A DNA stretch of 64,000 bases from Verrucomicrobiales bacterium. Lineage in GTDB: Bacteria > Verrucomicrobiota > Verrucomicrobiia > Limisphaerales > J093. The position numbers were made by a program, and so were the translations under genes. Of this stretch, positions 1 to 64,000 are shown in pieces. The DNA lies in contig JACKPW010000009.1 of NCBI GenBank assembly GCA_024233215.1, positions 53,067-117,066 on the forward strand, given 5' to 3'. Below the pieces are notes generated by a model. The model was given only the letters and a program-made list of their open reading frames with translations. It made no database searches and was not told the origin of the DNA. Position 1 is the first letter of the stretch, and each line of letters begins with the position of its first letter.

Positions 1-1
1 T

Positions 2-475
2 CGGCCGTTTCCGGTGGGGCATCCGGTGCCCGGGATCACCCAGTTGCCTGCTCGCGACGCGAAGTTCACGGACGGTGTGAAGCGGAGCAACCGTTTTCCC
101 AACTGCTCCTACCTGACGAATTGGACCAGCCCGCAGGACCGCATCCGTTTCGATGTCGAGGTGCTCCAGGCCGGACGCTACGAAGCGGTGCTCTACTACG
201 CCTGTCCTCCGGCGGATGTCGGTTCGACTCTCGAGTTGAGTTTCGGCGATGCCCGTGTGAGGGGTGTGCTGGATGCAGCGAATGATCCTCCGCTGGTCGG
301 TGCCGAACAGGACCGGGTGCCGCGCGGCGAGTCCTACGTGAAGGACTTCAAGCCGTGGCGACTTGGCGAACTCCTCCTGCCGGTCGGCCGGGGGGAACTG
401 GCCCTCCGGGCAGTTGCGGTGCCGGGACAACAGGTCATGGAATTCCGCCTGTTGAGCCTGCGATTGCTTCCATGA
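2..475 (+). CDS. 3' part of a gene that starts upstream of the window; C-terminal beta-sandwich/CBM-like tail of the kind attached to secreted sulfatases or glycosidases
   Basis: Frame is open from the window edge to TGA 473-475 with coding-like composition, 80 nt upstream of a sulfatase gene. Product assigned only by general resemblance. Confidence 0.45.
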   Translation, partial: RPFPVGHPVPGITQLPARDAKFTDGVKRSNRFPNCSYLTNWTSPQDRIRFDVEVLQAGRYEAVLYYACPPADVGSTLELSFGDARVRGVLDAANDPPLVGAEQDRVPRGESYVKDFKPWRLGELLLPVGRGELALRAVAVPGQQVMEFRLLSLRLLP

Positions 476-491
476 GGGGGGCGGGACTTGG

Positions 492-526
492 GATTTGAGA
501 TTTGAGATCTGAGATTTCAGATTTGA
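492..526. repeat. Tandem heptanucleotide repeat, five units (GATTTGA GATTTGA GATCTGA GATTTCA GATTTGA)
   Basis: Read directly. It fills most of the spacer between stop 475 and ATG 556. Confidence 0.9.
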
Positions 527-555
527 GCGATCGATGGCCTTGTGGCCGATGCAAC

Positions 556-2292
556 ATGAAAACGAAGTTCGATATCCCAACGGCCTGCTTGCGGGCCGAT
601 TCCGAAGTGACTCCTGCCGCGTCCCCGCGGCGCGACGGTTTGGCACGCGGTTCGACGGCCCTTGGGGGCATTCGCCGTAGTTTCTGTGGGGGCGTGCTGG
701 CGGGGTTGGTGGCGTTGAGTGGGGCGGGCGGAGTCTGGGCCGCCGGGGCGTCGCGACCCAACGTCCTGTTCATTCTGGCCGACGATCTGGGATACTCGGA
801 CCTCGGCTGTTACGGCGGCGAAATCGAGACGCCAAATCTGGACGGGTTGGCCTCGGAAGGTCTGCGTTTCACCCAGTTCTACAACACGGCGCGTTGCTGG
901 CCCTCGCGGGCGGTCGTGATGACGGGGTACTACGCCCAGATGGTGCGGCGCGATCATCTGCCGGGGTTGCCCGGTGGTGGGGGTGGCAAACGCCCTGCTT
1001 GGGCGCCCCTCTTGCCCGAGTTGCTCAAGCCGGCCGGGTATCGGGCCTACCACTCGGGAAAATGGCACATTGATGGTCCCCGGCTCGGGGCGGGTTTCGA
1101 CCGCTCCTACAGCATCGAGGATCATGACCGCTTCTTCAGTCCCAAGCGCCATCTGCTCGATGACAAACCCCTGCCGGCGGTCGAGCGCGACAGCGGGTTC
1201 TACCTCACCACTCACATCGCGGATCACGCCGTCGAATGCCTGAAGGAACACCAGTCGAAGTACCCGGACCGCCCCTTCTTCCACTACCTCTGCTTCACTT
1301 CCCCGCACTTTCCACTGCAGGCATTGCCGGAAGACATCGCGAAGTACCGCGACCGCTATCTGTCGGGGTGGAATGAAATTCAGCAGGGGCGCTACGCCCG
1401 GCAGCGGGGAATGGGGCTGATCAGCAGCCAACTGCCGCCGATGGAGCGCGAGGTGGGACCGCCGTACGATTTTCCCAAGGCCTTCGAGGTGCTCGGCACG
1501 GGCGAGACCAATCGCCCGGTGGCCTGGAGCGAACTCAGCGACGAGCAGCGTCGTTTTCAGGCCACCAAAATGGCCATTCACGCCGCCATGGTCGACCGCA
1601 TGGACCGGGAAATCGGCCGGGTCTTCCAACAATTGAAGGCCATGGGGGCCTGGGACAACACCCTCGTGTTCTTTTGCTCCGACAACGGGGCGAGCGCGGA
1701 GATCATGGTCCGGGGTGACGGTCACGATCCGGCGGCGCCAATGGGGTCGGCCGGCAGCTATCTCTGCCTGGGGCCCGGCTGGTCGAGTATGGCGAACACT
1801 CCCTTCCGGAGGCACAAGACCTGGGTTCACGAGGGGGGAATCTCCACCCCGCTGATTGTCCACTGGCCCGAGGGTTTCGGGGGACGGGGGGAGTGGCGTC
1901 GTACCCCGGCGCACCTGATCGACATCGTGCCTACGGTGCTTGAGGTGGCCGGGGTGGAACTGCCCACCGAATGGCACGGCGTGGCGGTGCCGCCCAAGCC
2001 CGGTCGAAGCCTGCTTTCGGTTCTGCGGGCCGATGGAGCCCCTCTCCACGACGAGATTTGGTGGGCGCATGAAGGCAACCGGGCCATTCGGGTGGGGGAT
2101 TGGAAGCTCGTGGCGGCCGGCGCGGAAGCGCCGTGGGAACTGTACGACCTGAGCCGGGACCGGGGTGAAATCGTGAACCGGGCGGGGGAGTTTCCTGGCC
2201 AGGTCCGCGAACTGGCAGCCCGTTGGCAGAGGCAGGCGGACTGGATTCGGCAAGTGGCTCTGGGCACGACAGGAGGAGGGGGCGAGAAGTGA
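556..2292 (+). CDS. Type I (formylglycine-dependent) arylsulfatase, exported
   Basis: NVLFILADDLGYSDLGCYGG; FGly motif C-x-P-S-R in TARCWPSRAVVMTGYY; SGKWH; CSDNGAS. RRSF followed by a hydrophobic stretch looks like a Tat signal. ATG 556 chosen; GTG 502 and GTG 607 are in-frame alternatives. Confidence 0.9.
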   Translation: MKTKFDIPTACLRADSEVTPAASPRRDGLARGSTALGGIRRSFCGGVLAGLVALSGAGGVWAAGASRPNVLFILADDLGYSDLGCYGGEIETPNLDGLASEGLRFTQFYNTARCWPSRAVVMTGYYAQMVRRDHLPGLPGGGGGKRPAWAPLLPELLKPAGYRAYHSGKWHIDGPRLGAGFDRSYSIEDHDRFFSPKRHLLDDKPLPAVERDSGFYLTTHIADHAVECLKEHQSKYPDRPFFHYLCFTSPHFPLQALPEDIAKYRDRYLSGWNEIQQGRYARQRGMGLISSQLPPMEREVGPPYDFPKAFEVLGTGETNRPVAWSELSDEQRRFQATKMAIHAAMVDRMDREIGRVFQQLKAMGAWDNTLVFFCSDNGASAEIMVRGDGHDPAAPMGSAGSYLCLGPGWSSMANTPFRRHKTWVHEGGISTPLIVHWPEGFGGRGEWRRTPAHLIDIVPTVLEVAGVELPTEWHGVAVPPKPGRSLLSVLRADGAPLHDEIWWAHEGNRAIRVGDWKLVAAGAEAPWELYDLSRDRGEIVNRAGEFPGQVRELAARWQRQADWIRQVALGTTGGGGEK

Positions 2293-2660
2293 CTCGCGGC
2301 TCCGGGGGCGACATCGTGGCGAGGCCTCTTCCGCGATCCGCAAGGGTGTCGGGTTCTTTTCTCGTGACTGGGGGTGAGGGCAGTGAGTGGGTGCAAGTGG
2401 TTTATGTGTGGCTTTTTATGAAGAGTCTTGGGCGTTCGGTGCAGGGGAGGAGGGTAGTTTCTTGAACTTTTTTTTGTCCTGCGCTTGACAGGATAGGGGA
2501 AGTCTGGTTTCTTCTGCGCACGGTTTACGACGAAAGATTTGCGGGCAACACAGTTTGGAGTTTGATCTTTGACCGCCCGAGACACTTTCCAAGTCTGGCT
2601 CAGTACCGGTTGGGCTTGGAACATCCCCGTAATCCTACAGTAGTACTCTAGAAAACTCCT

Positions 2661-2704
2661 CCGGGCTTGGGAGCCACCCTCTGGCTCCGGGCCCGGATTT
2701 TTTT
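2661..2704 (+). terminator. Rho-independent terminator (about 14-bp GC-rich stem, 7-nt loop, A plus T7 tail)
   Basis: CCGGGCTTGGGAGCC-ACCCTCT-GGCTCCGGGCCCGG followed by ATTTTTTT. It lies about 370 nt downstream of the sulfatase stop, so it may end an independent transcript. Confidence 0.7.
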
Positions 2705-3043
2705 CTGTACCGGTGTCTACCGGGGGGGGAGTTCGATTCCTGATGGGGCCAGTGGAGCGGCAAGGAAGCCGTCACAAACGGGAAACCTGAATGCCCTCGC
2801 TCAGCCCGCCGGCAGGGTCAGGATGGGAGCCCGCCCGGCCTCGCCACCGGATTTCAGCGAAAGCAGGAAGTGCAGGAGGTTGAACGTGGTTTTCGATCTG
2901 AGGCAGGGTCTGTTCCGGAGTGCGGAACACCTGCAGGCTGAGCCAGCCTGCTTGTTGGGCTTGCCGGAGTACGGCTGCCAGGCGGTGGAACTCCTCGAAT
3001 ACCGGGGCCTCGGCCGGGGTTGGGCCGGAGGCGCTGGGGGCGT

Positions 3044-3220
3044 TTAGCGCAGGCGCACCAGGTTCAGCAGCATCTGTTCGTCCGCGGAATCCACGATTCC
3101 CTGGTTGTAGTTCGCGCGATCCGGTCTGATGGCAGCGGGTCCCATCCGGGTCGCGGAACCGGTGAGGGTGGCGCCCGCAAGCAGGGCGCAGACGGTCATT
3201 CTGGGCAGCCGGTTTATCAT
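3044..3220 (-). CDS. Small (58 aa) signal-peptide/lipoprotein-like ORF, possibly the truncated 5' end of a longer gene
   Basis: ATG 3220 overlaps the MscS stop as ATGA (plus strand TCAT 3217-3220). Hydrophobic N-terminus MINRLPRMTVCALLAGATLTGS. Ends at TAA after ...LLNLVRLR. In the ORF track it is only visible as the tail of the spurious 3044..4603 ORF. Confidence 0.4.
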   Translation of the reverse strand: MINRLPRMTVCALLAGATLTGSATRMGPAAIRPDRANYNQGIVDSADEQMLLNLVRLR

Positions 3221-5919
3221 GCAGGACGGGCAGGTTCGGTGGTTTCCCTGTTCTGGCTGGCGGCGTGAGGGGAACCCTTGGGCGGGTAATCCAGCCGGCC
3301 GTCGATCTGCCGGAGTTCCTCCGACGGAAAGTCGGGGAAGGGCAGCCGCGAGTCCTCCCGCCAGGCGGCCACGGCCTGTTCCGCCTGTTTCGTCAGGTCG
3401 GCATCGATCCCGGCATCGCGCGCCAGGTAGTTGACCTGCGATGGGAAGGCGAATCCGGTGCCGGACCGCAGCACGAGCTGCATCACCCGCAGGTAGACAT
3501 CCTCGCGGACCGCCAGGTAGTCGTTGTAATCGCGCGTCAAAACGTAGGCGAACATCTCCACGTCGAGCGAATGGGCGCCGAAGCCCACGAAACGGACGCG
3601 GGCGGGGTCGGGGTGGATTCGCGGATGTCCGACCAGCAGGCGTCGCAGTTCCGCAAGGACGAAGCGCAACTGGTCGGCGGTGGTCTCGTAACGGAGTTGC
3701 AGCGTGGTGCGCAGCAGGACGCGATCTCGTTTGGCGAAGTTCTCGAGTTGCAGGTTGGCGAACTCTGAATTCGCGATGGTCACCACCGTTCGGTCCAGGG
3801 ACCGAATCCGCGTGGAGCGCAGACCGATCTGTTCCACGGTTCCGATCTTGTCGCCGTAGCGGCAGAAGTCGCCCACGCTGAGGGGGTCGTCGGCAAAGAG
3901 GGTGAAGCCGGCGATCATGTTCTGCAACGTGGGTTGGGCCGCCAGGGCGAAGGCGAGGCCGCCGATGCCCAGGCCGGCCAGGACGCCCGAGTAGGGGATG
4001 GACCACACCCCTGCCAGAAGCAGCGCGCCCACCACGATCACCACGATGCGCAGGATGCCGAAAGTCAGCGAGGTGAGAACCGCCCGGTGTCCGCTGGTGC
4101 CGACGGTTCGACTGCTGAAGTCTGCGGCCACCCCCACACCCCGGTAGATCAGCCACACGGCGCTGGCGATCGCCAGCGTGCCGGCCACGCTCCGGAAAGG
4201 GCCCGCCACCACCTCGGGAAGGCCAAGCATGCCGATCTTGAGATACCAGAGGAAGCCCGCGAAGGTGGACCGCAGCGGCCAGGTCACCATCAATTGCTGC
4301 CGACGCGTCGAGAAGGCGGTGGGGGCCCCCTTCCGGCGGCGCAGCGTCCACAGGATGAGTCCGCTCACCGCCATTGCCAGTGAAAGGCTGGTCAACAGGA
4401 AGACGGCCAGTGCCAGCCACTGCCAGAGTTCCATCGGGCCCAGCGGATGCAGCAGCGCGGGGACGCTTCCCCGGACCTCCCGACGGACTGCGAAGTAGCT
4501 CGAGGCATCCTCGGCCCCGGGCGCCCCCCGTTCCGCGGGCATGTCCTCGATGGCGGCGTAGAGCGCCCGGATGTGGTGCAACGTGTCCGCGGTGAACCGC
4601 CACTCGGCCGGTCCGTCCTCCCGGGCGAAAGGGGCGATCATGATGTTGCCCTGCTGGTGCCGGAAATGCACGTAGGCTTCGTGCTGATCGGGGTCGTTGG
4701 GAATCTCCTGGTAAAGCACCGTCCCCACCCGATCGAGCACTTCCTTGAGATAGAAGGCCATCAGCGTGGCGTCCTCCTCCTTGGTCATGGTCGGAAAGCC
4801 CTGCAGGTCCAGCGTCCGGAGCACATTCGCCCGGCCGCCCCGTTCAAAGCGTCCCATTTCCTCGAGAAACGTGCGTAGCGTGTCCCGCGGATTGCGCAGC
4901 AGCAGGTGTTCCTGTTCGGTGGGGGGCCCTCCGCCGCGCCGGGCATAAAGTCGACCGAGAACCTCGTCCAATCCGGCTTGTGGCGTGGGGTCGATCAGCC
5001 AGTCGGAGCCCTTCCTGACGAACCGCAGGTCAAAGGTGTTGGTGGTACCCGCCTGGGGCAGCGTGATCACCACGGACGATTCGGTCACCAGCCCGAGTTC
5101 GGAAGCCACGGAGATTCCCCAGATTCGAAAGGTCATTTGATCCAGCACCCGGAACAACTTCCGCGCGTAATCGATCCTCTCCTGTGGCAGCAGGGGCCCG
5201 TCAGCCAGCTTGCGGGAGCGCAGGGGGGAGAAGTCAATCGTGTCCAGCGCCGGTTGGATGTGCTCGATGAATCCCCCCCGGGCGGCGTTGGCGGAAATCA
5301 GGAACGATCGCAGGGTTTCGCGGGGGGAGGAAAGTACCGCCGGGTTGGTCAGGAAATCCGCGAGGTTCGACAGGCGCCGGCCGGTCCACCATTCCCCGCT
5401 CTCGAACCGGCCCATGAACGTGGTGCCGTCAGGCGACATCACGAAGAAGAACCCCCCCGTCCGTCCGCTCGCCTCCTCCCAACGACCATTGAACTGGCGT
5501 CCGGTCACGGACCCCCGGACCGTGCCGTCATAGAGCGGGTATTCGCCCGTCACCTGATCACCGGCCTGTCGAAGCCGGAGGATGGCCGCTCCGGTGCGCC
5601 ACTGGGTCTGCCAGGTGCCGGTCCAGTCGGCGCCGGTGTCCTGCCCGCAGAGCAAAGGGCCCCCGGGCCAGAACACCGCCAGGAGGACGAACCCGATCAG
5701 GAACCGTTGCCCGCGTTGTCGTGCTCGCGTCACGCCGCGCAGCCTAACTCGTTGAATTCCTCCCGCAAGCCGGAGCTCCCCTGTGAACCGCTGTGCGACC
5801 ACTCTTCTGCTGGCCCAGCCCGACCAACCGGCACACCGCAAAATTGGCGTGCTCTTGTGGGTGGCGGATTCTAGACTGGGTTCACGCGCAACCCGGAGAT
5901 ATGGGGGAAGGGGAGCCAT
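3217..5919 (-). CDS. Mechanosensitive ion channel (MscS family) with a large N-terminal extracytoplasmic domain
   Basis: MscS core GLGIGGLAFALAAQPTLQNMIAGFTLFADDPLSVGDF...GTVEQIGLRSTRIRSLDRTVVTIANSEF, preceded by several TM helices. Start uncertain: ATG 5919 used, but GTG 5733 (just before hydrophobic FLIGFVLLAVF) is equally plausible. The ORF-track extension to 6423 is R/P/S-rich and rejected. Confidence 0.85.
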   Translation of the reverse strand: MAPLPPYLRVAREPSLESATHKSTPILRCAGWSGWASRRVVAQRFTGELRLAGGIQRVRLRGVTRARQRGQRFLIGFVLLAVFWPGGPLLCGQDTGADWTGTWQTQWRTGAAILRLRQAGDQVTGEYPLYDGTVRGSVTGRQFNGRWEEASGRTGGFFFVMSPDGTTFMGRFESGEWWTGRRLSNLADFLTNPAVLSSPRETLRSFLISANAARGGFIEHIQPALDTIDFSPLRSRKLADGPLLPQERIDYARKLFRVLDQMTFRIWGISVASELGLVTESSVVITLPQAGTTNTFDLRFVRKGSDWLIDPTPQAGLDEVLGRLYARRGGGPPTEQEHLLLRNPRDTLRTFLEEMGRFERGGRANVLRTLDLQGFPTMTKEEDATLMAFYLKEVLDRVGTVLYQEIPNDPDQHEAYVHFRHQQGNIMIAPFAREDGPAEWRFTADTLHHIRALYAAIEDMPAERGAPGAEDASSYFAVRREVRGSVPALLHPLGPMELWQWLALAVFLLTSLSLAMAVSGLILWTLRRRKGAPTAFSTRRQQLMVTWPLRSTFAGFLWYLKIGMLGLPEVVAGPFRSVAGTLAIASAVWLIYRGVGVAADFSSRTVGTSGHRAVLTSLTFGILRIVVIVVGALLLAGVWSIPYSGVLAGLGIGGLAFALAAQPTLQNMIAGFTLFADDPLSVGDFCRYGDKIGTVEQIGLRSTRIRSLDRTVVTIANSEFANLQLENFAKRDRVLLRTTLQLRYETTADQLRFVLAELRRLLVGHPRIHPDPARVRFVGFGAHSLDVEMFAYVLTRDYNDYLAVREDVYLRVMQLVLRSGTGFAFPSQVNYLARDAGIDADLTKQAEQAVAAWREDSRLPFPDFPSEELRQIDGRLDYPPKGSPHAASQNRETTEPARPA

Positions 5920-6070
5920 CCGGCTGGCCGCCCGGGAGCCGGAACGGGCGCTCCGGGAATCTCCCTGGAAAAGGCATGACCAAAGCACGCATCGACGTTG
6001 TTGAGGAGGGGGGCATCGGGTCCGGTGTAGCCTGCTTCGCCGGAGGCTTGCCCCCGGAATGGTCCTGGTG

Positions 6071-8857
6071 ATGGCCCGGTTGCTCTCACGCCTTGCCGAA
6101 GCCATGCCGTCCCTGCGGTGGCATCGCTGGGCGTGCGTTCTGGGCCTGGGTGGGGTTTTGCTGCCAGCCGGGCAAGGTGGGGCGGCGGACAGCGGATTGG
6201 GGGGGGACGGCCGCTCCTCCGGCGGGTCTGCCATGCCGCCCGGGATCCCGCAGATCCGGGTGGGGGTGCGGGAACGTCCGCCGGTGGTCGTGGCCGGAGA
6301 CCGGCCTGAGGAGTGGGGGGGGCTGGGGCTGGATGTTCTCCGTTTGCTCGGGGCGAGGTTGGGGATGTCGCTCCAGATCCTGCCCTTCCGGTCCCGATCC
6401 GAGCTGCTCGATGCCGCGCGCAATCGTGAGGTGGATCTGCTGTTGACCGTGGATGACCGGCCGGATCGGCGCAGCTATCTGGATTTTTCCCCGCCATACT
6501 ACGAACGCCGGCAGGTGGTGGTGACCCGTGGGGGTGATGTCCCCGGCTCTGATGGTCTGGGAGGATTCGCGGGGCGCCGGGTGGCGGTGGCACCCTCTGT
6601 GAGCAACCTGACCGCGCTCAGGGAGGCTTATCCGGAAATCCGGTTTCACCTTGTCCCAAGCGAAACGGCCGCCCTTGAGCAGACCGCCACGGGGGACCAC
6701 GCCGCCGCCCTGCTCGAATTCACGGAGGGCGATTCTTCCCGGCCCGGGATACTCCCGAAAGGGCTTGTGGTTGCCGGGGAGACCCCATTCACGATCCGCT
6801 GCAGCTTTGCTTCGCGGAATGACTGGCCGGAGTTTTCCCGGCGGCTGCGACAGGCGCTGGAGGATCTGACGCCGGCGGAGGTCAGCGGTTTGCGGGCGCC
6901 CTATCTTGATGCTTCGCCGCGGGGGTTCAAGGCGTGGCTTCGGGACTGGCGGGTGGGGCTGGGCCTGGGGGTCCTCGCGGTGGCGGGGTTGGGGATTCGG
7001 TTCCGCCGGCGGTTGGTCCTCTATTTCGCCGGTTCCGTCCGGCGGAACCTGGTGCTGGTGGTGCTGGCGGGCATGACGCCGGCCCTGGCCATCACCCTCT
7101 TCCTCGGCGAGGAGCACCGGGGCGCGCTGGTTCACACCGGCGAACGGGCGGCGGTGGACCTGGTGGATCGGACCGCCGACAAGCTCCTGCGGGTGGCGCA
7201 ACACATCGACGTCATCCTGGAGACGACGGGAAGAAACCCCGGTCTGGAGGCAGTCGGGCGGACGGAGTTCGTCACCCGAGCCGGTCACTTGCTGGAGTCC
7301 ATGAAGATGCTGGACATGTTCGTGTTCGATTCCAGCGGCGAGGTCGTGGCGGCGGGAAAGCCCGGGGTGGCAGGCGCCAATGTCTCGAAGAGCGCCTATT
7401 TCCGTGAGGCGATGCGCACCCGCGGGGCGGTCGTTGGGGAGGCGGTCATGAGCACCACCTACGGATACCCGATGCTGCACTTCGCCCGGCCGCTGCCCGG
7501 TCCCGCCGATGGCGCTCCCTGGTTTGTCTCCAAGGTCGTGCAACTCGACACCCTGGGCCTGGAATTCGACGCCGCAAAGGCTCCGGAAGGCGCTCGAATC
7601 ACGGTGGTGGATCGCGAGGAAGTGCGGCTCTATGAACACCCGCCCCGGGAGTCAGGCGGCTTGTCCGGGGTGCCTTTGGGCCCCGAATATGCCGGGACCC
7701 CGCACGGTTCGGTGGACCGCCGGGTGGCTTTGAGGCTGATCACGGAGGGTGCACCGCGGGTGATCGCGCAGAGGTCGCTCGACCTGCCCGCCAGCGGGGA
7801 GCCTTACATTTCCGTGATCGCGGAGGTGCCCCTGGGTCCCCTGCAGGACGCGTCTGCCGCGTTTGAGCGGCGCAACCTGCTGGCGTTGTTTTGCGGGCTG
7901 TTGCTGGGGTTGCTGATCGCGATCCCTCTGGGAAATTCCCTCATGGCGACAGTCCTGGATCGCATCGGGTTGGCGACCCGCAGAATCGGCCGGGGCGAGT
8001 TGGGAGCGCGGGTCGGGGTGCCGGCCACGCAAAAGGGGGATCTGGCTGCGCTGGGCCGTGCCATCGACAAGATGGCGGAGAGCCTCGATCAGGAGGAAGC
8101 GAAACGTGCCTTGATGGTGCAGGCCCTGCAGGCATCGTTGGAGGAGAAGACCTCCCTCCTCAAGGAGGTGCATCACCGGGTCAAGAACAACCTGCAGATT
8201 GTCAGCAGTCTGGTGAGCCTGCAGGCGGGGAAGTTCACCGATCCGAAAGTCCGGGCGGCCCTCGCCGAAACCCGGGACCGCGTCCGAGGCATGGCCCTGT
8301 TGCACGAGACGCTGTATCGGGCCGAGTCCTTCGCCCGCCTGAACTTCACCGCTTATGTGAAGCGACTCTGCGACGAAATTGCCAAAGTCGCCAACCCGGG
8401 AACGATGGCCCGGGTGCTCATCGAGACCGATTTGGAGGAGGTCGCCCTGGAACTGGAACAAGCGGTGCCCTGTGGGTTGCTTCTCAATGAGTTGGTGACC
8501 AATGCCCTGAAACACGCCTTTCCCGGCGATCGGACGGGCCGGCTCCGGGTCTCCTTGCAGCGGGTTCCCGCAGCGGATTCCGGGAGCGTCGGTTCCCCCT
8601 GCCTTCGGCTTGGGGTCGGCGACGATGGGGTTGGCCTTCCCGTGGGATTTGACATTCGCAGGACCTCCTCGCTGGGCATGCGGCTCGTGGCCACACTGAC
8701 GGATCAGTTGGGAGGGGACTGGAAGGTGCATTCCGCGACCGTCGGGGTCCTGCACGAGATCACGTTCACTCCCAAACCCGGGAAGCCTGCGCCACCGGTT
8801 GGCCGGAATCCGGATCGCGGCCCCGACGCCCCCTCCAGCGACTTCGAAAGGGCCTGA
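6071..8857 (+). CDS. Membrane sensor histidine kinase: solute-binding (family 3)-like domain, Cache-like domain, HAMP, HisKA_2-type H-box, HATPase
   Basis: [13 protein letters not shown]...[23 protein letters not shown] (SBP-like); TM segments; HAMP-like [17 protein letters not shown]; H-box [20 protein letters not shown]; [12 protein letters not shown] and [10 protein letters not shown]. No response-regulator gene in the window. Confidence 0.85.
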
Positions 8858-8973
8858 CCAAGGCGCGGCTCGCGGTGGTCGAGGTAATGGGCCTCGTTTC
8901 CCTCGACATCCATCCGCGTCTCGAACAGCCTTGGGGGGAGGTGACAGCAAGTCATGAACCCGCAGGCCGCACA

Positions 8974-11900
8974 ATGGATGGACCCGTGCGGCAAATGAAA
9001 CGACCCACCCCGGGCCCTCTCCCATTCTTGATGGGCTCGGCTCTTGTGGTTGTGAGCACCGCAAGCATGCTCATGGCCTCCGGGGGAGGCACCACGCGCG
9101 ATATCATCGACCCGAGCCGGATGACGCGGCCGGTGGACGCGAAGCAGTTGGTCGGGGAAGGCGGTTACGACCTTGTCCCCGAGGGCGACGCCCCGTGTCG
9201 ATGGCGTTTCGAGGCAGGTGTGCTGACCGCCTCACCCGCGTGGGACAGCCTGATCACGCGGGAGTCGTACCGCGATTTCCGGATGCACGTCGAGTTCAAC
9301 GTCAATGACGACCCCGCTGCGGAGCCCGAGATGAACGGCAATTCGGGCGTGTATCTCCAGCGGCGGTACGAGGTGCAGATTCTCAACTCGTTCGGGGTTT
9401 CGGAGGCGGACTACACGACCTCGGGTTGCGGCAGCCTCTATCGGATGAGAAGGCCTGACCGGTTGGTGAACAAGCCCGCCGGGGAGTGGCAGAACTTCGA
9501 CATCGCGTTTCGGGCGGCGCGGTTTGACGGGGACCGGAAGACCGAGAACGCCCGGATCACGGTCTACCAGAACGGCGAGTTGATCCACGATGATGTGCCC
9601 ATTCCCCGACCCACCGGCGCCGGGAGGAAGGAGGGTCCCGACCCACAACCGGTCAAGCTGCAGGGCCATCACAATCCGGTCCGGTTCCGGAACGTCTGGA
9701 TCCAGGTGCTTGACTTGGAAGGTGGAGGGGACGGTTCCGCCGACTTTGCCAGCCGCTTCGCGAACCCGCCGGCCGGGTCGCGCATCCTGAAGATCATTCA
9801 CGGTTGGCCGGATGCGGCGGAGGCTCAGGACGCCTGGATTCGCCGATTCACAGCGCAGGGTTTCGGGGGGGTGGTCTGCAACGTGTCGTTTGATCAATAC
9901 CTCGAGAGCGACGCGCACTGGCAGCAGTTCATCCGGGCGGTGCGGGCGGCGCGCGAGGCCGGTTTCGTCCTTTGGTTGTATGACGAACGCGGGTACCCGT
10001 CCGGGAATGCCGGAGGCCTGGTGCTGCAGGAACATCCGGAATGGGAGGCGCGTGGTTTGCTGGTGTCCGATTGCGAATCGGGCGGTGGCGCGGTGGAACT
10101 TGCGGTTCCGCCGGGAAGGCTCGTGCTGGCGGGGGCCTGGCCGGTGGTCGATGGACGGATCGGCCTCAGCGGGTTCCAGGATCTGCAGGACCGGATTCGG
10201 GAGGGCCGGCTTTGCTGGCAGGCGCCCCCCGGTTCATGGCGGGTCATGATCTTCTCCGAGGACCGGCTCTACGAGGGCACGCACGCCGACGGCAACCTGG
10301 CGAAGAAGATGCCCTATGTGAATCTGCTTCAGCCCGAACCGATCAAGCGGTTCATCGAGTTGACCCACGATCGGTACGCCGCGCATTTCGGAGGGGATCT
10401 GGGAAAGGACTTCGTGGCGACGTTCACGGACGAACCCTCCCTGATGAGCTGTTTTCTGAAGCCGATGCCCTGGCGGCCGCTGCCGTGGTCGGCGAATCTA
10501 CCCGGCGAATTCAAGCAACGGCGGGGTCGGCCGCTGGCCCACGCGATGCTACCGGCGTTGGTGGCGGATGCGGGCCCGGCCGGGACGAAGTTCCGTTACG
10601 ACTTCTGGCAGACCGTGGGGGAACTCGTTTCGGAGAGTTACTTCGGCCAGATCCAGGAGCGCTGTGAGCACTGGAACATCCCATCCGGCGGGCATCTCCT
10701 GATGGAGGAGGGCCTGGTGACCCACGTTCCGTTCTACGGCGATTTCTTTCGGTGCATTCGTCGGTTGGGGGCGCCCAGCATTGATTGCCTGACCAGTGTG
10801 CCCCCCGAGGTGCCGTGGTACATCGCGCGGTTGCTGGCGAGCGCGGCGGAACTGGAAGGCCGGCGGATCGTGATGTCCGAGACCTCCGATCATGGCCAGG
10901 TCTATCGACCGGCGGGGGACGCGCGGCCCAAACGGGTGGTGACGGAGGCCGAGATTCGAGGGACCTGCAACCGGCTCTTCGTCGGCGGGGTCAACACGAT
11001 CACCAGCTACTTCAGTTTCAACGGTCTGGATGACGCGGCCCTGGGCCGGCTGAACGAATGGGTGGGGCGCTGCGCCACGTTGCTCACCGGCGGACATCAG
11101 GTTGCCGATGTGGCCGTGGTCTATCCGATCGAGACGCTGTGGACGAAGTTTACCCCCGCGCGTCTGTGGGCGAACGATTCCGTGGCCGCCGCGAAAGTGG
11201 AGGCCGTCTATCGCGCCGTGGCGGAAGGCCTGTTTGGCTCCCAGCGCGACTTCACGTTTGTGGACAGCCGGACGTTGGCCGGGGCGAGGGTGGAGGGCGA
11301 TGCGCTGGTTCACGGGGATCTTCGCTGGCGGGTGGTGGTGTTGCCGGCGGTGGACACGCTGCCCCTGGCAGCTTGGGAGAATGCAGCGCGGTTCGTGCGA
11401 AGCGGCGGGGTGTTGATCGCGTTGGGCGCCCGGCCCATGAACAGTGAATCGGAGTTTCCGTCGGGCCGGGTCCAGGCGCTGGCCCGGGAGTTGTTCGGGA
11501 AACGCGGGGAGGAACCGCGGGTGGTGGCGAACGACGCCGGCGGCGCCGGCATCCACCTGCCGCTGGGATCTGAAGGGCTGCTGCCGCTGGTGCTGGACGG
11601 CGTGCTGGAACGCGACGTCCAGGTGACGGATATCCGGTCGCCCGTTCGCGCCACGCATCGGCGCATCGAGGGCCGTGACGTCTATTTCCTCATCAACGAC
11701 GGTCCCCGCGCCTGGGAAGGGGAGGTGAAGGTCGCCGCGGGGGGGCGGGGTGAGCGGTGGGATCCCGCGATGCCTGAGGTCGCGGCAGTGGACCTCGATT
11801 CGCGCGTGACTCTGCGCCTGGAACCGTATGGCGCCGTGGGATTGCGGTTTCCCGAGGCGCGCCTTCCAGCAAGGCATGCGGCGCGGTCCGGGGCCCTGCC

Positions 11901-12429
11901 CAATCTCGTCCTGTCAACCACCCCCGTCGTGGCCCCTATTGTGTCTTGTGGGGAGTTCGTCCGATCGAACCTGGCGCCAGATGCCAGGTATGAGACGGAC
12001 GCCCAACCCGCCTGGCACGCTTCCGCCACGCTGACCAAGGGACAGGTGGACACGTTCCTTTTCGTGCGCTTCGTCCAGTCGACGCCGGTGGACCTGTCGG
12101 CGGCGGATTGTCTTGTCATCGACACCTGGGTGCCGTCGGGACAGGCGACGCCGACGCAGATCCTGGTCATTGTTCAGGAACAGGGTGGGGGCGATTTTCT
12201 TGCCAGCAGTGGTCGGCCGCTTGGGGAGGCGGGACATGTAAGGGTGTTTCTGCCGTTCAGCCGGCTGCAACCGGCCGGGTGGTCCCAGGACGCGGACGGT
12301 GTCTTGGACCGCTCGCGGGTGGCCGATATCCGGGTCGGATGGGGCGGCTACTTGGGGACCGAGGGCGAGAAGGTTGAGTTCGGTGTGGCCCTGCCGCAGG
12401 TGGGGAGCATCGCCCGGCCCGCCAGGTGA
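8974..12429 (+). CDS. Secreted multidomain protein: DUF1080 (3-keto-disaccharide-hydrolase-like jelly roll) fused to a large glycoside-hydrolase-like region
   Basis: WRFEAGVL...FRMHVEFNV...NSGVYLQRRYEVQILNS...PAGEWQNFDIAF...LQGHHNPVRFRNVWI. The remainder resembles uncharacterised GH-like exoproteins. Start is ATG 8974 or ATG 8995; the ORF-track GTG 8875 is less likely. Confidence 0.8.
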   Translation: MDGPVRQMKRPTPGPLPFLMGSALVVVSTASMLMASGGGTTRDIIDPSRMTRPVDAKQLVGEGGYDLVPEGDAPCRWRFEAGVLTASPAWDSLITRESYRDFRMHVEFNVNDDPAAEPEMNGNSGVYLQRRYEVQILNSFGVSEADYTTSGCGSLYRMRRPDRLVNKPAGEWQNFDIAFRAARFDGDRKTENARITVYQNGELIHDDVPIPRPTGAGRKEGPDPQPVKLQGHHNPVRFRNVWIQVLDLEGGGDGSADFASRFANPPAGSRILKIIHGWPDAAEAQDAWIRRFTAQGFGGVVCNVSFDQYLESDAHWQQFIRAVRAAREAGFVLWLYDERGYPSGNAGGLVLQEHPEWEARGLLVSDCESGGGAVELAVPPGRLVLAGAWPVVDGRIGLSGFQDLQDRIREGRLCWQAPPGSWRVMIFSEDRLYEGTHADGNLAKKMPYVNLLQPEPIKRFIELTHDRYAAHFGGDLGKDFVATFTDEPSLMSCFLKPMPWRPLPWSANLPGEFKQRRGRPLAHAMLPALVADAGPAGTKFRYDFWQTVGELVSESYFGQIQERCEHWNIPSGGHLLMEEGLVTHVPFYGDFFRCIRRLGAPSIDCLTSVPPEVPWYIARLLASAAELEGRRIVMSETSDHGQVYRPAGDARPKRVVTEAEIRGTCNRLFVGGVNTITSYFSFNGLDDAALGRLNEWVGRCATLLTGGHQVADVAVVYPIETLWTKFTPARLWANDSVAAAKVEAVYRAVAEGLFGSQRDFTFVDSRTLAGARVEGDALVHGDLRWRVVVLPAVDTLPLAAWENAARFVRSGGVLIALGARPMNSESEFPSGRVQALARELFGKRGEEPRVVANDAGGAGIHLPLGSEGLLPLVLDGVLERDVQVTDIRSPVRATHRRIEGRDVYFLINDGPRAWEGEVKVAAGGRGERWDPAMPEVAAVDLDSRVTLRLEPYGAVGLRFPEARLPARHAARSGALPNLVLSTTPVVAPIVSCGEFVRSNLAPDARYETDAQPAWHASATLTKGQVDTFLFVRFVQSTPVDLSAADCLVIDTWVPSGQATPTQILVIVQEQGGGDFLASSGRPLGEAGHVRVFLPFSRLQPAGWSQDADGVLDRSRVADIRVGWGGYLGTEGEKVEFGVALPQVGSIARPAR

Positions 12430-12472
12430 ACCGGACGGGCTTCAGTGCACTTCCATAGGTTCCGTAGCCGCG

Positions 12473-12528
12473 GACGTCAGTCGGCGCATTTGGGTTGCCT
12501 CCCGGATCGACATCCACCGGCTGACGTC
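12473..12528. repeat. Inverted repeat/hairpin between convergent genes (GACGTCAGTCGG ... CCGGCTGACGTC, 11 WC pairs plus 1 GU, 32-nt loop)
   Basis: Read directly. The 12-mer GACGTCAGTCGG recurs at 54462-54473, just after another stop codon. Confidence 0.7.
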
Positions 12529-12555
12529 AGTGGTTGAGGCCTTGCTGGAAATGCC

Positions 12556-13035
12556 TCAGCCCGGCCAGGCCGGCTGCAAGCGGGTGACGATGGTTTCCAA
12601 CGCGTGCTGATCCTTCGCATCGAACGCGGCCGGTTGGTCCGAATCGATGTCGAGCACGGCGCGCACCGTGCCGCGGCCGTCCCGCACCGGTACGACGATT
12701 TCCGATCGCGTGCTCCCCGAGCAGGCGATGTGGTACGGCAGGGCGTGGACGTCCGGCACCAACTGGGTCCGGCCTTCCCGCGCGCACTTTCCGCAAACGC
12801 CCCGCTCGAAGGGAATCGTGAGGCAACCGTGTCCGCCCTGGTACGGGCCGATCTTCAGCAGACCCGGCGCGACCACCCGATAGAAGCCGGTCCAGTGAAA
12901 GTCGGCGAAGGCGTGGTGCAGTTCGCTCACGATCGTCGCCATCAAGGCGATCTCATCCGTCTCACCCGCCAGCAGGGGATCGAGCCGTTGGTTGAGGTTG
13001 CGGTAACGTTCGGACTTGGACTCTGACGGAGGCAT
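12556..13035 (-). CDS. msrC: GAF-domain free methionine-(R)-sulfoxide reductase (YebR/MsrC family)
   Basis: WTGFYRVV...LKIGPYQGGHGCLTIPFERGVCGKCA...HIACSGSTRSEIVVPV...AVLDIDS aligns by eye with E. coli YebR. ATG 13035 chosen because the upstream in-frame codons merely translate the heptad repeat (PIPHLPSPIS...). Confidence 0.85.
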   Translation of the reverse strand: MPPSESKSERYRNLNQRLDPLLAGETDEIALMATIVSELHHAFADFHWTGFYRVVAPGLLKIGPYQGGHGCLTIPFERGVCGKCAREGRTQLVPDVHALPYHIACSGSTRSEIVVPVRDGRGTVRAVLDIDSDQPAAFDAKDQHALETIVTRLQPAWPG

Positions 13036-13045
13036 GAGCGGCAGG

Positions 13046-13136
13046 GGGGGATGGGGGATGGGAGGTGGGAGATAGGGAATAGGAGATAGGAAATAGGAGA
13101 TGGGAGATGGGAGATGGGGGATGGGAGATGGGATTG
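13046..13136. repeat. Tandem heptanucleotide repeat, 13 units of GGGAGAT type (GGGGGAT, GGGAGGT, AGGGAAT, AGGAGAT variants); purine-only strand is the + strand
   Basis: Read directly. It fills the spacer between the msrC-like start (13035) and the stop of the hydrolase gene (13174). It satisfies the (G3+ N1-7)x4 quadruplex pattern twice. Confidence 0.95.
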
Positions 13137-13173
13137 GAGCCTGCAACGGGTGAGACTCGGTGGTCTGCGGGCT

Positions 13174-14637
13174 TCAGGGGGTCGGGGGTTCGCGGAGGCT
13201 TTGGAACCAGTCAAGAGCCGACCGCAGGCTGGGTTCGACGCAGCCGCTGTGATTGGCGCCAGGGACCGGGTTGATCATCTCGACCTGGGTGGCGCCCTGC
13301 GAGAGGAAGCTCTCGTAGGCCACGACGGTATTGGCGAAGGGCACGTCCTGGTCGCCGCTGCAGTGGTAAAGTCGGAGCGGTGAGTACGGTTTCCAGTCGA
13401 TCAGACTGTTGTGCCGGAGCGCCACACGCACGGGATGGTTGGGGTCGTTGCGAAGGGCGTTGGCCAGCGTGGGCTGAAGGATGTCCAGCACGCGGGCCGG
13501 CATGGCGGCGTTGATCTGTCCTCCGGTGTGGGTGCCGTCCAGGAGAGGGGGCAGGGTGGTGTCATAGGGCGCCTGCAGCAGATCGGCGAGGTTGTCGGCA
13601 AAGTGGTAGGTGGCCTGGAAACCCGCGAGCAGCAGGGCGAAGTAGTAGGGGTTTGGCTGGGGATCGCCACTGAGCACGGAGTCTGCCGTGACCCCCCCGA
13701 GATCGTAGGCGCCCGCCATCGGGGCGGCGGCGGTGACGGTGAATTCGTCGGCGTGAAAGGTTTCCAGGGCGCGGAGCAGCGCCATTGTCGCGTGACCGCC
13801 GTGGGAGTAGCCGACCAGGAACAACTGGCCGGACAAGCGGAGGCTTTGGTTGGTGCCGAATTCCCGGCCGGCCCGGAGCATGTCCACGCAGGCGGTGGCC
13901 TCCGATTTGGCGTGATGGTAGGGCTGCACCAGCGGGGAAACGCCGAGTCCCAGATAGTCCGGCAGCGCCACGACATACCCGAGGCTGGCAAAGGCCAGGC
14001 CAAGGAGGATTTCCCGGTTCCCGTCCTGGGAGGGAGGTTGGGAGGGGGCTTCGGCGCGCGATGCCAGGGTGCCATGCTGGTAGCTGGCGAAGGGCAGCGG
14101 CCCCGGGGCGTCCAGGGGAACCACCAGGGCGCCCGAAGCGACGGTGGGATTCCCGAGCGGGTCGATGGTCTCGTAGACCAGTCGCCAGGTCTCCACCCCG
14201 TATTCCGGATCGAACTCGATTCCGCCCAACTGCAGCCCCAGCCCAACCTCCTGGGCGGTCAGGCTTCCCATCGACGTGCTTTCGATCAGGCGCCCCCGTT
14301 GACCGGGGTCGACGGCAACCAGGCGGTAGAACCTCGAGGTTCCGGCGAGCGGGTCGGAGTCGGTCCAAGTGGTGTCGTCCAGCGGGCCGGGGATGTTCCA
14401 GTCCGGGGCCAGCCAGAGGTGTCCGGTGAGGTCGTCGCAGAACTGGGGGAGCACGGGTTGGAGGGTGGCGGTGGGGAAGGACCAGGTGAGTTGCCGGCCC
14501 GGTGCCACGCGAAGGGGGGGGGAAAGCACGGGGGCACCGGGGGCAGCCTGGGCCGGCGGCACCAGCGGCAACAGCAGCACCGCGAGACACCGGGCAAAGT
14601 GTCGGAGGCAACGGAGGGTGAGGTCACTCACTTGCAT
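13174..14637 (-). CDS. Secreted alpha/beta-hydrolase (lipase/esterase-like)
   Basis: Signal peptide MQVSDLTLRCLRHFARCLAVLLLPLVPPAQA. Nucleophile elbow LFLVGYSHGGHA. Later CSGDQDVP and GANHSG are candidate Asp/His. ORF-track extension to 15162 rejected. Confidence 0.8.
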   Translation of the reverse strand: MQVSDLTLRCLRHFARCLAVLLLPLVPPAQAAPGAPVLSPPLRVAPGRQLTWSFPTATLQPVLPQFCDDLTGHLWLAPDWNIPGPLDDTTWTDSDPLAGTSRFYRLVAVDPGQRGRLIESTSMGSLTAQEVGLGLQLGGIEFDPEYGVETWRLVYETIDPLGNPTVASGALVVPLDAPGPLPFASYQHGTLASRAEAPSQPPSQDGNREILLGLAFASLGYVVALPDYLGLGVSPLVQPYHHAKSEATACVDMLRAGREFGTNQSLRLSGQLFLVGYSHGGHATMALLRALETFHADEFTVTAAAPMAGAYDLGGVTADSVLSGDPQPNPYYFALLLAGFQATYHFADNLADLLQAPYDTTLPPLLDGTHTGGQINAAMPARVLDILQPTLANALRNDPNHPVRVALRHNSLIDWKPYSPLRLYHCSGDQDVPFANTVVAYESFLSQGATQVEMINPVPGANHSGCVEPSLRSALDWFQSLREPPTP

Positions 14638-14719
14638 GGCGGGGACGATGCCGCTGGTCGGAGCCCGCGGCAAAAGGTTTTTGCCTTCGGACTTCGGGGA
14701 CGGGCAAGATGAGAGGCCG

Positions 14720-15976
14720 ATGGGTGCATGGCCGTTATGGGTGACGCTGGAAGTCCTGCTGTTCGCAGGGCTGAGCTTCTTCTGCGCCCTGGCGGAGACC
14801 TCGCTGTTCATGTTGTCGAAGTGGCGGATCCGGCAGTTGGCGGAGCGCGACGCGAACCGGGGAGAACGGGTGCGGCGGTTGCTGGAGGAACCGCAGGACC
14901 TGCTGGCGGCGTTGGTTTTGTGGAACACGGTGGCGTACGCGGGACTCGTGATGGTGGCGGTCTGGTTGATGGTGGACCGGTCGTTGCCGGCGGGTTGGAC
15001 GGTGCTGGCGACGGTGTTGTTGATCCTGCTGGGGGGCGAGGTGCTGCCGAAGACGCTGGCGTTGCGGGCCCCGGAGTTTTGGGCCCCTCGCACGGTGGTG
15101 TTGCTGGAGGCGCTCATGGCACTGAGCCGGCCGGTGCGCCGGTTGGCCCGGAACCTGAACACCCGGATCCTGCGCCGGGTGGCGCCGGCCGCGGTGGCGG
15201 CGCCGGCGGAGGTCAGCGACGAGGAATACGCCGAGTTGCTGGACCTGGCCTACCAGGAGGGCATGTTGGGCGAGTCCGAACGGGACCTGATCCTGCAGAT
15301 TGTGACGCTGGACCGCCGCATGGCGCGGGATGTCATGCGGCCGCGGGCCCAGATGGAGGGGATCGAAGATGACACCCCGGTGGCGCAGATGGTGGTGGAG
15401 GCCCGGCGGTTGCGGCATTCGCGGATTCCGCTGTATGACGAAACCCCCGACACCATCGTGGGCATCCTGAACACCCGGCGGCTGTTGATGGACCCGCAGG
15501 CGGACTTCACCGAAGTGGTGGAGCTGCCTTCCTTCGTGCCGGACACCATCAACCTGCTGCAGTTGCTCAAGGCCCTTCAGCGCCAGGGGCGGGGCATGGC
15601 GGTGGTGCTCGATGAGTACGGATCAACCGCGGGCCTGGTGACGGTGGAGGACATTCTGGGCCCTCTGCTTGGCCCGAAGGCGGTGGCCCGGCAGCGAGGC
15701 GCGATGATGGTGCGACAGGTGGGGGAGCGGGCCTGGCGGGTGGGCGGAGCGGTGCGGTTTGAGGACTTTCGACGCTACTGTCCGGAACTGAACGAGGTGC
15801 CCGAGGTGGACACCCTGGGGGGAATGCTCTCGACGTTGGTCGGCTTTATTCCGCCTGTCGGTCGGTCCGTGGTTCACGGGCAGGTGCAGCTCACGGCGGT
15901 GGCAGTGGACGAACGCCGGGTGAAGGCGCTGGAGGTTCGTGTGCTCGGGCGGAAGGAGGTGGCACGCCGAACATGA
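14720..15976 (+). CDS. CNNM/CorC-HlyC family transporter-associated protein (DUF21 TM domain, CBS pair, CorC_HlyC domain), paralogue 1
   Basis: MGAWPLWVTLEVLLFAGLSFFCALAETSLF...; GRGMAVVLDEYGSTAGLVTVEDILGPL; C-terminal transporter-associated domain. ATG 14720 chosen; upstream extension rejected. Confidence 0.85.
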   Translation: MGAWPLWVTLEVLLFAGLSFFCALAETSLFMLSKWRIRQLAERDANRGERVRRLLEEPQDLLAALVLWNTVAYAGLVMVAVWLMVDRSLPAGWTVLATVLLILLGGEVLPKTLALRAPEFWAPRTVVLLEALMALSRPVRRLARNLNTRILRRVAPAAVAAPAEVSDEEYAELLDLAYQEGMLGESERDLILQIVTLDRRMARDVMRPRAQMEGIEDDTPVAQMVVEARRLRHSRIPLYDETPDTIVGILNTRRLLMDPQADFTEVVELPSFVPDTINLLQLLKALQRQGRGMAVVLDEYGSTAGLVTVEDILGPLLGPKAVARQRGAMMVRQVGERAWRVGGAVRFEDFRRYCPELNEVPEVDTLGGMLSTLVGFIPPVGRSVVHGQVQLTAVAVDERRVKALEVRVLGRKEVARRT

Positions 15977-16953
15977 CTGCGATCCTCCTGTTGCTGGTCC
16001 TCGTGCTTTGTCTGGGGGTGTCGTTCGTCCTGTCGGGCATGGAGACGGGGATGCCCGCCTTGAACCGGCTGCGGCTTCGTCACCTGGTGCGGCAGGGGGA
16101 CAAGTCGGCGCGCCTCCTGCATCGTTACATCCAGCAGCCCGAACGTTTCCTCCTCACGATCCTCGTGGGGAACGCGGTGGCCACCATCGCGGTGATGCTG
16201 ATATTCGTGCACCTGTTCCGGCAATGGCTGGGCGACCATCTCTGGCTGCAGTTGGCGGGCATGCTGGGAGTGGCCTTCCTGCTCTACGCGTTCGGCGACC
16301 TTCTACCCAAGATGCTTTTCCGGCAGGTTCCGACGCGTGCTGTCCTGGCCTGTGCCCGGTTTTACGCCTGGATTCACCGGTTGCTGTCCCCCTTGGTGTG
16401 GCTGGCCGGCATGGTGGGGGAGCTGCTGCTCAAGGTGACCGGGGGACGACGGTTCACCGGACGGCTCATTGGCAACCGGGAGGATCTGTGGCGGGTCTTC
16501 CAGGAATCCAGCACGGGGTTGACGCGGGATGAACGTTCCATGGTGAACCGTGTGCTTGGCCTCCAGACCCTCACCGTGGGGGCGCTGACCGTGCCCCTGG
16601 CGAACGTGACGATTGTCGGGGAGGACACCACCCTGGGGGAGGTGTTTGCACTCTGCCGCGAACACCCGTCCAGCCGGGTGCCGGTCAAGGACATCCAAAC
16701 CCGGCGGATTTGCGGATATCTGAGTTTGAGTGCCCTGCTTTATGCCGAGGATCTGCCGGCGAACGCCGTGGCGGGAAACCACGTGCAACCGGCGTTGTTT
16801 CTCCGGGAGTCCGATCTGGTCGAGACCGCCCTCCAGCAGTTTCGGCGTACGGGTCAACGCTTCGCCATCGTGACCGACCGTTCGGAGAAGGAGGTGGGTG
16901 TCTTGACGCTTGAGGACGTGCTCCGGCACATCTTCGGCCGGCTGGAATTGTGA
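15973..16953 (+). CDS. CNNM family protein (DUF21 plus CBS pair, no CorC_HlyC tail), paralogue 2
   Basis: ATG 15973 overlaps the upstream stop (ATGA). MTAILLLLVLVLCLGVSFVLSGMETG...; ends right after QRFAIVTDRSEKEVGVLTLEDVLRHIFG. Confidence 0.8.
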   Translation: MTAILLLLVLVLCLGVSFVLSGMETGMPALNRLRLRHLVRQGDKSARLLHRYIQQPERFLLTILVGNAVATIAVMLIFVHLFRQWLGDHLWLQLAGMLGVAFLLYAFGDLLPKMLFRQVPTRAVLACARFYAWIHRLLSPLVWLAGMVGELLLKVTGGRRFTGRLIGNREDLWRVFQESSTGLTRDERSMVNRVLGLQTLTVGALTVPLANVTIVGEDTTLGEVFALCREHPSSRVPVKDIQTRRICGYLSLSALLYAEDLPANAVAGNHVQPALFLRESDLVETALQQFRRTGQRFAIVTDRSEKEVGVLTLEDVLRHIFGRLEL

Positions 16954-16960
16954 GGAGGCC

Positions 16961-18307
16961 ATGAGTCGCGACGAGATCATTCTGTTGCTGTTGAAGGTCC
17001 TGGCGGTGGCTGTGCTGGTTTTCCTGAACGGCTTCTTCGTGGCGGCGGAGTTCGCCTTGGTGAAGATTCGTGACACCCAGCTCGACCCCTTGATCGCCCG
17101 GGGGCGTCGGCTGGCGAAGGTGACCCGGCGGGTGTTGGGGAACCTGGATGCCTCCCTGAGTGCCTGCCAGCTGGGGATCACCCTCGCCAGTCTGGCTCTG
17201 GGGTGGGTGGGGGAACCGATCTTCAGCGCGCTGCTGCATCCGGTGTGGGGCCTGTTCGGCATGACGGGGAGTGAGTCCGAGCATCTGCGGGAAATGGTGG
17301 CGGTGGTGGTGGGTTTCACCGCCATCACGTTCCTGCACATCACGGCGGGGGAGCAGGCCCCCAAGTGGTTTGCGATCCAGCGCCCGTTGCCAGTGGCCCT
17401 GTTCGTGGCCCAGCCGCTGGAGTGGTTCCACCGGCTTTCCTACCCGTTCATCTGGGTGTTGAACCGGGCCTCGCTCTGGCTGCTCCACCGGATCGGTCTG
17501 GAACCCGCCAGCGAACACGACGGCGGCCATTCCGAGGAGGAACTGCGGTTGCTCCTGGCGACCTCCCGAACGCGCGGCAGCAGTACCACCCTCGGGCGCG
17601 AGATCATCCTGAACGCCTTCGACCTGCGGCATCGCATCGTGCGGGACGTGATGCAGCCCCGCCGTGACATCGTGGGGTTTGACACCACCACGCCCGTCGA
17701 TGAATGCATTCGGGAGGCGGAAAAGACCCGGTTTTCGCGGTTTCCCATCTACCAGGACGATGACGTGGACCGTACCCTTGGCGTGGTGCATGTGAAGGAT
17801 CTCTACGCCCAACGCCACGCGGTGAAGACGGCCGGTGATCTGCTGCCGTTCGCGCGCAAACTGATCTATCTGCCGGAGACGGCCCGGCTGGAGAAGGCCC
17901 TGGAACTTTTTCTCCGGCAAAAGCTCCACCTGGCGGTGGTGGTGGACGAATACGGCAGCACCGAGGGCATGATCACGCTTGAGAACATCCTCGAGGAACT
18001 CGTGGGCCAGATTCAGGACGAGTTCGATCAGGAACCACCGCTGGTGGTGCGCCGGGCCGAGGGGGTCTGGGAATTGGACGGGGTCCTCCCGCTGCATGAG
18101 TTGTCGGAGCTCGTGGGGGAACCGTTGCAGGAGGAGGGCATTTCGACGGTCAGCGGCCTGGTGACCCACCGGCTGGGCGGGTTCCCGAAGGTGGGGGACA
18201 GGCTCCAGCTTTCAGGGTTCGATCTCGAGGTGCTCGAGACCGAGGGACCCCGGCTTACCCGGCTTCAGCTTCAGCGTCGGCCCGCCGGCTCACCGCCGCC
18301 AGGCTGA
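16961..18307 (+). CDS. CNNM/CorC-HlyC family protein (DUF21, CBS pair, CorC_HlyC domain), paralogue 3
   Basis: GAGGAGG Shine-Dalgarno before ATG 16961. VLVFLNGFFVAAEFALVKIR; HLAVVVDEYGSTEGMITLENILEELVGQIQDEFD; C-terminal domain present. Confidence 0.85.
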   Translation: MSRDEIILLLLKVLAVAVLVFLNGFFVAAEFALVKIRDTQLDPLIARGRRLAKVTRRVLGNLDASLSACQLGITLASLALGWVGEPIFSALLHPVWGLFGMTGSESEHLREMVAVVVGFTAITFLHITAGEQAPKWFAIQRPLPVALFVAQPLEWFHRLSYPFIWVLNRASLWLLHRIGLEPASEHDGGHSEEELRLLLATSRTRGSSTTLGREIILNAFDLRHRIVRDVMQPRRDIVGFDTTTPVDECIREAEKTRFSRFPIYQDDDVDRTLGVVHVKDLYAQRHAVKTAGDLLPFARKLIYLPETARLEKALELFLRQKLHLAVVVDEYGSTEGMITLENILEELVGQIQDEFDQEPPLVVRRAEGVWELDGVLPLHELSELVGEPLQEEGISTVSGLVTHRLGGFPKVGDRLQLSGFDLEVLETEGPRLTRLQLQRRPAGSPPPG

Positions 18308-19169
18308 TCTGATAGCCGCGCCAGACCAGGAACGCGACGATCAGGCTGGTGCCGATCCCCACCGCCGCCGGCAGCCAGAGGCCCCGGCGCAGGTCGCCCA
18401 GGGCAAACCACAGCACGAGCCCCAGCCAGATCAAACCGCCATGCAGGGTCGGAGTGGTCGGAATGGGACGTTTGGGGACCAGGTAGGCGGTGGCGACGGT
18501 CAACATGAAAGCCGCGCCCAGAAACCACATTCCCAGACTGCCCCAGGGAATTCCCTGCCAGCTCACCGACGGGGCGCGGGTCCAGGCCCACCATCCGCCG
18601 GCCTCCGGGGTTACCGCGAAAGGCTCCAGCACCAGGGCCGCCAGGAACACCAGCAGGCTGGCGGCCAGAAGCAGGTAGTAGCCGTAATAAACCTCCCGCC
18701 GCAGGGATCGCAGCATCAGCCGCGCCGCCTCGCGCCCGGAGAGCATCAGGGCCACCCACAGGAAGGGCGCCGTCACAGGCACCAGCCCCAGCACGCGGGG
18801 GCCGAGCCGGGAAGTATACTCCAATTCGCCCAAGGGGACCCCCGTCCGGGCCGAAAGGGCGCAGGTCATGAACACCAACCCCAGCAGCACCAAGCCCCCC
18901 CCCACCACGTTTTGCACCGGCAGACGCCGGGTCAGCACGATGCAGGCCGCGACCCCCGCGACAACGCAGGTCAACCCCTCGAGCCAGCTCAAGGCGGGCG
19001 GCAGCCGGACTCCCGCCAGGGCCACCCCGCCCATGGCCAAACAGAGGGCAAGGGAAGCCATGGTGGCCCGTACCGCCGCCTGGTTGGCCCAGGCGGGCGT
19101 AAATGCCCGGCGGGAACGGCGGGTCGGTACAGGCGTGGCGGCAGCTGGGTTCTCAGGCGCCTCGGACAT
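18255..19169 (-). CDS. Polytopic inner-membrane protein (possibly DUF422/carotenoid-biosynthesis-associated type; function uncertain)
   Basis: About 8 hydrophobic helices after MSEAPENPAAATPVPTRRSRR. ATG 19169 chosen; the 631-aa ORF-track version is rejected upstream of it. The 3' end overlaps the convergent CNNM gene by 53 nt. Confidence 0.65.
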   Translation of the reverse strand: MSEAPENPAAATPVPTRRSRRAFTPAWANQAAVRATMASLALCLAMGGVALAGVRLPPALSWLEGLTCVVAGVAACIVLTRRLPVQNVVGGGLVLLGLVFMTCALSARTGVPLGELEYTSRLGPRVLGLVPVTAPFLWVALMLSGREAARLMLRSLRREVYYGYYLLLAASLLVFLAALVLEPFAVTPEAGGWWAWTRAPSVSWQGIPWGSLGMWFLGAAFMLTVATAYLVPKRPIPTTPTLHGGLIWLGLVLWFALGDLRRGLWLPAAVGIGTSLIVAFLVWRGYQISLAAVSRRADAEAEAG

Positions 19170-19206
19170 GAGCGCGAGAATAGCGGCCGGCGCCGGGCTT
19201 GGGAAG

Positions 19207-19232
19207 CCGTGATTCTGTGCCGTGATTCTGTG
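19207..19232. promoter_or_regulatory. Perfect tandem 13-mer (CCGTGATTCTGTG x2) in a divergent promoter region; candidate operator
   Basis: Read directly. A third ATTCTGTG core lies at 19289-19296. The site sits between the membrane-protein start (19169, minus) and the Tmk-like operon start (19344/19380, plus). Confidence 0.35.
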
Positions 19233-19379
19233 GGGCCACGACACCGAAGTTCCAACCCCCCCCTCTGAAGCCCGGGGGCGTGCGCCCAATTCTGTGGCTG
19301 CGGGTCGTCGCGGGACGATCTTGCCGGCTCCGGGCATTTTCGATTGGAGTTCCGGCGACGGCGGCCTAGTCTCGCCGCG

Positions 19380-20060
19380 GTGTTGGACCGGAACCAGTCT
19401 CCGCCCGGCTATCCCGGGCGTTTGATCGCCGTCGAGGGCATCGACGGTTCGGGCAAATCCACCCAGATCTACCTGCTGATGCGGTGGCTGGAACGGCAGA
19501 ATCTGAAGGTGTTCTTCAGCTCGTGGAACTCCTCCGAACTGGTCAAGAGCGCCACCCGCCGGGCCAAGAACACCAACCTGCTCACCCCGACCACTTTCAG
19601 CCTGATCCACGCGACGGATTTTGCCGACCGCTACGAGCGCCAGGTGGTGCCCCTGCTGCGCGCCGGCTACATCGTCCTGTGCGATCGCTATGTGTTCACC
19701 GCGTTCGCGCGGGACGTGGTCCGGGGTTGCCCGGCCGAATGGGTGCGAGGAAACTACCGATTCGCCTGCCTGCCGGACCTGACCTTCTTCTTCAAGACCA
19801 GCCTGGAGGTGTCGCTCCAGCGGATTCTGGACGGGAAACGGACGTTGAAATACTTCGAGGCCGGGATGGACCTGAAGCTGTCGCCGGACATCGAGGAGAG
19901 CTACCGGGTTTTCCAGGGCCGGCTGCTGGAACAATACCTCGCCATGAGCAGCGAGTTTGGTTTTCACGTTATTGACGCCAATCAGTTGGTGGAGTCCCAG
20001 CAGGCCGTGGTGCGCCAGATCGTCGCGGACCGTATCCCGCTTGTCGATTATGCCATCTGA
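19380..20060 (+). CDS. Thymidylate-kinase-like P-loop nucleotide kinase, paralogue 1
   Basis: LIAVEGIDGSGKSTQ P-loop; CDRYVFTAFARD; KYFEAGMDL. Start uncertain (GTG 19380 used; TTG 19344 is the ORF-track start). Confidence 0.75.
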   Translation: MLDRNQSPPGYPGRLIAVEGIDGSGKSTQIYLLMRWLERQNLKVFFSSWNSSELVKSATRRAKNTNLLTPTTFSLIHATDFADRYERQVVPLLRAGYIVLCDRYVFTAFARDVVRGCPAEWVRGNYRFACLPDLTFFFKTSLEVSLQRILDGKRTLKYFEAGMDLKLSPDIEESYRVFQGRLLEQYLAMSSEFGFHVIDANQLVESQQAVVRQIVADRIPLVDYAI

Positions 20061-20880
20061 CCCGTCTACTTCTCCGCGTCGCCGTCGGGCCGCCGGTTCC
20101 CGGATCCTGGCCCGGGAAGCGCAGGTGCGCCTGCCGCAGCCCACTCCCAAGCGCTTTTACGGCCACGGCATCCCCGGCGTGCGTCCCGAAACGCTCTCCG
20201 GCAAGCTGGTGGTGATCGAGGGGGCGGACGGTTCCGGTCGCTCCACCCAGATCAGTCGGTTGGTGGCCTGGCTGGAGAGTCATGGGCACGGCACCGTGCA
20301 GGTGGGCCTGAAACGTTCCACCCTGGTCAGTGAGGAACTCGAGAACGCGCAGAAAGGGAACATCCTCAGTCGGACCACGCTCAGTCTGTTTTACGCCACC
20401 GATTTCGCGGATCAGCTTGAGAACGTGATTCTACCTGCGCTGAAGGCCGGTTTCGTCGTCCTCGCAGACCGTTACATCTACACCTTGATGGCGCGGGACC
20501 TCGTGCGCGGGATGGACGAGGACTGGCTGAGACAGCTGTACGGGATCGCGCTGGTTCCGGATGTCGTGTTCTACATGCAGGTGCCGCCCGGCACGCTGGT
20601 GCAACGGACCTTTGCGAAGAGTCGCGCGCTGGACTACTGGGAGAGCGGCATGGACCTGGGCCTGTCCCGGGACATGTTCGACAGCTTCCTCAGGTATCAG
20701 CAGTTGTTGATCGAGCAGTTTCAGCGGCTCCGGGAGACGTACGGGTTTACCATCGTGGACGGGGGACGTTCCGTCGACGAGATCAGTCGGGAACTGCAAC
20801 AGAAGATTGCCGCCGTGCTCTTTGGACGCCGCAGCCCGGGGGGGGCTCCCGCCGTGCCGTTCCCCCATTCCCAACCCTGA
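20050..20880 (+). CDS. Thymidylate-kinase-like P-loop nucleotide kinase, paralogue 2 (with about 45-aa N-terminal extension)
   Basis: ATG 20050 overlaps the upstream gene by 11 nt. LVVIEGADGSGRSTQ; ADRYIYTLMARD; DYWESGMDL. Confidence 0.75.
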   Translation: MPSDPSTSPRRRRAAGSRILAREAQVRLPQPTPKRFYGHGIPGVRPETLSGKLVVIEGADGSGRSTQISRLVAWLESHGHGTVQVGLKRSTLVSEELENAQKGNILSRTTLSLFYATDFADQLENVILPALKAGFVVLADRYIYTLMARDLVRGMDEDWLRQLYGIALVPDVVFYMQVPPGTLVQRTFAKSRALDYWESGMDLGLSRDMFDSFLRYQQLLIEQFQRLRETYGFTIVDGGRSVDEISRELQQKIAAVLFGRRSPGGAPAVPFPHSQP

Positions 20881-20914
20881 ACCGCACACTCACGCTTCCC
20901 TGCACCAGACAGCC

Positions 20915-21898
20915 ATGACCGAGAAGAAGAAAGAACACGTGATCGGAGTGGACCTTGGCGGCACCAAGATCCTTGCCGGGGTCTTTGACCTGGAGTTCAA
21001 CCTGCTGGGCAAATCCAAGAAGAGCACCAAGTCGAGGCGCGGGGTGGAGGCGGTGATCGAGCGTATCGCCCGCTGTGTGCTGGACGCGATTGACGAGTGC
21101 GACCTGGCTCCGGACGGCATTCTGGGGGTGGGAATTGGCGCCCCGGGGGCGACCGATCCCGAATCCGGAAAGGTCATCTTTGCCCCGAACCTCCAGTGGC
21201 GGGACGTGCCGCTCAAGGCCGCCTTGGAGAAGCAACTCAAACTGCCGGTGTTCATCGAGAACGACTGCAACATTCAGGCATTGGGCGTGCATGAAAAGGA
21301 GTTGAAGGGCCGGCCCAAGCACTTGGTGGGTATCTTTCTCGGAACCGGGATTGGGGCGGGTGTGGTGGTGGATGGCGCGCTCTACTCCGGGTTCAACCGG
21401 ACCGCCGGTGAGATTGGGCACATGGTGCTGGACGTGAACGGTCCCAAGTGCGGTTGTGGCAACCGGGGGTGCTTCGAGGCCCTGGCCAGCCGGACGGCGA
21501 TGTTCAATCGCATCCTGGCTGCGGTGAAGGATGGCCAGAAGACACTGCTCACCGACATGCTGGGGGCGGGCCTGAAGGACATGCGCAGCGGTGATTTGCG
21601 CAAGGCGATCAAGAAGGGGGATAAATTCGTCCAGCAGGTCGTGGAGGAGGCCGCCGCCTTCACCGGCATCGCCGTGGCGAATGTCATCAACCTGCTCAAC
21701 CCGGAGGTGGTCGTCCTGGGTGGTGGCGTGATGCAGGCGCTGGAGGATCAGATGTTCGACATTGTGGTCAGGAACGCCCGCAAGTATGCCATGAGCGGCG
21801 TGGACACGGGCATCCAGATTCTGGCCTCGACCCTTGGCGATGACGCGGGAATCACTGGGGGCGCGGTCCTGGCCCGGCGGAATACGCCCGTGAAGTGA
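20915..21898 (+). CDS. ROK-family sugar kinase (glucokinase-like)
   Basis: VIGVDLGGTKILAGV; ENDCNIQALG; GTGIGAGVVVDG; zinc motif GHMVLDVNGPKCGCGNRGCFEA. Confidence 0.9.
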   Translation: MTEKKKEHVIGVDLGGTKILAGVFDLEFNLLGKSKKSTKSRRGVEAVIERIARCVLDAIDECDLAPDGILGVGIGAPGATDPESGKVIFAPNLQWRDVPLKAALEKQLKLPVFIENDCNIQALGVHEKELKGRPKHLVGIFLGTGIGAGVVVDGALYSGFNRTAGEIGHMVLDVNGPKCGCGNRGCFEALASRTAMFNRILAAVKDGQKTLLTDMLGAGLKDMRSGDLRKAIKKGDKFVQQVVEEAAAFTGIAVANVINLLNPEVVVLGGGVMQALEDQMFDIVVRNARKYAMSGVDTGIQILASTLGDDAGITGGAVLARRNTPVK

Positions 21899-23229
21899 GC
21901 ATCCGTTTCCGGCTGCCACGACCGCTTGGCGTCCTGCTGTTGCTGGCCTGGCTGGTGGCGGTGGCGTCCGCTCGGACCCGAGCCGAGTCGTCGGTGCTTC
22001 CCTCCCGCGGCCAGGCAGCCTGGCAGGATCTGCAGTTTGGCGTGCTGGTTCGGTTTGGCCTCGCCACCTACCTCGAGGCGGACACCGGTGAAGGGGAGGA
22101 ATCCGTGACACTGTTCGCTCCGGACCAGTTCGATGCCCTTCAATGGAGTCGGGGGGCCAGGAGCGCGGGTGCCCGTTACCTTATGGTGACTGTCAAGGGC
22201 CGTGACGGATTCTGTCTCTGGCCCAGTCGCCGGACCGAGTATTCGGTCCGGGCCGCCCCCTGGCGCGACGGGCAGGGGGATGTACTGCGGGAAGTCTCCG
22301 CCGCCTGTCGCGAAAGCGACCTCCGACTTGGCCTCTGGTTTCCGCTCGAGGACCGGCACGAACCCTCCGCTGCGAACCCCGCGGCTTACAACGAGTTTCT
22401 TCAGGGACAGCTGGCCGAGTTGCTGACCGACTATGGTGAGGTTGCGGAACTTCGACTCCAGGCGGGCGAGTCCGGTTCCGCGCCGCCTTTGATGGCGGGG
22501 GTGGACCTGGGCGGCCTGTTGCAGTTGGCCCGGCATCTGCAGCCGCGGATGGTGGTGACCGGGATCGGGCCCGACGCCCGGTCACTCGATGCGGGGGAGG
22601 TGGTGCTGCGGGAAGAGGAGTTCAGCGGGCAGCCGGTGGGGTCGGAAGCCTGGTGGGGGCGGCTTTTCCCCGGGCGGGATCGGGTCTGGCGGCCGGTGGA
22701 ACGGTTGGTGAACCTGCGCCCGTCGCCCTTCTACCGCGCCCGTGAGAACAACCGCCTGTTGAGCGTGGCCCAGTTGACGGATGATTGGTTGCGCAGTGTG
22801 GGTCGCAACGCCTCGCTGCTGCTGAGTGTACCGGCCATGCCGACGGGCTTGCTGGCCGAGGGGGATGTCCGCCGGCTGCAGGAATTGGGTGCCGCCATTC
22901 GTCCCTGGTCCATGCCGGATCTGCCTGCGGTTGCCGGCGAAGGGGAGGAACTCAGCCTTTCGCTTTCGCCGCCCCGGGAGGTGGAGGGGATGTTCGTGGC
23001 GGAGGACCTCCTGCACGGGGAACGGGTGAAACGGTTTCTGCTCGAGGTCCGGGAGCCGGGGGGAGACGGCTGGCGGGTCGTCCATGAGGGTCGGGTGCTG
23101 GGCCACCTGCAGATGGTGAGGTTCAATCCCCGCCAGGTGGAGGCCGTTCGTTTGCGGGTGCTGGAGAGCGAGGGACACCCAACGATCCGCCGACTGGCTG
23201 TGGTCCCGGTGCCGCAGGCGCCGCAGTGA
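21895..23229 (+). CDS. GH29 alpha-L-fucosidase-like exoprotein with C-terminal discoidin (F5/8 type C)-like domain
   Basis: GTG 21895 overlaps the ROK stop (GTGA). Signal peptide present. FDALQWSRGARSAGARYLMVTVKGRDGFCLWPS matches the GH29 core. C-terminal FVAEDLLHGERVKRFLLEV...VRLRVLES. Confidence 0.75.
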   Translation: MSIRFRLPRPLGVLLLLAWLVAVASARTRAESSVLPSRGQAAWQDLQFGVLVRFGLATYLEADTGEGEESVTLFAPDQFDALQWSRGARSAGARYLMVTVKGRDGFCLWPSRRTEYSVRAAPWRDGQGDVLREVSAACRESDLRLGLWFPLEDRHEPSAANPAAYNEFLQGQLAELLTDYGEVAELRLQAGESGSAPPLMAGVDLGGLLQLARHLQPRMVVTGIGPDARSLDAGEVVLREEEFSGQPVGSEAWWGRLFPGRDRVWRPVERLVNLRPSPFYRARENNRLLSVAQLTDDWLRSVGRNASLLLSVPAMPTGLLAEGDVRRLQELGAAIRPWSMPDLPAVAGEGEELSLSLSPPREVEGMFVAEDLLHGERVKRFLLEVREPGGDGWRVVHEGRVLGHLQMVRFNPRQVEAVRLRVLESEGHPTIRRLAVVPVPQAPQ

Positions 23230-23327
23230 GGCGGCCTGGTTCTTTCTGGAGAAACTTGAGTTGAATCGTGACGGCGGAACGAGGCAAGTCCCAGCGGAGT
23301 TCTCACAACCAGTCCCGAAAAGACTGA

Positions 23328-23353
23328 CAGGGCCGGAACTGAATCCGGCCCTG
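23328..23353 (+). terminator. Hairpin terminator candidate (10-bp stem CAGGGCCGGA/TCCGGCCCTG, 6-nt loop, TCGTTGT tail)
   Basis: Read directly, between the convergent GH29-like and oxidoreductase genes. Confidence 0.5.
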
Positions 23354-23408
23354 TCGTTGTCGCGAGGAGGTTGGGGGGCGTCCAGATAAGGAGGGCGCCG
23401 TTTGGTTG

Positions 23409-24812
23409 TTAGTACTCGCGATCCCGCTTGATGCCGGGTTGTGGCACCGGGTAGCGCCCGTCGGCGTCAGCCACGAGCGGAGCGGGAGAGTTCCAGTCGA
23501 CCAGCTTGTCCAGGTCGGGAGCCATTTCGTGCTCGCAGTTGAGGAAATCCTCGTAGGTGAGTTCCTGGCCGGTGTGAGCCGCCATTCGTCCCATCGAACT
23601 GATGGCGCTGACCGTCACGCCGCGGTCGACCTCGTTGTACGTCTGGTCGTTGCGGATGGCCTCCATCAGGTCGTTCCATTCGTTCAGGTACCAGTCCTCC
23701 TCCCCCGGAGGCGACTTGAGTTCCGCCACCATGTCGGACCGCCGCGGGGTCTGTCCCTTGAAGATGGCGGACGGACCGCCACAGTCGCCGTTTCGGGAGG
23801 CGATGGCACTGCCCTTGGTGCCGTGGACGTAGCTCGAGAAGTTGCTGTAGCACCCGTTCATGCAGCGGCCGTCGAAGAACATCTTCGTGCCGTCGGCGAA
23901 GGTGTATTCGACCGAGTACGTGTCGAAGTTCTGGTCCACGTAGGGGATGCCCTCGGGGCTGTTGCGGTAGTGCCGGCCACCCAGCGCCTGGGCCTTGACC
24001 GGCCAGGCGTTCTTCATCCAGCTGAGGTGATCGATGATGTGGATGTAGAAGTCGTTGAAGTTGCCGCCGCTGGCCCAGATGAAGCTGTGGAACCGCTGGA
24101 TCTGGTACTGCAGTTCCGTCAGGTTGTCCGGCTTGGGCAGCGACTGGAAGGTGCCGGCCGGCCCGTGCATCCGGTAGCCGCGCTCCAGGATGATGTCACC
24201 GATCTCACCGTCGTGCACGCGCTTTGCCAGTTCCTGCAGGTGCCGGGCGTGACGTGAGTTCAAGCCCACCCCCACCTTCATGTTCTTGGTCTTGGCGGTC
24301 TCGTTGAGCTTCAGCATGCGCCGCGCGGCGGGACCGTCCACGGCGACCGGTTTCTCCATGAAAACGTTCAGCCCCTTCTCGATGGCGTAGGTGAAGTGCA
24401 CCCAGCGGAAGGCCGGCGGAGTGGTGAGGATCACGACGTCGCCCGGCTTCAGGCAGTCCATCGCCTTCTTGTAGGCGTCGAAACCGATGAACCGCCGGTC
24501 GGCGGGCACATCGACCTGGTCGCCTCGCTGGCGGCGGATGTTCTCGTAGCTGCTCTGCAACCGGCCGGGGAAGACGTCGGCCATCGCAATCAGTTTGGTG
24601 GGCCCGCGCGAGGTGCTCAGGGCGTTGTTTGCGGCGCCGGTGCCGCGGCCGCCGCAGCCGACGAACGCCAGTTGGATGGTGTCGTCGCTGGCGGCATGCA
24701 CATGGGGCAGGGCCACCCCCGCAAGCGCGGAGGCGGCAGCGATGCGGCCAGTGCCCTTGAGGAAGTCGCGACGGGAGGTTCCGGAAGCATTTGTGTCTTG
24801 CATGCGCGACAT
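23409..24812 (-). CDS. Gfo/Idh/MocA-family oxidoreductase with twin-arginine signal
   Basis: MSRMQDTNASGTSRRDFLKGTGRIAAASALAG (Tat motif); Rossmann LAFVGCGGRGTGAA; the family-typical middle region EKPVAVD. Confidence 0.85.
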   Translation of the reverse strand: MSRMQDTNASGTSRRDFLKGTGRIAAASALAGVALPHVHAASDDTIQLAFVGCGGRGTGAANNALSTSRGPTKLIAMADVFPGRLQSSYENIRRQRGDQVDVPADRRFIGFDAYKKAMDCLKPGDVVILTTPPAFRWVHFTYAIEKGLNVFMEKPVAVDGPAARRMLKLNETAKTKNMKVGVGLNSRHARHLQELAKRVHDGEIGDIILERGYRMHGPAGTFQSLPKPDNLTELQYQIQRFHSFIWASGGNFNDFYIHIIDHLSWMKNAWPVKAQALGGRHYRNSPEGIPYVDQNFDTYSVEYTFADGTKMFFDGRCMNGCYSNFSSYVHGTKGSAIASRNGDCGGPSAIFKGQTPRRSDMVAELKSPPGEEDWYLNEWNDLMEAIRNDQTYNEVDRGVTVSAISSMGRMAAHTGQELTYEDFLNCEHEMAPDLDKLVDWNSPAPLVADADGRYPVPQPGIKRDREY

Positions 24813-24982
24813 GGTTTGTTTCCGGACCGGTTGTGTCAATGCTGAAGCGCGTCCGTGACGAGGCCGGTTTGCCTGACTGCCTGGCGAGGCGGCGTTTCGT
24901 CGCCGGCTTCCTATCACGCCGCGGAGCGTATTGCGTATTGCGGGCTTGACCCGCACATGGGCAGGGCCAAGGCTCGCCCTTC

Positions 24983-26683
24983 ATGAAGGCCCCTCTCCTG
25001 CTCGCCCGCGGCGTTTTGTCATCGGTGTTGCCCTTCTCGCTCCTGGTGTGCCCGGTGGATGCGGCGCCTGCCGCCACGCCCGCTCTGCGTTTTCCCGACC
25101 GCCTGGTCTGGGTCTTCGGGTGGAATCTCGGTCGGGACCGCCACGTGTCGGAAGTTGAGGCGCTGCTGGAGCGGGCGGCGAAGGCGGGTTACACGGGGGC
25201 CGTGCTCTCCGCCGGGCTCGACTCGCTGGGACGGCAGTCGACGGATTACTTCCAGCGACTCGGTGAGGTGAAGGGGGCATGTGACCGGCTCGATCTGGAA
25301 CTGATTCCCAGCGTGTTTTCCGTGGGCTATGGCGGCGGCGCCCTCGGCTACAACCGTCACCTGGCCGAGGGCCTGCCGGTGCGCAATGCCCTCTTGGTCG
25401 CGGCTGAACGGGAGGCACGGTTCGAGCCCGAGGAATCCGTGGGTTGGCGCAACGGCGGCTTCGAGGAACATCGCGGCGACCGTTTCCCCGGCTACGGGTT
25501 TCATGATCAACCCGGCGAGGTGAGCTTCGCCGATACGACGATCCGCCATTCCGGCGAGGCCTCCATCCGGCTCGAGAACTTCACCTCCAATCCACACGGC
25601 CACGGCCGGGTCATGCAGGAAGTGTCGGTGAAACCGTGGCGGTGCTATCGCGTGTCGCTCTGGGTGCGAACGGAGGAACTCGCGCCGACCAGCGGATTCC
25701 AAATCAGTGTCCTCGCCGGGGAACGATCCCTGGCGCCACGAACGTTCAACCTCCCGCCCACCGGCGACTGGCGGCAACTCGTGCTGGTGTTCAACAGCTT
25801 CAGCTTCGACAAGGTCCGCCTCTATGCCGGCATGTGGCAGGGGCGGGCCGGACGGCTCTGGCTCGACGACTGGAGTATCGAGGAGATCGGGCCCATGAAC
25901 GTGTTGCGTCGACCCGGCACGCCGGTAACCGTTCGCAGTGAGGAGGGCGACACAACGTACGTGGAGGGGGAGGATTACCAGCCGTTGGAAGACCCGCGAT
26001 TCAGTCCGTGGAACGTGGACCACGAGGCTCCGGCGTTAAGGCTGGTGGAAGGCGGGCGGATCAAGCCGGGACAGCGGCTGCGGGTCAGTTGGTATCATCC
26101 GATGTTGATTCACGATTCCCAGGTGACGCTGTGCATGGCGGAACCTGAGCTTTACGAAATCTATGATCGCGAGGCCCGGTTGCTGGCCGAACATCTGCAG
26201 CCGAAGCGCGTGTTGCTCAACATGGACGAGGTCCGCATGGGCGGCACGTGTGCGGCGTGTGAGGGTCGGGACATGGCGCAACTGCTCGGCGAATGCATCA
26301 CCCGGCAGGTCGCCGCGTTGCGGCGCCATCAACCGGAGGTGCAGGTCATGATCTGGTCGGACATGCTGGACCCCAACCACAACGCCCACGGCGACTATTA
26401 CCTGGTGCAGGGCAGCTTCGCGGGCTCGTGGCGGTACGTGCCGAAAGAACTGACGATTGCCGTCTGGGGCGGTGAGCTTCGGGAATCGAGCCTGCGCTTT
26501 TTCGCCGACGCGGGTTTTCCAGTGCTGGCGGCCTGTTACTACGACGCCGACAACCTCGACGAGGTGCGACGCTGGCGGGAGGCGGCGCGCGCACTGCCGA
26601 ACGTGCGCGGCTTCATGTACACCACCTGGCAGCAGCGCTACGATCTGCTGGAGGATTTTGGCGGTGTGGTCGGGCAGCCGTAG
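24983..26683 (+). CDS. Secreted hypothetical protein with a CBM4/9-like sugar-binding module (probable glycan-active enzyme)
   Basis: Signal peptide MKAPLLLARGVLSSVLPFSLLVCPVDA. Central GGFEEHRGDRFPGYGF...ASIRLENF...YRVSLWVRTE...RLWLDDWSIEE resembles CBM_4_9 jelly rolls. Catalytic family not recognised. Confidence 0.7.
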   Translation: MKAPLLLARGVLSSVLPFSLLVCPVDAAPAATPALRFPDRLVWVFGWNLGRDRHVSEVEALLERAAKAGYTGAVLSAGLDSLGRQSTDYFQRLGEVKGACDRLDLELIPSVFSVGYGGGALGYNRHLAEGLPVRNALLVAAEREARFEPEESVGWRNGGFEEHRGDRFPGYGFHDQPGEVSFADTTIRHSGEASIRLENFTSNPHGHGRVMQEVSVKPWRCYRVSLWVRTEELAPTSGFQISVLAGERSLAPRTFNLPPTGDWRQLVLVFNSFSFDKVRLYAGMWQGRAGRLWLDDWSIEEIGPMNVLRRPGTPVTVRSEEGDTTYVEGEDYQPLEDPRFSPWNVDHEAPALRLVEGGRIKPGQRLRVSWYHPMLIHDSQVTLCMAEPELYEIYDREARLLAEHLQPKRVLLNMDEVRMGGTCAACEGRDMAQLLGECITRQVAALRRHQPEVQVMIWSDMLDPNHNAHGDYYLVQGSFAGSWRYVPKELTIAVWGGELRESSLRFFADAGFPVLAACYYDADNLDEVRRWREAARALPNVRGFMYTTWQQRYDLLEDFGGVVGQP

Positions 26684-26774
26684 GCCGGGTGTTTTTATGC
26701 CCGGTCCGGTCTGCGTGCGGGATCGTCAGGTGAAACGCCGGAAGTTCGGTTTGCCACTGGCTTGAAAGTTGGCC

Positions 26775-27039
26775 ATGTCCATGGCCATGAACACAATGGT
26801 GGATGTTGCTGAGTTCAAGAACCGGTTCTCGGAACTGCTCGCCTATGTGGAGCGTGGGGGGTGAACTGGTGGTCTGCCGTCGGAACGTGCCGTTGGCGCG
26901 CATTGAACCTGTTCGCAAGCCGGTGCCGCACCGGGAGCCCGCTCGGAGCGTGGTCGGGTGTCTGAAGGGAACGGTGGAGATTCTCGGTGATCTCACCGAA
27001 CCTTGCATCCCTGAATCCGACTGGGAGATGCTCAAGTGA
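26775..27039 (+). pseudogene. Phd/YefM-type type II antitoxin interrupted by a +1 frameshift in a G6 run
   Basis: MSMAMNTMVDVAEFKNRFSELLAYVERGG then TGA 26862-26864. The reading continues in the +1 frame as ELVVCRRNVPLARIEPVRK...GCLKGTVEILGDLTEPCIPESDWEMLK. The G run is at 26856-26861; five G would restore one 87-aa frame. Confidence 0.65.
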
Positions 27040-27050
27040 CGCCGGCATGC

Positions 27051-27161
27051 CTTACACTGGTCACCACCGACGGCGAGACCGTGGCTGCCCGCATGCGCCA
27101 ACCCTCTCCTGATCGCGTTCCGAGCCGGATCCGTTTTGACCTCCCGTTTCTTTCGAGGTGA
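27051..27161 (+). pseudogene. Possible C-terminal remnant of the cognate PIN/VapC toxin
   Basis: Translates LTLVTTDGETVAARM..., resembling the (G/E)LTLVT(R/A)D tail of VapC toxins. There is no N-terminal PIN sequence and no start codon. Weak. Confidence 0.25.
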
Positions 27162-27193
27162 CTTCAACCGCTCGCTTCCGGATAACCGGGGGC

Positions 27194-29236
27194 ATGCCGG
27201 TCCAGGAAACCACTGATCCGTTGAACACGCCCGTGGCGATGCTGCGGGGTGTTGGTCCCGAACGTCAGGCGCAACTGGCGCGGCTGGACCTCCGCACGGT
27301 CGGGGATCTGCTGCTTCACCGGCCCCGCCGTTACGAGGATCGTCGGACGTTTCGCAAGGTGCGGGAACTGGCGTTGCACGAAACCGCCGCGACCCGCGGC
27401 CACATCGTGGCCATGGGGACCAAGCGTTACCGGCGCGGTTCACGGTCCGTGTTTGAACTCATCGTCGAGGACGAAACCGGCCGGCTGCATTGTCGGTGGT
27501 GGAATCTCCCGTTCATGGAGGAACGGTTCCAGGTGGGCCAGGAGTTGGTCGTGTTCGGCAGGGTGCGGGACCTGAAACCGGTCACGATCGATCATCCCGA
27601 GACGGAAATCATCGAGGGGGACGAGGAGCGATCGCTTCACCTTCACCGGTTGGTGCCGGTGCATCCCGCGACCGAGGGCCTGACGCCACGTTACCTGCGC
27701 TGGCTGGTGTGGCAGGCGCTGGAACGGTTTGGCGGAGCAGTGGTCGAGCCTTGGGGGGACGCGGGAATCGCAGGGTTGCCCAGTCGGATCGACGCGATTC
27801 GCGCGCTCCACTTTCCCGGCGAATCCGGCGAGGAGGAACAGGCGCGGAAACGGCTCGCGCTGGACGAGTTTATCGGCCTGCAACTCGGCATCCAGCGGCG
27901 GCGGCGAAATCTCCAATCGAATGCGGCCGGGTTGCCGTGCAGTGGGGACAACCGTTTGATGCGCCCCTTCCTGTCGCGGTTGCCCTTCAAGTTGACGGAC
28001 GCGCAAACGCAGGTGTTGCGTGAACTGCGACGAGACATGGGCGGGGCGCATCCGATGCGACGACTGCTCCAGGGCGATGTGGGGTGCGGGAAGACCGTTG
28101 TGGCGGCGTGCTGCGCCATCATGGCGGTCGAGAGCGGTTACGAGGTCGCTTACATGACCCCCACCGAAGTGTTGGCCCGACAGCAATGGCAGACCCTGAA
28201 GTCGTGGTTTGAGCCGCTCGGCATTCCCGTCCACCTGCGGACCGGCAGCCTGAAAACCGAACCGGCGGACGACACCCCAACGGAAGCGCTGAGAGGAGGC
28301 GGGCTGCCGGCCGTTACCGTGGGGACGCACGCTCTCATTGAATCCGGTTTCGCCCCGCCGCGCCTGGGCCTGGTCATCATTGACGAGCAGCACAAGTTCG
28401 GGGTGGTGCAACGGGAGGCACTGGTGCGCAAGGGGCGTTATCCCCACCTGCTCGTGATGACCGCAACGCCCATCCCGCGGACGTTGGGCCTTACGCTCTA
28501 CGGGGATCTTGATGTGTCGGTGATCGATGCGCTGCCGGCGGAACGCGGCCGGATTACAACCCACGTTCGCACGGAAGCGAGTCTGCCCAAGGTCTGGGAA
28601 TTCGTGCGCAGTGAGGCTGCCGCCGGCCGGCAGGCCTACGTGGTCTATCCCCGCGTGGAGGAGGCCGACCTGCAGACCGGCCTGAAAGCCGTGTTGCAGG
28701 AACACGCCCGGCTCGAACAGACCCTCTCGCCGCATCGGGTCGGGTTGTTGCACGGACGCCTGGACGCCGTGGAGAAAGAGGCGGTGATGGGAGCCTTTCG
28801 GGACCGGCGGCTGCAAGTGCTGGTCGCCACCAGCATCATCGAGGTCGGGCTCGATGTGCCCAATGCGACGGTGATGGTGATCGAGAATGCCGACCGGTTT
28901 GGGCTCGCTCAATTGCATCAACTCCGGGGCCGGATCGGCCGCGGGAAGGGGGACTCGACCTGCATTCTGGTGGCCGGGGTCCGGACCCAGGAGGCCCGGG
29001 CGCGATTGAAGGTGCTGGCGGAGACCCAGGACGGCTTTCGCATCGCCGAGGCCGACCTGCAACTGCGCGGCCCGGGCGAACTGCTGGGACAATCCCAGAG
29101 CGGCCTCCCGCCGTTCCGTTTCGGGGATCTGGCCCGCGATCTCAAGCTCGTGGAACAGGCTCGTGGCATCGCGGCGCAGTTGCTCGATCAGGAAGAGACG
29201 AAACGACCGGGAGCGCGATGCACTCCCGGTCGTTGA
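27194..29236 (+). CDS. recG: ATP-dependent DNA helicase RecG
   Basis: LRGVGPERQAQLARLDLRTVGDLL; wedge/OB region; Walker A GDVGCGKT; motif II IIDEQHKFG; MTATPIPRTL; QLHQLRGRIGRG; TRG-like C-terminus. Confidence 0.95.
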   Translation: MPVQETTDPLNTPVAMLRGVGPERQAQLARLDLRTVGDLLLHRPRRYEDRRTFRKVRELALHETAATRGHIVAMGTKRYRRGSRSVFELIVEDETGRLHCRWWNLPFMEERFQVGQELVVFGRVRDLKPVTIDHPETEIIEGDEERSLHLHRLVPVHPATEGLTPRYLRWLVWQALERFGGAVVEPWGDAGIAGLPSRIDAIRALHFPGESGEEEQARKRLALDEFIGLQLGIQRRRRNLQSNAAGLPCSGDNRLMRPFLSRLPFKLTDAQTQVLRELRRDMGGAHPMRRLLQGDVGCGKTVVAACCAIMAVESGYEVAYMTPTEVLARQQWQTLKSWFEPLGIPVHLRTGSLKTEPADDTPTEALRGGGLPAVTVGTHALIESGFAPPRLGLVIIDEQHKFGVVQREALVRKGRYPHLLVMTATPIPRTLGLTLYGDLDVSVIDALPAERGRITTHVRTEASLPKVWEFVRSEAAAGRQAYVVYPRVEEADLQTGLKAVLQEHARLEQTLSPHRVGLLHGRLDAVEKEAVMGAFRDRRLQVLVATSIIEVGLDVPNATVMVIENADRFGLAQLHQLRGRIGRGKGDSTCILVAGVRTQEARARLKVLAETQDGFRIAEADLQLRGPGELLGQSQSGLPPFRFGDLARDLKLVEQARGIAAQLLDQEETKRPGARCTPGR

Positions 29237-29258
29237 TCGAACCAACCATTTCAGGTCG

Positions 29259-32200
29259 CTATTCCTCGACCCGATAGAACGCCTGCGATTCCGTGGCGGT
29301 CACGGTGTAGGGATTCGAGGCGTCGGGGATCTCGGTCCAGGGACCCGTGACGGCGGGGGCCGCCAACAGCTTCTGGCCCGCGGCCGTTGGAGCCCAGGAG
29401 ATGGACACCGTGCTGCCGGTTCGAGCGATCTCGAGTTGCACGGAGGGCCCGCTGCCCTCGATGTTCAGGTAGCCCTTGAGATCGACCCGCAGGCCGGTGG
29501 GGCCGGGGGTTTCTCCCGCGTTGTTCACGAGGAACTCCAGGGTGTTCACGCCCTCGGTCAGACCGGTGGTGATCGTGAACGGCACGAGGCTGCCGAATCC
29601 CGGCGACGTGATGCCGGTGCTGGCGCCGTTGATCAGCACATCCGTAACCGAGTTGTCGGCGCCGATGCCTCCGACCACGCTGACCTTGCTCACGTCGTAG
29701 CCGGTGAGATCGAAGGTGGTCAGGTAGGCGTAGTCGCCCACGGCCGTCACCCCGTTGTCAGGATCGCCGCTCTGGTTCTGGTTCGCGTGCGGGGCAATCC
29801 AACTCGAGGTCGGACCGTTGGCAACCCACGGACCGGCGGGTGCGATGGGCCAGGCGTTGCTGACCACGATGGCGGCCGGCCCGGTGTAGACCAGGTCGGC
29901 GCTGGTGGTGAGGGTGTAGTGCGGATCCGTCGCGGCATCCGCCAACAGAGCGCCGTTGTCATCCACCCCCGTCCCGAAGAAGCCGGGCAACGGGCGGTAG
30001 GCGACAGTCACCACGGCGGCGGCACTGGTCTCGTTGCCCCAGAGGTTGGAAACCCTGACCGTATAGCTGCCGGAGTCGGTCGTGGTCAGGTCGGCCAGGG
30101 TGAGCGACGCCCCGGTGGCTCCGGGGATTGCCGTCCCGTTCTTCATCCATTGATAGTCGACGGGCAGGGTGCCGGTGGCCGTGACCTTCAGGACCGTGGT
30201 GTCGCCCTCGGCATACTTCCCGCCTGCCGGACCGATACCGATCCCGGCGGGAATGCCCGGCAACGTGCGGGCGCTGGTCTTGGTGAATTCCACCCGGAGG
30301 CCGGCAGGGCCGGCGGCCGCGTTGGCCATCTCGAAGTCGAGCGTGTTTTCCTCCTGGAGGAAGTCCACGTCATCACTCGTGATCGTGAAGGTGGTGAAGG
30401 CGCCGAATCCGGTGCTCAGCGGCACGGGCACGGTCGCCCCGTTGACGTAGACCGCCACGCCGGTGTTGTCGGTGGCCCAACCCCCGGTGATCTGGACGGT
30501 GTTCGTGTCGCGGCCACTCAGGTCGAAGGTGGTCCGATACGAGTAGGTTCCGGCGGCGATGTCGCCGTCCCCGACCGCTGCCCGTGAGCCGACCCATTTC
30601 GAGGTGTCCGTGTTCACCATCCAGACGCCGGCCTGGATCGGCCAGCCTTCGTTCCCCACGAACACGTCGGGTGAGCCGCCGTCCGGGTTGATCAGGAACG
30701 TCCAGTATGGATCCACGCTGCCGGCTGCGAGCGGTTGACCGTCGGCGCCGATGCCGGTGCTGCGCAACGACGGAATCGTCTCGAGCAGCGACAACCGTGC
30801 CACACTGCTCGTGGCGGTGCCGTGGTCATTGCTGACGACCAGGGCGTAGTCGCCCTCGTCGGCGAGCGTGACGGCGTCCAGGTTCAAGATGGGTTCCGTG
30901 GCGCCTTCCACGGGTTCCCCGTTCAACTCCCATTGGTAGGTCAGCGGCTGGCTGCCCTGCGCGGTGGCACTGAACGAGGCCGCTTCGCCCAGGTAGACGG
31001 TGACCGATTGCGGCTGGGTACCGATGCTCGGAGGGGTTCCCGCCGGGACCGCCACGACCGCCACGTTGTCCAGCAGGGCGGTGGAGTCGGTTCCCGCAGG
31101 ATTGGTGCTCTTGATGAACGCCAGTTCCAGATCGGCGGCCGTCGCGGTGAACATGCCACTGGTGATCTCGTGGTAGCGCTTGCCGGCGCCCACGGGCAGC
31201 ACCCGGTGTGCCGGCACTACGGTCGAGCCTCCGACCTGTACCTCCATTCCAGGAATCGTGACGCTTGTCCGACCGTTTTCAAAGTAGTGCAGATAGTAGT
31301 CGCCGCCCACGGTGAGCCCGGTCAATGTCTGACTCAGCATGCCCGGCCCCTGCAGGAACGCCACCTGGGTGCCGTGCGGCACGAGGCCGTTGTCCGCAAA
31401 CGGATTCGGCCCATTGGCGGGCGCACCCAGCACCGGGTTGAGGCCATGATTGTCGAGCGAGGTCCAGCCGGTGATCGGTCCGTTGTCATCCGCACCCGGG
31501 TTGCCCGCCACGTAGCCGGGCCAGGAGTAGAATTCATCCACCTCAAAACTTGGGTTGGTCATCGGGATGCCCACGGCGAGTCGGGCCGCCCGGCTGGTGG
31601 CGGATCCGGCGAGGTTTGCCACCACCACCTCGTAGCTGCCGGCCGCGGCGGCATCCACGGCGGCAATCGTCAGGGTATCCGCCGTCTCACCCGGCAGGTC
31701 GGTTCCGTTGTGACGCCATTGGTAGGTCGGGGTGGGCACGGCGTTGGCGGTGACGGTGAAGCTTACGGGCAGACCCGCGGTGACCGTGACGTCGCGCGGT
31801 TCGGCGGTGATGGTCGGGGCCACGTAGCGCGACACCGCCTCCCGGTTGCTGAAACCGTAGACGTGGAAGCTCACGTTCGCCGGGACGAACGGCGCGAACT
31901 TCATGGTCACGGTGCCGGTGTCGTCCGCCACGTATGTGTGGGAAATGCGGATGCCGACGTCGTTGTAGTACTGGTCCTGATTTACGGTCAGGTAGTCATC
32001 GCCCACGCTGAACGTGGCCCAGCGCGAGCCGATGCCCGGATCCTCCCATGCCACCGAATAGATCGTCATGACATACTCGGTTCCAGGCGTCAGGCCTTCG
32101 AGTTTGATGCTCTGATACAGTCCGGCGGGCACGTTGCCGCCGTAGACAAACTGACCGGCCATGACGGCACTGTCCCCACTGACGCCGGTGCTGGTGTCAG

Positions 32201-33017
32201 CGACGGGACCCGAGCCGAGGAATGTGGTGGAGAACCGGTCCTCCACGGCGGGGTTCGCTCCGGCCAGGCCCGTGAACGTGACGCCATTGATGGTGGCGCT
32301 TTCGTCACTGCCGAGATTGTAGGCGTGGGTGTAGAGGTAGCTCGCGTCCACGCCGACATCGAAGTCGGAATACCACTCCGCGATCGTCCACCGGCCCGAA
32401 CTGGGCTCGATGTGAAAATCGTCCACCAGCAGTGTCTGGTCACCCTCGGCGTCGTTCGCCAGCTTCAAGACCACGGAGGTGGTCCAGGCGTCGAAGTTGA
32501 ACGCCACGTGCCACCAGGGGTTCGAGGATCCCACCGAAGCCGTGGATAACCCCTCCACGGCGCCCCACGGGAATAGCGCGCCCACGTCATCGATATAGAC
32601 CTTCGCATGGGGCGTGTTGCCCGTGCGGGCGTTGATTCGGAAGCTCACGCGATAGGTGGTGCCCGGCACCAGGTCGGTGATGGTGGTGCTGAGCGTCGCC
32701 GGCGTGGCGGGATCGTCGGTGTTCACCTGGATGAACGCCACGTTGTTGCCGTCCGGAATCGCTCCGTTGTCCGCGAACGGGGCGCCGCCCGAGGGATTCA
32801 AGCCGACCCTTTCAGCCGGGGAGGCAGTCCATCCGGAGATCGGGCCGTTGTCGCTGATGTAGCCCGGATACACGCTGAAGGTGTCCGTTTCGAAGCTGGG
32901 ATTCGGAATGGTCTGGGCCTGAGCGGTCAGGGCGCAAAGGCCTGCGAGTGCCAGGAAAGGACCGGGCCGAAGACCGCGTGGCCGGGGCCGGGGAATGGTG
33001 ATCTGATTCATACGCAT
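29259..33017 (-). CDS. Giant secreted surface protein with three Ig (I-set)-like domains alternating with duplicated jelly-roll-like modules
   Basis: Signal peptide MRMNQITIPRPRPRGLRPGPFLALAGLCALTAQA. Ig-like YQWRHNGTDLPG...GSYEVVVAN, YQWELNGEPVEG...GDYALVVSN, YQWMKNGTAIPG...GSYTVRVSN. Duplicated NPSFE...GWT modules. Confidence 0.85.
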   Translation of the reverse strand: MRMNQITIPRPRPRGLRPGPFLALAGLCALTAQAQTIPNPSFETDTFSVYPGYISDNGPISGWTASPAERVGLNPSGGAPFADNGAIPDGNNVAFIQVNTDDPATPATLSTTITDLVPGTTYRVSFRINARTGNTPHAKVYIDDVGALFPWGAVEGLSTASVGSSNPWWHVAFNFDAWTTSVVLKLANDAEGDQTLLVDDFHIEPSSGRWTIAEWYSDFDVGVDASYLYTHAYNLGSDESATINGVTFTGLAGANPAVEDRFSTTFLGSGPVADTSTGVSGDSAVMAGQFVYGGNVPAGLYQSIKLEGLTPGTEYVMTIYSVAWEDPGIGSRWATFSVGDDYLTVNQDQYYNDVGIRISHTYVADDTGTVTMKFAPFVPANVSFHVYGFSNREAVSRYVAPTITAEPRDVTVTAGLPVSFTVTANAVPTPTYQWRHNGTDLPGETADTLTIAAVDAAAAGSYEVVVANLAGSATSRAARLAVGIPMTNPSFEVDEFYSWPGYVAGNPGADDNGPITGWTSLDNHGLNPVLGAPANGPNPFADNGLVPHGTQVAFLQGPGMLSQTLTGLTVGGDYYLHYFENGRTSVTIPGMEVQVGGSTVVPAHRVLPVGAGKRYHEITSGMFTATAADLELAFIKSTNPAGTDSTALLDNVAVVAVPAGTPPSIGTQPQSVTVYLGEAASFSATAQGSQPLTYQWELNGEPVEGATEPILNLDAVTLADEGDYALVVSNDHGTATSSVARLSLLETIPSLRSTGIGADGQPLAAGSVDPYWTFLINPDGGSPDVFVGNEGWPIQAGVWMVNTDTSKWVGSRAAVGDGDIAAGTYSYRTTFDLSGRDTNTVQITGGWATDNTGVAVYVNGATVPVPLSTGFGAFTTFTITSDDVDFLQEENTLDFEMANAAAGPAGLRVEFTKTSARTLPGIPAGIGIGPAGGKYAEGDTTVLKVTATGTLPVDYQWMKNGTAIPGATGASLTLADLTTTDSGSYTVRVSNLWGNETSAAAVVTVAYRPLPGFFGTGVDDNGALLADAATDPHYTLTTSADLVYTGPAAIVVSNAWPIAPAGPWVANGPTSSWIAPHANQNQSGDPDNGVTAVGDYAYLTTFDLTGYDVSKVSVVGGIGADNSVTDVLINGASTGITSPGFGSLVPFTITTGLTEGVNTLEFLVNNAGETPGPTGLRVDLKGYLNIEGSGPSVQLEIARTGSTVSISWAPTAAGQKLLAAPAVTGPWTEIPDASNPYTVTATESQAFYRVEE

Positions 33018-33456
33018 CGTGTACGTTGACGGTTGCTCACGGAGAATTCAGTGAACGACGCAGAGGTCTCAGGGGAAAGCCCCTGGGAACGAACTACGTG
33101 GTTCACGTTCTCCGGTTACCACGAGAGAGGTCCTCTGGCAAGCGCGCCGACGGGGGGAATGGCACCCGGCGTGCGCATCGCAGGTTTCCTGATCCCGGTT
33201 TCGTAATCGTCATCCTCATCGTAATCTCATGGACCGCATCCTGGGTCCCAAGAGGCCGCCGGTTTACGAGCAGGGGCTGGCTTGCATGGCCTGGGTGGAA
33301 CCGCTGCTGGTGAAGCGTGGGGATCGTGATTGCGAGCAGGCCCCGCGGGGGCTCCCCCGGCGGTTCGGTTGTGGAAACTGGTGAAATGCACACCTCTCGA
33401 CCGGACCTGCGCGAACTCGCTCGCAAGGAAGCTGCGATGAAGCTGCGATGAAGCTG

Positions 33457-33485
33457 TTGACACGATGCGTCGGAGGGCTCATTCT
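33457..33485 (+). promoter_or_regulatory. Candidate sigma-70 promoter of tRNA-Ala (TTGACA, 17 nt, CATTCT)
   Basis: TTGACA 33457-33462, 17-nt spacer, CATTCT 33480-33485, 18 nt before the tRNA 5' end. Preceded by the tandem 11-mer GAAGCTGCGAT x2.6 (33428-33456). Confidence 0.35.
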
Positions 33486-33502
33486 CTTCCCCGCTTTTGG
33501 CT

Positions 33503-33578
33503 GGGGTCGTAGCTCAGTTGGTAGAGCACCACAATGGCATTGTGGGGGTCAGGGGTTCGACTCCCCTCGGCTCCACCA
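33503..33578 (+). tRNA. tRNA-Ala (anticodon GGC), CCA encoded
   Basis: Cloverleaf read by eye: acceptor GGGGTCG/CGGCTCC with the G3:U70 alanine identity pair; D arm GCTCAGTTGGTAGAGC; anticodon stem CCACA/TGTGG with loop ATGGCAT; T arm AGGGGTTCGACTCCCCT; 3' ACCA. Confidence 0.95.
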
Positions 33579-33895
33579 GTTCAACACAAGCAAGAAGTCC
33601 AAGGGAAAACCATCTCCTGTGCGGGTTCCGTGCAGGCTCTCCGCAGCAGATCACGAAGTGGTTGGGGCGTGACTTCGCCGGGCGATGTGTGTCACCCGCT
33701 CGGACTTACCGGTGCCCGCGAATCCTTCGGGCTTGTTTCTTTTTCAGCTGCGCGCTTGACCAGCCGCCAACCTCGACGACATTGCGCCTGCGATGCATGT
33801 GCCCTCCAGCCTCCGGGGTGGGTGGGGGGCTCGGCGGAAACTCGCCCCACAAACTCAACCGACTCGCTTGACGTGTGAACCGTCGAGGCACATCA

Positions 33896-34060
33896 ATGAA
33901 GATCATCAAGAACGCAATCGTGCTTTCCGTGGCCGCCATCCTCGTGGGGTGTGCCTCACCAAGCAACGCCAAGGTGGAGCAGCCCCCCGCCGGCAGTTCA
34001 TCAACGAACCCGCCCCCGGCCTGGGTGCAGGAGATCGACTCACAGACCAGTGGATTCTAG
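33896..34060 (+). CDS. Small lipoprotein (54 aa)
   Basis: MKIIKNAIVLSVAAILVGCASPSN has a lipobox L-V-G-C. Lower G+C than surroundings. Its stop TAG shares the palindrome CTAG with the convergent gene's stop. Confidence 0.55.
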   Translation: MKIIKNAIVLSVAAILVGCASPSNAKVEQPPAGSSSTNPPPAWVQEIDSQTSGF

Positions 34061-34314
34061 TCCGATCTCGGGGAGTAGAGCACCGTGTTGACGGCTTGCT
34101 TCACGGTGATCCAGCCTTTTCGGTCCAGAATCTGCAGGAGCCGGCTGGCCAGCGAATCCAGGTAGTCCGTGTGCGCCTGGTAGATGTCAGCGACCAGTTC
34201 CGGGAACCTGGCCTTCCGGAGGTCACCGAATCGGACCGGACGATTGACGCCGCCGGCCTGCGTGATCAGCAGATCGAGCACCTGCCTTTCCTTGTCATTT
34301 AGCGGTTCTGGCAT
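34057..34314 (-). CDS. Hypothetical 85-aa cytoplasmic protein (helical, possibly wHTH-like)
   Basis: GGAGG Shine-Dalgarno 6 nt before ATG 34314. MPEPLNDKERQVLDLLITQAGGVNRPVRFGDL... No family recognised. Confidence 0.55.
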   Translation of the reverse strand: MPEPLNDKERQVLDLLITQAGGVNRPVRFGDLRKARFPELVADIYQAHTDYLDSLASRLLQILDRKGWITVKQAVNTVLYSPRSD

Positions 34315-34609
34315 GATTGCCTCCTTCTGAGTTCCCGACCTTCACCCTCTGCCGCCTCGGGGCACCGCCGCGAAACCTCGCGGAACCCGCCACGACCGGT
34401 CGGTCGGTCCGCCAGGCTTGGCGCCGGTCTGGCTGTTCCAGCAGATGGGATCATTGCAAAAAGTAGACACTCTTGTTTGATGAGAGTCAAGCTGTGATCC
34501 GCATGCCTCGTTGGGCTTGCCGGGGCGGGCAGCTGGGGCGCTGACCGCGTGCAAAAGACGGCTTGACGCAGGGGAGGTCTTTCCTGTCAAGTATGTCCTT
34601 GTATTGAAA

Positions 34610-35155
34610 ATGCGGCTACTTGCTTGTGTCATTCTCCTGGCTGCCCCCGCGCAGGCTCAGTTGCTGATTGAGGGTACCATGTCCGGGTCGCCCGCCTATG
34701 GCGGATCGAATCCGGTGAGCTTCGAGTTTTCCTGCCTCTTCGATGACAGCGCTCTGGTGGGCAGTGGTTCCGAGTCGTTCGTTGATCAGCCGTTGGCGAC
34801 CTTCACCCTCTCGCCCAATCCCTTCGGCAGCACCAGTTTCAACCTCGCGAACACCGGTGTCAGTCTGGGGTTCACCGATGGCGTGCTGGATTCCGTGGCG
34901 GTCGGCGGCCTGCTCAACGGGGTAATTCCGGTGATCGGCACCACGGATGATTTCGTGGGCCAGTTCTTTGATTTTGGTGCTGGCTTGCAGCCCTACAGCC
35001 TCACCGCCAGCGTCGCGACGCAGTCTGGAACAGCCACTGTCTATTTCCCGTCGGGCAACATGACGGTGACGCCCGTTCCCGAGCCGCACGTGTATTCCCT
35101 CCTGGCCGGTCTGGGTGTTCTGGGTTTTGCGGCCTTCCGGCGACGTCGGTCCTGA
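34610..35155 (+). CDS. PEP-CTERM sorting-domain protein
   Basis: Signal peptide MRLLACVILLAAPAQA. C-terminal VPEPHVYSLLAGLGVLGFAAFRRRRS (PEP motif, TM helix, basic tail). Confidence 0.85.
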   Translation: MRLLACVILLAAPAQAQLLIEGTMSGSPAYGGSNPVSFEFSCLFDDSALVGSGSESFVDQPLATFTLSPNPFGSTSFNLANTGVSLGFTDGVLDSVAVGGLLNGVIPVIGTTDDFVGQFFDFGAGLQPYSLTASVATQSGTATVYFPSGNMTVTPVPEPHVYSLLAGLGVLGFAAFRRRRS

Positions 35156-35234
35156 AGGGTGCCGCGGGGGCGCTGAGGTGCCCGTTGCGGTGGATCGTCT
35201 GCCTCTGGATGGTTCGAGTTGGAAGAGTTCTGGG

Positions 35235-36134
35235 ATGTCGTTCCTGAATTATCACCACCTGCGCTATTTTCGGGCGGTGGCGAATGAGGGCAACCTGACC
35301 AAGGCGGCGGCGCGTCTGCGGGTGTCCCAGTCCGCGCTCAGCATCCAGTTGCGTCGATTGGAGGAGAGTCTTGGCCACGAGCTGTTCAGCCGCGAAAACC
35401 AGCGTCTCAAGCTCACTGCCTCCGGCCGGTTGGTGCTCGGGTATGCCGAATCGATCTTCCGAACCGGTGAGGAGATGATGTCCATGCTCGACCGTCAGTC
35501 GCCGGTGCGGCCGAAGGTGCTTTCGGTGGGGGCCGTGGCGACCCTGTCGCGCAACTTCCAGATCGGACTGCTGGAGCCCTTCCTGAACCAGCCGGATTTG
35601 CAGGTCGTGATCCGGTCGGGCAGCCTGCGTGAACTGCTGGCGCAACTGGAGGCGCACGCCATCGACGTGGTGTTGTCCAACCTGGCGGTGAAGCGGGAGT
35701 CCCGCACGGGGTGGCACAGTCACCTGCTCGCCGAGGAACCGGTCAGCCTCGTGAGCCGACCCGTCAAGGGGCGACGGCGCTTCCGGTTCCCGGAGGATCT
35801 GCGCGAAACCCCGGTCGTCCTTCCCGGCCTGGAGAGTGACACGCGGGTGGCCTTCGACCTCGTGATGGAACGGGCAGGCATCCAACCGATCATCGCCGCC
35901 GAGGTGGATGACATGGCGATGTTGCGCCTGGTCGCCCGGTCCTCCGATGCCCTCACCCTGGTGCCCCCCGTGGTGGTGCGGGATGAACTGCGCGAGGGTG
36001 TGCTGGTTGAGCGCCACCAACTGTCGGAAATCAAGAAGGGGTTCTATGCCATCACCCCAACCCGGCGATTTCCCAACGAGTTGGTCCGCCAACTGATTGA
36101 GCGAGGGAGATCCCGGCGACGCGGTCCCGGCTGA
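35235..36134 (+). CDS. LysR-family transcriptional regulator (NhaR-like N-terminus)
   Basis: MSFLNYHHLRYFRAVANEGNLTKAAARLRVSQSALSIQLRRLEESLGHELFSR (HTH) followed by a LysR substrate-binding domain. Confidence 0.9.
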   Translation: MSFLNYHHLRYFRAVANEGNLTKAAARLRVSQSALSIQLRRLEESLGHELFSRENQRLKLTASGRLVLGYAESIFRTGEEMMSMLDRQSPVRPKVLSVGAVATLSRNFQIGLLEPFLNQPDLQVVIRSGSLRELLAQLEAHAIDVVLSNLAVKRESRTGWHSHLLAEEPVSLVSRPVKGRRRFRFPEDLRETPVVLPGLESDTRVAFDLVMERAGIQPIIAAEVDDMAMLRLVARSSDALTLVPPVVVRDELREGVLVERHQLSEIKKGFYAITPTRRFPNELVRQLIERGRSRRRGPG

Positions 36135-36374
36135 CCTGCCCCGCCCGGGGGTTGGCGGGGATTGGCGCGAGAGCGCCCGGCACCTGGCATGCGCGCGGCA
36201 GTGCGTTCGGGCCGATGCCCCCCCTCCAGAGCCTTCACGCCACCAACCGAGCGCACCCAAGGGGGATGGTACGGGCGCGATACCAACGGGAGAGTGGCTG
36301 TTTCGAAAAAGCGAACGGTCTCTTGCCTTTTGTCGAATTTCCCTGTGGGTGTGCCTGTTGTATTTGTTGTGAAA

Positions 36375-37367
36375 ATGGATTGCATGAGAATGTCAGATCA
36401 ATGTCAGGTGTATAAGGCGACGGCATCCCGGAAGGAACCAACCGGGAGGGCAGGCCGGCGGGCCGGGCCCGGGGGGGGGGAGGAAGAGGCGTGGAAGCGG
36501 AGCGGCAACGCTGCGGCTCGGGCGAGGGAGACGGTGCTCCCGAGTGGGGACGGCCTGGATCTGGGACGCCGTCTGATCCAAGGGGTCGATTACCACCTTC
36601 GGCAGACCCGCGACGGGGGAGACCTGTTCCTTACCCGGTTCGGTCTGCCGTTTGCGGGTCAACTGCACCCGGAGAACTGGCTGGACAGTCCCTGGTTCGA
36701 GACGCATCGGCGTCGCCTGCGTGGCACCAGTGCGATTTACCGGACGCAAACCAAGCCGGTGGAGGGGCGGGCCCTTGACCTGGTGGTGCGGTTCAGCCGG
36801 GTGGGTGAGGATGTGCCGGTGGACACGGTCACGCGGGGCCAACAGCCGGATGCCGAGTTCAACAGTCCCTTTGAGGAAGTGGCGGCCCTGATGGCCCTTC
36901 GCGCCGCCCGGTTTGGCCCCGGGCGGCGGCGCATTCCCACCAAGCGCCCGCTGGCGATCTACGCCCCGCCAACACGGATGCAGCTCTGGCAAACCGGGCG
37001 CAGCGAAAGTCGGATGGCGGCGAAACAGGCGCGACTGCCGGAGATCGCGCTCGACATACGGCGGACGTACGTCCTGGTCTACGCTTGGATCAGGGGCATG
37101 GACGCGGAGGATGCGGTCGAGCACATCGCCCTTCCCCGGGAAGGTCATGAGAAGTTCCATGGCGAGATCGTGGCGGAGGTCGAGGCGGATCTCGCCCAGG
37201 CCGGCTTCCGGATGCTCGATCTCAAGCCAGCCCACATCCTGGTGCGTTTCAATCCCGACGGCGGGTTGGTGCGGCATCGGGACGGACGCCTGGTCTACGC
37301 CCTGATTGATTACGAATTGCTGGAGCGAACGAAGGGCGGCGGCCCGGGACTGGTGGTCGCGACCTGA
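36375..37367 (+). CDS. Atypical protein-kinase-fold protein (Kdo/RIO/Bud32-like; possibly a pseudokinase)
   Basis: Catalytic-loop-like MLDLKPAHILV and DFG-equivalent ALIDYELLE. Candidate alpha-C FNSPFEEVAALMALR. Start uncertain (ATG 36375, 36384 or 36390); the ORF-track start 36162 is rejected. Confidence 0.6.
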   Translation: MDCMRMSDQCQVYKATASRKEPTGRAGRRAGPGGGEEEAWKRSGNAAARARETVLPSGDGLDLGRRLIQGVDYHLRQTRDGGDLFLTRFGLPFAGQLHPENWLDSPWFETHRRRLRGTSAIYRTQTKPVEGRALDLVVRFSRVGEDVPVDTVTRGQQPDAEFNSPFEEVAALMALRAARFGPGRRRIPTKRPLAIYAPPTRMQLWQTGRSESRMAAKQARLPEIALDIRRTYVLVYAWIRGMDAEDAVEHIALPREGHEKFHGEIVAEVEADLAQAGFRMLDLKPAHILVRFNPDGGLVRHRDGRLVYALIDYELLERTKGGGPGLVVAT

Positions 37368-37552
37368 GATCGCTACCGGTCCGCCGGCACGGTTTCGCCG
37401 GAGGAGTCAGGTGGCCCGCTCCCTGGCAGTGAAGAGCGCACCTGAAGGCCGCCTTCGGTCCGCTGCCCGCACCACGGGGGTTGCTCTCGCCGGCCGGCGG
37501 GCCGCGCTTGCGTGGGCCGGTCACCCTCGTTACGGTGCTGTTCCGGACGCTT

Positions 37553-38005
37553 ATGGCATCACTTCAGGACCAGTACGACGACGCGATGTTCGACTTCAGC
37601 ATGGGCGATTTCAGTGCCTGTGTTGAGAAGTTGGAGGCTATTCTGGTCGAGGACGCGCGGGATTTTGACGCGCAACTTTCACTGGGCATGGCGTACTGCC
37701 GTTTGGGGGACTTCGACCGCGCCATTGCCGAGGGGCACAAGGCCGAGCAGTTGAACCCGCAGGACCAGTTGGTCCACACCAACCTCTCGGTCTTCTACAT
37801 GAAAGCGGGGGACAAGGCGAAGGCGGAGCATCACGGCTTGAAGGCGCGGGTGGCCGGATGGAAGGGCGACATGTCCGCGCCGCCGGCAGCCAGTCCGGGA
37901 GGCGACGAAGCTCCTCTCCAGATGGCCGATGCGCCGAAGCCCGAGGCGGTCCGACTCACCGCCCGAAAGCAGCCCGAAGCAGGATCGGACGATCCGGAGT
38001 CGTGA
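37553..38005 (+). CDS. Small TPR-repeat protein
   Basis: LSLGMAYCRLGDFDRAIAEGHKAEQLNPQDQLVHTNLSVFYMKAGDKAKAEHH (two or three TPR units) with a low-complexity acidic tail. Confidence 0.7.
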   Translation: MASLQDQYDDAMFDFSMGDFSACVEKLEAILVEDARDFDAQLSLGMAYCRLGDFDRAIAEGHKAEQLNPQDQLVHTNLSVFYMKAGDKAKAEHHGLKARVAGWKGDMSAPPAASPGGDEAPLQMADAPKPEAVRLTARKQPEAGSDDPES

Positions 38006-38024
38006 AGCTCCACCCAAAGGTGGA

Positions 38025-38053
38025 AACCACGAAACACACGAAACACACGAAAG
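38025..38053 (+). repeat. 29-nt repeat AACCACGAAACACACGAAACACACGAAAG (internal 9-nt period CACGAAACA), copy 1
   Basis: Identical 29-mer at 46110-46138. Both copies lie just downstream of a + strand stop codon. Confidence 0.9.
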
Positions 38054-38059
38054 CCCGCG

Positions 38060-38338
38060 ATGAAATCCGCCTATGAACTGGCCATGGAGCGACTGAACCA
38101 GACCGCTCCGATCAAGAAGCTGACTGACGAGCAGAAGGCGCAGTTGGCCGAGCTCGACTCGAAGTACAACGCCAAACTTGCCGAACGCGAACTGTTGTTG
38201 AACGGGGAACTCGCCAAGGCGCGGGTGTCCGGGGATTACGAGGCCGTCGAACAACTGGAGAAGCAACTTTCCAGCGAGCGCCGTCGGATCGAGGCCGAGC
38301 GCGAGGAGAAGAAGGAAAAGGTGCGCAACGCGGGCTGA
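38060..38338 (+). CDS. Small coiled-coil hypothetical protein (92 aa)
   Basis: MKSAYELAMERLNQ...EQKAQLAELDSKYNAKLAERE...RRRIEAEREEKKEKV; charged heptad-like helices; coding-like codon usage. Confidence 0.6.
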   Translation: MKSAYELAMERLNQTAPIKKLTDEQKAQLAELDSKYNAKLAERELLLNGELAKARVSGDYEAVEQLEKQLSSERRRIEAEREEKKEKVRNAG

Positions 38339-38431
38339 AGCGCGAAGGGAGCGGCGGGGTCAGTCCTGCAGCGGTTGGCGGCGCTCCCTCCGCCAACCGT
38401 GAGGAGCGACCCCGGAGCGGCCCACCGAATC

Positions 38432-39460
38432 ATGAAGGCATTTCAACTCCTGTCCCACGGTGATCCCGGCACGTTCGCCCTTCAGGATGTGCCCGAGCTT
38501 GCACCCGGCCCCGGGGAAGCGGTGGTGAAGGTGCGCGCCTGCGGGCTCAATCATCTCGACGTCTGGTTGGAACAAGGCGCCTTGCCGATGCCCGTAACTC
38601 TGCCGCGCACTCCGGGAAGTGAGGTTGCCGGAGAAGTACTCGCAGTCGGTGACGGTGGGGAGGCGGTGCGGGTCGGGGACCGCGTGGTGATCCAGTCGAA
38701 CCTCTTCTGCGGCGAGTGCGAATTCTGCCAGGTCGGGGAGGAGTCGCAGTGTCTGAAGGGCCGCCTGCTTGGCGTGGATTGCGACGGCGGCCTGGCGGAG
38801 GTGGTGAAGGTCCCGGTCGGGGCCCTGGTGCCGTTGCCGGCGGCGCTGGATTTCGAGGCAGGTGCGGCCCTCACCCTTGCCGCGAGTACGGCCATGCACA
38901 TGCTGACGAATCGCACCCAGGTTCGGGAAGGCGATTGGGTGCTGGTCATCGGTGCGGCGAGTGGCGTGGGTTCCGCGGCGATTCAGATTGCGAAGGGCCA
39001 CGGGGCGCGCGTGCTCACGACAGGTACCACGCTGGCGAAGCGGGAGTTTGGCCTGTCCCTGGGTGCGGAGTTTGCCGTGGACCCCGCCGATCCAGCATGG
39101 CCTTCGCAGGTGCGCCGGCACACCGGCAAGCACGGCGTGGATCTCGTCGTCGAACATGTCGGGGGGCGTGTGCTGGAGCAGGTCTTTGCCTGCCTTGCGC
39201 GCAACGGCACCGTGGTCACCTGCGGCGCCACCGCCGGGCGTCATCCGGGATTCGACCTCTGGCCGTTTTTTGTCAAACAGCAGCGGTTGATCGGCAGCTA
39301 TGGGCGCAACCGGGAGGATCTGCGTCGCACGCTGGAATGGGCAGAACAGGGCCGGCTCCGACCGGTAATCGACACCGTGTTTCCGTTGGCCGAGGCGGCG
39401 GAGGCATTCGCCCGGCTGCGCCGCGGCGAGATGCGCGGGAAGCTGCTGGTGAAGCCGTGA
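38432..39460 (+). CDS. Zinc-type medium-chain alcohol dehydrogenase / quinone oxidoreductase
   Basis: TPGSEVAGEVLAVG; structural-zinc CGECEFCQVGEESQC; NAD(P) fold VIGAASGVGSAAIQIAK. Confidence 0.9.
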   Translation: MKAFQLLSHGDPGTFALQDVPELAPGPGEAVVKVRACGLNHLDVWLEQGALPMPVTLPRTPGSEVAGEVLAVGDGGEAVRVGDRVVIQSNLFCGECEFCQVGEESQCLKGRLLGVDCDGGLAEVVKVPVGALVPLPAALDFEAGAALTLAASTAMHMLTNRTQVREGDWVLVIGAASGVGSAAIQIAKGHGARVLTTGTTLAKREFGLSLGAEFAVDPADPAWPSQVRRHTGKHGVDLVVEHVGGRVLEQVFACLARNGTVVTCGATAGRHPGFDLWPFFVKQQRLIGSYGRNREDLRRTLEWAEQGRLRPVIDTVFPLAEAAEAFARLRRGEMRGKLLVKP

Positions 39461-39891
39461 GACGAGGGCGAGCGGGCACGACGGGTTGAGCCGTGGCAAC
39501 TCAGTCGAATCGGGAATGATACGGATGTCTGGTATGTGGCCTGTCAGAGCCTGGAGCTGGAAAAGGGACGGCCTTCAGGATTAGGTTAGCCTTGCGGCCG
39601 GGAGGATAGGGCTCTGCAGGAGTGCAACCTGGGCGCCCGGCCGTCCGTGGAATGCAGGCCTGTATCCCGTCCCGGCCGGAGTCCCAAATCCCCCGTAGAT
39701 ATCGCGAATCTCCGCAAATCTGCCGGACGAGGCCGTCCGCCAGCACACGCGAGGGCGCGTATGCTCCCCAGGTAGTTGCGGCTTGTGCCGGCGGCTCCCG
39801 GACCTATCCTCCCGACCAGCAACACCCGTGGACGACCACAGCCGGAAACCGGCACCGGACGACACAACACGGCACCTGAAGGAGCATACTG

Positions 39892-42873
39892 ATGGCGCGA
39901 GACGAGGCGTATCGAAAAGCGGAACAGCGGATTGAAGCTGTGCGAACAGCAGAGGCGAAGGAACTCAATCTCAACGGGATGGGACTCGACGAGTTGCCGG
40001 AGTCGTTGGGTCGGCTCAAGCAGTTGGAATGGTTGAATCTCTCTGAGAACCGCCTGGCGAAGCTGCCTGAATCGCTGGGCCAGCTTACGCAGTTACGGTG
40101 GCTAGATCTCTCCGAGAACCGCCTGACGGAACTGCCGGAGTCGCTAGGCCAACTCGCGCAACTGCAGGTGCTTCATCTGTCCTTCAACCGCCTGACGGGA
40201 CTCCCTGCCTCGTTCAGCAAATTGAAGTCCGTTCATCAGCTTTCGCTCGGGGATAATAGCTTCTCGGACATGCCATGTGAGATCTTTGACTTAGTGCGAT
40301 TGGATTCGCTCACATTGGTCCGCAACCGACTAGCCACAATTCCGAGTGCCGTAAGTGGACTGACCGTTTTGCGGATTCTATATCTCGAAAAGAACCGGTT
40401 GATAGACTTGCCACCGTCGATGGCCCAACTTCGGTCTCTGAGAGATCTCCATCTCCACGACAATCCGCTGAACCCCGAACTGGGTGCCGCCTACAAAGAG
40501 GGCCTCGACGCCGTAAAACGCTACCTGCGCGCGAAGGCGGAAGCGCAGGTGGTGCTGAACGAGGCCAAGCTGATCCTGATCGGCGAGGGCGAAGTGGGAA
40601 AGAGTTGCCTGCTCGGCGCCTTGCGCGGCGATCCGTGGGAAGAGGACCGCTCCACCACGCACGGCATTGAGATCAAGCCGGTGAAGGTGAGCGATCCCGC
40701 CACCGGCACGGAGATCACCCTGAATGCCTGGGATTTTGGCGGACAGCGAGTTTATCGGCCCACGCACCAGTTGTTTTTCAGCGCCCCGGCGGTCTATCTG
40801 GTGGTGTGGAAACCTCGCGAAGGTCCGCAACAGGGCTTTGTGAAGGAGTGGATCAAGCTGGTGAAGCACCGCGAGCCGGACGCCAGAATCCTCGTCGTCG
40901 CCACCCACGGCGGCCCCAAGGAACGCCAACCGGACATTGACCGGCAGGACATTTGGGACCTTTTCGGCAAGGAGACGGTGATTCAGTTCTTCCATGTCGA
41001 AAGCAAGCCGCCCAAGTACGATAAGAAGAAACGTCGGTGGACGGGGGAACGCAGGGGAATCAAGCAGCTTAAGGACGTCATTGCTAAGTTGGCCGCCAGC
41101 CTTCCAGAGGTTGGCCGTTCAGTCCCCAAGCGCTGGCAGGAGGTGCGGGAGGCGTTGAAGCAGACCGGCGAGGCTTACCTGCCGCTGAATCGCGTCTTTG
41201 CGATTTGCACCGAGCACAAGATGACGGAGGAGGAGGCACAGGATTTCGTCCGCATTTCGCACCGGCTGGGTCACCTCATTCATTACGGGCACGATCCGCG
41301 ATTGAAAGACATGGTCATTCTCAAACCAGACTGGCTGGCGACGGCTGTGAGCTTCGTGCTGGATGACGAGGAGACGCGCAAGAAGCACGGGTTGGTGAAG
41401 TTCGCTCGTCTGGGGAAGCTCTGGAGCGATAGATCGCGCGGCGTGGAGTTCCGTTACCCTGCCAAAGTCCATCCCATCTTCGTCGCGTTGATGGAGCGGT
41501 TTGATCTTTCTTACCGCGTTGCAGGTTCGCCGTTGGGCGGGGAATCCGACCAAACCAGCCTGATTGCTCAACTGGTCCCTGACGTGCGGCCCGAGGTGGA
41601 CATTGCTCGCGAGTGGCCAGAGCAGCCCCAAGCAGGCGACGAGCAGCAAGTGCAGATGTGCCGCATCGTGGATGAGAAAGGACATTCCTGGACGGCTGAG
41701 GGATTGTTCTACCAACTCATCGTCCGTCTGCACAAATTCTCGCTAGGGTGTGAGGACTTCAACGCGAGCGTACACTGGCAGCGAGGTCTGATTCTGGACG
41801 ATGATTACAACGGACGGGCCTTGCTGGAGCATGTTGGCAACGATGTGCGGATCACTGTTCGCGCGGCGTATCCCGGCAATCTGCTGGCAGTGTTGACCCG
41901 TGAGGTAAAGTGGCTGGTAGAGAACTTCTGGGAAGGCTTGAAGTGTCAGGTAGTGGTCCCGTGCATTGAACCCTGCGGCAAGAAGCTGCCGGGAACCGGC
42001 TTGTTTGAGGTCCAGAAACTGATCGCTTTCAAGCGGCAGGGCATGACGCAGTTTCCCTGTAATGTGTCCGGCTGTGACCAAGCACATGACATTGATCGCC
42101 TGCTGCGCAACGCACCAGCGGCACGGCGTGATCCGCGGGAGGAGCTGCTGGCCGAGTTTGCCACGGTAAGGGTGGAACTGACCAAAGCGCGAGCCCAGAT
42201 GGCAGCGTTCCGTGGAGAGGCAGTATGTCGCTTCGACAAGCTGGACACTGGCACGCAGCGGATTCTGAGCAAAGTAGACGACGCGTTCGCCGGCTTGATG
42301 GCTGCCTACACGGACGAGGCCAAGGAAGGTCCACGTCTGTTCAGCTTCAAGCCGGTTGATCCGGGTTTCTTTGACCGGCCCAAGTGGATCAACCAGAAGT
42401 TCCGCCTGACCCTATGGTGCGAGCACAGCCGGCTGCCGTTGCCGGAACTGAATGGCAAAGGCAGCAAGGCGGGCGTGTATGAGCTGAACCTGCCCCGTGA
42501 GTGGTTTGAGCAGGCCGCGCCGTTCCTGAAGGTGCTCACCGGCACCCTGAGCCTTGTGCTGCCGGTGGCCGCGTCGGCCACGAAACTCGTGATGGATGAC
42601 ACCGCCTACAAGGGCCTGGAGAAGGAGTTGGACTTGGGCCAGAAGAGCCTCGACTCGGTGCTGAAGGGCGGAGGGAAGTCAGGCGCTTGGCTGGGTCGCA
42701 GCGACGCGCCGGACCTGGAACGTGGCGAAGCGATCCGGGCACAAGGGGCGGTCCTGCGGCAGTTGCACGCGTGGCTGAAGGAGAAGGACCCGAGCTTCGG
42801 CGGGTTGGTTCGCGTGATGAACAAGCGGCAGGAGTTCCTCTGGGTGCATCCGCAGTTTGAGGCGGAGTACTAA
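39892..42873 (+). CDS. Bacterial ROCO protein: about 7.5 LRRs, Roc (Ras-of-complex) GTPase, COR domain, plus about 250-aa unassigned C-terminal module
   Basis: GGAG Shine-Dalgarno 7 nt before ATG 39892. 23-aa LRRs (LxLSxNRLxxLPESLGQLxQL) at aa 25-195. P-loop LILIGEGEVGKS (K237). G3 WDFGGQ. COR-like region to about aa 740 with CxxxC...CxxxxC. TAA stop. Visibly lower G+C than flanks. Confidence 0.9.
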   Translation: MARDEAYRKAEQRIEAVRTAEAKELNLNGMGLDELPESLGRLKQLEWLNLSENRLAKLPESLGQLTQLRWLDLSENRLTELPESLGQLAQLQVLHLSFNRLTGLPASFSKLKSVHQLSLGDNSFSDMPCEIFDLVRLDSLTLVRNRLATIPSAVSGLTVLRILYLEKNRLIDLPPSMAQLRSLRDLHLHDNPLNPELGAAYKEGLDAVKRYLRAKAEAQVVLNEAKLILIGEGEVGKSCLLGALRGDPWEEDRSTTHGIEIKPVKVSDPATGTEITLNAWDFGGQRVYRPTHQLFFSAPAVYLVVWKPREGPQQGFVKEWIKLVKHREPDARILVVATHGGPKERQPDIDRQDIWDLFGKETVIQFFHVESKPPKYDKKKRRWTGERRGIKQLKDVIAKLAASLPEVGRSVPKRWQEVREALKQTGEAYLPLNRVFAICTEHKMTEEEAQDFVRISHRLGHLIHYGHDPRLKDMVILKPDWLATAVSFVLDDEETRKKHGLVKFARLGKLWSDRSRGVEFRYPAKVHPIFVALMERFDLSYRVAGSPLGGESDQTSLIAQLVPDVRPEVDIAREWPEQPQAGDEQQVQMCRIVDEKGHSWTAEGLFYQLIVRLHKFSLGCEDFNASVHWQRGLILDDDYNGRALLEHVGNDVRITVRAAYPGNLLAVLTREVKWLVENFWEGLKCQVVVPCIEPCGKKLPGTGLFEVQKLIAFKRQGMTQFPCNVSGCDQAHDIDRLLRNAPAARRDPREELLAEFATVRVELTKARAQMAAFRGEAVCRFDKLDTGTQRILSKVDDAFAGLMAAYTDEAKEGPRLFSFKPVDPGFFDRPKWINQKFRLTLWCEHSRLPLPELNGKGSKAGVYELNLPREWFEQAAPFLKVLTGTLSLVLPVAASATKLVMDDTAYKGLEKELDLGQKSLDSVLKGGGKSGAWLGRSDAPDLERGEAIRAQGAVLRQLHAWLKEKDPSFGGLVRVMNKRQEFLWVHPQFEAEY

Positions 42874-42880
42874 GTTCCAG

Positions 42881-42909
42881 CCCCGCTGGCATCCCTCCGG
42901 GATGCGGGG
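42881..42909 (+). terminator. Stem-loop immediately after the ROCO stop (GCATCCC-TCC-GGGATGC inner stem, CCCC/GGGG outer stem); no U-tail
   Basis: Read directly, 8 nt after TAA. The terminator role is uncertain because the tail is not T-rich. Confidence 0.35.
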
Positions 42910-43324
42910 TCCATTCCGACCGGTTTCCGGTGGTATCGCTCGTCCCTCGCTCGACCACCGGCTAATGGCTTTGAACCCTCCGGGTTCGGGGAACCCCAGG
43001 CTGGTATGGCAACGGGCTTTCGGCCCTTCTCAGCGTCGAGGCCGCAGCCAATGCGACCGACCCAACGGCCTTACGCTTGACTCGACGCCCATGCCCACTG
43101 GAGCTCGGCTGGCCTGGGGTGTTGCCGGGCCACGGAGACTGCGCCCCGCCGGGGCTTACGGCTTCATGAACGTCGCATGGCCCGGCCTCGAAATGCCGCG
43201 CCATACTCTTGCTCCCTGCATGGCGTGGCACGCTCCGGCTCCGAACGGTGGTCGAACAGTCTGGTCACACGGGCGGACGTTTGCGAGCGTCTGCCGGGTG
43301 CGGGGGGCAGGACGCAGCAAAGGA

Positions 43325-45457
43325 ATGACTGGTCGAATGAACACAACGCAGGTCCTGGGATTCAACGCGGAACGAACCAGGTTGGGATTGGCGATGGCGT
43401 GGATCGTTTGCGGAATGGTCGGAGGCTTGGGTGCCGCAACGTCGGCGGGCGAAGCCTGGCCCGGGGAGCAGTGGACCACGGCAACTCCAGCGGACGTTGG
43501 GCTGTCAGCCGAGCGGTTGCAGGAGGCCCGCGACTACGCCGTGTCAGGTGAGGGCTCAGGTTGCGTTGTTCGCCACGGTAAGCTGGTCTTGCAGTGGGGA
43601 CCGTCCGACCAGCTTTACGACCTGAAATCGACCTCGAAATCCATCGGCAGCACGGCGCTCTGGCTGGCGCTGATGGACGGCAAAGTCAGCCTGGATGATC
43701 TGGCGAAGGATCATCACCCCGCCTTTGGCGTGCCACCGGAAAGCAATGCCGATACCGGTTGGCTGGACCGGATCACGTTGCGAATGCTCGCCGGCCAGAC
43801 CGCCGGCTTCGCGAAACCCGGCGGTTTCGAACCGCTACTCTTCACGCCTGGCACGCGCTGGCACTACAGCGACGGCGGCCCCAACTGGCTCGCCGAATGC
43901 CTTACCCGCGCCTACGGTCGCGATCTTGACGATGTCCTGTCCGACCGGGTGTTCACGCCGATTGGCATCACGCGTCGCGATCTGCGCTGGCGCGCGAATG
44001 CCTATCGACCGCATCAGATTGACGGCGTTGAACGGCGCGAGTTCGGGTCGGGCTTCCACGCGAACGTGTTGGCGATGGCCCGGATCGGTCTGCTTTACCT
44101 GCGTGAGGGGAAGTGGCGGGATCGGCAATTGCTGCCGCGGGAATACGTGGTCGCCATTCCGCGAATGGAGTCGGGCCTGGCGGAACTGCCGGTGGATGAG
44201 CCGGGGAACTACGGGCGGGCGTCGGCGCATTACCACTGGCTTTGGTGGAACAACGCGGACGGCTCGATCCCGCACCTTCCCCGCGACGCGTTTTGGAGCT
44301 GGGGTCTCTATGACAGTTTGATTGTGGTGGTGCCGAGCCTGGACCTGGTGGCGGCCCGGGCCGGGAAATCCTGGCCGCGTGAGCGTGGTGCCGATCACTA
44401 CGCGGTGCTGCAGGGCTTTCTCACGCCGCTCGGTCGCGCGGTTGCAGAAAGTGAAGGCGCTTCGTCGACCGAGGCATCTCGGGTCTCCCCGAGCGGCGCG
44501 CCGGCCAGTCCGGTCATCCGGACCATCGAATGGGCGCCGGCGGCGGAGATCATCCGAAAGGCGGCTGGCAGTGACAACTGGCCAATGACGTGGGCGGACG
44601 ACGATCAACTCTACACGGCCTACGGTGATGGTCGCGGTTTTGAGCCGTTTGTGCCGGAGAAGCTCAGTCTCGGGTTGGCGCGGGTGAGCGGAATGCCGGA
44701 TGGGTTCATCGGAATGAACCTGCGGGCTCCCTCGCTGGAGGCGTTGGGAGATGGCGCGAAGGGACGCAAGGCCAGCGGTCTGTTGTCGGTCCGGGGCGTG
44801 CTTTATCTGTGGGCACGCAATGCCGGGAATTCCCAACTCGCGTGGTCGCGTGATCACGGGGCCACCTGGACCTGGGCGGATTGGAAGTTCACGGAGAGTT
44901 TCGGATGCCCGACGTTTCTCAACCACGGACGTGACGACGCCGGGGCCCGCGACGGTTTCGTCTACCTCTTTTCGCCGGACAGCGAGGACGCCTACACGCG
45001 GGCGGACCGCTTTGTGCTGGGCCGGGCTCCGGTGGATCGATTGAGGGAACGGGCGCTGTGGGAGTTCTTCGTGAGCTTGGATCAGACCGGCGAACCGGTG
45101 TGGAGCCAGGATGTGGGCGAACGCGGCGCCGTGTTCGAGCGAGCGGGCGGGTGTTACCGTTGCGGGGTGAGCTACCATCCGGGGTTGCGGCGTTATCTCT
45201 GGTGCCAGACGGGCCCGGGCGAAGCGCCGCGGTTTGCCGGCGGGTTCGGCGTGTTTGATGCCCCGGAGCCGTGGGGGCCTTGGACCGAGGTGTTCTGGAC
45301 AGACCAGTGGGATGTCGGCCCGGGGGAAACCCAGAGTCTGCCGGTCAAATGGATGGACGCGGACAATCGGGCCATTCACCTGGTCTTCTCGGGGGATGAT
45401 GCGTTCTCGGTGCGGCAGGGGAGAATCGTGCTGCGGGATGACGGTGCTGCGAGGTGA
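43325..45457 (+). CDS. Secreted serine hydrolase (beta-lactamase/transpeptidase-like, class C fold) fused to a C-terminal beta-propeller-like domain
   Basis: S-x-x-K motif in LYDLKSTSKSIGSTALW, and YSDGGPNW. C-terminal 330 aa rich in W/G/D repeats (DNWPMTWADDDQLYTAYGDG...). Start ATG 43325 or 43337; the ORF-track start 42857 is rejected. Confidence 0.8.
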   Translation: MTGRMNTTQVLGFNAERTRLGLAMAWIVCGMVGGLGAATSAGEAWPGEQWTTATPADVGLSAERLQEARDYAVSGEGSGCVVRHGKLVLQWGPSDQLYDLKSTSKSIGSTALWLALMDGKVSLDDLAKDHHPAFGVPPESNADTGWLDRITLRMLAGQTAGFAKPGGFEPLLFTPGTRWHYSDGGPNWLAECLTRAYGRDLDDVLSDRVFTPIGITRRDLRWRANAYRPHQIDGVERREFGSGFHANVLAMARIGLLYLREGKWRDRQLLPREYVVAIPRMESGLAELPVDEPGNYGRASAHYHWLWWNNADGSIPHLPRDAFWSWGLYDSLIVVVPSLDLVAARAGKSWPRERGADHYAVLQGFLTPLGRAVAESEGASSTEASRVSPSGAPASPVIRTIEWAPAAEIIRKAAGSDNWPMTWADDDQLYTAYGDGRGFEPFVPEKLSLGLARVSGMPDGFIGMNLRAPSLEALGDGAKGRKASGLLSVRGVLYLWARNAGNSQLAWSRDHGATWTWADWKFTESFGCPTFLNHGRDDAGARDGFVYLFSPDSEDAYTRADRFVLGRAPVDRLRERALWEFFVSLDQTGEPVWSQDVGERGAVFERAGGCYRCGVSYHPGLRRYLWCQTGPGEAPRFAGGFGVFDAPEPWGPWTEVFWTDQWDVGPGETQSLPVKWMDADNRAIHLVFSGDDAFSVRQGRIVLRDDGAAR

Positions 45458-45493
45458 CTGGCCAAACCGCCGTGACGCGTTACATTCCTTCCC

Positions 45494-46102
45494 ATGTCTT
45501 CGGACGCAACGAACCAACCCGAACTCAAGGTGCTGCTCGTCGTCGGCAGCCTGCGCCGGAATTCCGTGAGCCGCGTGGTCCTGAACCGGCTGGCGGAACT
45601 CCTGGCGGAACGTGGCTGCGTGACCGACGTGCTCGACCTGGCGGAGGAGGAACTCCCGCTCTACAACCCGGACGAGGCCTACGCGCGACCCGGCTTCGCC
45701 GCGTTGCGCCAGCGGGTGGACACGGCGGACGGGGTGGCGCTCGGTTCGCCCGATTACCACGGCAGCATCAGCAGTCCGCTCAAGAACTTCCTCGACCACT
45801 TCTGGCACGAATTCGCCGGCAAGCTCATGGTCCCGCTCATTGCCTCCCACGAGAAGGGTCTGACAGCGATGGACCAGCTTCGGACCGTGGCCCGGCAATG
45901 CTACGCTTGGGCACTCCCCTACGGCGTTTCCTATGTGGAGAAGGTCGATGTACAGCAAGGTCGGATCGTGAACGACAAGTTGGTCGGGCGCCTGCAGATG
46001 CTGGCGCGGGACGTGGCGGTTTATGGTCGGTTGCTCGCTACGCAACGTCGCACGGACCTCGCGGGGAACGAGCCCGGCTACCTCGCGCAGTATCGCCGGT
46101 AA
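45494..46102 (+). CDS. NADPH-dependent FMN reductase family protein
   Basis: KVLLVVGSLRRNSVSR; DGVALGSPDYHGSISSPLKNFLD. Confidence 0.85.
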   Translation: MSSDATNQPELKVLLVVGSLRRNSVSRVVLNRLAELLAERGCVTDVLDLAEEELPLYNPDEAYARPGFAALRQRVDTADGVALGSPDYHGSISSPLKNFLDHFWHEFAGKLMVPLIASHEKGLTAMDQLRTVARQCYAWALPYGVSYVEKVDVQQGRIVNDKLVGRLQMLARDVAVYGRLLATQRRTDLAGNEPGYLAQYRR

Positions 46103-46109
46103 GAGAGGG

Positions 46110-46138
46110 AACCACGAAACACACGAAACACACGAAAG
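46110..46138 (+). repeat. 29-nt repeat AACCACGAAACACACGAAACACACGAAAG, copy 2
   Basis: Identical to 38025-38053. Begins 8 nt after the FMN-reductase stop. Confidence 0.9.
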
Positions 46139-46190
46139 GAACCCTGGCGGTTGAGCCTTCGACGAATCCCCAACCCGTCCCCCTTCCACG

Positions 46191-46214
46191 CCTAAACCTA
46201 AACCTAAACTTAAA
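46191..46214. repeat. Hexanucleotide tandem repeat (CCTAAA x3, CTTAAA) inside a C-rich tract
   Basis: Read directly. Confidence 0.85.
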
Positions 46215-46330
46215 CTCCACCCCCATCTCAAGCCCCCCCCCCGGTCTGCCACCCAAGCTTCCCCGCCCCCTTCCTCGCCCCCATCGCTTGGCTTTGCGCC
46301 TTTGCTCCTCTGCGCGAGGATCCCACTCCC

Positions 46331-46597
46331 ATGACTCCCATCGAACAGGAACTGCTGGCGGTGCTGCGCGAACTGGATCGGGCTGTGACCCGGCTTCGGG
46401 AAGGCGATCACGAGGTGGCGCTGACGCCGTTATTCACCCGGTTGGATGGCCTCGCAGCGACGCTCCCCCCGACCGCCCCGCGCGATTTGCGCCATTACCT
46501 CGGCATGAAGAGCTACGAGAAGGCGCGCCGATGGCTGGAGCGGGAGGAGACCCGTTGTGCGGGAACGGGGTCTGACTGGGAGGGCGTTGGCGCATGA
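46331..46597 (+). CDS. Small hypothetical protein (88 aa) translationally coupled to mnmE
   Basis: Its stop TGA overlaps the mnmE ATG (ATGA at 46594-46597). MTPIEQELLAVLRELDRAVTRLREGD...HYLGMKSYEKARRWLE; helical; no family recognised. Confidence 0.6.
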   Translation: MTPIEQELLAVLRELDRAVTRLREGDHEVALTPLFTRLDGLAATLPPTAPRDLRHYLGMKSYEKARRWLEREETRCAGTGSDWEGVGA

Positions 46598-47967
46598 ACC
46601 CGGAGGACACCATTGCCGCGATCTGCACGCCGCTCGGGGAGGGGGGGCTGGCGGTGATCCGCGTTTCGGGTTCGCACAGCCTCGCCGTGACCGACCGGTG
46701 TTTCGAGCCGCGGGGCACTTTGGCTCGCAAGCCGTCCGCGGCCGCGACCCACACGGTTCATTACGGCCGGATACACCATCAGGGACGACTGGCGGACGAG
46801 GTGTTGCTGACGGTCTTGCGCGCGCCCCACAGCTACACCTGCGAGGATACCGTGGAGGTTTCCTGCCACGGCGGATTGCTCACGGCGCGGCTGGTTCTGG
46901 AGGCCCTGCTCGCGGCGGGCGCGCGGCCGGCCGAACCGGGGGAATTCACGCGACGCGCCTTTCTTAACGGCCGGCTCGATCTCGCCCAGGCCGAGGCCGT
47001 GGCGGATGTGATTCACGCCCGTACGGAACTGGCCCTGACGGCCGCGCAGGAACAACTGGCGGGGTCGCTTTCGAAACGGATTCGGCAACTTCGGCAGGAC
47101 CTGTTGCAGGTGCTGGCGCATGTCGAGGCGCACATTGATTTCCCGGACGAGGACATTGCGCCGGACACCCGGGAGGCATTGCTCGGTCGGTTGCGGTCGG
47201 CGGAGGCGTTCATGGACGAGTTGCTCCGAACGGCGCGGGAAGGCCGGCTCTTGCGCCGCGGCATCCGGGCCGCGTTGATTGGCCGGACCAATGCGGGAAA
47301 ATCCAGCCTCTTGAACGCGTTGCTCGGACGGGATCGCGCCATTGTGACCGCGACACCGGGCACGACCCGGGACACCATCGAGGAAACCGCGAGCATCCGC
47401 GGGCTGCCGGTGGTCTTGATCGATACCGCCGGCCTGCGGGAAGCCGGCGACGCCATCGAGGAGGAGGGAATCCGCCGCAGCCAGAGGGCGCTCGCCGAGG
47501 CGGAGTTGGTCCTGCACGTGCTGGACGGATCGGAACCCCGGGACGTCCGGGACGAGGGGTGGATGGAACGACTGGCGGACCGGCCGAGGATCGTGGTCCT
47601 GAACAAGTCGGATCTGCCGGGGCGTGCGGGGCTTGCTGCCCAGGCGGGGTTGCGGGTGGTGGAAACCTCCTGCTTGACCAGGGTCGGCATCGAGACCCTG
47701 AAGGACGCCATCAGGGAGACCGTCTGGTCCGGGGCCATCCGCGCGGAGATGTTGGAGGTGACGATCAACGCCCGACATCAGGATGCGTTGCGACGCGCAC
47801 GGGAAGCTGTCGAATTGACCCTGGCGGCGTTGGAGCGGGGGGAATCGCTGGAACTGGTGGCCGTGGATTTGCATGCGGCGGTCAGGGCCGTCGGGGAGAT
47901 CGTCGGGGAGACCACGACGGACGACCTCTTGGATTCCATCTTCAGCCAGTTCTGCATCGGCAAGTGA
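46594..47967 (+). CDS. mnmE: tRNA modification GTPase MnmE (TrmE)
   Basis: DTIAAICTPLGEGGLAVIRVSG; G domain IGRTNAGKSSLLNAL, DTAGLRE, NKSD; C-terminal FCIGK. Confidence 0.95.
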   Translation: MNPEDTIAAICTPLGEGGLAVIRVSGSHSLAVTDRCFEPRGTLARKPSAAATHTVHYGRIHHQGRLADEVLLTVLRAPHSYTCEDTVEVSCHGGLLTARLVLEALLAAGARPAEPGEFTRRAFLNGRLDLAQAEAVADVIHARTELALTAAQEQLAGSLSKRIRQLRQDLLQVLAHVEAHIDFPDEDIAPDTREALLGRLRSAEAFMDELLRTAREGRLLRRGIRAALIGRTNAGKSSLLNALLGRDRAIVTATPGTTRDTIEETASIRGLPVVLIDTAGLREAGDAIEEEGIRRSQRALAEAELVLHVLDGSEPRDVRDEGWMERLADRPRIVVLNKSDLPGRAGLAAQAGLRVVETSCLTRVGIETLKDAIRETVWSGAIRAEMLEVTINARHQDALRRAREAVELTLAALERGESLELVAVDLHAAVRAVGEIVGETTTDDLLDSIFSQFCIGK

Positions 47968-48106
47968 CGCGAACGCCGGACGGTGTCAGGCCAGGGTATC
48001 GGCAACCCCGCGGGAGCCTGTGCGGAAAAAGGCACAATACTCGGGACCGACCCCGCGCGCGGTTTCGCATCGACCTGCCCGGCGGACCTTTGGTTAGACT
48101 CGTTGC

Positions 48107-51100
48107 GTGGCCCGGAACGCTCAACAATCCGATTACCGGCATCCTGCCGGCGAATCCCAGTCCGCTCCGGCGGAATCACGAATCCTCGCAGGCCGGGGCG
48201 GGGAACCGTTCTGGCCGCGCTTGAACGGGTGGTTCGCGTCTGGCCTGGGGATCCTGGCGAGCCCGCTCATCCTCCACGCGGCACCAGCCTTTCTGGAGTT
48301 CCCCAACCTGGCCCGGGGGCGGGATTCCTACATGGTCCGTTATCAGGACAGCCTGCCGCCCGCCTCGAACGGCAACGACGGCAGCCTGGCCACCGAGGTG
48401 TTGACCACCGACAAGTCCGTGGACGCGTACTGGGAGGTCGACCTGGGGGAGCCGTACGCGCTGTACGGCGTTCGGACGATTGCCGCCAGCGGATTCCAGG
48501 CCCGGATGACGCATGCCACGGTGCGCCTGTTCGACGAGAATCACGACTCGGTCTACTCGCAGCATCTGGGCGGAAGCTCCGAGACGTTCGATGTGGTGTT
48601 GCCGGGCCCGGTGCGTACCCGGTTCGTCCGGGTTGGTTTCGAGAACAAGGAGCGTTCGCACCCGACAGGCGGGATCGAGTGGTACCTGGGACTGAAGGAA
48701 GTCGAGGCCTACGGCCGCCCGTTGGCGGAGGTGGGACTGCTGGGATTTTCGGCTGATACGACGCACATCAACGCCGGTGGCGAGGTGGCGTTGCAGTGGA
48801 ACCAGCGCGAACTGGAGATGCTGAACCTGCATCCTGGCATCGGGGATGTCCTGCCGAACACCCAACCGGACGGTTCCGGGCAGCGGACCGTGTCTCCGGC
48901 AGTCTCCACGGAGTTTCTCCTGGTGGGGACCAACCGGTGCGGACTCCACGCGCAGGGCGTCACGATCGAGGTGGACGGTCAGCCGTTGACGGTCCGATTC
49001 AGCGAATTCGTCGCGAACAACCGGCTTTCACTCCGGGACGGACACGGTGAAGCACCGGACTGGATCGAACTGCACAACCCGACCGACGCCGCGGTGGACC
49101 TGGCCGGGTGTGGTCTGAGCGATGATCCGGCCGAGCCGATGCGCTGGGTGTTCCCGACCGCGACGATTCCGCCGCATGGGTGGCGGGTCGTGTTCGCTTC
49201 CGGACGCAACGAACCGGTCGATGCCGGGGGATTCCTGCATGCGAACTTCCAGCTGGCGGCGGACGGCGAGAGCCTGGTGCTGACCGCGGCGGACGGGATC
49301 ACCACGTTGGACCGGATTGATGCCTACCCGGCGCAGGACGAGGACCTCGCTTACGGCCGCAACCTCGATGGGGAGTGGACGTTCCTGGAGCCCACTCCGG
49401 GGGCGGTCAATCTGGCCTCGAACTACGAAGGCTGGCTGCAGCCGGTCCGCTTCAGCCACACCCGCGGATTCCAGACCAACGCCTTTACCCTCACGCTCAG
49501 CCAACCGGATGAGGGGGCGGAGATCCTCTATGCCCGGAACGGCTTTGAACCCCTGCAGCGGTACATCGGACCGATGGCGATCAACGTGTCGGCCCGGGTG
49601 CGGGCGGTGGCGAAGCGGGAGGGCTACCGATCGCCGCGGGTGGAAACGCATTCCTACATCTTCCTCGACGACGTGATTACCGCTTCCATCATGAATCCGG
49701 CGATCACGCAGGATCCCCGGTATTCGAAGCGCCTCCGGCAGGGGATGGTGGATTTGCCGACGCTCTCCGTGAGTGTGTCGCAGCTGCCCGACGATTACGT
49801 GGAACGCCCCGCCTCGGTGGAGATCTTCTGGCCGGACGGGTCGGAGCCGGTCCAGGCGGATTGTGGGATGTACCGGTTTGGCGGGGCCTGGACCACCTTT
49901 GCGAAGAAGAACTACCGGCTGAAGTTCCGGCCCGAGTACGGCACCCGGAAACTCCAGGCACCGCTGTTCCACGGTTTCGATCGCGGCTTTCTGGCGGTGG
50001 ATTCGTTTGACGAGCTGGACCTGCGCGGCGGTTCGCACGACATGCTCTCGCGGGGCTTCTACATGTCCGCCCGGTTCACGGAGGACACCCTGCTCGACAT
50101 GGGCAGCCTGAATCCGCACGGCCGTTTCGTGCACCTTTACCTGAACGGCGTCTACTGGGGGCAATACCACCTGCGCGAGCGCCTCAACGACCGCTTTCTC
50201 GCCGACTACCTCGGCGGTCCGGAGGAGGATTATCTCACCGTGCGCGGCAATGACAACGTGGGCAGCAGCTTCATTCCCGGCACCCCGGATCCGCCCGACC
50301 GCGAGCCCTGGGAATGGGTGCGGGCGAACCGCGGGTCCTATGCCACGGTGAAGGAGCGGCTCGATGTGCCGCACCTGATCGATTTCATGCTGATGTGGTT
50401 CTACGGAAACGCGGAAACCGAGTACCGCGCCGCCGGCCCGCGGGCTGCCGGCAGCGGCTTCAAGTTCTGGTTGGCCGATGCCGACGGTTACCTGCGGAAC
50501 ACCGGCGACACCACCGGCAACCCCGGTCCGGGCGATCTCTTCGGGGCCCTGACGTCCGAGCGCGATCCCGAGTTTATGACCCTGCTGGCGGACCGCATCC
50601 ACCGGCATCTGTTCAACGACGGCGCCCTCACACCGGCGCGCAACACCGCGCGGTTGGACGAGCGCATGAACGAAATTGCCAACAGCCTGATGGCGGAATG
50701 CGCCCGCTGGGGGGAACGCACCCCGGAGAACTGGCAGGCGGCGGCCGAGGACATCCGCACCGGCATGTTCCCTTCACGGACCGCCACGTTGGTCAGCCAG
50801 CTCAGGTCGCGCGGGTTCTATCCCGCCGCGGATGCGCCTGTGTTCAACCTCTACGGCGGTCACGTCACGAACGGGTTCGTGGTCACCCTGGCCGCCGGCA
50901 CCGGGACCCTGTACTACACGCTGGATGGCACCGATCCCCGGCTGCCGGGAGGTGCGGTGGCGCCGGGGGCCATCGCGTATTCGGGGGGGGAGGGACTGTT
51001 TCCGCTCGGTTCCGAATGGCGCTACTGGGATGCCGGCACGCTGCCGGCGGAGGATTGGAACCAGCCTGCATACGACGACTCCGGCTGGACATCCGGGAAT

Positions 51101-53566
51101 GCACCGCTGGGCTATGGGAATGGGGATGAAACCACCACGCTGGATTACGGCGGGGATTCGCAGGACAAACGGCTGGCCTACTACTTTCGGCGGGAGTTCA
51201 ACGTCGCTTCACCGGATACCGGAGGGCTGCTTACCGTCGACCTCGTCCGCGACGATGGCGCAGCCGTCTACCTCAACGGGGTGGAACTGTTCCGTGACAA
51301 TCTGCCCACCGGCGCGCTGGCTCCGGACACCCGCGCGTTAACCGCGATCGGGGGTAGTGCGGAGACGACGCCCAATCCGTTTTCCGTCCCGGCCGAGCAC
51401 CTGGTCGAGGGGCGCAACCTGCTCGCGGTCGAGCTGCATCAAGCCTCTCCCACCAGTTCGGACATCCGGTTCGACCTTGCGGTGAAGGCGCCGTCCGCCA
51501 CGGGAGTGACCATTGCGGGGGATACAGTCATCAAGGCGCGGGTGCTTTCGGGAACGATCTGGAGCGCATTGGCGGAAGCCGCCTTCACGACGGTGGCGAG
51601 CGTTCCTCCGGGCCCCGGAGAGGTGCTGATTTCTGAGATCCATTACAATCCCCCCGGTTCCGACGACTTTGAGTTCCTGGAACTGTACAACCCCACCGAC
51701 CAATACCTGGACCTGACCGGCACCCGGCTGGATGGCGGCGTGGAATTGCTACTCCCCAACGGATTCGTGCTGGCGCCGGGGCGCTGTGCCGTGGCGGTGG
51801 AGAACGCGGTCGCCTTTGACGAGCGTTACCGCACTGTGGGTTCCCCGTGGTACGCGCCCGACATCGCGGTCCTGGGCGAATGGTCCGGTCGGCTGAGCGA
51901 TGAGGGCGAGCGGGTGGCGTTCCTGAACGCGAACCTGCAGGAGATCGTGGCCGTCGATTACGGAACCGCGAATCCCTGGTCCCAGCGCGCCAACGGCCTC
52001 GGCAGTTCGCTGGAACTGCGGGATCCGGATGCCGTGCCGCCCGATGCGGCGGAACGCACCGCCTACCTTTCGTTGCCGGGGAACTGGCACTCGAGCAGCT
52101 TGTATCACGGTTCCCCGGGCCGGTTGGATGAGGATCCATGGACGCTCGTCATCAGTGAGGTGCTGGCGCACACGGACGCGGACCAGGATTGGGTGGAATT
52201 GCATAACACCGGCAGCGCGGCGTTGGACCTGACGGGCGTGTCTCTGAGCGATCATTATGATCGGCCCCTGCGCTACGCGTTTCCCGAGGAGACCACCCTC
52301 CCGCCGGACGGATTCCTGACGCTCACGGCCGCGGATCTGGGTTTCGGTTTCAGCGAACTGGGCTCCGACATCCTGCTGGTTCAGGCGGTCGGGACCGATG
52401 TGGTGCGGTTCATCGACACCGTGGATTTCCCGGCGGTGGAACGGGAGGAGCCGTTTGGCCGATACCTCAAGTCGGACGGTGAAACCGACTTCACCGAGCT
52501 GAGCGTGGCCACTCCGGACGCGGTCAATGCCATGCCGCGAATCGGCCCCGTGGTGTTCAGCGAGATCATGTATCATCCGGCGGCCGACCAAGTGGAGTAC
52601 GTGGAGATTCTGAATCCCACCGACGCGACGGTGACCTTGTATGACCCCGCGCATCCCGGCAACACCTGGGCACTTTCGGGGGCCGTCGATTTCACCTTCC
52701 CGGCCGGGGAGGAGATCCCGGCGGGCGGGCGCATTCTCGTCAGTGCGGTGGAACCTGCGGTGTTCCGCGAGCATTACCCCGTGCCTGCCGGCGTGCCGGT
52801 CTACGGGCCGTGGGACGGGGCGCTCAACAACGCAGGCGAATCGCTGAAGCTGCGTCGGCCGGGCGAACCGGAGCCCGATGGCACGGTGCCGTACTACCGG
52901 GTGGACCGGGTGGTCTACGGGCCGGTGGCGCCCTGGCCGACGGAGGCGGATGTGGGCGGGGTCAGTCTTGAGCGGGTGGCGGCGGATGCCTACGGCAATG
53001 ATCCCGCCTCATGGACAGCCTCCATCGACGGCGGTTCACCGGGCGCCGCTCCCGAATCCGTGAACCGGCCTCCGCACCTGACTGCGATTGCCGACCAGCG
53101 CGTTCCCGCGGAGGTCTTCTTCGAGTTCCGAGTGACCGCCACCGATCCGGATGTTCCCACGCAAACGCTGAGCTTTTCGGCAAGCGGGTTGCCGGCCGGC
53201 GTGACCGTCGACCCGTTCACCGGACTCATCGCGGGCGCGGCCGTCTCGCCCGGCCTCTATCAGGTCACGGTTACGGTCGAGGACGACCAGGACCCCGCGC
53301 TGACAGACCACCAGTCCTTCACCCTCGATGTGACGGAAGCCTTCCGGGTGGAGCGACTTTCGGGCGGGGCCGGGGAACCGGCGGGCTTCCGCTTTCCCGC
53401 ACTGGCGGGCCAGACCTACGAGGTCCAGTTCAGCGACCGGCTGAGTCCGGATGCCTGGCAATTGCTGTCGCGGATCGTGACGGAGGACGATGGTTGGCGC
53501 ACCCTGCCGGTGCCGCCCGAATGGGATGGCGCGACGCTGTTCCTGCGCGTGGTCTGGCTTCGGTGA
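48107..53566 (+). CDS. Giant (about 1800 aa) secreted protein: discoidin-like domain, four lamin-tail domains (LTD), CotH kinase-like domain, cadherin/dystroglycan-type Ig domain
   Basis: LTD signatures FSEFVANN...DWIELHNPTDAAVDLAGCGLSDD, ISEIHYNPPGSDDFEFLELYNPT, ISEVLAHTDADQDWVELHNTG, FSEIMYHPAADQVEYVEILNPT. CotH-like KKNYRLKFRPEYG...YLNGVYWGQYHLRER. Ig-like NRPPHLTAIADQRVP...SFSASGLPAGVTVDPFTGLIAG. Start uncertain (GTG 48107 or TTG 48221 before the signal peptide). Confidence 0.85.
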   Translation: MARNAQQSDYRHPAGESQSAPAESRILAGRGGEPFWPRLNGWFASGLGILASPLILHAAPAFLEFPNLARGRDSYMVRYQDSLPPASNGNDGSLATEVLTTDKSVDAYWEVDLGEPYALYGVRTIAASGFQARMTHATVRLFDENHDSVYSQHLGGSSETFDVVLPGPVRTRFVRVGFENKERSHPTGGIEWYLGLKEVEAYGRPLAEVGLLGFSADTTHINAGGEVALQWNQRELEMLNLHPGIGDVLPNTQPDGSGQRTVSPAVSTEFLLVGTNRCGLHAQGVTIEVDGQPLTVRFSEFVANNRLSLRDGHGEAPDWIELHNPTDAAVDLAGCGLSDDPAEPMRWVFPTATIPPHGWRVVFASGRNEPVDAGGFLHANFQLAADGESLVLTAADGITTLDRIDAYPAQDEDLAYGRNLDGEWTFLEPTPGAVNLASNYEGWLQPVRFSHTRGFQTNAFTLTLSQPDEGAEILYARNGFEPLQRYIGPMAINVSARVRAVAKREGYRSPRVETHSYIFLDDVITASIMNPAITQDPRYSKRLRQGMVDLPTLSVSVSQLPDDYVERPASVEIFWPDGSEPVQADCGMYRFGGAWTTFAKKNYRLKFRPEYGTRKLQAPLFHGFDRGFLAVDSFDELDLRGGSHDMLSRGFYMSARFTEDTLLDMGSLNPHGRFVHLYLNGVYWGQYHLRERLNDRFLADYLGGPEEDYLTVRGNDNVGSSFIPGTPDPPDREPWEWVRANRGSYATVKERLDVPHLIDFMLMWFYGNAETEYRAAGPRAAGSGFKFWLADADGYLRNTGDTTGNPGPGDLFGALTSERDPEFMTLLADRIHRHLFNDGALTPARNTARLDERMNEIANSLMAECARWGERTPENWQAAAEDIRTGMFPSRTATLVSQLRSRGFYPAADAPVFNLYGGHVTNGFVVTLAAGTGTLYYTLDGTDPRLPGGAVAPGAIAYSGGEGLFPLGSEWRYWDAGTLPAEDWNQPAYDDSGWTSGNAPLGYGNGDETTTLDYGGDSQDKRLAYYFRREFNVASPDTGGLLTVDLVRDDGAAVYLNGVELFRDNLPTGALAPDTRALTAIGGSAETTPNPFSVPAEHLVEGRNLLAVELHQASPTSSDIRFDLAVKAPSATGVTIAGDTVIKARVLSGTIWSALAEAAFTTVASVPPGPGEVLISEIHYNPPGSDDFEFLELYNPTDQYLDLTGTRLDGGVELLLPNGFVLAPGRCAVAVENAVAFDERYRTVGSPWYAPDIAVLGEWSGRLSDEGERVAFLNANLQEIVAVDYGTANPWSQRANGLGSSLELRDPDAVPPDAAERTAYLSLPGNWHSSSLYHGSPGRLDEDPWTLVISEVLAHTDADQDWVELHNTGSAALDLTGVSLSDHYDRPLRYAFPEETTLPPDGFLTLTAADLGFGFSELGSDILLVQAVGTDVVRFIDTVDFPAVEREEPFGRYLKSDGETDFTELSVATPDAVNAMPRIGPVVFSEIMYHPAADQVEYVEILNPTDATVTLYDPAHPGNTWALSGAVDFTFPAGEEIPAGGRILVSAVEPAVFREHYPVPAGVPVYGPWDGALNNAGESLKLRRPGEPEPDGTVPYYRVDRVVYGPVAPWPTEADVGGVSLERVAADAYGNDPASWTASIDGGSPGAAPESVNRPPHLTAIADQRVPAEVFFEFRVTATDPDVPTQTLSFSASGLPAGVTVDPFTGLIAGAAVSPGLYQVTVTVEDDQDPALTDHQSFTLDVTEAFRVERLSGGAGEPAGFRFPALAGQTYEVQFSDRLSPDAWQLLSRIVTEDDGWRTLPVPPEWDGATLFLRVVWLR

Positions 53567-53624
53567 GGTCCCGTGATCGACTGACCCTGCGAACCCCATG
53601 CGTTGTGAATCGGAAACGAAAGCC

Positions 53625-54437
53625 ATGCAAGTCATGAAGACAAATCTGCGGCGCCGTGCAGGGAGCGACGCCTTCACCTTGATCGAACTGCTGGTGGTGA
53701 TTGCCATCATCGCCATCCTGGCGGGCCTCCTGCTTCCGGCGTTGTCGAAGGCCAAGGTGAAGGCGAAGCAGACCGCCTGCATCAACAACCTCCGGCAGAT
53801 CGGCATCGGCACGGTCATGTACCTCGGCGATTACCAGAAATATCCCGGGTGCATCGACGCGCGCCCCGGTCCGGGTTACTTCACCTACCTTTGGCCCCGG
53901 CGCCTGCTCTCGCTGATGGGCGACAGTCGGGATGCGTTCTGGTGCCCCGCGGCCCCGGTGGATGCGCGGTGGAATCTCGACGACAACCCAACCCTGACCC
54001 AGGGGATCGATTACATCATCGCCTCCCCCACCGGCACCAAGTTCAGCTACGGCTTCAACGACTGGGGCCTTCGCGATCCCGGCCTGTCCCGCAACATCGG
54101 CCAGTTGGGCCTCGGCGGTGACATCGGCATTGTTAATGAGGTGTCCGAAACTGCCGTGCGCAGTCCTTCCGACATGATCATGCTGGGCGACTCGAAATCC
54201 GACCGGGCATGGGACGGCAACATCGATCCGAAATCGTCCCCGGACTGGCCCTCCAACCGACACAGCCGGCGGACCTCCCTTATGTTTGCCGATGGCCACG
54301 CCGAGACGGCCCTGCGCGAGAAGATCGTCGATCCCGAAGAGGACCAGTGGCGCCGTCGATGGAACAACGACAACCAGCCGCACAACGAAATCCGCTGGAC
54401 GATCGATCCGGACCTGGAAGCGAAGATCGATCCGTAG
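53625..54437 (+). CDS. Prepilin-type N-terminal cleavage/methylation protein of the DUF1559 (H-X9-DG) family
   Basis: [29 protein letters not shown]; C-terminal [13 protein letters not shown]. Confidence 0.9.
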
Positions 54438-54579
54438 TGAGTGTTCCGAGCTGAGTTCGCCGACGTCAGTCGGTGCCCGTCGACCCAACGCCAGAAGGCC
54501 CGGGCATCATCTGAAAGACCGGATCGACGCGGGCAGATTTCCGGAAGGAACCAGCGCCTTGGCGAGTAACAAGAACCTG

Positions 54580-54607
54580 CCCGGCTCGCGGGAAGCCGCG
54601 AGCCGGG
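54580..54607. terminator. Strong GC hairpin between convergent genes (12-bp stem CCCGGCTCGCGG/CCGCGAGCCGGG, GAAG loop)
   Basis: Read directly. Followed on the + strand by CAACCTGTCCTTGTCTGTC (moderately T-rich). Confidence 0.55.
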
Positions 54608-54642
54608 CAACCTGTCCTTGTCTGTCGATTCCTGAACGCTCC

Positions 54643-55206
54643 CTATTCCCCGGTCGGGGTGGCCGACTGGCGGTTCGTCAGGCGTCGATACGCCGCCAAG
54701 CCCGGCAGAGCCAAACCCAATAGGCATAGGGTAACGCCGCTGTCAGGAACCGGGGTTCGGTCGTAGGGTCCTCCAGTGAACGAAAAAGTGTAACTGCTAA
54801 GGCCTCCGTTGTCCCAAAACGTGCGAAGGGTTAAGGGAAACCCAGAGCCCAACCCCGATGCGATAATGTCGATTGTCATGGCGCCCGGCATGGCACCATC
54901 GAGATGGAGGATGACGCTACCACTTCCCGATGAGGATCCGGTCCACTTTGCGTAGGTCGGGTTTATGAGGGAGCCATCAGACCCGTCGACTGTCAGTCCT
55001 GGCGACTCAAACGGACCTTGGCCGCTTTCACTGACCAGAAAGGCCTCGAGGGTCGTGAATGAGGCAAAACCACCGTAGCCAAAACCCGTGTCAAAACTCC
55101 CAGTCTCCACTGGGTCGAAGGATTCGATGATGGGCACTGCCAGGCAGTGAGGCGCACCGATCAACGCTGCGCAAACAAGCGGAAGCCAAGGGGTCATTGA
55201 TTTCAT
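54643..55206 (-). CDS. VPDSG-CTERM sorting-domain exoprotein
   Basis: Signal peptide MKSMTPWLPLVCAALIGAPHCLA. C-terminal PVPDSGVTLCLLGLALPGLAAYRRL. The gene and its upstream region have markedly lower G+C. Confidence 0.8.
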   Translation of the reverse strand: MKSMTPWLPLVCAALIGAPHCLAVPIIESFDPVETGSFDTGFGYGGFASFTTLEAFLVSESGQGPFESPGLTVDGSDGSLINPTYAKWTGSSSGSGSVILHLDGAMPGAMTIDIIASGLGSGFPLTLRTFWDNGGLSSYTFSFTGGPYDRTPVPDSGVTLCLLGLALPGLAAYRRLTNRQSATPTGE

Positions 55207-55623
55207 TTGAGTTCTAGAGATGTCGTCTTCTGTCGTGGGACCCGCTTCCATGTTCCTTCTGCCGTTGCAGCTGCGAGTCACCTAATGATAGCAATAAGCA
55301 ATTAAGATGCCAATTCTTGGAGGCAGTCTGGTTCTTGTTTTGGGCCTATTCAGCTATTGAATTGATCATCAATATGATACGTAGACGTGGATTGGCGCGT
55401 TTCCGGTTTGGATTGGCGTCGTAACCCGCAGTGCAGTTGTAAGGTTTGCGGACGTTTTGTTGGAGTGTATCTGCTCTTGGAGTAGCTAAGTGTATAATTC
55501 CAAACGCTTTGTGACCAAGTGAGCATGCGCGAAAAACGTAAAGTTTTGGCCCGGTGTCCGCCTCATGTTGCATGAGGTTTATTGTGAATGAGTTGTGCAA
55601 GTGCGGCCTTACCAGACCACTCG

Positions 55624-56643
55624 TCAGTGGGCCTGGCGACGGGTGCACGCTCGGCACGCGACCGGTGGCACGAACCGCTGCATCCGGTTCATCTCCACCA
55701 ACCGCTGCCGCCGGACCGGAAGACACACCGCGCAATCGCTGAACCGTTCCAGATCCCAGGTGTCCGCAAACACCCGCCCCTGCTGCAGGGCCTGGGCAGC
55801 TTCCAACGCTTCCTCCAGTTGCGTCAGTCGCGGTTCGGCAAATGCTCCCGTGGCGGCGAGCGCCTCCAACGCGCCGTTGCCCTGCCGCGTGGGGATGATC
55901 GAGACCACGCTGACGCCACACTCGAAGGCAAAGGCCACGGAGCGTACCGCCCAGCCCACGGCTTCCTCCTCCGGGACGAACGGTGGCCGCAGCAGAACGA
56001 ATGCACGCACGTCCGCAGCACTTTCCCGGGCGAAGGCTGTGGCGGCCCGGAACGCGGTCAACGTCATCCGCTTGTTCAATCGGTCCAGAGCCTCTGGGTG
56101 TACGGTCTCCAGACCCATTGCGACTTCGATCCTGGGCGGCGTCGGGGTGGCCTCGGCAAGTGCGGCCTGGAATTGGCGGAGACCACGTCGCACGAATGCC
56201 GGATGAGATTCGAGAATCACGCGCTCAAACCCGGCGAGCCGACGGGCGATCCCGAGGTAGTCTGCCGGCGGCACCGCCATGGGATCGAAGAAGCTGCCGC
56301 TGTTATAGAGCTTGATCACCGGGGGCAGGGGACCCGCGGCGATCTGACCCAAGGCCCGTTCGAGCTGGGCCGGAATCGCCCCCTGCGGAACGGGGCCCGG
56401 TGTGGTGTGCCGCCACAGATCGCACATCAAACAGCGCCAGGGGCACTCGCGACTGGTGAGGATGACGGTCAGCACGGCCTTCACCGAGCCCGCGCCGTCA
56501 GCGGGCTCATCTTCCTGAAAGACCGCCTGCGGCTGCCACACGTCCACATCCTGGCGATTGCCGCGACGGGCAAGAACCCAGGCGTCGCGCGAGGATGCGT
56601 CGACCGGATAGTCGCTCGGCCCGGTGGGGAACGGACGGCTCAT
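55624..56643 (-). CDS. Radical SAM enzyme of unassigned subfamily
   Basis: Canonical CxxxCxxC in LTSRECPWRCLMCDLW. KLYNSGSFFD; ILESHP; AMGLETVHPEALDRLNKRMT. ATG 56643 overlaps the upstream stop as ATGA. Confidence 0.85.
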   Translation of the reverse strand: MSRPFPTGPSDYPVDASSRDAWVLARRGNRQDVDVWQPQAVFQEDEPADGAGSVKAVLTVILTSRECPWRCLMCDLWRHTTPGPVPQGAIPAQLERALGQIAAGPLPPVIKLYNSGSFFDPMAVPPADYLGIARRLAGFERVILESHPAFVRRGLRQFQAALAEATPTPPRIEVAMGLETVHPEALDRLNKRMTLTAFRAATAFARESAADVRAFVLLRPPFVPEEEAVGWAVRSVAFAFECGVSVVSIIPTRQGNGALEALAATGAFAEPRLTQLEEALEAAQALQQGRVFADTWDLERFSDCAVCLPVRRQRLVEMNRMQRFVPPVACRACTRRQAH

Positions 56644-57080
56644 CGTGGCCCGCTGACTTGCTGAAAGAACTTCAGGTCCCGGTCGCCCTGGGTTCCGGGC
56701 GCGTGTTGCCACCCGGCCCGGCGCCCTTGCGGATCGGTGAGTTGACCGGGCGTCTTCAATCCTTGGGGATAGACCACGATGGCTTCCGGCCAGACCGTGT
56801 GCAGATGGAAGCTGCGCTGTGCGTTTTGCATGGACCCGCCGTGTCCGTGGAAGACGAACACCAAGGGAGCGCCCTTATCCGAAGGGGGTCGTTCCGGCAG
56901 AACCACCAGCGCCTCACGGGACATACCGTCCACGGTCCAATCGCGCCGGTGGGAACCGGCGCCAAAGGCATCTTGTGGGCTGAGCCCTCTCAGGCAGAGG
57001 AGCAGGAGCGCGGGGAGCAACCCGAAGCCCCGCGATCGCTGTGTGCCTCCACTGCGGGCAACGCTGAAGATTAAATTCAT
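56640..57080 (-). pseudogene. Truncated secreted esterase (N-terminal half of a PHB-depolymerase/LpqC-type alpha/beta hydrolase, no nucleophile elbow)
   Basis: Signal peptide MNLIFSVARSGGTQRSRGFGLLPALLLLCL. APLVFVFHGHGGS (oxyanion region) ... GDRDLKFFQQV, then stop. No G-x-S-x-G. An alternative ATG 57179 overlaps the upstream stop (ATGA). Confidence 0.5.
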
Positions 57081-57175
57081 GGATGATCCGGGAAGATGCG
57101 TGTCTTGCCTATCAACGACAACGGTTCCTACCGTCTGGTTACGGGTTTGATTCGGGCCGAGCGTGGGAGCCCCGC

Positions 57176-57736
57176 TCATGCTGAAGGCATCTTGCGTGGC
57201 GGCACTGGGTCGCGGGGCCGCTCCGGTTCAACCGCTTCATCAAGCGGTGGCAGGTCGATCCGCAGTTCCCTCATCTGCTGCTGGAGGCCGATCATCCGCC
57301 ACAAACTGCGAAGATTTTCCCCGACGGGGCCCAACCTTTCCTCGCCGACGGTATAGAACAACCTCAGCCGCTGTGGCGATCCGGCCGTCCCGAGACCAAG
57401 TTCGAACTCCCATCCAGTCAAGGGAGGCACCTCGAAAGTCACGGCGTAGCCGGTGGGAGCCGCGGCCGGTACCCCCTTGCCCTGCTCCTGGTAATCGAGG
57501 ACGTGGTACGGGGTGATTCCTTCGGGCCGCTGCACCGCGATGAGGCTTGGTCGAAGCGTGACAGAACGGTTGGTCACCACGAACGCAGCCAGCATCGTGC
57601 CATTCGTACCGGGGCGATAGCCGAGGAATTGGAGGGCCACTGAGTCCGACCTGGTGGTGTTCCGCCAGAGCCCAAGCGTCGCGGCGGTTCCCAGCAGCAG
57701 CAGACCCCCTACCAGCAATCGCGCGGTGGATTTCAT
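57176..57736 (-). CDS. Membrane-anchored hypothetical protein (186 aa)
   Basis: N-terminal anchor MKSTARLLVGGLLLLGTAATLGLW; beta-rich middle; C-terminal charged/Pro-rich tail. No family recognised. Confidence 0.6.
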   Translation of the reverse strand: MKSTARLLVGGLLLLGTAATLGLWRNTTRSDSVALQFLGYRPGTNGTMLAAFVVTNRSVTLRPSLIAVQRPEGITPYHVLDYQEQGKGVPAAAPTGYAVTFEVPPLTGWEFELGLGTAGSPQRLRLFYTVGEERLGPVGENLRSLWRMIGLQQQMRELRIDLPPLDEAVEPERPRDPVPPRKMPSA

Positions 57737-57890
57737 TCAGTCAGCGTGCCCGCTGGAGGATTGTCCGAACCGGCGGGTCAGGCAGTTGGTTTCGACGGAT
57801 CATTTGCCGGAACGCTGGCAAAGCAACCCCTCGCTTGGGAAGACGTTTCTGAATGGGGGGGAAGGCGCGCACGCCGGCTGCAGCCGCGAT

Positions 57891-58040
57891 CTCGCGAAGC
57901 GTCCCGGAGTGCGGTGACGCGGCAGCCTTCACCGCTGTGACTCCTTCACCCGTCGACAGGTGTGGCACCCATCGCGGGGATCGTGCGGACAGCGGTGACT
58001 GCGCTCCGCTGCGTCACCGCACTCCAGGACGCTGCGCGAG
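57891..58040. repeat. 150-nt near-perfect long hairpin element (REP/MITE-like)
   Basis: Arms 57893-57920 and 58011-58038 pair at 26 of 28 positions and extend to 57891/58040. An inner inverted repeat is TCACCGCTGT (57929-57938) / ACAGCGGTGA (57989-57998). Confidence 0.85.
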
Positions 58041-58098
58041 GTTCGTTCGGCCATCCGGAACTTCGGGACGTCCGGGACAATGGTGCGGAACGTCGTCG

Positions 58099-59028
58099 TC
58101 ACACCGGATTCTCCCGAAAATACGGAATCGTCCGTTGTAGCCCCTCCTCCAGCGGCACGCGGGGTTCCCAATCAATGACGCGCTTCGCCAGCGAGATATC
58201 CGGTTGACGCTGCCGGGGGTCGTCCTGGGGCAGGGGACGCTCCACCAGTCGCGATTTTGATCCGGTCAATGCGATGACCTTTTCCGCCAGTTCGCGAATG
58301 GTGAACTCGACCGGGTTGCCGAGGTTCATCGGGCCGACGCATTCGTTCTGGTTCATGAACCGCAGGAAACCCTCGATCAGGTCGTCCACGTAGCAGAAGG
58401 AGCGGGTCTGGGAACCGTCGCCGTAAAGGGTGATCTCCTGACCGGCGAGTGCCTGAAGGATGAAATTGGACACCACGCGGCCGTCCTTCGGCTGCATCCG
58501 GGGGCCGTAGGTGTTGAAGATGCGGGCCACGCGGATGTCCACGCCGTTCTCGCGGTGATAGTCGAAGAAGAGCGTTTCGGCACAACGTTTGCCTTCGTCG
58601 TAGCAGGCGCGGGGTCCGATGGGATTGACCAGGCCCCGGTAGCCTTCGGGCTGTGGATGCATCTCGGGATCCCCGTAGACCTCGGAAGTCGAGGCCTGGA
58701 AGACGCGGGCCTTGACGCGCTTGGCGAGCCCGAGGCAGTTGATGGCGCCCATGACCGAGGTCTTGGTGGTCTTGATCGGATTGACCTGGTAATGCACCGG
58801 CGAGGCGGGGCAGGCCAGGTTGTAGATCTGGTCCACCTCAACCTTGAAGGGATCCACCACGTCGTGCCGGATGAGTTCGAAGGCCGGCTTGCCGAGCAGG
58901 TGGCTGATGTTGACCTTGCGGCCGGTGAAGAAGTTGTCGAGACAAAGCACGTCGTGGCCGTCCGCCAGCAGTCGTTCGCAAAGGTGACTGCCGAGGAAGC
59001 CCGCACCGCCGGTGACCAGAATTCGCAT
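58099..59028 (-). CDS. UDP-glucuronate decarboxylase (UDP-xylose synthase), SDR family
   Basis: [16 protein letters not shown]; STSEVYGDP; catalytic YDEGKR; near-collinear by eye with UXS enzymes. The ORF-track extension to 59403 is rejected. Confidence 0.93.
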
Positions 59029-59497
59029 GGCTGTATGAGTAACTTGACTAACCGCTGATTCACACCGATGAACGCGGATCAGGAATCCAGGACCCTGACG
59101 CGTGGAACCGTGTCCCTCTTCGAGTTCGGGCCGGATTGCTGATAACGCCCTCTGGTTCCCACGTCGGGACGGAGTTTCAGGAAGCGGCGGCAGCCCGTGC
59201 AAGGCGAAAACCCGGCCGGTGAAACGCCGCCGGCCGGGGGGCTGGCAGGATTGGGAGTGCGCGAGGAACAGCCTGGGAACCCGTGCCCTGCTCCACGTCA
59301 GCGGCCCGGGCCGCTCGGGGAACCGCGACCTGTCCGGGAGGTTGCGTTCTCCATCCCTGCAGACGAACCCTCCGCCTCCCCTACGTACAAAACTCCAGTG
59401 CATATGCGTCGAGAATTGGTTCGTTCGTCTTCGCTGGTCGCCGGCGACCCGGCCTGCGCGGCGGGGTGTTGTTCGGGCTTTGGGCCTCGGGCTTGCA

Positions 59498-59525
59498 TCG
59501 GATCTCGGATTTCGGGTTTCGGACC
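59498..59525. repeat. Heptanucleotide tandem repeat, four units (TCGGATC TCGGATT TCGGGTT TCGGACC)
   Basis: Read directly, in the 608-nt divergent spacer upstream of trpS. Confidence 0.8.
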
Positions 59526-59637
59526 TGCCCGCAACTCAGCGGTAGGTTCGCTCTCCTCCCCGGGGGGGCGATGGACCGCGTCGGGGGCGCTGCTCCTGTA
59601 TTGCCCGCCGGGAATCGGCTTTGCTACCGTGCCGGCC

Positions 59638-60603
59638 ATGCGGATTCTCTCGGGCATACAACCCTCGGGCACCCTGCACCTGGGCAATTACTTCGGCATG
59701 ATGCTGCCGGCGCTGGAGCTTCAGGAACAGGGGGATGCCTACTATTTCATCGCGGACTACCACTCGATGACGTCGCTGTTCGACGCCGACGCGCGTCGGA
59801 AGAACTCGCTCGACGTGGCGCTGGACTTCCTGGCCTGCGGACTGGATCCGAAGCGGACGGTGTTCTTCCGGCAATCGGACGTGCCGGAGGTGCCGGAGTT
59901 GACGTGGTTGCTCATGACGATGACGCCGATGGGCCTGCTGGAACGTTGTCACAGCTTCAAGGACAAGTCGGCCCGGGGCATCCCGGTCAACGCCGGCCTG
60001 TTCACCTACCCGGTGTTGATGGCGGCGGACATTCTGATCTACGACTCGAACGTGGTGCCGGTGGGGCAGGACCAGAAGCAGCATGTGGAGGTGACGCGCG
60101 ACATCGCGATCAAGTTCAACGAACAGTATGGCGAGACTTTCGTCATCCCGGAACCGCGCATCCGCGAGGCGACCGCAAAGGTGCCGGGCGTGGATGGCGG
60201 CAAGATGAGCAAGAGCTACGGCAACACCATCGACATCTTCGGCGAAGAGAAGCCGTTGCGGAAACGCATCATGGGCATCGTCATGGACAGTCGCACGCCG
60301 GACGAACCGAAGCCGGACGCCGACCAGAACCTGGCGGTCCAATTGTTGCGGTTGGTGGCGCCGCCCGACGTGGCGCAGGATTACGAGGACCGGTTGCGGG
60401 CCGGTGGGCTCGGTTACGGCGATTTGAAGAAGAAGCTGTTCGAGTGCTACTGGGCCTGTTTCGAGGAACCGCGGAAACGTCGTGCAGAACTCGTGCAGAA
60501 CCTGGACCATGTTCACGAGGTGCTGCGCGGGGGGGCGGAACGGGCGCGGGCGGTGGCCACGAAGGTCCTGGACCGGGCCAAGCGCAACTGCGGTCTGGTC
60601 TGA
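59638..60603 (+). CDS. trpS: Tryptophan--tRNA ligase
   Basis: MRILSGIQPSGTLHLGNYFG (HIGH-type); VPVGQDQKQHVE; KMSKS. Length and order typical of TrpRS. ORF-track extension to 59197 rejected. Confidence 0.95.
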   Translation: MRILSGIQPSGTLHLGNYFGMMLPALELQEQGDAYYFIADYHSMTSLFDADARRKNSLDVALDFLACGLDPKRTVFFRQSDVPEVPELTWLLMTMTPMGLLERCHSFKDKSARGIPVNAGLFTYPVLMAADILIYDSNVVPVGQDQKQHVEVTRDIAIKFNEQYGETFVIPEPRIREATAKVPGVDGGKMSKSYGNTIDIFGEEKPLRKRIMGIVMDSRTPDEPKPDADQNLAVQLLRLVAPPDVAQDYEDRLRAGGLGYGDLKKKLFECYWACFEEPRKRRAELVQNLDHVHEVLRGGAERARAVATKVLDRAKRNCGLV

Positions 60604-60681
60604 GCGGACCCACTCTGGCACCTTGCGGGAAGTTGCCACGTCACATCAAGTCACGGAAACCGAACCAATCAGGAGGCCGGA

Positions 60682-61206
60682 ATGGAAACGCGAGTCTTGT
60701 TCAAGTACGTCGAGGAAGTGCGCCGGGAATGCGGCCTGGCCCGCATGGCCGCCGGGGAGCTGCGCACGGCGTTGGCGGCCCTCGATCCCGTTCGCGCCAG
60801 CCTCTTCGTCCGCAGCCTTCTGACCCATGCCGTGGCGGTGTCGCGGTTGCTCTGGCCCGAACGGGTCGAGTCCGCCGCCCGCGGTGCCACCCTGCGCCAG
60901 GAACTCAAGGTGCCCGATCCATCACCGCTGCAACTGGCCACCCTGCGCAAGCACACATCGCGCCCGGATGAGACTTACGAGGACTGGCTCCAGCGGCTGC
61001 CTGAGCCGAATTACCTCGAGTTCAACGTCATGCCCGCCGGCACGATGTCGGGTTCGAAGGAGGACACCTTCCAGGCCGCGCTGGATCCCGACACGCTGGA
61101 GTTCACCCTCCGGGGTGACCGGGCGAGCCTGGCCCAGGTGAACGAGGCCCTCCGCCTGCTTGACACTGCGTGCGAGCGGTGGTTGCGAACGCATAATCCG
61201 TGGTGA
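60682..61206 (+). CDS. Hypothetical helical protein (174 aa)
   Basis: AGGAGG Shine-Dalgarno before ATG 60682. METRVLFKYVEEVRRECGLARMAAGELR... No family recognised. Its 3' end overlaps the next gene by 7 nt. Confidence 0.6.
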   Translation: METRVLFKYVEEVRRECGLARMAAGELRTALAALDPVRASLFVRSLLTHAVAVSRLLWPERVESAARGATLRQELKVPDPSPLQLATLRKHTSRPDETYEDWLQRLPEPNYLEFNVMPAGTMSGSKEDTFQAALDPDTLEFTLRGDRASLAQVNEALRLLDTACERWLRTHNPW

Positions 61207-62720
61207 GCGGGTCCACGGTCCAGTTGCTTCCGTTGGGCAGAACGCTCGTCCTGCCGCAGGGGGCGGCCTTGCGGGAGGCGTTGTTCGAGTTTGGGGTGGA
61301 GTTTCCCTGCGGGGGACGCGGCCGGTGCAAGGGTTGTCGGTTGCGCGTCCTGGCCGGGGACCTTGCGATCACGGCCGATGATCGCCAGCGTCTCAGTCCC
61401 GTCGAGCTTGCCGCCGGCTGGAGGCTGGCCTGCCAGGCGCGGGTGAGTGGGGATCTGACCCTGGAGATCGCGCAATGGGAGGCCGCGGTGCTCGGGGACC
61501 AATCCCGGATCACGTTCCAACCCCGCCCGGGATTGGGTGTGGCGGTCGACCTGGGTACGACCACCCTGGCGGTGCAGTTGCTCGATCTGGCCACGGGCAA
61601 CGTGCTCGCGGTCGCCACGGCGATGAACGCCCAGGCAGTCCACGGAGCCGACGTGATGAGCCGGATTCACTTTGCCGTGCATGAGAACGGGGCCGGCCGG
61701 TTGCACGACTTGATCCGTCGTCAGATCGGCGGGCTGATTGCCGGATTGCGCCAGGAGGCGGCGCGCGACGAAGCGATCGTTGAAGTGGTTCTCGTCGGAA
61801 ACACGGCGATGCAACTGCTTTTCTGCGGCCGGGACGTACACCCGCTGGCGCAGGCACCGTTTGAGTCGGACGAACTGGACGAAGCCTGTTTCACCGGAGC
61901 CGAACTGGGCTGGTCCGTCACGGCGGAGGCGGTGGTGCGTTTTCTCCCGAGCCTGGGCGGATTTGTTGGGAGTGATCTCCTGGCGGGAATCCTGGCAACG
62001 GGTCTGGCGGAGGTGAAATCGCTCAGCGCCTTGATCGATCTCGGGACGAACGGAGAGATCATTGTCACGAACGGGGGGCGGGTGCTGTGTGCGTCGACCG
62101 CGGCCGGGCCCGCGTTTGAAGGGGCGCGGATCAGCATGGGGATGCGGGCGGCGACCGGCGCGATTTCCGAGGTGACGGTGCGGGAGGGAAGCCTGGTGTG
62201 TCGGGTGCTGGGCGGTGGTGAGCCCCGGGGCATTTGCGGCAGCGGGCTCGTGGATGCCGTGGCTTGCGGGCTGGAGTTGGGCTGGATCACGTCGACCGGG
62301 CGTCCGGCTTCCGGTGAGGCCGTTCTGCTGGCGGGGGACGTGGAGTTGGCGCCCCGGGACATCCGCGAACTCCAACTGGCGAAGGGCGCCATCACCGCCG
62401 GGCTTCGGCTGATGGTGGAGCAGTTGGGATTCACGCCTGGCGCGCTGGAACGGGTCCATCTGGCCGGGGCGTTCGGAAATTACATCAGCCGGGCCAATGC
62501 CCGGCGAATCGGCCTGCTGCCGTTTCCGCCCGAGCAGATCGAGCCGGCCGGCAACACTGCGTTGCTCGGGGCAAAGATGGTGCTCCTCCGCACAGTTGAC
62601 TTCAGCACCTTCTGGGAGGAACTGCGCCCGCGTGTTGAGCATGTTCCATTGAACGAGGACCCCCGGTTCCACGAGGTCTACGTCGAGGAAATGGGGTTCC
62701 CGTCGCAGCGTCTTTCGTAG
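61200..62720 (+). CDS. 2Fe-2S ferredoxin domain fused to an ASKHA-fold ATPase (DUF4445; corrinoid-reductive-activase/RACo-like)
   Basis: N-terminal CGGRGRCKGCRL...LACQA Cys pattern. ASKHA phosphate motifs VAVDLGTTTLAV and LIDLGTNGEIIV. GICGSGLVD. Confidence 0.8.
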   Translation: MVSGSTVQLLPLGRTLVLPQGAALREALFEFGVEFPCGGRGRCKGCRLRVLAGDLAITADDRQRLSPVELAAGWRLACQARVSGDLTLEIAQWEAAVLGDQSRITFQPRPGLGVAVDLGTTTLAVQLLDLATGNVLAVATAMNAQAVHGADVMSRIHFAVHENGAGRLHDLIRRQIGGLIAGLRQEAARDEAIVEVVLVGNTAMQLLFCGRDVHPLAQAPFESDELDEACFTGAELGWSVTAEAVVRFLPSLGGFVGSDLLAGILATGLAEVKSLSALIDLGTNGEIIVTNGGRVLCASTAAGPAFEGARISMGMRAATGAISEVTVREGSLVCRVLGGGEPRGICGSGLVDAVACGLELGWITSTGRPASGEAVLLAGDVELAPRDIRELQLAKGAITAGLRLMVEQLGFTPGALERVHLAGAFGNYISRANARRIGLLPFPPEQIEPAGNTALLGAKMVLLRTVDFSTFWEELRPRVEHVPLNEDPRFHEVYVEEMGFPSQRLS

Positions 62721-62726
62721 CGGAGA

Positions 62727-62822
62727 TATCCGATCTGCTGTATCGCGGGTATCCGACCCGCAGTCCTTGGAAGAGTCCGGACTCTCTGCCGAATGGAATT
62801 CGGCGATACAGCAGATCAGATA
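62727..62822. repeat. 96-nt hairpin element (REP-like) with a perfect 15-bp stem and an internal 12-nt palindrome
   Basis: GATCTGCTGTATCGC (62732-62746) pairs perfectly with GCGATACAGCAGATC (62803-62817). Four more pairs follow one mismatch. The palindrome GAGTCCGGACTC lies at 62773-62784. Confidence 0.85.
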
Positions 62823-62943
62823 ACTGCGCTACAAGCAGTTGCGCGTTCATGTCGGATCGTGTGTGGAATATCCGGGCCAAAGCCGGGTTGCTTTTGTTGT
62901 GCGGTTGGTGTGCACTCCGGTCGCAGCCAACCCGGAAACAAAG

Positions 62944-63678
62944 GTGAGAATCGAACTGCGAACCGTCAGCAAGTCCTACGGGCGGACGCGCGCCCTGGAC
63001 CGGGTGTCGTGTGAAATCGAACCCGGCCAGCTGGTGGCGGTGCTCGGGGCGAATGGCGCCGGCAAGAGCACGTTGCTGCGATGCCTCTCCACGGTGATCG
63101 GAGCCGACAAGGGCACGATCCTCTGCGACGGACAACCGCTGCGCCGTGACCGGTTGGACCTGCGCCGGCGCATGCTGTTTCTACCCGACTTCCCGCTGGT
63201 GTACGGCGGTTACAGTGTCATCCGCCATCTTGGCATGTTGTTCCGCGTGTATGAGGCGGAGACCACCGGGGTGGAGGACCGCGCGGTGGCGGTGTTGCGT
63301 GATCTCGATCTGTTGCCGCTGGCCAACCGTCCGGTGGCGACGTTGTCGCGCGGGCAGGCCTACAAGGCCGCCCTGGCAGGCCTGCTCACCCTCGACCCGG
63401 AGGTCTGGTTGCTGGACGAACCGTTCGCTTCTGGGATGGATCCGCACGGCATCCAGGCGTTTCGCGATCACGCCACCGAAGCCGTCCGCCGGGGGCGCAC
63501 CATTCTCTACACCACCCAGATTCTCGATGTGGTGGAACGGTTTGCCGACCGGGTGATGGTGTTGCACGAGGGGGAACTGCGGGCGTGGGATACGATGGCC
63601 CAACTGCGTGAACAGGGCCGGGGCGAGACGGATCCGCTGGAGCATATCTTCCGGCAACTGCGCAGCGAAAGCGTCTGA
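62944..63678 (+). CDS. ABC transporter ATP-binding protein
   Basis: Walker A GANGAGKSTLL; signature LSRGQAYK; Walker B WLLDEPFASGMD. GTG 62944 chosen (VRIELRTVSKSYG). Confidence 0.88.
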   Translation: MRIELRTVSKSYGRTRALDRVSCEIEPGQLVAVLGANGAGKSTLLRCLSTVIGADKGTILCDGQPLRRDRLDLRRRMLFLPDFPLVYGGYSVIRHLGMLFRVYEAETTGVEDRAVAVLRDLDLLPLANRPVATLSRGQAYKAALAGLLTLDPEVWLLDEPFASGMDPHGIQAFRDHATEAVRRGRTILYTTQILDVVERFADRVMVLHEGELRAWDTMAQLREQGRGETDPLEHIFRQLRSESV

Positions 63679-63688
63679 TCTCTGCGTC

Positions 63689-64000
63689 ATGACCCTCAGA
63701 CTGCCAGCCTTTGAGAAAGCTCTGCGCCGGCGGGTGCGGGCGGAGGTGCGGAAGTCCAGGGTGCTGCGCCGGCAGGCGAGGCGGGCGCGGCGGAGGTGGT
63801 GGTTAAACCCGGCGTGGCTCGCGTTCGGCTATGGGGCATTCCTGATTGGCGCCCTGGTGACGAAGATCGCGCCCGCCGGCCACGAATTTGCCGCGCGGAT
63901 GGCGGTGGTCTGCCTTTGGTTCCTGGGGACGCTCGCCACAAACTCGGCAGCGCTCGCAGCGACGCTGGGCGATGGTGCCCGGAATTGGTGCCTGCAGCTG
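63689..64000 (+). CDS. 5' part of a membrane protein gene (likely the ABC-associated permease/accessory component); continues beyond the window
   Basis: ATG 63689 is 11 nt after the ABC ATPase stop. MTLRLPAFEKALRRRVRAEVRK... followed by the hydrophobic AWLAFGYGAFLIGALV. Open to the window end. Confidence 0.5.
   Translation, partial: MTLRLPAFEKALRRRVRAEVRKSRVLRRQARRARRRWWLNPAWLAFGYGAFLIGALVTKIAPAGHEFAARMAVVCLWFLGTLATNSAALAATLGDGARNWCLQL

Follow-up and report, generated by a model that had tools for sequence, protein, structure and literature searches.

Proteins in which leucine-rich repeats (LRRs) are joined to an AP-GTPase and a COR region have been predicted to act as counter-invader conflict systems (Kaur, Iyer, Burroughs and Aravind, eLife 2021; PMC8195603), with outputs that comprise TIR, caspase, trypsin, GT4, FGS and DRHyd domains as well as effector-associated domains (EADs; PMC8195603). 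A Roc-COR module also occurs in the Runella Roc-COR-CHAT protease, which cleaves a bacterial gasdermin (Johnson et al.; bioRxiv 10.1101/2021.06.07.447441). Among the biochemically studied members, CtRoco is driven by GTP through a cycle from closed dimer to open monomer and has a C-terminal tail of about 150 aa that is not resolved in its structure (PMC11052575); GTP binding and hydrolysis together with a nucleotide-dependent dimer-monomer cycle are known for CtRoco only (PMC11052575; PMC6337361). The original prediction on this DNA regarded bacterial ROCO proteins as lacking an assigned cellular role, a view that the 2021 analysis and the Runella protease have made outdated. A search of the literature found no published experimental phage test of any LRR-Roc-COR protein.

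Here we describe a ROCO gene in the window, a 64-kb stretch of verrucomicrobial DNA that was analysed as a whole. In our reading, to which we give about an even chance, its product is an LRR–Roc(AP-GTPase)–COR protein that carries out intracellular surveillance on its own, as a functional analogue and not a homologue of NLRs, and its C-terminal module (CT) would provide a membrane-active output.

Architecture of the ROCO gene and its flanks

The ROCO gene (39892..42873) lies on the plus strand, as do all the features of the gene, its leader and its 3' hairpin given below. It runs from an ATG start to a TAA stop as an intact open reading frame, and reading of the frame together with Pfam matches to the LRR, Roc and COR domains confirms the proposal of a 993-aa LRR-Roc-COR protein, the whole LRR–Roc–COR-A–COR-B–CT architecture being encoded by this single gene. 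The LRR domain (39946..40491, aa 19-200; Pfam LRR_8 at 1.9e-25 and a repeat scan), with Pfam LRR families matching aa 17-200, is composed of about eight units of 23 aa each, six of which follow the strict LxxLxxLxLxxN pattern, in good agreement with the roughly 7.5 canonical repeats counted previously. It represents the presumed ligand sensor and is the fastest-evolving part of the protein, with a mean pairwise identity in the family of 53% as compared to 80% for Roc, and the length of the N-terminal (LRR) part spans 101-724 aa across the family.

The Roc G domain (40567..40908; Pfam envelope aa 226-339, 5.2e-22) carries the P-loop GEGEVGKS at 231-238, which includes K237, the switch I motif TTHG at 255-258 and the G3 motif DFGGQ at 281-285. 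The three motifs are invariant in 120 homologues, in keeping with a Ras-like Roc, and the NTPase region matches only Roc, Ras and Arf families in Pfam. A canonical G4 motif, (N/T)(K/H)xD, is absent from the protein in alignments to LRRK2 and MbRoco2, and its place is taken by ATHGG at 337-341 (VVATHGG spans 335-341), which has no Asp. Indeed, THGG aligns with the THLD of LRRK2, so that Gly341 sits at the position of the guanine-specifying Asp; CtRoco has NKxD. The G4 had been described as degenerate and is so throughout the family, Gly341 being present in 120/120 homologues. With Gly in place of the G4 Asp across the family, the base specificity of Roc may be relaxed or altered; judged by Pfam criteria, the Asp-less G4 keeps the protein within the ROCO family. 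Directly C-terminal of Roc there is the COR tandem typical of ROCO proteins, with COR-A (41125..41577, aa 412-562; Pfam PF16095, 6.4e-35) and COR-B (41695..42108, aa 602-739; Pfam PF25497, 3.2e-23). The cluster of four cysteines reported in this region (C691, C695, C723 and C728) was found in COR-B with C685 in addition (41944-42075); 113-120 of 120 homologues retain the cysteines of the cluster, which probably form a structural metal site. All the motif positions originally given, for GEGEVGKS and K237, DFGGQ, VVATHGG and the four cysteines, are correct.

The lower G+C content that had been noticed from counts in single 60-nt lines (28 versus 37 and 38, all of which are exact) extends to the entire gene. 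The coding sequence has 59.5% G+C, where the window as a whole has 64.9%, and ranks lowest in GC among 611 sliding 3-kb windows of the 64-kb stretch, with z-scores against the 28 other genes of -3.9 for overall GC, -2.6 for GC2 and -2.0 for GC3. As all three values deviate, the deviation is in part one of amino-acid composition and in part synonymous.

Upstream of the ATG, the 5' intergenic region or leader (39461..39891) is 431 nt long and includes the predicted Shine-Dalgarno sequence of the gene itself, AAGGAG at 39879-39884, 7 nt ahead of the ATG. A 9-nt perfect complement, GTATGCTCC at 39759-39767 and GGAGCATAC at 39881-39889, is also present in the leader, and the two elements, if paired, could sequester the Shine-Dalgarno. 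The leader is thus long, as stated before, but the attribute of structured does not hold, since MFE folding is not significantly above shuffles (z of +0.8, -1.6 and -1.9, with 7/200 shuffles folding equally well in the last case, which is not significant). An Rfam search of the leader gave no match, and no sigma-70-like promoter was found on its plus strand. On the other side, the hairpin said to follow the TAA is there, 16 nt past the stop codon, as a 7-bp GC-rich element (42889..42905), but it lacks a U-tract, is not scored as terminator-like and is not above chance (shuffle z = -0.8). The non-coding DNA downstream, estimated at 450 nt, amounts to 463 nt, counted from the ROCO stop up to 43337, where the next gene could plausibly start.

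The C-terminal module as a candidate output

The CT (aa 740-993, 254 aa) had been considered unassigned, and indeed it has no Pfam match even at E<=10. Relatives were sought in Pfam, PADLOC, PHROG, PDB sequences and Foldseek and none was found; in particular, a CT profile retrieved nothing at E<=10 from PDB sequences, which include the full-length CtRoco chain, and the CT model had no fold relative in Foldseek (best E 0.6-0.7, TM below 0.22). The module is always C-terminal in 615 representatives, and its AF2 model has a mean pLDDT of 83, with most core blocks at 83-97. It begins with a helical hairpin (42133..42309, aa 748-806; AF2 helices 748-782 and 786-806), which varies more than any other part of the CT (pairwise identity 47%) and the place of TIR insertion in relatives. 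Then comes the CT core (42310..42870, aa 807-993), an alpha/beta domain with a 5-stranded sheet that is the presumed output or effector module and is marked by the motifs DEAxxGPRLFS, LWCEH, GVY, LRxLH, KDPxFGGLxRV and FLWVHPxFxxEY. C843 and E844 of the WCEH motif, P814 and G861 are invariant, R815 and W984 are invariant in a 21-sequence CT alignment and nearly so in a larger one, and H845, D808, Y863, D966 and H986 are nearly invariant, the conserved residues being clustered on the predicted sheet.

The core also contains a hydrophobic helix (42514..42594, aa 875-901) that is a candidate membrane-inserting element and is central in a long helical hairpin (aa 869-897 and 903-926). Its family-mean Kyte-Doolittle value is 1.3-1.4, and the best 19-aa window has a median of 1.58 and reaches at least 1.6 in 50/107 members; the helix of the protein studied here is at only about 1.4, short of a threshold commonly used for TM helices, and is followed by an amphipathic second helix. 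In the versions of the CT that are fused to TIR or DUF4062, the hairpin consists of two TM-like helices at 2.2-2.3. AF2 is confident on the hydrophobic hairpin only when the N-terminal helices of the CT are kept, and their removal lowers the confidence. Our best guess is that the CT is a latent membrane-active effector, bearing in mind that the conservation of polar residues would fit an enzyme or a binding domain equally well as a pore-former.

A membrane-active sensor of this kind might work along the lines of the CtRoco cycle. At rest, the LRR domain would fold back onto Roc-COR and hold the protein closed, autoinhibited and probably dimeric, by analogy with CtRoco, for which such a state is established from the crystal structure. 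The diversifying LRR would then bind a protein derived from an invader (phage or mobile element) or from damage, and ligand binding would open the closed state and lead to nucleotide loading of Roc, in which the P-loop, the switch I Thr and DxxGQ are intact. Roc-COR could then shift its conformation and oligomeric state, similarly to the GTP-driven opening of CtRoco, and the change would be relayed to the CT, where the N-terminal amphipathic helices are proposed to shield the hydrophobic hairpin under normal conditions. Once exposed, the hairpin would insert in the cytoplasmic membrane, with collapse of its integrity or potential, and the infection would be aborted. The invariant Cys-Glu(-His) patch on the CT sheet may contribute a further step, either catalysis or ligand binding, and a TIR domain (NADase-type), spliced before the CT core in some relatives, may add to or replace the killing activity. 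The release of a shielded hydrophobic helix, as proposed here, resembles by analogy CC and HeLo domains.

With the same sensor and switch, the CT might instead serve as an EAD-like adaptor that recruits CT-bearing effectors by CT–CT contacts or drives oligomerisation, a possibility that we regard as rather improbable. The contexts in which the CT is found, next to an NTPase core, to effector-type domains (TIR_2, DUF4062) and possibly alone, are as expected of an adaptor, and the principle of effector-associated domains has been described (PMC8195603). However, the 64-kb window has no second CT gene, TIR–CT and related proteins are just a handful among the 150 listed representatives, and most carriers would then be without any effector; moreover, known EADs are small domains, helical for the most part and with little conservation, whereas the CT has about 190-250 aa, an alpha/beta fold and invariant Cys-Glu, Pro-Arg and Trp residues. 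We likewise doubt that the CT is an enzyme, such as a hydrolase or transferase acting via the Cys-Glu-His patch, or a receptor that senses a nucleotide signal produced by TIR, with the hydrophobic helix as the core of the fold. The invariant C843, E844, P814 and G861 and the near-invariant polar residues on the predicted sheet would suit such a function, and fusions of TIR with sensor domains are a common design, as in Thoeris and CBASS-type effectors; yet the searches revealed no likeness in sequence or fold to a known enzyme or ligand-binding domain, and the TM-like hairpin of the TIR- and DUF4062-fused versions is hard to square with a purely soluble enzyme.

Locus, spread and genomic company

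The ROCO gene is part of a 6.03-kb segment (39461..45493) that is absent from the nearest available genome, the Verrucomicrobiales MAG L114. There, the gene order is TPR–ADH–FMNred–MnmE, at 69-72% aa identity, and the ADH stop (8157) is separated by 18 nt from the ATG (8176) of FMNred, the FMN-reductase gene, with the segment missing in between. Besides the ROCO gene, the segment includes a beta-lactamase-family (serine-hydrolase) gene (43337-45457) of normal composition; this gene and a Zn-ADH are the neighbours of the ROCO gene, as stated before. Absence at the same locus in a relative combined with atypical composition (GC3 z = -2.0) is what characterizes an island or a horizontally acquired gene, and both are observed here; the indel is seen against one relative, at about 70% aa identity, with its direction inferred and a second, normal-composition gene included. 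No integrase or transposase was found among the neighbours of the gene, the only tRNA is 6 kb away (33503-33578), and the search for flanking direct repeats gave only short imperfect two-copy repeats, none of which is convincing.

A total of 2919 homologues were retrieved at E<=1e-10. The best 120 of them are full-length, share 55-69% identity and come from Cyanobacteria, Myxococcales, Deltaproteobacteria, Planctomycetota, Verrucomicrobiota and Acidobacteriota. The CT shares 80% identity with its counterpart from a Synechococcaceae and 59-76% with those from Acidobacteriota, while the MnmE of the host is at best 72% identical within Verrucomicrobiota. The distribution, which the original prediction had proposed to check, is patchy, and a cross-phylum identity well above that of a housekeeping marker would count as circumstantial evidence for horizontal spread. 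The gene is also vertically inherited over short distances, since its synteny is conserved among four related Acidobacteriota. Vertical descent with conserved synteny and normal composition had been named at the outset as an argument against a conflict role; the composition of the gene is atypical. Between syntenic orthologues, the LRR is 55-60% identical and differs in length, compared to 78-93% for Roc-COR and 77-93% for the CT, and the flanking proteins nearest to the syntenic orthologues are 77-95% identical. Such rapid diversification of the LRR at a fixed locus may be read as an arms-race signature and lends circumstantial support to a conflict role.

As to domain company, TIR_2 is inserted ahead of the CT core in the homologues P0059 and P0063, and in P0059 it follows COR-B. 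Within an HsdM–HsdS (type I R-M) cluster there is a TIR–CT protein, a DUF4062–CT protein is directly downstream of hsdS, and an apparently lone CT adjoins a Septu-like AAA_15 and HNH pair. Consistent co-occurrence with defence islands, proposed as a check, was not seen: most flanks of homologues are housekeeping, and about 6/111 flanking ORFs have specific defence-like matches, a count made without a control set. These housekeeping flanks count against the conflict reading, together with the acidobacterial synteny, the lack of mobility genes, the absence of the CT from plasmid, phage and IMG/VR collections and the lack of any match of the full protein to PADLOC-DB v2 models, Avs and bNACHT included (0 families at E<=0.1). 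Most of the checks proposed at the outset turned out in favour of the reading of the ROCO gene as a conflict system, which is, all in all, supported only circumstantially.

In another reading, the protein would be a cellular signalling GTPase of bacteria with large complex genomes, in control of a housekeeping or life-style process such as envelope, polarity or development, with LRR variation reflecting changing cellular partners. This would be in line with neighbourhoods that are mostly housekeeping and have no conserved partner gene, with the synteny being kept in one acidobacterial clade, with the absence of mobile-element genes nearby and of plasmid and phage copies, and with a biochemical literature in which prokaryotic Roco proteins figure as LRR-RocCOR G-proteins without a known role (PMC6337361). 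However, we assign it a low probability, given that the cross-phylum identity is far over the housekeeping-marker level, that the gene is missing at the same locus in L114, that, between syntenic orthologues, divergence of the LRR outpaces that of the remaining protein by 30-35 percentage points, and that there are TIR fusions or insertions and linkage to R-M and Septu-like genes. Finally, a secreted LRR effector acting on a eukaryotic host or prey, similar to type III LRR effectors, is very unlikely: the partial NCBIfam matches to XopAC, XopAE, XopL, SlrP and internalins are confined to the LRR at 16-96 bits versus cut-offs of 450-1700, no secretion-system gene is among the ten neighbouring proteins scanned, Roc-COR needs cytosolic nucleotide, and the carriers are free-living soil and water bacteria.

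Comparison with known systems

Returning to a surveillance protein with a membrane-active output, among its closest known counterparts are the biochemical models of the human GTPase LRRK2, CtRoco from Chlorobium tepidum (PDB 6HLU, 8R4B) and MbRoco2 from Methanosarcina barkeri (4WNR), which have the same LRR–Roc–COR-A–COR-B order; phmmer gave 7e-38 to 6hlu over residues 37-536 of the query, and the Roc domain matched 4wnr at 5.7e-17. By comparison, the LRR of the protein studied here is much shorter. Like the Runella gasdermin system, the protein has a bacterial Roc-COR module joined to what would here be a cell-death output, but that system consists of two genes, protease and gasdermin, with CHAT as output. 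Identity with it was rejected, as there is no peptidase domain and the genes alongside encode an ADH and a beta-lactamase-family protein; no gasdermin-like neighbour was found, and the CT model matches no PDB chain in Foldseek.

A similar logic is also present in STAND/NLR sensors (Avs/AVAST, bNACHT, plant CC-NLRs such as ZAR1, and fungal HeLo-NLRs), which likewise combine a diversifying repeat sensor, an NTPase switch and a death effector and which have swappable effector modules that include TIR. However, their switch is a STAND ATPase and not a Ras-like TRAFAC GTPase with COR, and their order is effector–switch–sensor rather than sensor–switch–effector. Since Roc is a small Ras-like GTPase and Pfam has no NACHT or NB-ARC match in the protein, membership was rejected and the resemblance is one of analogy. 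The original prediction of an NLR-like logic was thus right on the architecture and on the sensor–switch–output scheme, but not if taken as membership.

The class that does include the protein is the one predicted by Kaur et al., with which it shares fast-evolving N-terminal LRRs fused to AP-GTPase/Roc and COR, a putative C-terminal output position, the single-gene organization and the kinds of organisms. Indeed, source-data files 18 and 20 of that study contain two close homologues as table rows (PMC8195603), namely RJO63533.1 (P0017, C4523_20060; 69% identity, full length) and NER35832.1 (P0007, F6J93_17900; 55% identity). The idea of a conflict system is therefore not new, as proteins of this kind were predicted computationally in 2021, and the gene is a further member. 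The table labels both homologues just 'LRR-repeats+AP-GTPase+COR', leaving their 250-aa CT unnamed and undiscussed. The outputs that Kaur et al. list for the class are named domains, whereas in this protein the C-terminal position is filled by an orphan domain, the CT, which in some relatives is preceded by TIR_2.

Architecture and genomic setting of the ROCO gene

The open reading frame at 39892..42873 (+) comprises 993 codons from an ATG start to a TAA stop, exactly as the original prediction placed it, and judged by sequence its product is a ROCO protein. Pfam assigns LRR families to residues 17-200, Roc to 226-339 (5.2e-22), COR-A to 412-562 (6.4e-35) and COR-B to 602-739 (3.2e-23), and returns zero matches for the last 254 residues (740-993, here called CT) even at E<=10. 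The Roc-COR part resembles, by sequence match, the Roco proteins of Chlorobium tepidum (CtRoco; 6hlu, 8r4b) and Methanosarcina barkeri (MbRoco2; 4wnr) as well as LRRK2. The residue numbers first given for the P-loop GEGEVGKS (231-238, with K237), DFGGQ (281-285), VVATHGG (335-341) and cysteines 691, 695, 723 and 728 are right. Across 120 full-length homologues, the P-loop, the switch I motif TTHG (T256) and DFGGQ are invariant or nearly so. The G4 motif had been read as degenerate and alignment to the THLD of LRRK2 agrees, since the guanine-reading Asp is replaced by Gly in the window protein; as ATHGG is present in 119-120 of the 120 homologues, this degenerate G4 is a fixed trait of the subfamily and not decay. 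COR-B houses the Cys cluster, with C685, C691, C723 and C728 conserved in 120/120 homologues and C695 in 113/120, and it can reasonably be taken for a structural metal site.

The gene has a G+C content of 59.5% versus 64.9% for the window, the lowest among 611 sliding 3-kb windows, and the single 60-nt counts by which this dip was originally noticed (28, 37 and 38) are exact. Compared with 28 other probable genes, the overall z-score is -3.9, with -2.6 for codon position 2 and -2.0 for position 3, so that the dip is due partly to a Leu/Asn/Glu-rich protein and partly to synonymous sites. Other low-G+C stretches of the window lie at 33001-35000 (0.61), around its sole tRNA (tRNA-Ala GGC, 33503-33578), and at 54001-56000 (0.57-0.61), after a DUF1559/N-terminal-methylation protein (53577-54437). 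The intergenic regions around the ROCO gene measure 431 and 463 nt, and the Shine-Dalgarno sequence, AAGGAG, lies 7 nt 5' of the ATG as recognized before. The long structured leader that had been described there shows no significant folding advantage over shuffles (z +0.8, -1.6, -1.9), and the hairpin after the stop, although present, has no U-tract and is not terminator-like (z = -0.8). With no matching Rfam family, no terminator-like site and a best folding z of -1.9, a structured leader, a riboswitch and a terminator were all discarded. A perfect 9-nt complement, GTATGCTCC (39759-39767) and GGAGCATAC (39881-39889), is paired in the MFE fold, which places the partner site of the Shine-Dalgarno region 120 nt upstream; the pairing could mask ROCO translation, in a fold that is not significant (z -1.9).

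The neighbouring genes are ordinary and encode in order a LysR protein, a TPR protein, a Zn-ADH, the ROCO protein, a beta-lactamase-family protein, an FMN reductase and MnmE. The host belongs to the Verrucomicrobiota; the top matches of its MnmE are all verrucomicrobial, reaching at most 72% identity (to a Verrucomicrobiales MAG). This MAG (locus L114), the nearest available relative, retains the TPR–ADH–FMN reductase–MnmE order at 69-72% identity, with 18 nt separating the ADH stop codon from the FMN-reductase start, where the window holds 6.03 kb with the ROCO and beta-lactamase-family genes. At this conserved junction the two genomes differ by a 6.03-kb indel, whose direction cannot be polarised from the single relative compared; taken together with composition and distribution, acquisition of the ROCO gene at the ADH | FMN-reductase junction is the simpler reading. 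No integrase, transposase or nearby tRNA was found at the ROCO locus, and the idea that flanking repeats mark insertion scars was dismissed, as the repeat scan yielded short, imperfect pairs only.

The other gene of the segment absent from L114 (43337-45457) encodes a 706-aa beta-lactamase-family and DUF4185-like protein of normal G+C, with homologues widespread in Verrucomicrobiota and Planctomycetota. A functional link with the ROCO gene was rejected, since the pairing is not conserved and recurs in 1 distant case among 80 loci: in a Pirellulaceae MAG (L058), a distant ROCO-like gene (6082-8108; 27-30% identity) precedes a homologue of the beta-lactamase-family gene (10001-12064) by about 2 kb, probably by coincidence. 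The window also encodes two very large surface-type proteins, one of 1822 aa (48098-53566) with CotH kinase, four lamin-tail, F5/8 type C and He_PIG domains, and one of 1262 aa (29259-33047, minus strand) that is Ig-domain-rich with an HpiC1/DUF642-like N-terminus.

Distribution and evolution of the family

A word-indexed search retrieved 2919 ROCO homologues at E<=1e-10. The best 120 of these are full-length with 55-69% identity, except for an 853-aa match with 74% identity over 87% of the query, and their named carriers include Nostoc, Oscillatoria, Myxococcales, Deltaproteobacteria, Thermoguttaceae, Chthoniobacterales and Acidobacteriota. In species-representative genomes, CT identity to the window protein is 82% for a Verrucomicrobiota copy, 80% for a Synechococcaceae copy, 59-76% for Acidobacteriota copies, 60% for a Methylococcaceae copy and 48-51% for Planctomycetota and Gemmata copies. 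Across phyla, this protein of 1000 aa thus shows the degree of similarity that a core protein shows inside the host phylum, and these comparisons indicate that the ROCO family has spread horizontally. The gene is not hyper-mobile, as shown by the fixed synteny of four related Acidobacteriota, in which it sits between the same flanking genes and the three nearest flanking proteins common to all four are 77-95% identical. Carriage on mobile elements was likewise rejected, with CT absent from PLSDB plasmids, GenBank phages and IMG/VR and no identical copy of the ROCO protein in the contig index.

Of all results, the most telling is that the LRR diverges much more than the rest of the protein between syntenic orthologues. 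Among the acidobacterial orthologues, Roc-COR is 78-93% and CT 77-93% identical, versus an LRR of 198-293 aa with only 55-60% identity over aligned residues. Over the whole family, pairwise identity averages 53% for the LRR, 80% for Roc, 66% for COR-A, 71% for COR-B and 64% for the CT core (residues 807-993), and the N-terminal region varies from 101 to 724 aa in length. A repeat domain diversifying much faster than the remaining protein, with the locus unchanged, is what an arms-race receptor would be expected to show.

The association with defence islands that the original prediction had proposed as a check is not found in general. In every case inspected the homologues stand alone amid metabolic or housekeeping genes, and no conserved partner gene was found in these neighbourhoods. 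Among 111 ORFs flanking 16 copies, the few specific defence-type PADLOC matches were two OLD/AriA-like ATPases, SduA, AbiLi, PDC-S03 and PDC-M72A, and the others were generic (RtcR, IscS-like DndA/SspA, Lon-like BrxL); as a raw count without a control set, this carries no claim of enrichment.

The C-terminal module

When 1.84 billion cluster representatives were scanned exhaustively with HMMER, CT appeared in 615 proteins, at the C-terminus of all of them, and nearly all full-length carriers have the arrangement LRR–Roc–COR–CT. The few departures from it are informative. In two ROCO proteins (P0059 and P0063), a TIR_2 domain is inserted between COR-B and a CT core that is 82% identical to residues 772-993 of the window protein. 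Others include a 340-aa TIR_2–CT protein (P0186) in a cluster starting with HsdM and HsdS, a DUF4062–CT protein (P0163) encoded directly downstream of an hsdS gene, a lone CT that may be a remnant and lies 480 nt from a Septu-like pair of AAA_15/AAA_21 ATPase and HNH genes (P0361), and a protein in which LRR–Roc–COR–CT is preceded by a weak nSTAND5-like region (P0244; 30.2 bits, under the Pfam cut-off of 34).

Several side observations concern these carriers. At locus L112, in a cluster starting with hsdM and hsdS, a 46-codon ORF without Pfam match follows every large TPR-protein gene and flanks the TIR–CT gene on either side (3966-4106, 5142-5282, 9874-10014, 11907-12047), forming a repeated cassette. 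The non-ROCO CT proteins P0139 and P0163 have in common an N-terminal region (residues 1-190) with a Gly/Ala-rich hydrophobic stretch, LFYGSALLAIAATGGA, which matches nothing in Pfam at E<=1 and may represent a further uncharacterised conflict-system module; attempted assignment of the N-terminal regions of P0124, P0139 and P0203 gave no family. In Candidatus Thiosymbion oneisti, an in-frame TAG within the CT N-terminal helix (L006 5935-5937, also in L007, thus in two assemblies) leads gene callers to report 758-aa and 199-aa products; it may be a nonsense mutation or readthrough, and the apparently split gene was therefore discarded as proof of CT modularity. Two Chlorobaculum matches (L031 6001-6141, L030 108-305) are not CT genes but relic fragments outside any ORF, covering 47-64 codons of the CT C-terminus at 80-87% identity; the C. 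thiosulfatiphilum relic lies just after a vWA – PP2C-like – Ser/Thr-kinase-like cluster, named from translations by eye.

An AlphaFold2 model of CT based on 107 sequences (pLDDT 83, pTM 0.70) predicts an N-terminal helical hairpin (residues 748-806), a five-stranded sheet and a second long helical hairpin (869-897, 903-926). The conserved motifs, DEAxxGPRLFS, LWCEH, GVY, LRxLH, KDPxFGGLxRV and FLWVHPxFxxEY, map mostly onto the predicted sheet; within LWCEH, C843 and E844 are invariant and H845 is conserved in at least 90%. The first helix of the second hairpin is hydrophobic (family-mean Kyte-Doolittle about 1.4), with a median of 1.58 for the best 19-residue window and values of at least 1.6 in 50/107 members. 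In TIR- and DUF4062-fused CT proteins, which are without the N-terminal helices, both hairpin helices are strongly hydrophobic (2.2-2.3), and by sequence the hairpin has the look of a real TM hairpin. Modelling CT without the N-terminal helices lowers confidence in the hairpin to about 50 and leaves that in the sheet high, which suggests that these helices pack against the hairpin.

No relative of CT was found in Pfam (E<=10), PADLOC or PHROGs, by its alignment profile among all PDB sequences, or by Foldseek with the 254-aa model against PDB and BFVD and with the core-only model against PDB. Recurrent weak matches to a WNK CCT-like domain, endonuclease V, ThyX and helical bundles were dismissed because of E >= 0.6 and TM <0.22, and identity with the CtRoco tail was ruled out by the lack of a match at E<=10. 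Two of the main rival readings, CT as an enzyme or ligand-binding output that uses the Cys-Glu-His patch and CT as a homotypic adaptor, are each of low probability.

A putative surveillance mechanism and its relation to known systems

The best-supported reading, which we regard as having an about even chance of being correct, is a single-protein surveillance system with a membrane-acting CT. It draws directly on architecture, conservation, evolutionary pattern and associations, to which a putative ligand, cycle and membrane step are added. An invader-derived protein would be bound by the LRR, and binding would open Roc-COR from its autoinhibited state, just as GTP opens CtRoco; the change would then be passed to CT, whose shielded hydrophobic hairpin may be freed into the membrane, with killing or arrest of the cell as the presumed outcome. 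In TIR-bearing relatives, NAD+ depletion would be added.

A more specific proposal, which we put forward tentatively, is that CT is a new latent membrane-inserting cell-death domain whose hairpin is released by a Roc-COR without the guanine-specifying Asp. At rest, amphipathic helices would keep the hairpin shielded, on an alpha/beta core bearing the invariant Cys-Glu(-His) patch, and the loss of the Asp implies that the switch may use a nucleotide other than GTP. If so, the family would stand beside the CC/HeLo-type NLR 'resistosome' effectors as their GTPase-based counterpart in bacteria and would offer the first physiological read-out of an LRRK2-type Roc-COR switch in a bacterium. A signalling role outside conflict, the third main rival, is in our view of low probability; should the family not defend against phage, the ROCO gene would be an ordinary accessory signalling protein. 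A secreted effector is unlikely because NCBIfam matches are restricted to the LRR and far under the curated cut-offs.

Bacterial Roco proteins are workhorse structural models for LRRK2, the Parkinson's-disease kinase. To our knowledge, immune surveillance is the sole role proposed for them in their own cells, by a computational prediction of 2021. Kaur, Iyer, Burroughs and Aravind (eLife 2021, PMC8195603) described 'prokaryotic counter-invader systems centred on the AP-GTPase', in which rapidly evolving N-terminal LRRs and an AP-GTPase with COR are combined with 24 or more alternative C-terminal domains, among them TIR, caspase, trypsin, GT4, FGS, DRHyd and EADs. Two close homologues, NER35832.1 (P0007) and RJO63533.1 (P0017; 69% identity, full length), are present in its source tables, and both rows are annotated 'LRR-repeats+AP-GTPase+COR', so that CT went unrecognised there. 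The original prediction concerned a real finding and interpreted it reasonably, but it repeats the published prediction, which already lists members of the family. New here are the empty site in L114, the finding that diversification among syntenic orthologues is specific to the LRR, the fixation of THGG as the G4 motif, and the delineation of an orphan CT with a candidate latent TM-like hairpin and links to TIR and restriction-modification genes. In the biochemical literature, prokaryotic Roco proteins are still described as LRR-RocCOR only (PMC6337361), and our literature search returned no report of an LRR-Roc-COR protein tested against phage; a Runella Roc-COR-CHAT protease was used in a bacterial gasdermin study (bioRxiv 10.1101/2021.06.07.447441).

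The main value of the ROCO family is as a clean experimental entry point. With about 2900 homologues and a single gene of about 1000 aa, it is a compact candidate for testing the 2021 prediction, and the combination of a fast-evolving sensor, a conserved switch and a conserved output domain offers clear targets for mutation, namely K237, T256, the C843/E844/H845 triplet and the hydrophobic hairpin. Should the family prove to protect against phage, a new effector domain would be defined, a phenotype would become available for the in vivo read-out of Roc-COR switching, and a non-STAND, GTPase-driven branch would join the prokaryotic NLR-like immune sensors.

What the first reader, a model, noticed from the sequence alone, without database searches (positions are those of the whole stretch)
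42112..42870. Unassigned ~250-aa C-terminal module of the ROCO protein with a buried hydrophobic helix
After the COR Cys cluster the protein continues with the following segments:
- a predicted coiled coil (REELLAEFATVRVELTKARAQMAAF...)
- a conserved-looking block PRLFSFKPVDPGFFDRPKWINQKFRLTLWCEHSRLPLPEL
- a roughly 25-residue hydrophobic segment APFLKVLTGTLSLVLPVAASATKLV (nt about 42514-42588)
- a charged helical tail ending FLWVHPQFEAEY
I cannot assign this to any domain family from memory. A hydrophobic hairpin or helix downstream of an NTPase switch is what one would expect of a membrane-targeting effector released on activation.
Basis: inference. Interest (0 to 1): 0.6.

Follow-up and report, generated by a model that had tools for sequence, protein, structure and literature searches.

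The report
Unnamed output domain of bacterial Roco GTPase
The last 250 residues of this bacterial relative of the Parkinson's protein LRRK2 form a widespread, strongly conserved domain with no name and no recognisable fold. It sits where related proteins carry cell-killing domains, and its hydrophobic helix is part of a helical hairpin rather than a plain membrane anchor.

Summary
ORF 39892-42873 (+) encodes a 993-aa LRR-Roc-COR-A-COR-B protein. Residues 741-993 match nothing in Pfam, NCBIfam, PADLOC, PHROGs or PDB sequences.

The tail is a real domain:
- It has more than 1,150 clusters at 90% identity and 615 representatives at 50% identity, across at least seven phyla.
- Its core is about 80% identical among close homologues, as conserved as the GTPase (79%). 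The LRRs are only 43% identical.
- AlphaFold2 (pLDDT 83) gives a coiled-coil hairpin and a five-stranded alpha/beta core. The core is interrupted by a roughly 60-residue helical hairpin and a disordered linker. Fold searches matched only the hairpin.

The hydrophobic segment is the first helix of that hairpin. It is borderline for a membrane helix (KD 1.63; family median 1.58) and has a narrow cationic stripe. Both hairpin helices reach membrane-helix hydrophobicity in only 2 of 233 relatives.

Cys843-Glu844 are invariant. Arg815 is nearly invariant.

The module occupies the effector slot of the LRR-AP-GTPase-COR "counter-invader" proteins predicted by Kaur et al. 2021. That study lists a homologue without naming this domain. 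My best reading is a latent, probably membrane-directed effector (0.4). An enzymatic effector or a regulatory module remain open.

The scan has flagged this domain before on other DNA (e1-2770796, e1-2696671). Nothing has been tested experimentally.

The parts
39892..42873 (+). Whole gene: 993-aa LRR-Roc-COR-A-COR-B protein with the C-terminal module (P0001)
   Evidence: ORF list, translation, Pfam. It is the single copy in the 7.3-Mb genome. GC is 0.586-0.606 against 0.646-0.683 in the flanks.
39892..40536 (+). N-terminal leucine-rich repeats (res 1-215), the fast-evolving presumed sensor
   Evidence: Pfam LRR_8/LRR_14/LRR_4. Mean identity to 86 close homologues is 43.5%, against 79% for Roc.
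40567..40908 (+). Roc GTPase domain (res 226-339); P-loop GEGEVGKS, G3 WDFGGQ
   Evidence: Pfam PF08477 E=5.2e-22. Aligns to LRRK2 and M. barkeri Roc structures. G4 reads THGG where LRRK2 has THLD.
41125..41577 (+). COR-A (res 412-562)
   Evidence: Pfam PF16095 E=6.4e-35
41695..42108 (+). COR-B (res 602-739), including the Cys cluster C691...C723/C728 (nt 41962-42075)
   Evidence: Pfam PF25497 E=3.2e-23. C691, C723 and C728 are invariant in alignment A3.
42133..42306 (+). Module part 1: two amphipathic helices forming a coiled-coil hairpin (about res 748-805)
   Evidence: AF2 helices 8-42 and 46-66 of the module, and 748-772 and 786-805 in the full-length model. Heptad-like hydrophobic stripes. 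Least conserved part of the module, 0.24-0.35 column identity. It travels with the module in non-Roco proteins.
42328..42495 (+). Module part 2: first half of the alpha/beta core (res 813-868): GPRLF strand, RLTLWCEH strand with invariant C843-E844 (nt 42418-42423), GVY strand
   Evidence: AF2 strands 817-821, 834-843 and 862-868, pLDDT up to 97. P814, L841, C843, E844 and P849 are 100% conserved; R815 94%, H845 88%, Y863 92% among 88 representatives.
42496..42591 (+).
   Evidence: AF2 helix 129-160 in the module model, 869-896 in the full-length model. Maximum KD19 is 1.63; family median 1.58, range 0.69-2.29. Broad hydrophobic face plus a narrow K/R/S/P stripe, with W871 and P877 conserved.
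42598..42669 (+). Module part 4: helix B (res 903-926), the amphipathic partner of helix A in the hairpin
   Evidence: AF2 helix 163-189 in the module model, 903-926 in the full-length model. Heptad stripe W/Y166-I169-L173-L175-L180-L183. TM-grade in only 2 of 233 relatives.
42670..42744 (+). Module part 5: disordered, length-variable linker (res 927-951)
   Evidence: pLDDT below 50 in both models. The linker-containing stretch (module positions 186-213) is 17-82 residues long in the family.
42751..42870 (+). Module part 6: second half of the alpha/beta core (res 954-993): LRQLH helix, DPSFGGL, two strands, WVHP, C-terminal Tyr
   Evidence: AF2 helix 954-965 and strands 973-976 and 982-985, pLDDT 89-97 in the module model. 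R956 90%, D966 95%, W984 99%, H986 92%, Y993 99% conserved.

Best explanation
Residues 741-993 are a self-contained, previously unnamed domain. It acts as the output (effector-slot) module of a single-polypeptide sensor-switch-effector protein: variable LRRs sense, Roc-COR switches, and the module executes.

The module is built from three parts:
- an N-terminal coiled-coil hairpin;
- a compact, very conserved alpha/beta core carrying invariant Cys843-Glu844 and nearly invariant Arg815;
- a roughly 60-residue helical hairpin inserted into that core, whose first helix is the hydrophobic segment.

Proposed mechanism, step by step:
1. In the resting state the broad hydrophobic face of helix A is covered by the three amphipathic helices (inferred from the sequence patterns).
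2. A nucleotide-dependent rearrangement of Roc-COR, as shown for the C. tepidum Roco protein, frees the module (inferred by analogy).
3. The hairpin then engages the cytoplasmic membrane, either to perturb it directly or to bring the conserved core to a membrane-proximal target (inferred).
4. The outcome is growth arrest or death of the cell in a conflict or immunity setting (inferred).

What is shown: domain boundaries, conservation, architecture, distribution and the absence of known relatives. What is inferred: effector role, membrane engagement and outcome.
For: A real, portable domain:
- 1,153 clusters at 90% identity and 615 representatives at 50% identity.
- 55 of 60 representatives with a long N-terminus have COR-B upstream. 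The exceptions carry the module behind other regions: P0124, the P0140/P0164 family, and P0191, which has Roc and COR-A but no detected COR-B.

Sensor-switch-effector conservation pattern:
- LRR 43%, Roc 79%, COR-A 64%, COR-B 67%, coiled coil 53%, core 80% identity.

Effector slot:
- Kaur et al. 2021 describe LRR-AP-GTPase-COR proteins with at least 24 different C-terminal effector domains.
- They list homologue P0018 (RJO63533.1) as 'LRR-repeats+AP-GTPase+COR' without naming the tail.
- The N-terminal 140 residues of the P0140 family recur in front of PIN nuclease, NB-ARC and WD40 regions. That is the pattern of an adaptor that pairs with effectors.

Stand-alone accessory gene:
- One copy in the genome, and present in 2 of 41 related genomes.
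- Lower GC than the flanks.
- No conserved neighbour across 17 loci. The neighbours are housekeeping or unknown genes.
- Found in Cyanobacteria, Verrucomicrobiota, Acidobacteriota, Planctomycetota, Methylococcaceae, Heliomicrobium and Chlorobaculum.

Membrane lean:
- Helix A stays hydrophobic even in the most distant copy.
- The K/R stripe is conserved across the family.
- The whole hairpin is TM-grade in P0164 and P0187 (KD 2.1-2.3).
- No representative lacks the hairpin.
- P0140-family proteins also carry an N-terminal hydrophobic stretch.
- 'COR+TM+TM' is the second most frequent of the six C-terminal labels I counted in the published table.

The same secondary-structure topology comes out of the isolated and the full-length AF2 models.
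Against: - No experiment exists on any family member.
- Helix A is only borderline hydrophobic and falls short of surface-seeking or TM classes on family averages. Kaur et al. assigned no TM label to P0018.
- The invariant Cys-Glu and the conserved Arg, His, Asp and Tyr in a core as conserved as the GTPase fit an active or ligand-binding site better than a simple membrane-insertion device.
- Some relatives additionally carry an N-terminal TIR domain (P0128, P0057). In those the module may not be the effector.
- The gene does not sit in recognisable defence islands, and PADLOC has no model for it.
- Burial of helix A in the model could not be measured, because no coordinates are returned.
Confidence: 0.4

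Rival explanations
1. The module is an enzymatic effector with a new fold. The invariant Cys843-Glu844, together with Arg815, His845, Tyr863, Arg956, Asp966 and His986, forms a catalytic or metal site. The helical hairpin is a regulatory lid or a membrane tether that places the enzyme near a lipid or envelope substrate.
For: - C843 and E844 are 100% conserved. R815 is 94%, H845 88%, Y863 92%, R956 90%, D966 95% and H986 92% conserved among 88 representatives at 50% clustering.
- The core is 80% identical across phyla, equal to the GTPase.
- Cys-Glu and Arg815 survive in the most distant copy.
- The core has the highest pLDDT of the module, 89-97.
Against: - No Pfam, NCBIfam or PDB sequence or profile hit and no fold match. 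No catalytic class can be named.
- H845 and H986 are lost in the distant G003 copy, so a four-ligand zinc site or a Cys-His dyad is not universal.
- Whether the conserved residues cluster in space could not be checked.
Confidence: 0.25
2. The module is not an effector. It is a regulatory, oligomerisation or membrane-localisation domain intrinsic to this Roco clade, comparable to the C-terminal scaffolding domains of LRRK2. The protein would then be an ordinary signalling GTPase whose output is a partner protein.
For: - The module always travels with this Roc-COR clade and diverges in step with it, down to a copy that scores only E=5e-17 against the module profile.
- Relatives with an added N-terminal TIR or AAA_35 keep the module.
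- It starts with a coiled coil.
- Roco GTPases are regulated by dimerisation (PMC11052575).
- The neighbours are housekeeping genes rather than defence genes.
Against: - COR-B already provides the dimer interface in characterised Roco proteins (established knowledge of CtRoco).
- The module also works without Roc-COR, behind unrelated N-termini.
- There is no conserved partner gene.
- Patchy, cross-phylum distribution and atypical GC fit an accessory conflict gene better than core signalling.
- Invariant polar residues are unusual for a pure scaffold.
Confidence: 0.2
3. The module is a second sensor: a ligand- or nucleotide-binding domain that feeds into Roc-COR. The LRRs, or added domains such as TIR, would then provide the output.
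For: - A conserved pocket-like set of polar residues.
- TIR-bearing relatives exist.
Against: - Sensors in such proteins are usually the fastest-evolving part. Here the LRRs are (43%), while the module core is the slowest (80%).
- Most family members have no other candidate output domain.
Confidence: 0.1

Closest known systems
Prokaryotic LRR-AP-GTPase(Roc)-COR 'counter-invader' proteins predicted by Kaur, Iyer, Burroughs and Aravind 2021 (eLife 10:e70394, PMC8195603)
   Same: Same architecture: fast-evolving N-terminal LRRs, Roc plus COR, and a C-terminal slot. A 78%-identical homologue of the module (by module identity; P0018 = RJO63533.1) is in their source table.
   Different: Their table gives that homologue no C-terminal domain, so this module is not among the named effectors (TIR, DrHyd, caspase, GT4, FGS, EADs, TM+TM). 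The immune function of the whole class is a prediction and has not been tested.
CtRoco, the Chlorobaculum tepidum Roco protein (PDB 6HLU, 8R4B/C/D, 3DPU)
   Same: [quoted passage not shown] P0001 residues 37-536 align to it (E about 1e-37).
   Different: The module profile does not hit the full-length CtRoco chain 8r4b_A at E<=10. Its tail is shorter and flexible. The Roc G4 motif differs from that of characterised Roc domains: THGG here, where the alignment to LRRK2 Roc shows THLD.
LRRK2 / DAPK1 (eukaryotic Roco kinases)
   Same: A Roc-COR switch with the output domain placed C-terminal to COR. The Roc domain aligns to LRRK2 Roc (E about 1e-11).
   Different: The output here is not a kinase. 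No kinase, WD40 or death domain was found.
Latent helical membrane effectors gated by NTPase switches or proteolysis (plant CC-NLR resistosome helix, MLKL four-helix bundle; bacterial EACC1/Pepco, PMC12642450)
   Same: The logic may be shared: a hydrophobic element kept shielded until an upstream switch fires. This is inference only.
   Different: No sequence or fold similarity was detected. EACC1 and Pepco are small, protease-activated and beta-rich. This module has a conserved alpha/beta core with invariant polar residues and no associated protease.

Membership tests
Roco proteins (Roc-COR tandem GTPases) | Roc (Ras-of-complex) G domain | tested here: met
   Pfam PF08477 E=5.2e-22, residues 226-339. 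P-loop GEGEVGKS and G3 WDFGGQ are read in the sequence. It aligns to LRRK2 and M. barkeri Roc structures.
Roco proteins (Roc-COR tandem GTPases) | COR-A and COR-B directly following Roc | tested here: met
   PF16095 E=6.4e-35 (412-562) and PF25497 E=3.2e-23 (602-739).
Roco proteins (Roc-COR tandem GTPases) | Canonical guanine-specificity G4 motif ([NT]KxD, or THxD in LRRK2) | tested here: inconclusive
   The alignment to LRRK2 Roc puts THGG opposite THLD. T338 and H339 are nearly invariant in the clade.
Prokaryotic LRR-AP-GTPase-COR counter-invader proteins (Kaur et al. 2021) | Rapidly evolving N-terminal LRRs fused to AP-GTPase plus COR | tested here: met
   LRR 43.5% against Roc 78.9% mean identity among close homologues; Pfam architecture.
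Prokaryotic LRR-AP-GTPase-COR counter-invader proteins (Kaur et al. 2021) | C-terminal position occupied by a variable effector-type domain | tested here: inconclusive
   The slot is filled by this unnamed module. Homologue RJO63533.1 is listed as 'LRR-repeats+AP-GTPase+COR' only. An effector nature is suggested by its portability but no activity is known.
Prokaryotic LRR-AP-GTPase-COR counter-invader proteins (Kaur et al. 2021) | Protective (anti-invader) function | not testable with these tools
   No PADLOC model. No hits in phage or plasmid collections. The neighbours are not defence genes.
'COR+TM+TM' Roco proteins (C-terminal two-TM hairpin; label in Kaur et al. source data) | Two transmembrane-grade helices after COR | tested here: not met
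   In this protein helix A has a maximum KD19 of 1.63. The family median for helix B is about 0.0. Only P0164 and P0187 of 233 relatives reach TM grade in both helices.
Known membrane or pore effectors of defence systems (gasdermin, EACC1, Pepco, SLATT and the like) | Sequence or fold similarity to the family | tested here: inconclusive
C-terminal region of CtRoco | Detectable sequence homology | tested here: inconclusive
   Profile A2 against PDB sequences, which include full-length 8r4b_A (1107 aa): no match at E<=10. No fold comparison is possible because that region is unresolved.

The most novel reading that the evidence does not exclude
The module is a new class of GTPase-gated cell-death effector with a new fold. 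A conserved alpha/beta core holds a helical hairpin in a latent state. When Roc-COR switches, the hairpin is released and inserts into the membrane. This would be a bacterial functional counterpart of the helix-release mechanisms of plant CC-NLRs and MLKL, and it would give bacterial LRRK2 homologues their first defined output.
Probability: 0.25. Interest if true: 0.75.

Novelty: new variant of a known kind. Interest (0 to 1): 0.5.

Why it matters
Bacterial Roco proteins are the structural models for LRRK2, yet none has a known output or biological role. This module is one of the most common C-terminal ends of bacterial LRR-Roc-COR proteins (more than 1,100 clusters at 90% identity) and is as conserved as the GTPase. 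It has no Pfam entry, no structure and no name.

Defining it would give a testable output for a bacterial Roco switch. It would add a domain family to the catalogue of candidate immune effectors. It would also show whether a GTPase, rather than a STAND ATPase or a protease, can gate a membrane-directed or enzymatic death domain.

If the module turns out to be a regulatory appendage, the finding is an ordinary annotation gap.

Tried and rejected
Structure and feature searches that gave nothing usable:
- Foldseek against PDB and BFVD: no hit with E<=0.001. The recurring SNX5 PX rows have probability about 0.1 and rmsd 12-14 A on re-alignment.
- ESM Atlas, twice: no usable hit.
- Profile against PDB sequences: nothing below E=0.15.

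Self-association and context:
- Complex prediction with two copies of the module: no verdict (score 0.00; the partner's own fold was uncertain in at least one run). This is not evidence either way.
- A metagenome scan with the P0140 N-terminal stretch returned only two PIN-type loci, neither with the module.
- Plasmid and phage collections: no match.
- Promoter and terminator scan: uninformative.

Motif ideas from memory, none supported:
- LRAT/PLAAT 'NCEHF' against WCEHS here: no Pfam LRAT hit, no NlpC/P60 fold match, and a different residue order.
- HEPN Rx4-6H: the spacing here is R-x2-H.
- PD-(D/E)xK: no ExK on strand 3.
- Deaminase [HC]xE...PCxxC: absent.
- ART R-S-E: no STS or ExE.

Other ideas set aside:
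- A constitutive TM anchor: rejected on hydrophobicity and on the absence of a TM label for P0018 in Kaur et al..
Full report
**1. What is there**

The window carries one long ORF, 39892-42873 on the + strand, encoding 993 residues (P0001). Pfam assigns the following:
- leucine-rich repeats in residues 1-215
- a Roc GTPase domain in 226-339 (E=5e-22)
- COR-A in 412-562 (E=6e-35)
- COR-B in 602-739 (E=3e-23)

Residues 741-993 (nt 42112-42870) receive no family at E<=1 in Pfam. They also get none in NCBIfam, PADLOC or PHROGs. They have no relative among PDB sequences, whether searched as a single sequence or as a profile.

The hydrophobic one is residues 876-900, nt 42517-42591.

**2. It is a real and large domain family**

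- A word-indexed search with residues 741-993 found 1,153 clusters (90% identity level) at E<=1e-3. The best 120 are 65-86% identical over the whole module.
- An exhaustive HMMER scan of 1.84 billion representatives (50% level) found 615 proteins at E<=1e-3, of which 96 are at E<=1e-30. The match almost always runs to the C-terminal end of the protein.
- Among 88 well-covered representatives, P814, L841, C843, E844 and P849 are 100% conserved.
- In the same set, G813, R815, L816, F817, H845, G861, Y863, W871, P877, L955, R956, D966, L972, W984, H986 and the terminal Y993 are 86-99% conserved.
- A very distant copy in a genome of the same genus (G003; E=5e-17 to the profile; also LRR-Roc-COR) still keeps PRL, L-x-CE, the Pro of helix A, the hydrophobic helix and the final Trp. 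It has lost H845 and H986.

**3. Predicted anatomy**

AlphaFold2 on a 45-sequence alignment gave mean pLDDT 82.6 and pTM 0.61. A full-length model from 38 homologues (pLDDT 82.9) reproduced the same elements. In order, they are:
- two amphipathic helices forming a hairpin (748-772, 786-805)
- three strands (817-821, 834-843, 862-868)
- a long helix A (869-896/900)
- a long helix B (903-926)
- a disordered linker (927-951, pLDDT below 50)
- a helix (954-965), two strands (973-976, 982-985) and a short C-terminal helix

So a compact alpha/beta core, which has the highest confidence (89-97), is interrupted by a roughly 60-residue helical hairpin plus a variable linker.

No representative lacks the hairpin. 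The linker-containing stretch (module positions 186-213) varies from 17 to 82 residues.

**4. How hydrophobic is helix A**

- Its best 19-residue Kyte-Doolittle window scores 1.63, at the usual threshold.
- Over 233 relatives the median is 1.58, with a range of 0.69-2.29.
- Family-averaged profiles show a broad hydrophobic face and a narrow polar stripe at about 3.5-residue spacing: K/R134, K/R140, 144, S/R/K147, P151, 155, K158 in module numbering.
- Helix B and the two N-terminal helices are ordinary amphipathic heptad helices.
- This pattern fits a helix shielded by three amphipathic helices in a soluble state. It equally fits an interfacial membrane helix. It does not look like a constitutive transmembrane anchor.
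- Independently, Kaur et al. 2021 label many Roco proteins 'COR+TM+TM' but gave no TM label to the 78%-identical homologue P0018.
- On the other side, in two relatives (P0164, P0187) both hairpin helices have become TM-grade (KD 2.1-2.3). The hairpin can therefore live in lipid.
- I could not measure burial in the models, because coordinates are not returned.

**5. Fold comparisons**

- Foldseek against PDB and BFVD found nothing at E<=0.001.

The core was therefore barely tested. I say only that no known fold was detected.

**6. Context and distribution**

- The gene is single-copy in its 7.3-Mb genome.
- The module is present in only 2 of 41 related genomes searched.
- GC is 0.586-0.606 over the first 2.6 kb of the gene (windows 39500-42499) and rises towards its 3' end, against 0.646-0.683 in the flanking windows.
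- Its neighbours are an alcohol dehydrogenase, a TPR protein, a beta-lactamase/DUF4185 protein and MnmE.
- Twenty-four loci from species-representative genomes lie in Cyanobacteria, Verrucomicrobiota, Acidobacteriota, Planctomycetota, Methylococcaceae, Heliomicrobium and Chlorobaculum.
- Across 17 of these loci no neighbouring gene is conserved, apart from synteny among four related Acidobacteriota.
- Sampled neighbours are Lon, a molybdopterin oxidoreductase, PrpD, an enolase-like protein or unknowns.
- No copy is on the plasmids or phages searched.

This is a horizontally spread, self-sufficient, one-gene unit. It is not embedded in obvious defence islands.

**7. Which role does the module play**

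Among 119 close homologues the mean identity to P0001 is as follows:

| Region | Mean identity |
|---|---|
| LRRs | 43% |
| Roc | 79% |
| COR-A | 64% |
| COR-B | 67% |
| Coiled coil | 53% |
| Module core | 80% |

A diversifying repeat sensor, a conserved switch and a conserved C-terminal domain make up the layout of NLR-like proteins.

Kaur, Iyer, Burroughs and Aravind (2021) describe exactly this class. It has LRRs, an AP-GTPase (Roc), COR, and a C-terminal position filled by at least 24 different domains, including TIR, DrHyd, caspase, trypsin, FGS, GT4 and EADs. They predict it to be a counter-invader system (PMC8195603). Their source table lists P0018 (RJO63533.1, locus C4523_20060) as 'LRR-repeats+AP-GTPase+COR' with nothing after COR. 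The family was seen, but the module was not delineated.

The module is also portable:
- Of 60 representatives with at least 120 residues upstream, my COR-B model found the domain in 55, and Pfam finds it in one of the other five, P0148.
- P0124 carries the module after 600 residues with no Pfam hit.
- P0191 has Roc and COR-A but no detected COR-B before the module.
- A small Anaerolineales family (P0140, P0164 and relatives) carries it after a 140-residue N-terminal domain, with or without a DUF4062 insertion.
- That same N-terminal domain heads roughly 1,420-residue proteins with HTH plus PIN nuclease domains, an NB-ARC STAND protein and a WD40 protein.

The last point is the pattern expected of an adaptor shared between a switch protein and its effectors. 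It places the module in the same slot as a PIN nuclease. The one metagenome scan returned only PIN-type loci.

**8. Mechanism**

I commit to this reading: the module is the output domain of a single-protein sensor-switch-effector, and it is probably directed at the membrane.

Shown:
- domain limits
- conservation
- topology
- portability
- stand-alone, horizontally spread nature

Inferred:
- Roc-COR undergoes a nucleotide-driven rearrangement like the GTP-driven monomerisation and opening of CtRoco (PMC11052575).
- This rearrangement unmasks the module.
- Helix A then engages the membrane.
- The result is growth arrest or death.

Confidence is 0.4.

The strongest rival (0.25) is that the conserved core is an enzyme or ligand-binding site built around Cys843-Glu844, with the hairpin as a lid or tether. 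The two readings can combine into a membrane-tethered enzyme.

A regulatory, oligomerisation or localisation role (0.2) is kept alive by two observations. The module co-diverges with this Roc-COR clade. Relatives with an added N-terminal TIR or AAA_35 retain it.

A sensor role (0.1) is unlikely, because the module core is the slowest-evolving part of the protein.

**9. Relation to known things and novelty**

The protein is a bona fide Roco protein and a member of the published, still untested, LRR-AP-GTPase-COR class.

The module itself has no name, no Pfam model and no solved or matched structure. It shows no detectable similarity to the roughly 150-residue C-terminal region of CtRoco.

I rate it a new variant of a known kind: an undescribed domain in a known slot.

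Earlier notes of this scan flagged the same kind of tail in other genomes (e1-2770796, e1-2696671). One called it 'probably zinc-binding'. My data neither confirm nor exclude that, and they show that two of the candidate His ligands are not universal.

**10. Limits**

- No experimental data exist.
- No coordinates were available, so burial of helix A and clustering of the conserved residues remain unmeasured.
- The homodimer job gave no verdict.
- The core's fold was not tested in isolation.

Noticed in passing
window 40903-40914 (res 338-341): The Roc G4 position reads THGG where LRRK2 Roc has THLD in the phmmer alignment. T338 and H339 are nearly invariant in this clade. The Asp that normally confers guanine specificity is missing at that position, so nucleotide specificity may differ.
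   Followed up: partly
window 39500-42500 against the flanks: The Roco gene has GC 0.586-0.606, against 0.646-0.683 on both sides. This fits recent horizontal acquisition of a single gene between housekeeping genes (ADH 38375-39460, MnmE 46594-47967).
   Followed up: partly
L025:10001-10141 (Chlorobaculum thiosulfatiphilum): A 47-residue remnant of the module's C-terminal end (87% identical) with no intact ORF. It lies directly after three genes that by eye look like a vWA protein, a PP2C-like phosphatase and a 654-aa kinase-like protein. It is probably a decayed Roco gene beside a TerY-P-like triad.
   Followed up: no
P0140 res 1-140; P0284-P0300; L029:9914-14176, L030:7530-11795: An unnamed 140-residue N-terminal domain (Anaerolineales) with a hydrophobic Gly-rich stretch heads proteins ending in this module, in HTH plus PIN nuclease domains, in NB-ARC or in WD40 repeats. 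This looks like an adaptor (EAD-like) family without a Pfam model.
   Followed up: partly
P0124 (857 aa): Here the module (55% identical) follows about 600 residues with no Pfam or PDB sequence hit. By eye that region contains a kinase-like D-x-H-x-x-N stretch.
   Followed up: no
L002:1762-5152, L004:7657-10762, L005:7470-10768: In three MAG loci the Roco gene appears as two or three overlapping ORFs. This could be frameshifts, assembly errors or pseudogenes.
   Followed up: no
window 42857-45457: The listed 866-aa downstream ORF overlaps the Roco stop codon. Its first 150 or so residues look non-coding, and a signal-like start (MTGRMNTTQ...) lies near nt 43325. The product is a beta-lactamase-family plus DUF4185 protein unrelated to the finding.
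   Followed up: no
window 42868-42870 (Y993): The very last residue, Tyr, is 99% conserved. In many relatives it is the C-terminus itself, while others add a Pro-rich tail (YxPxPPxIP). A conserved terminal residue hints at a docking or autoinhibitory role for the tail.
   Followed up: no
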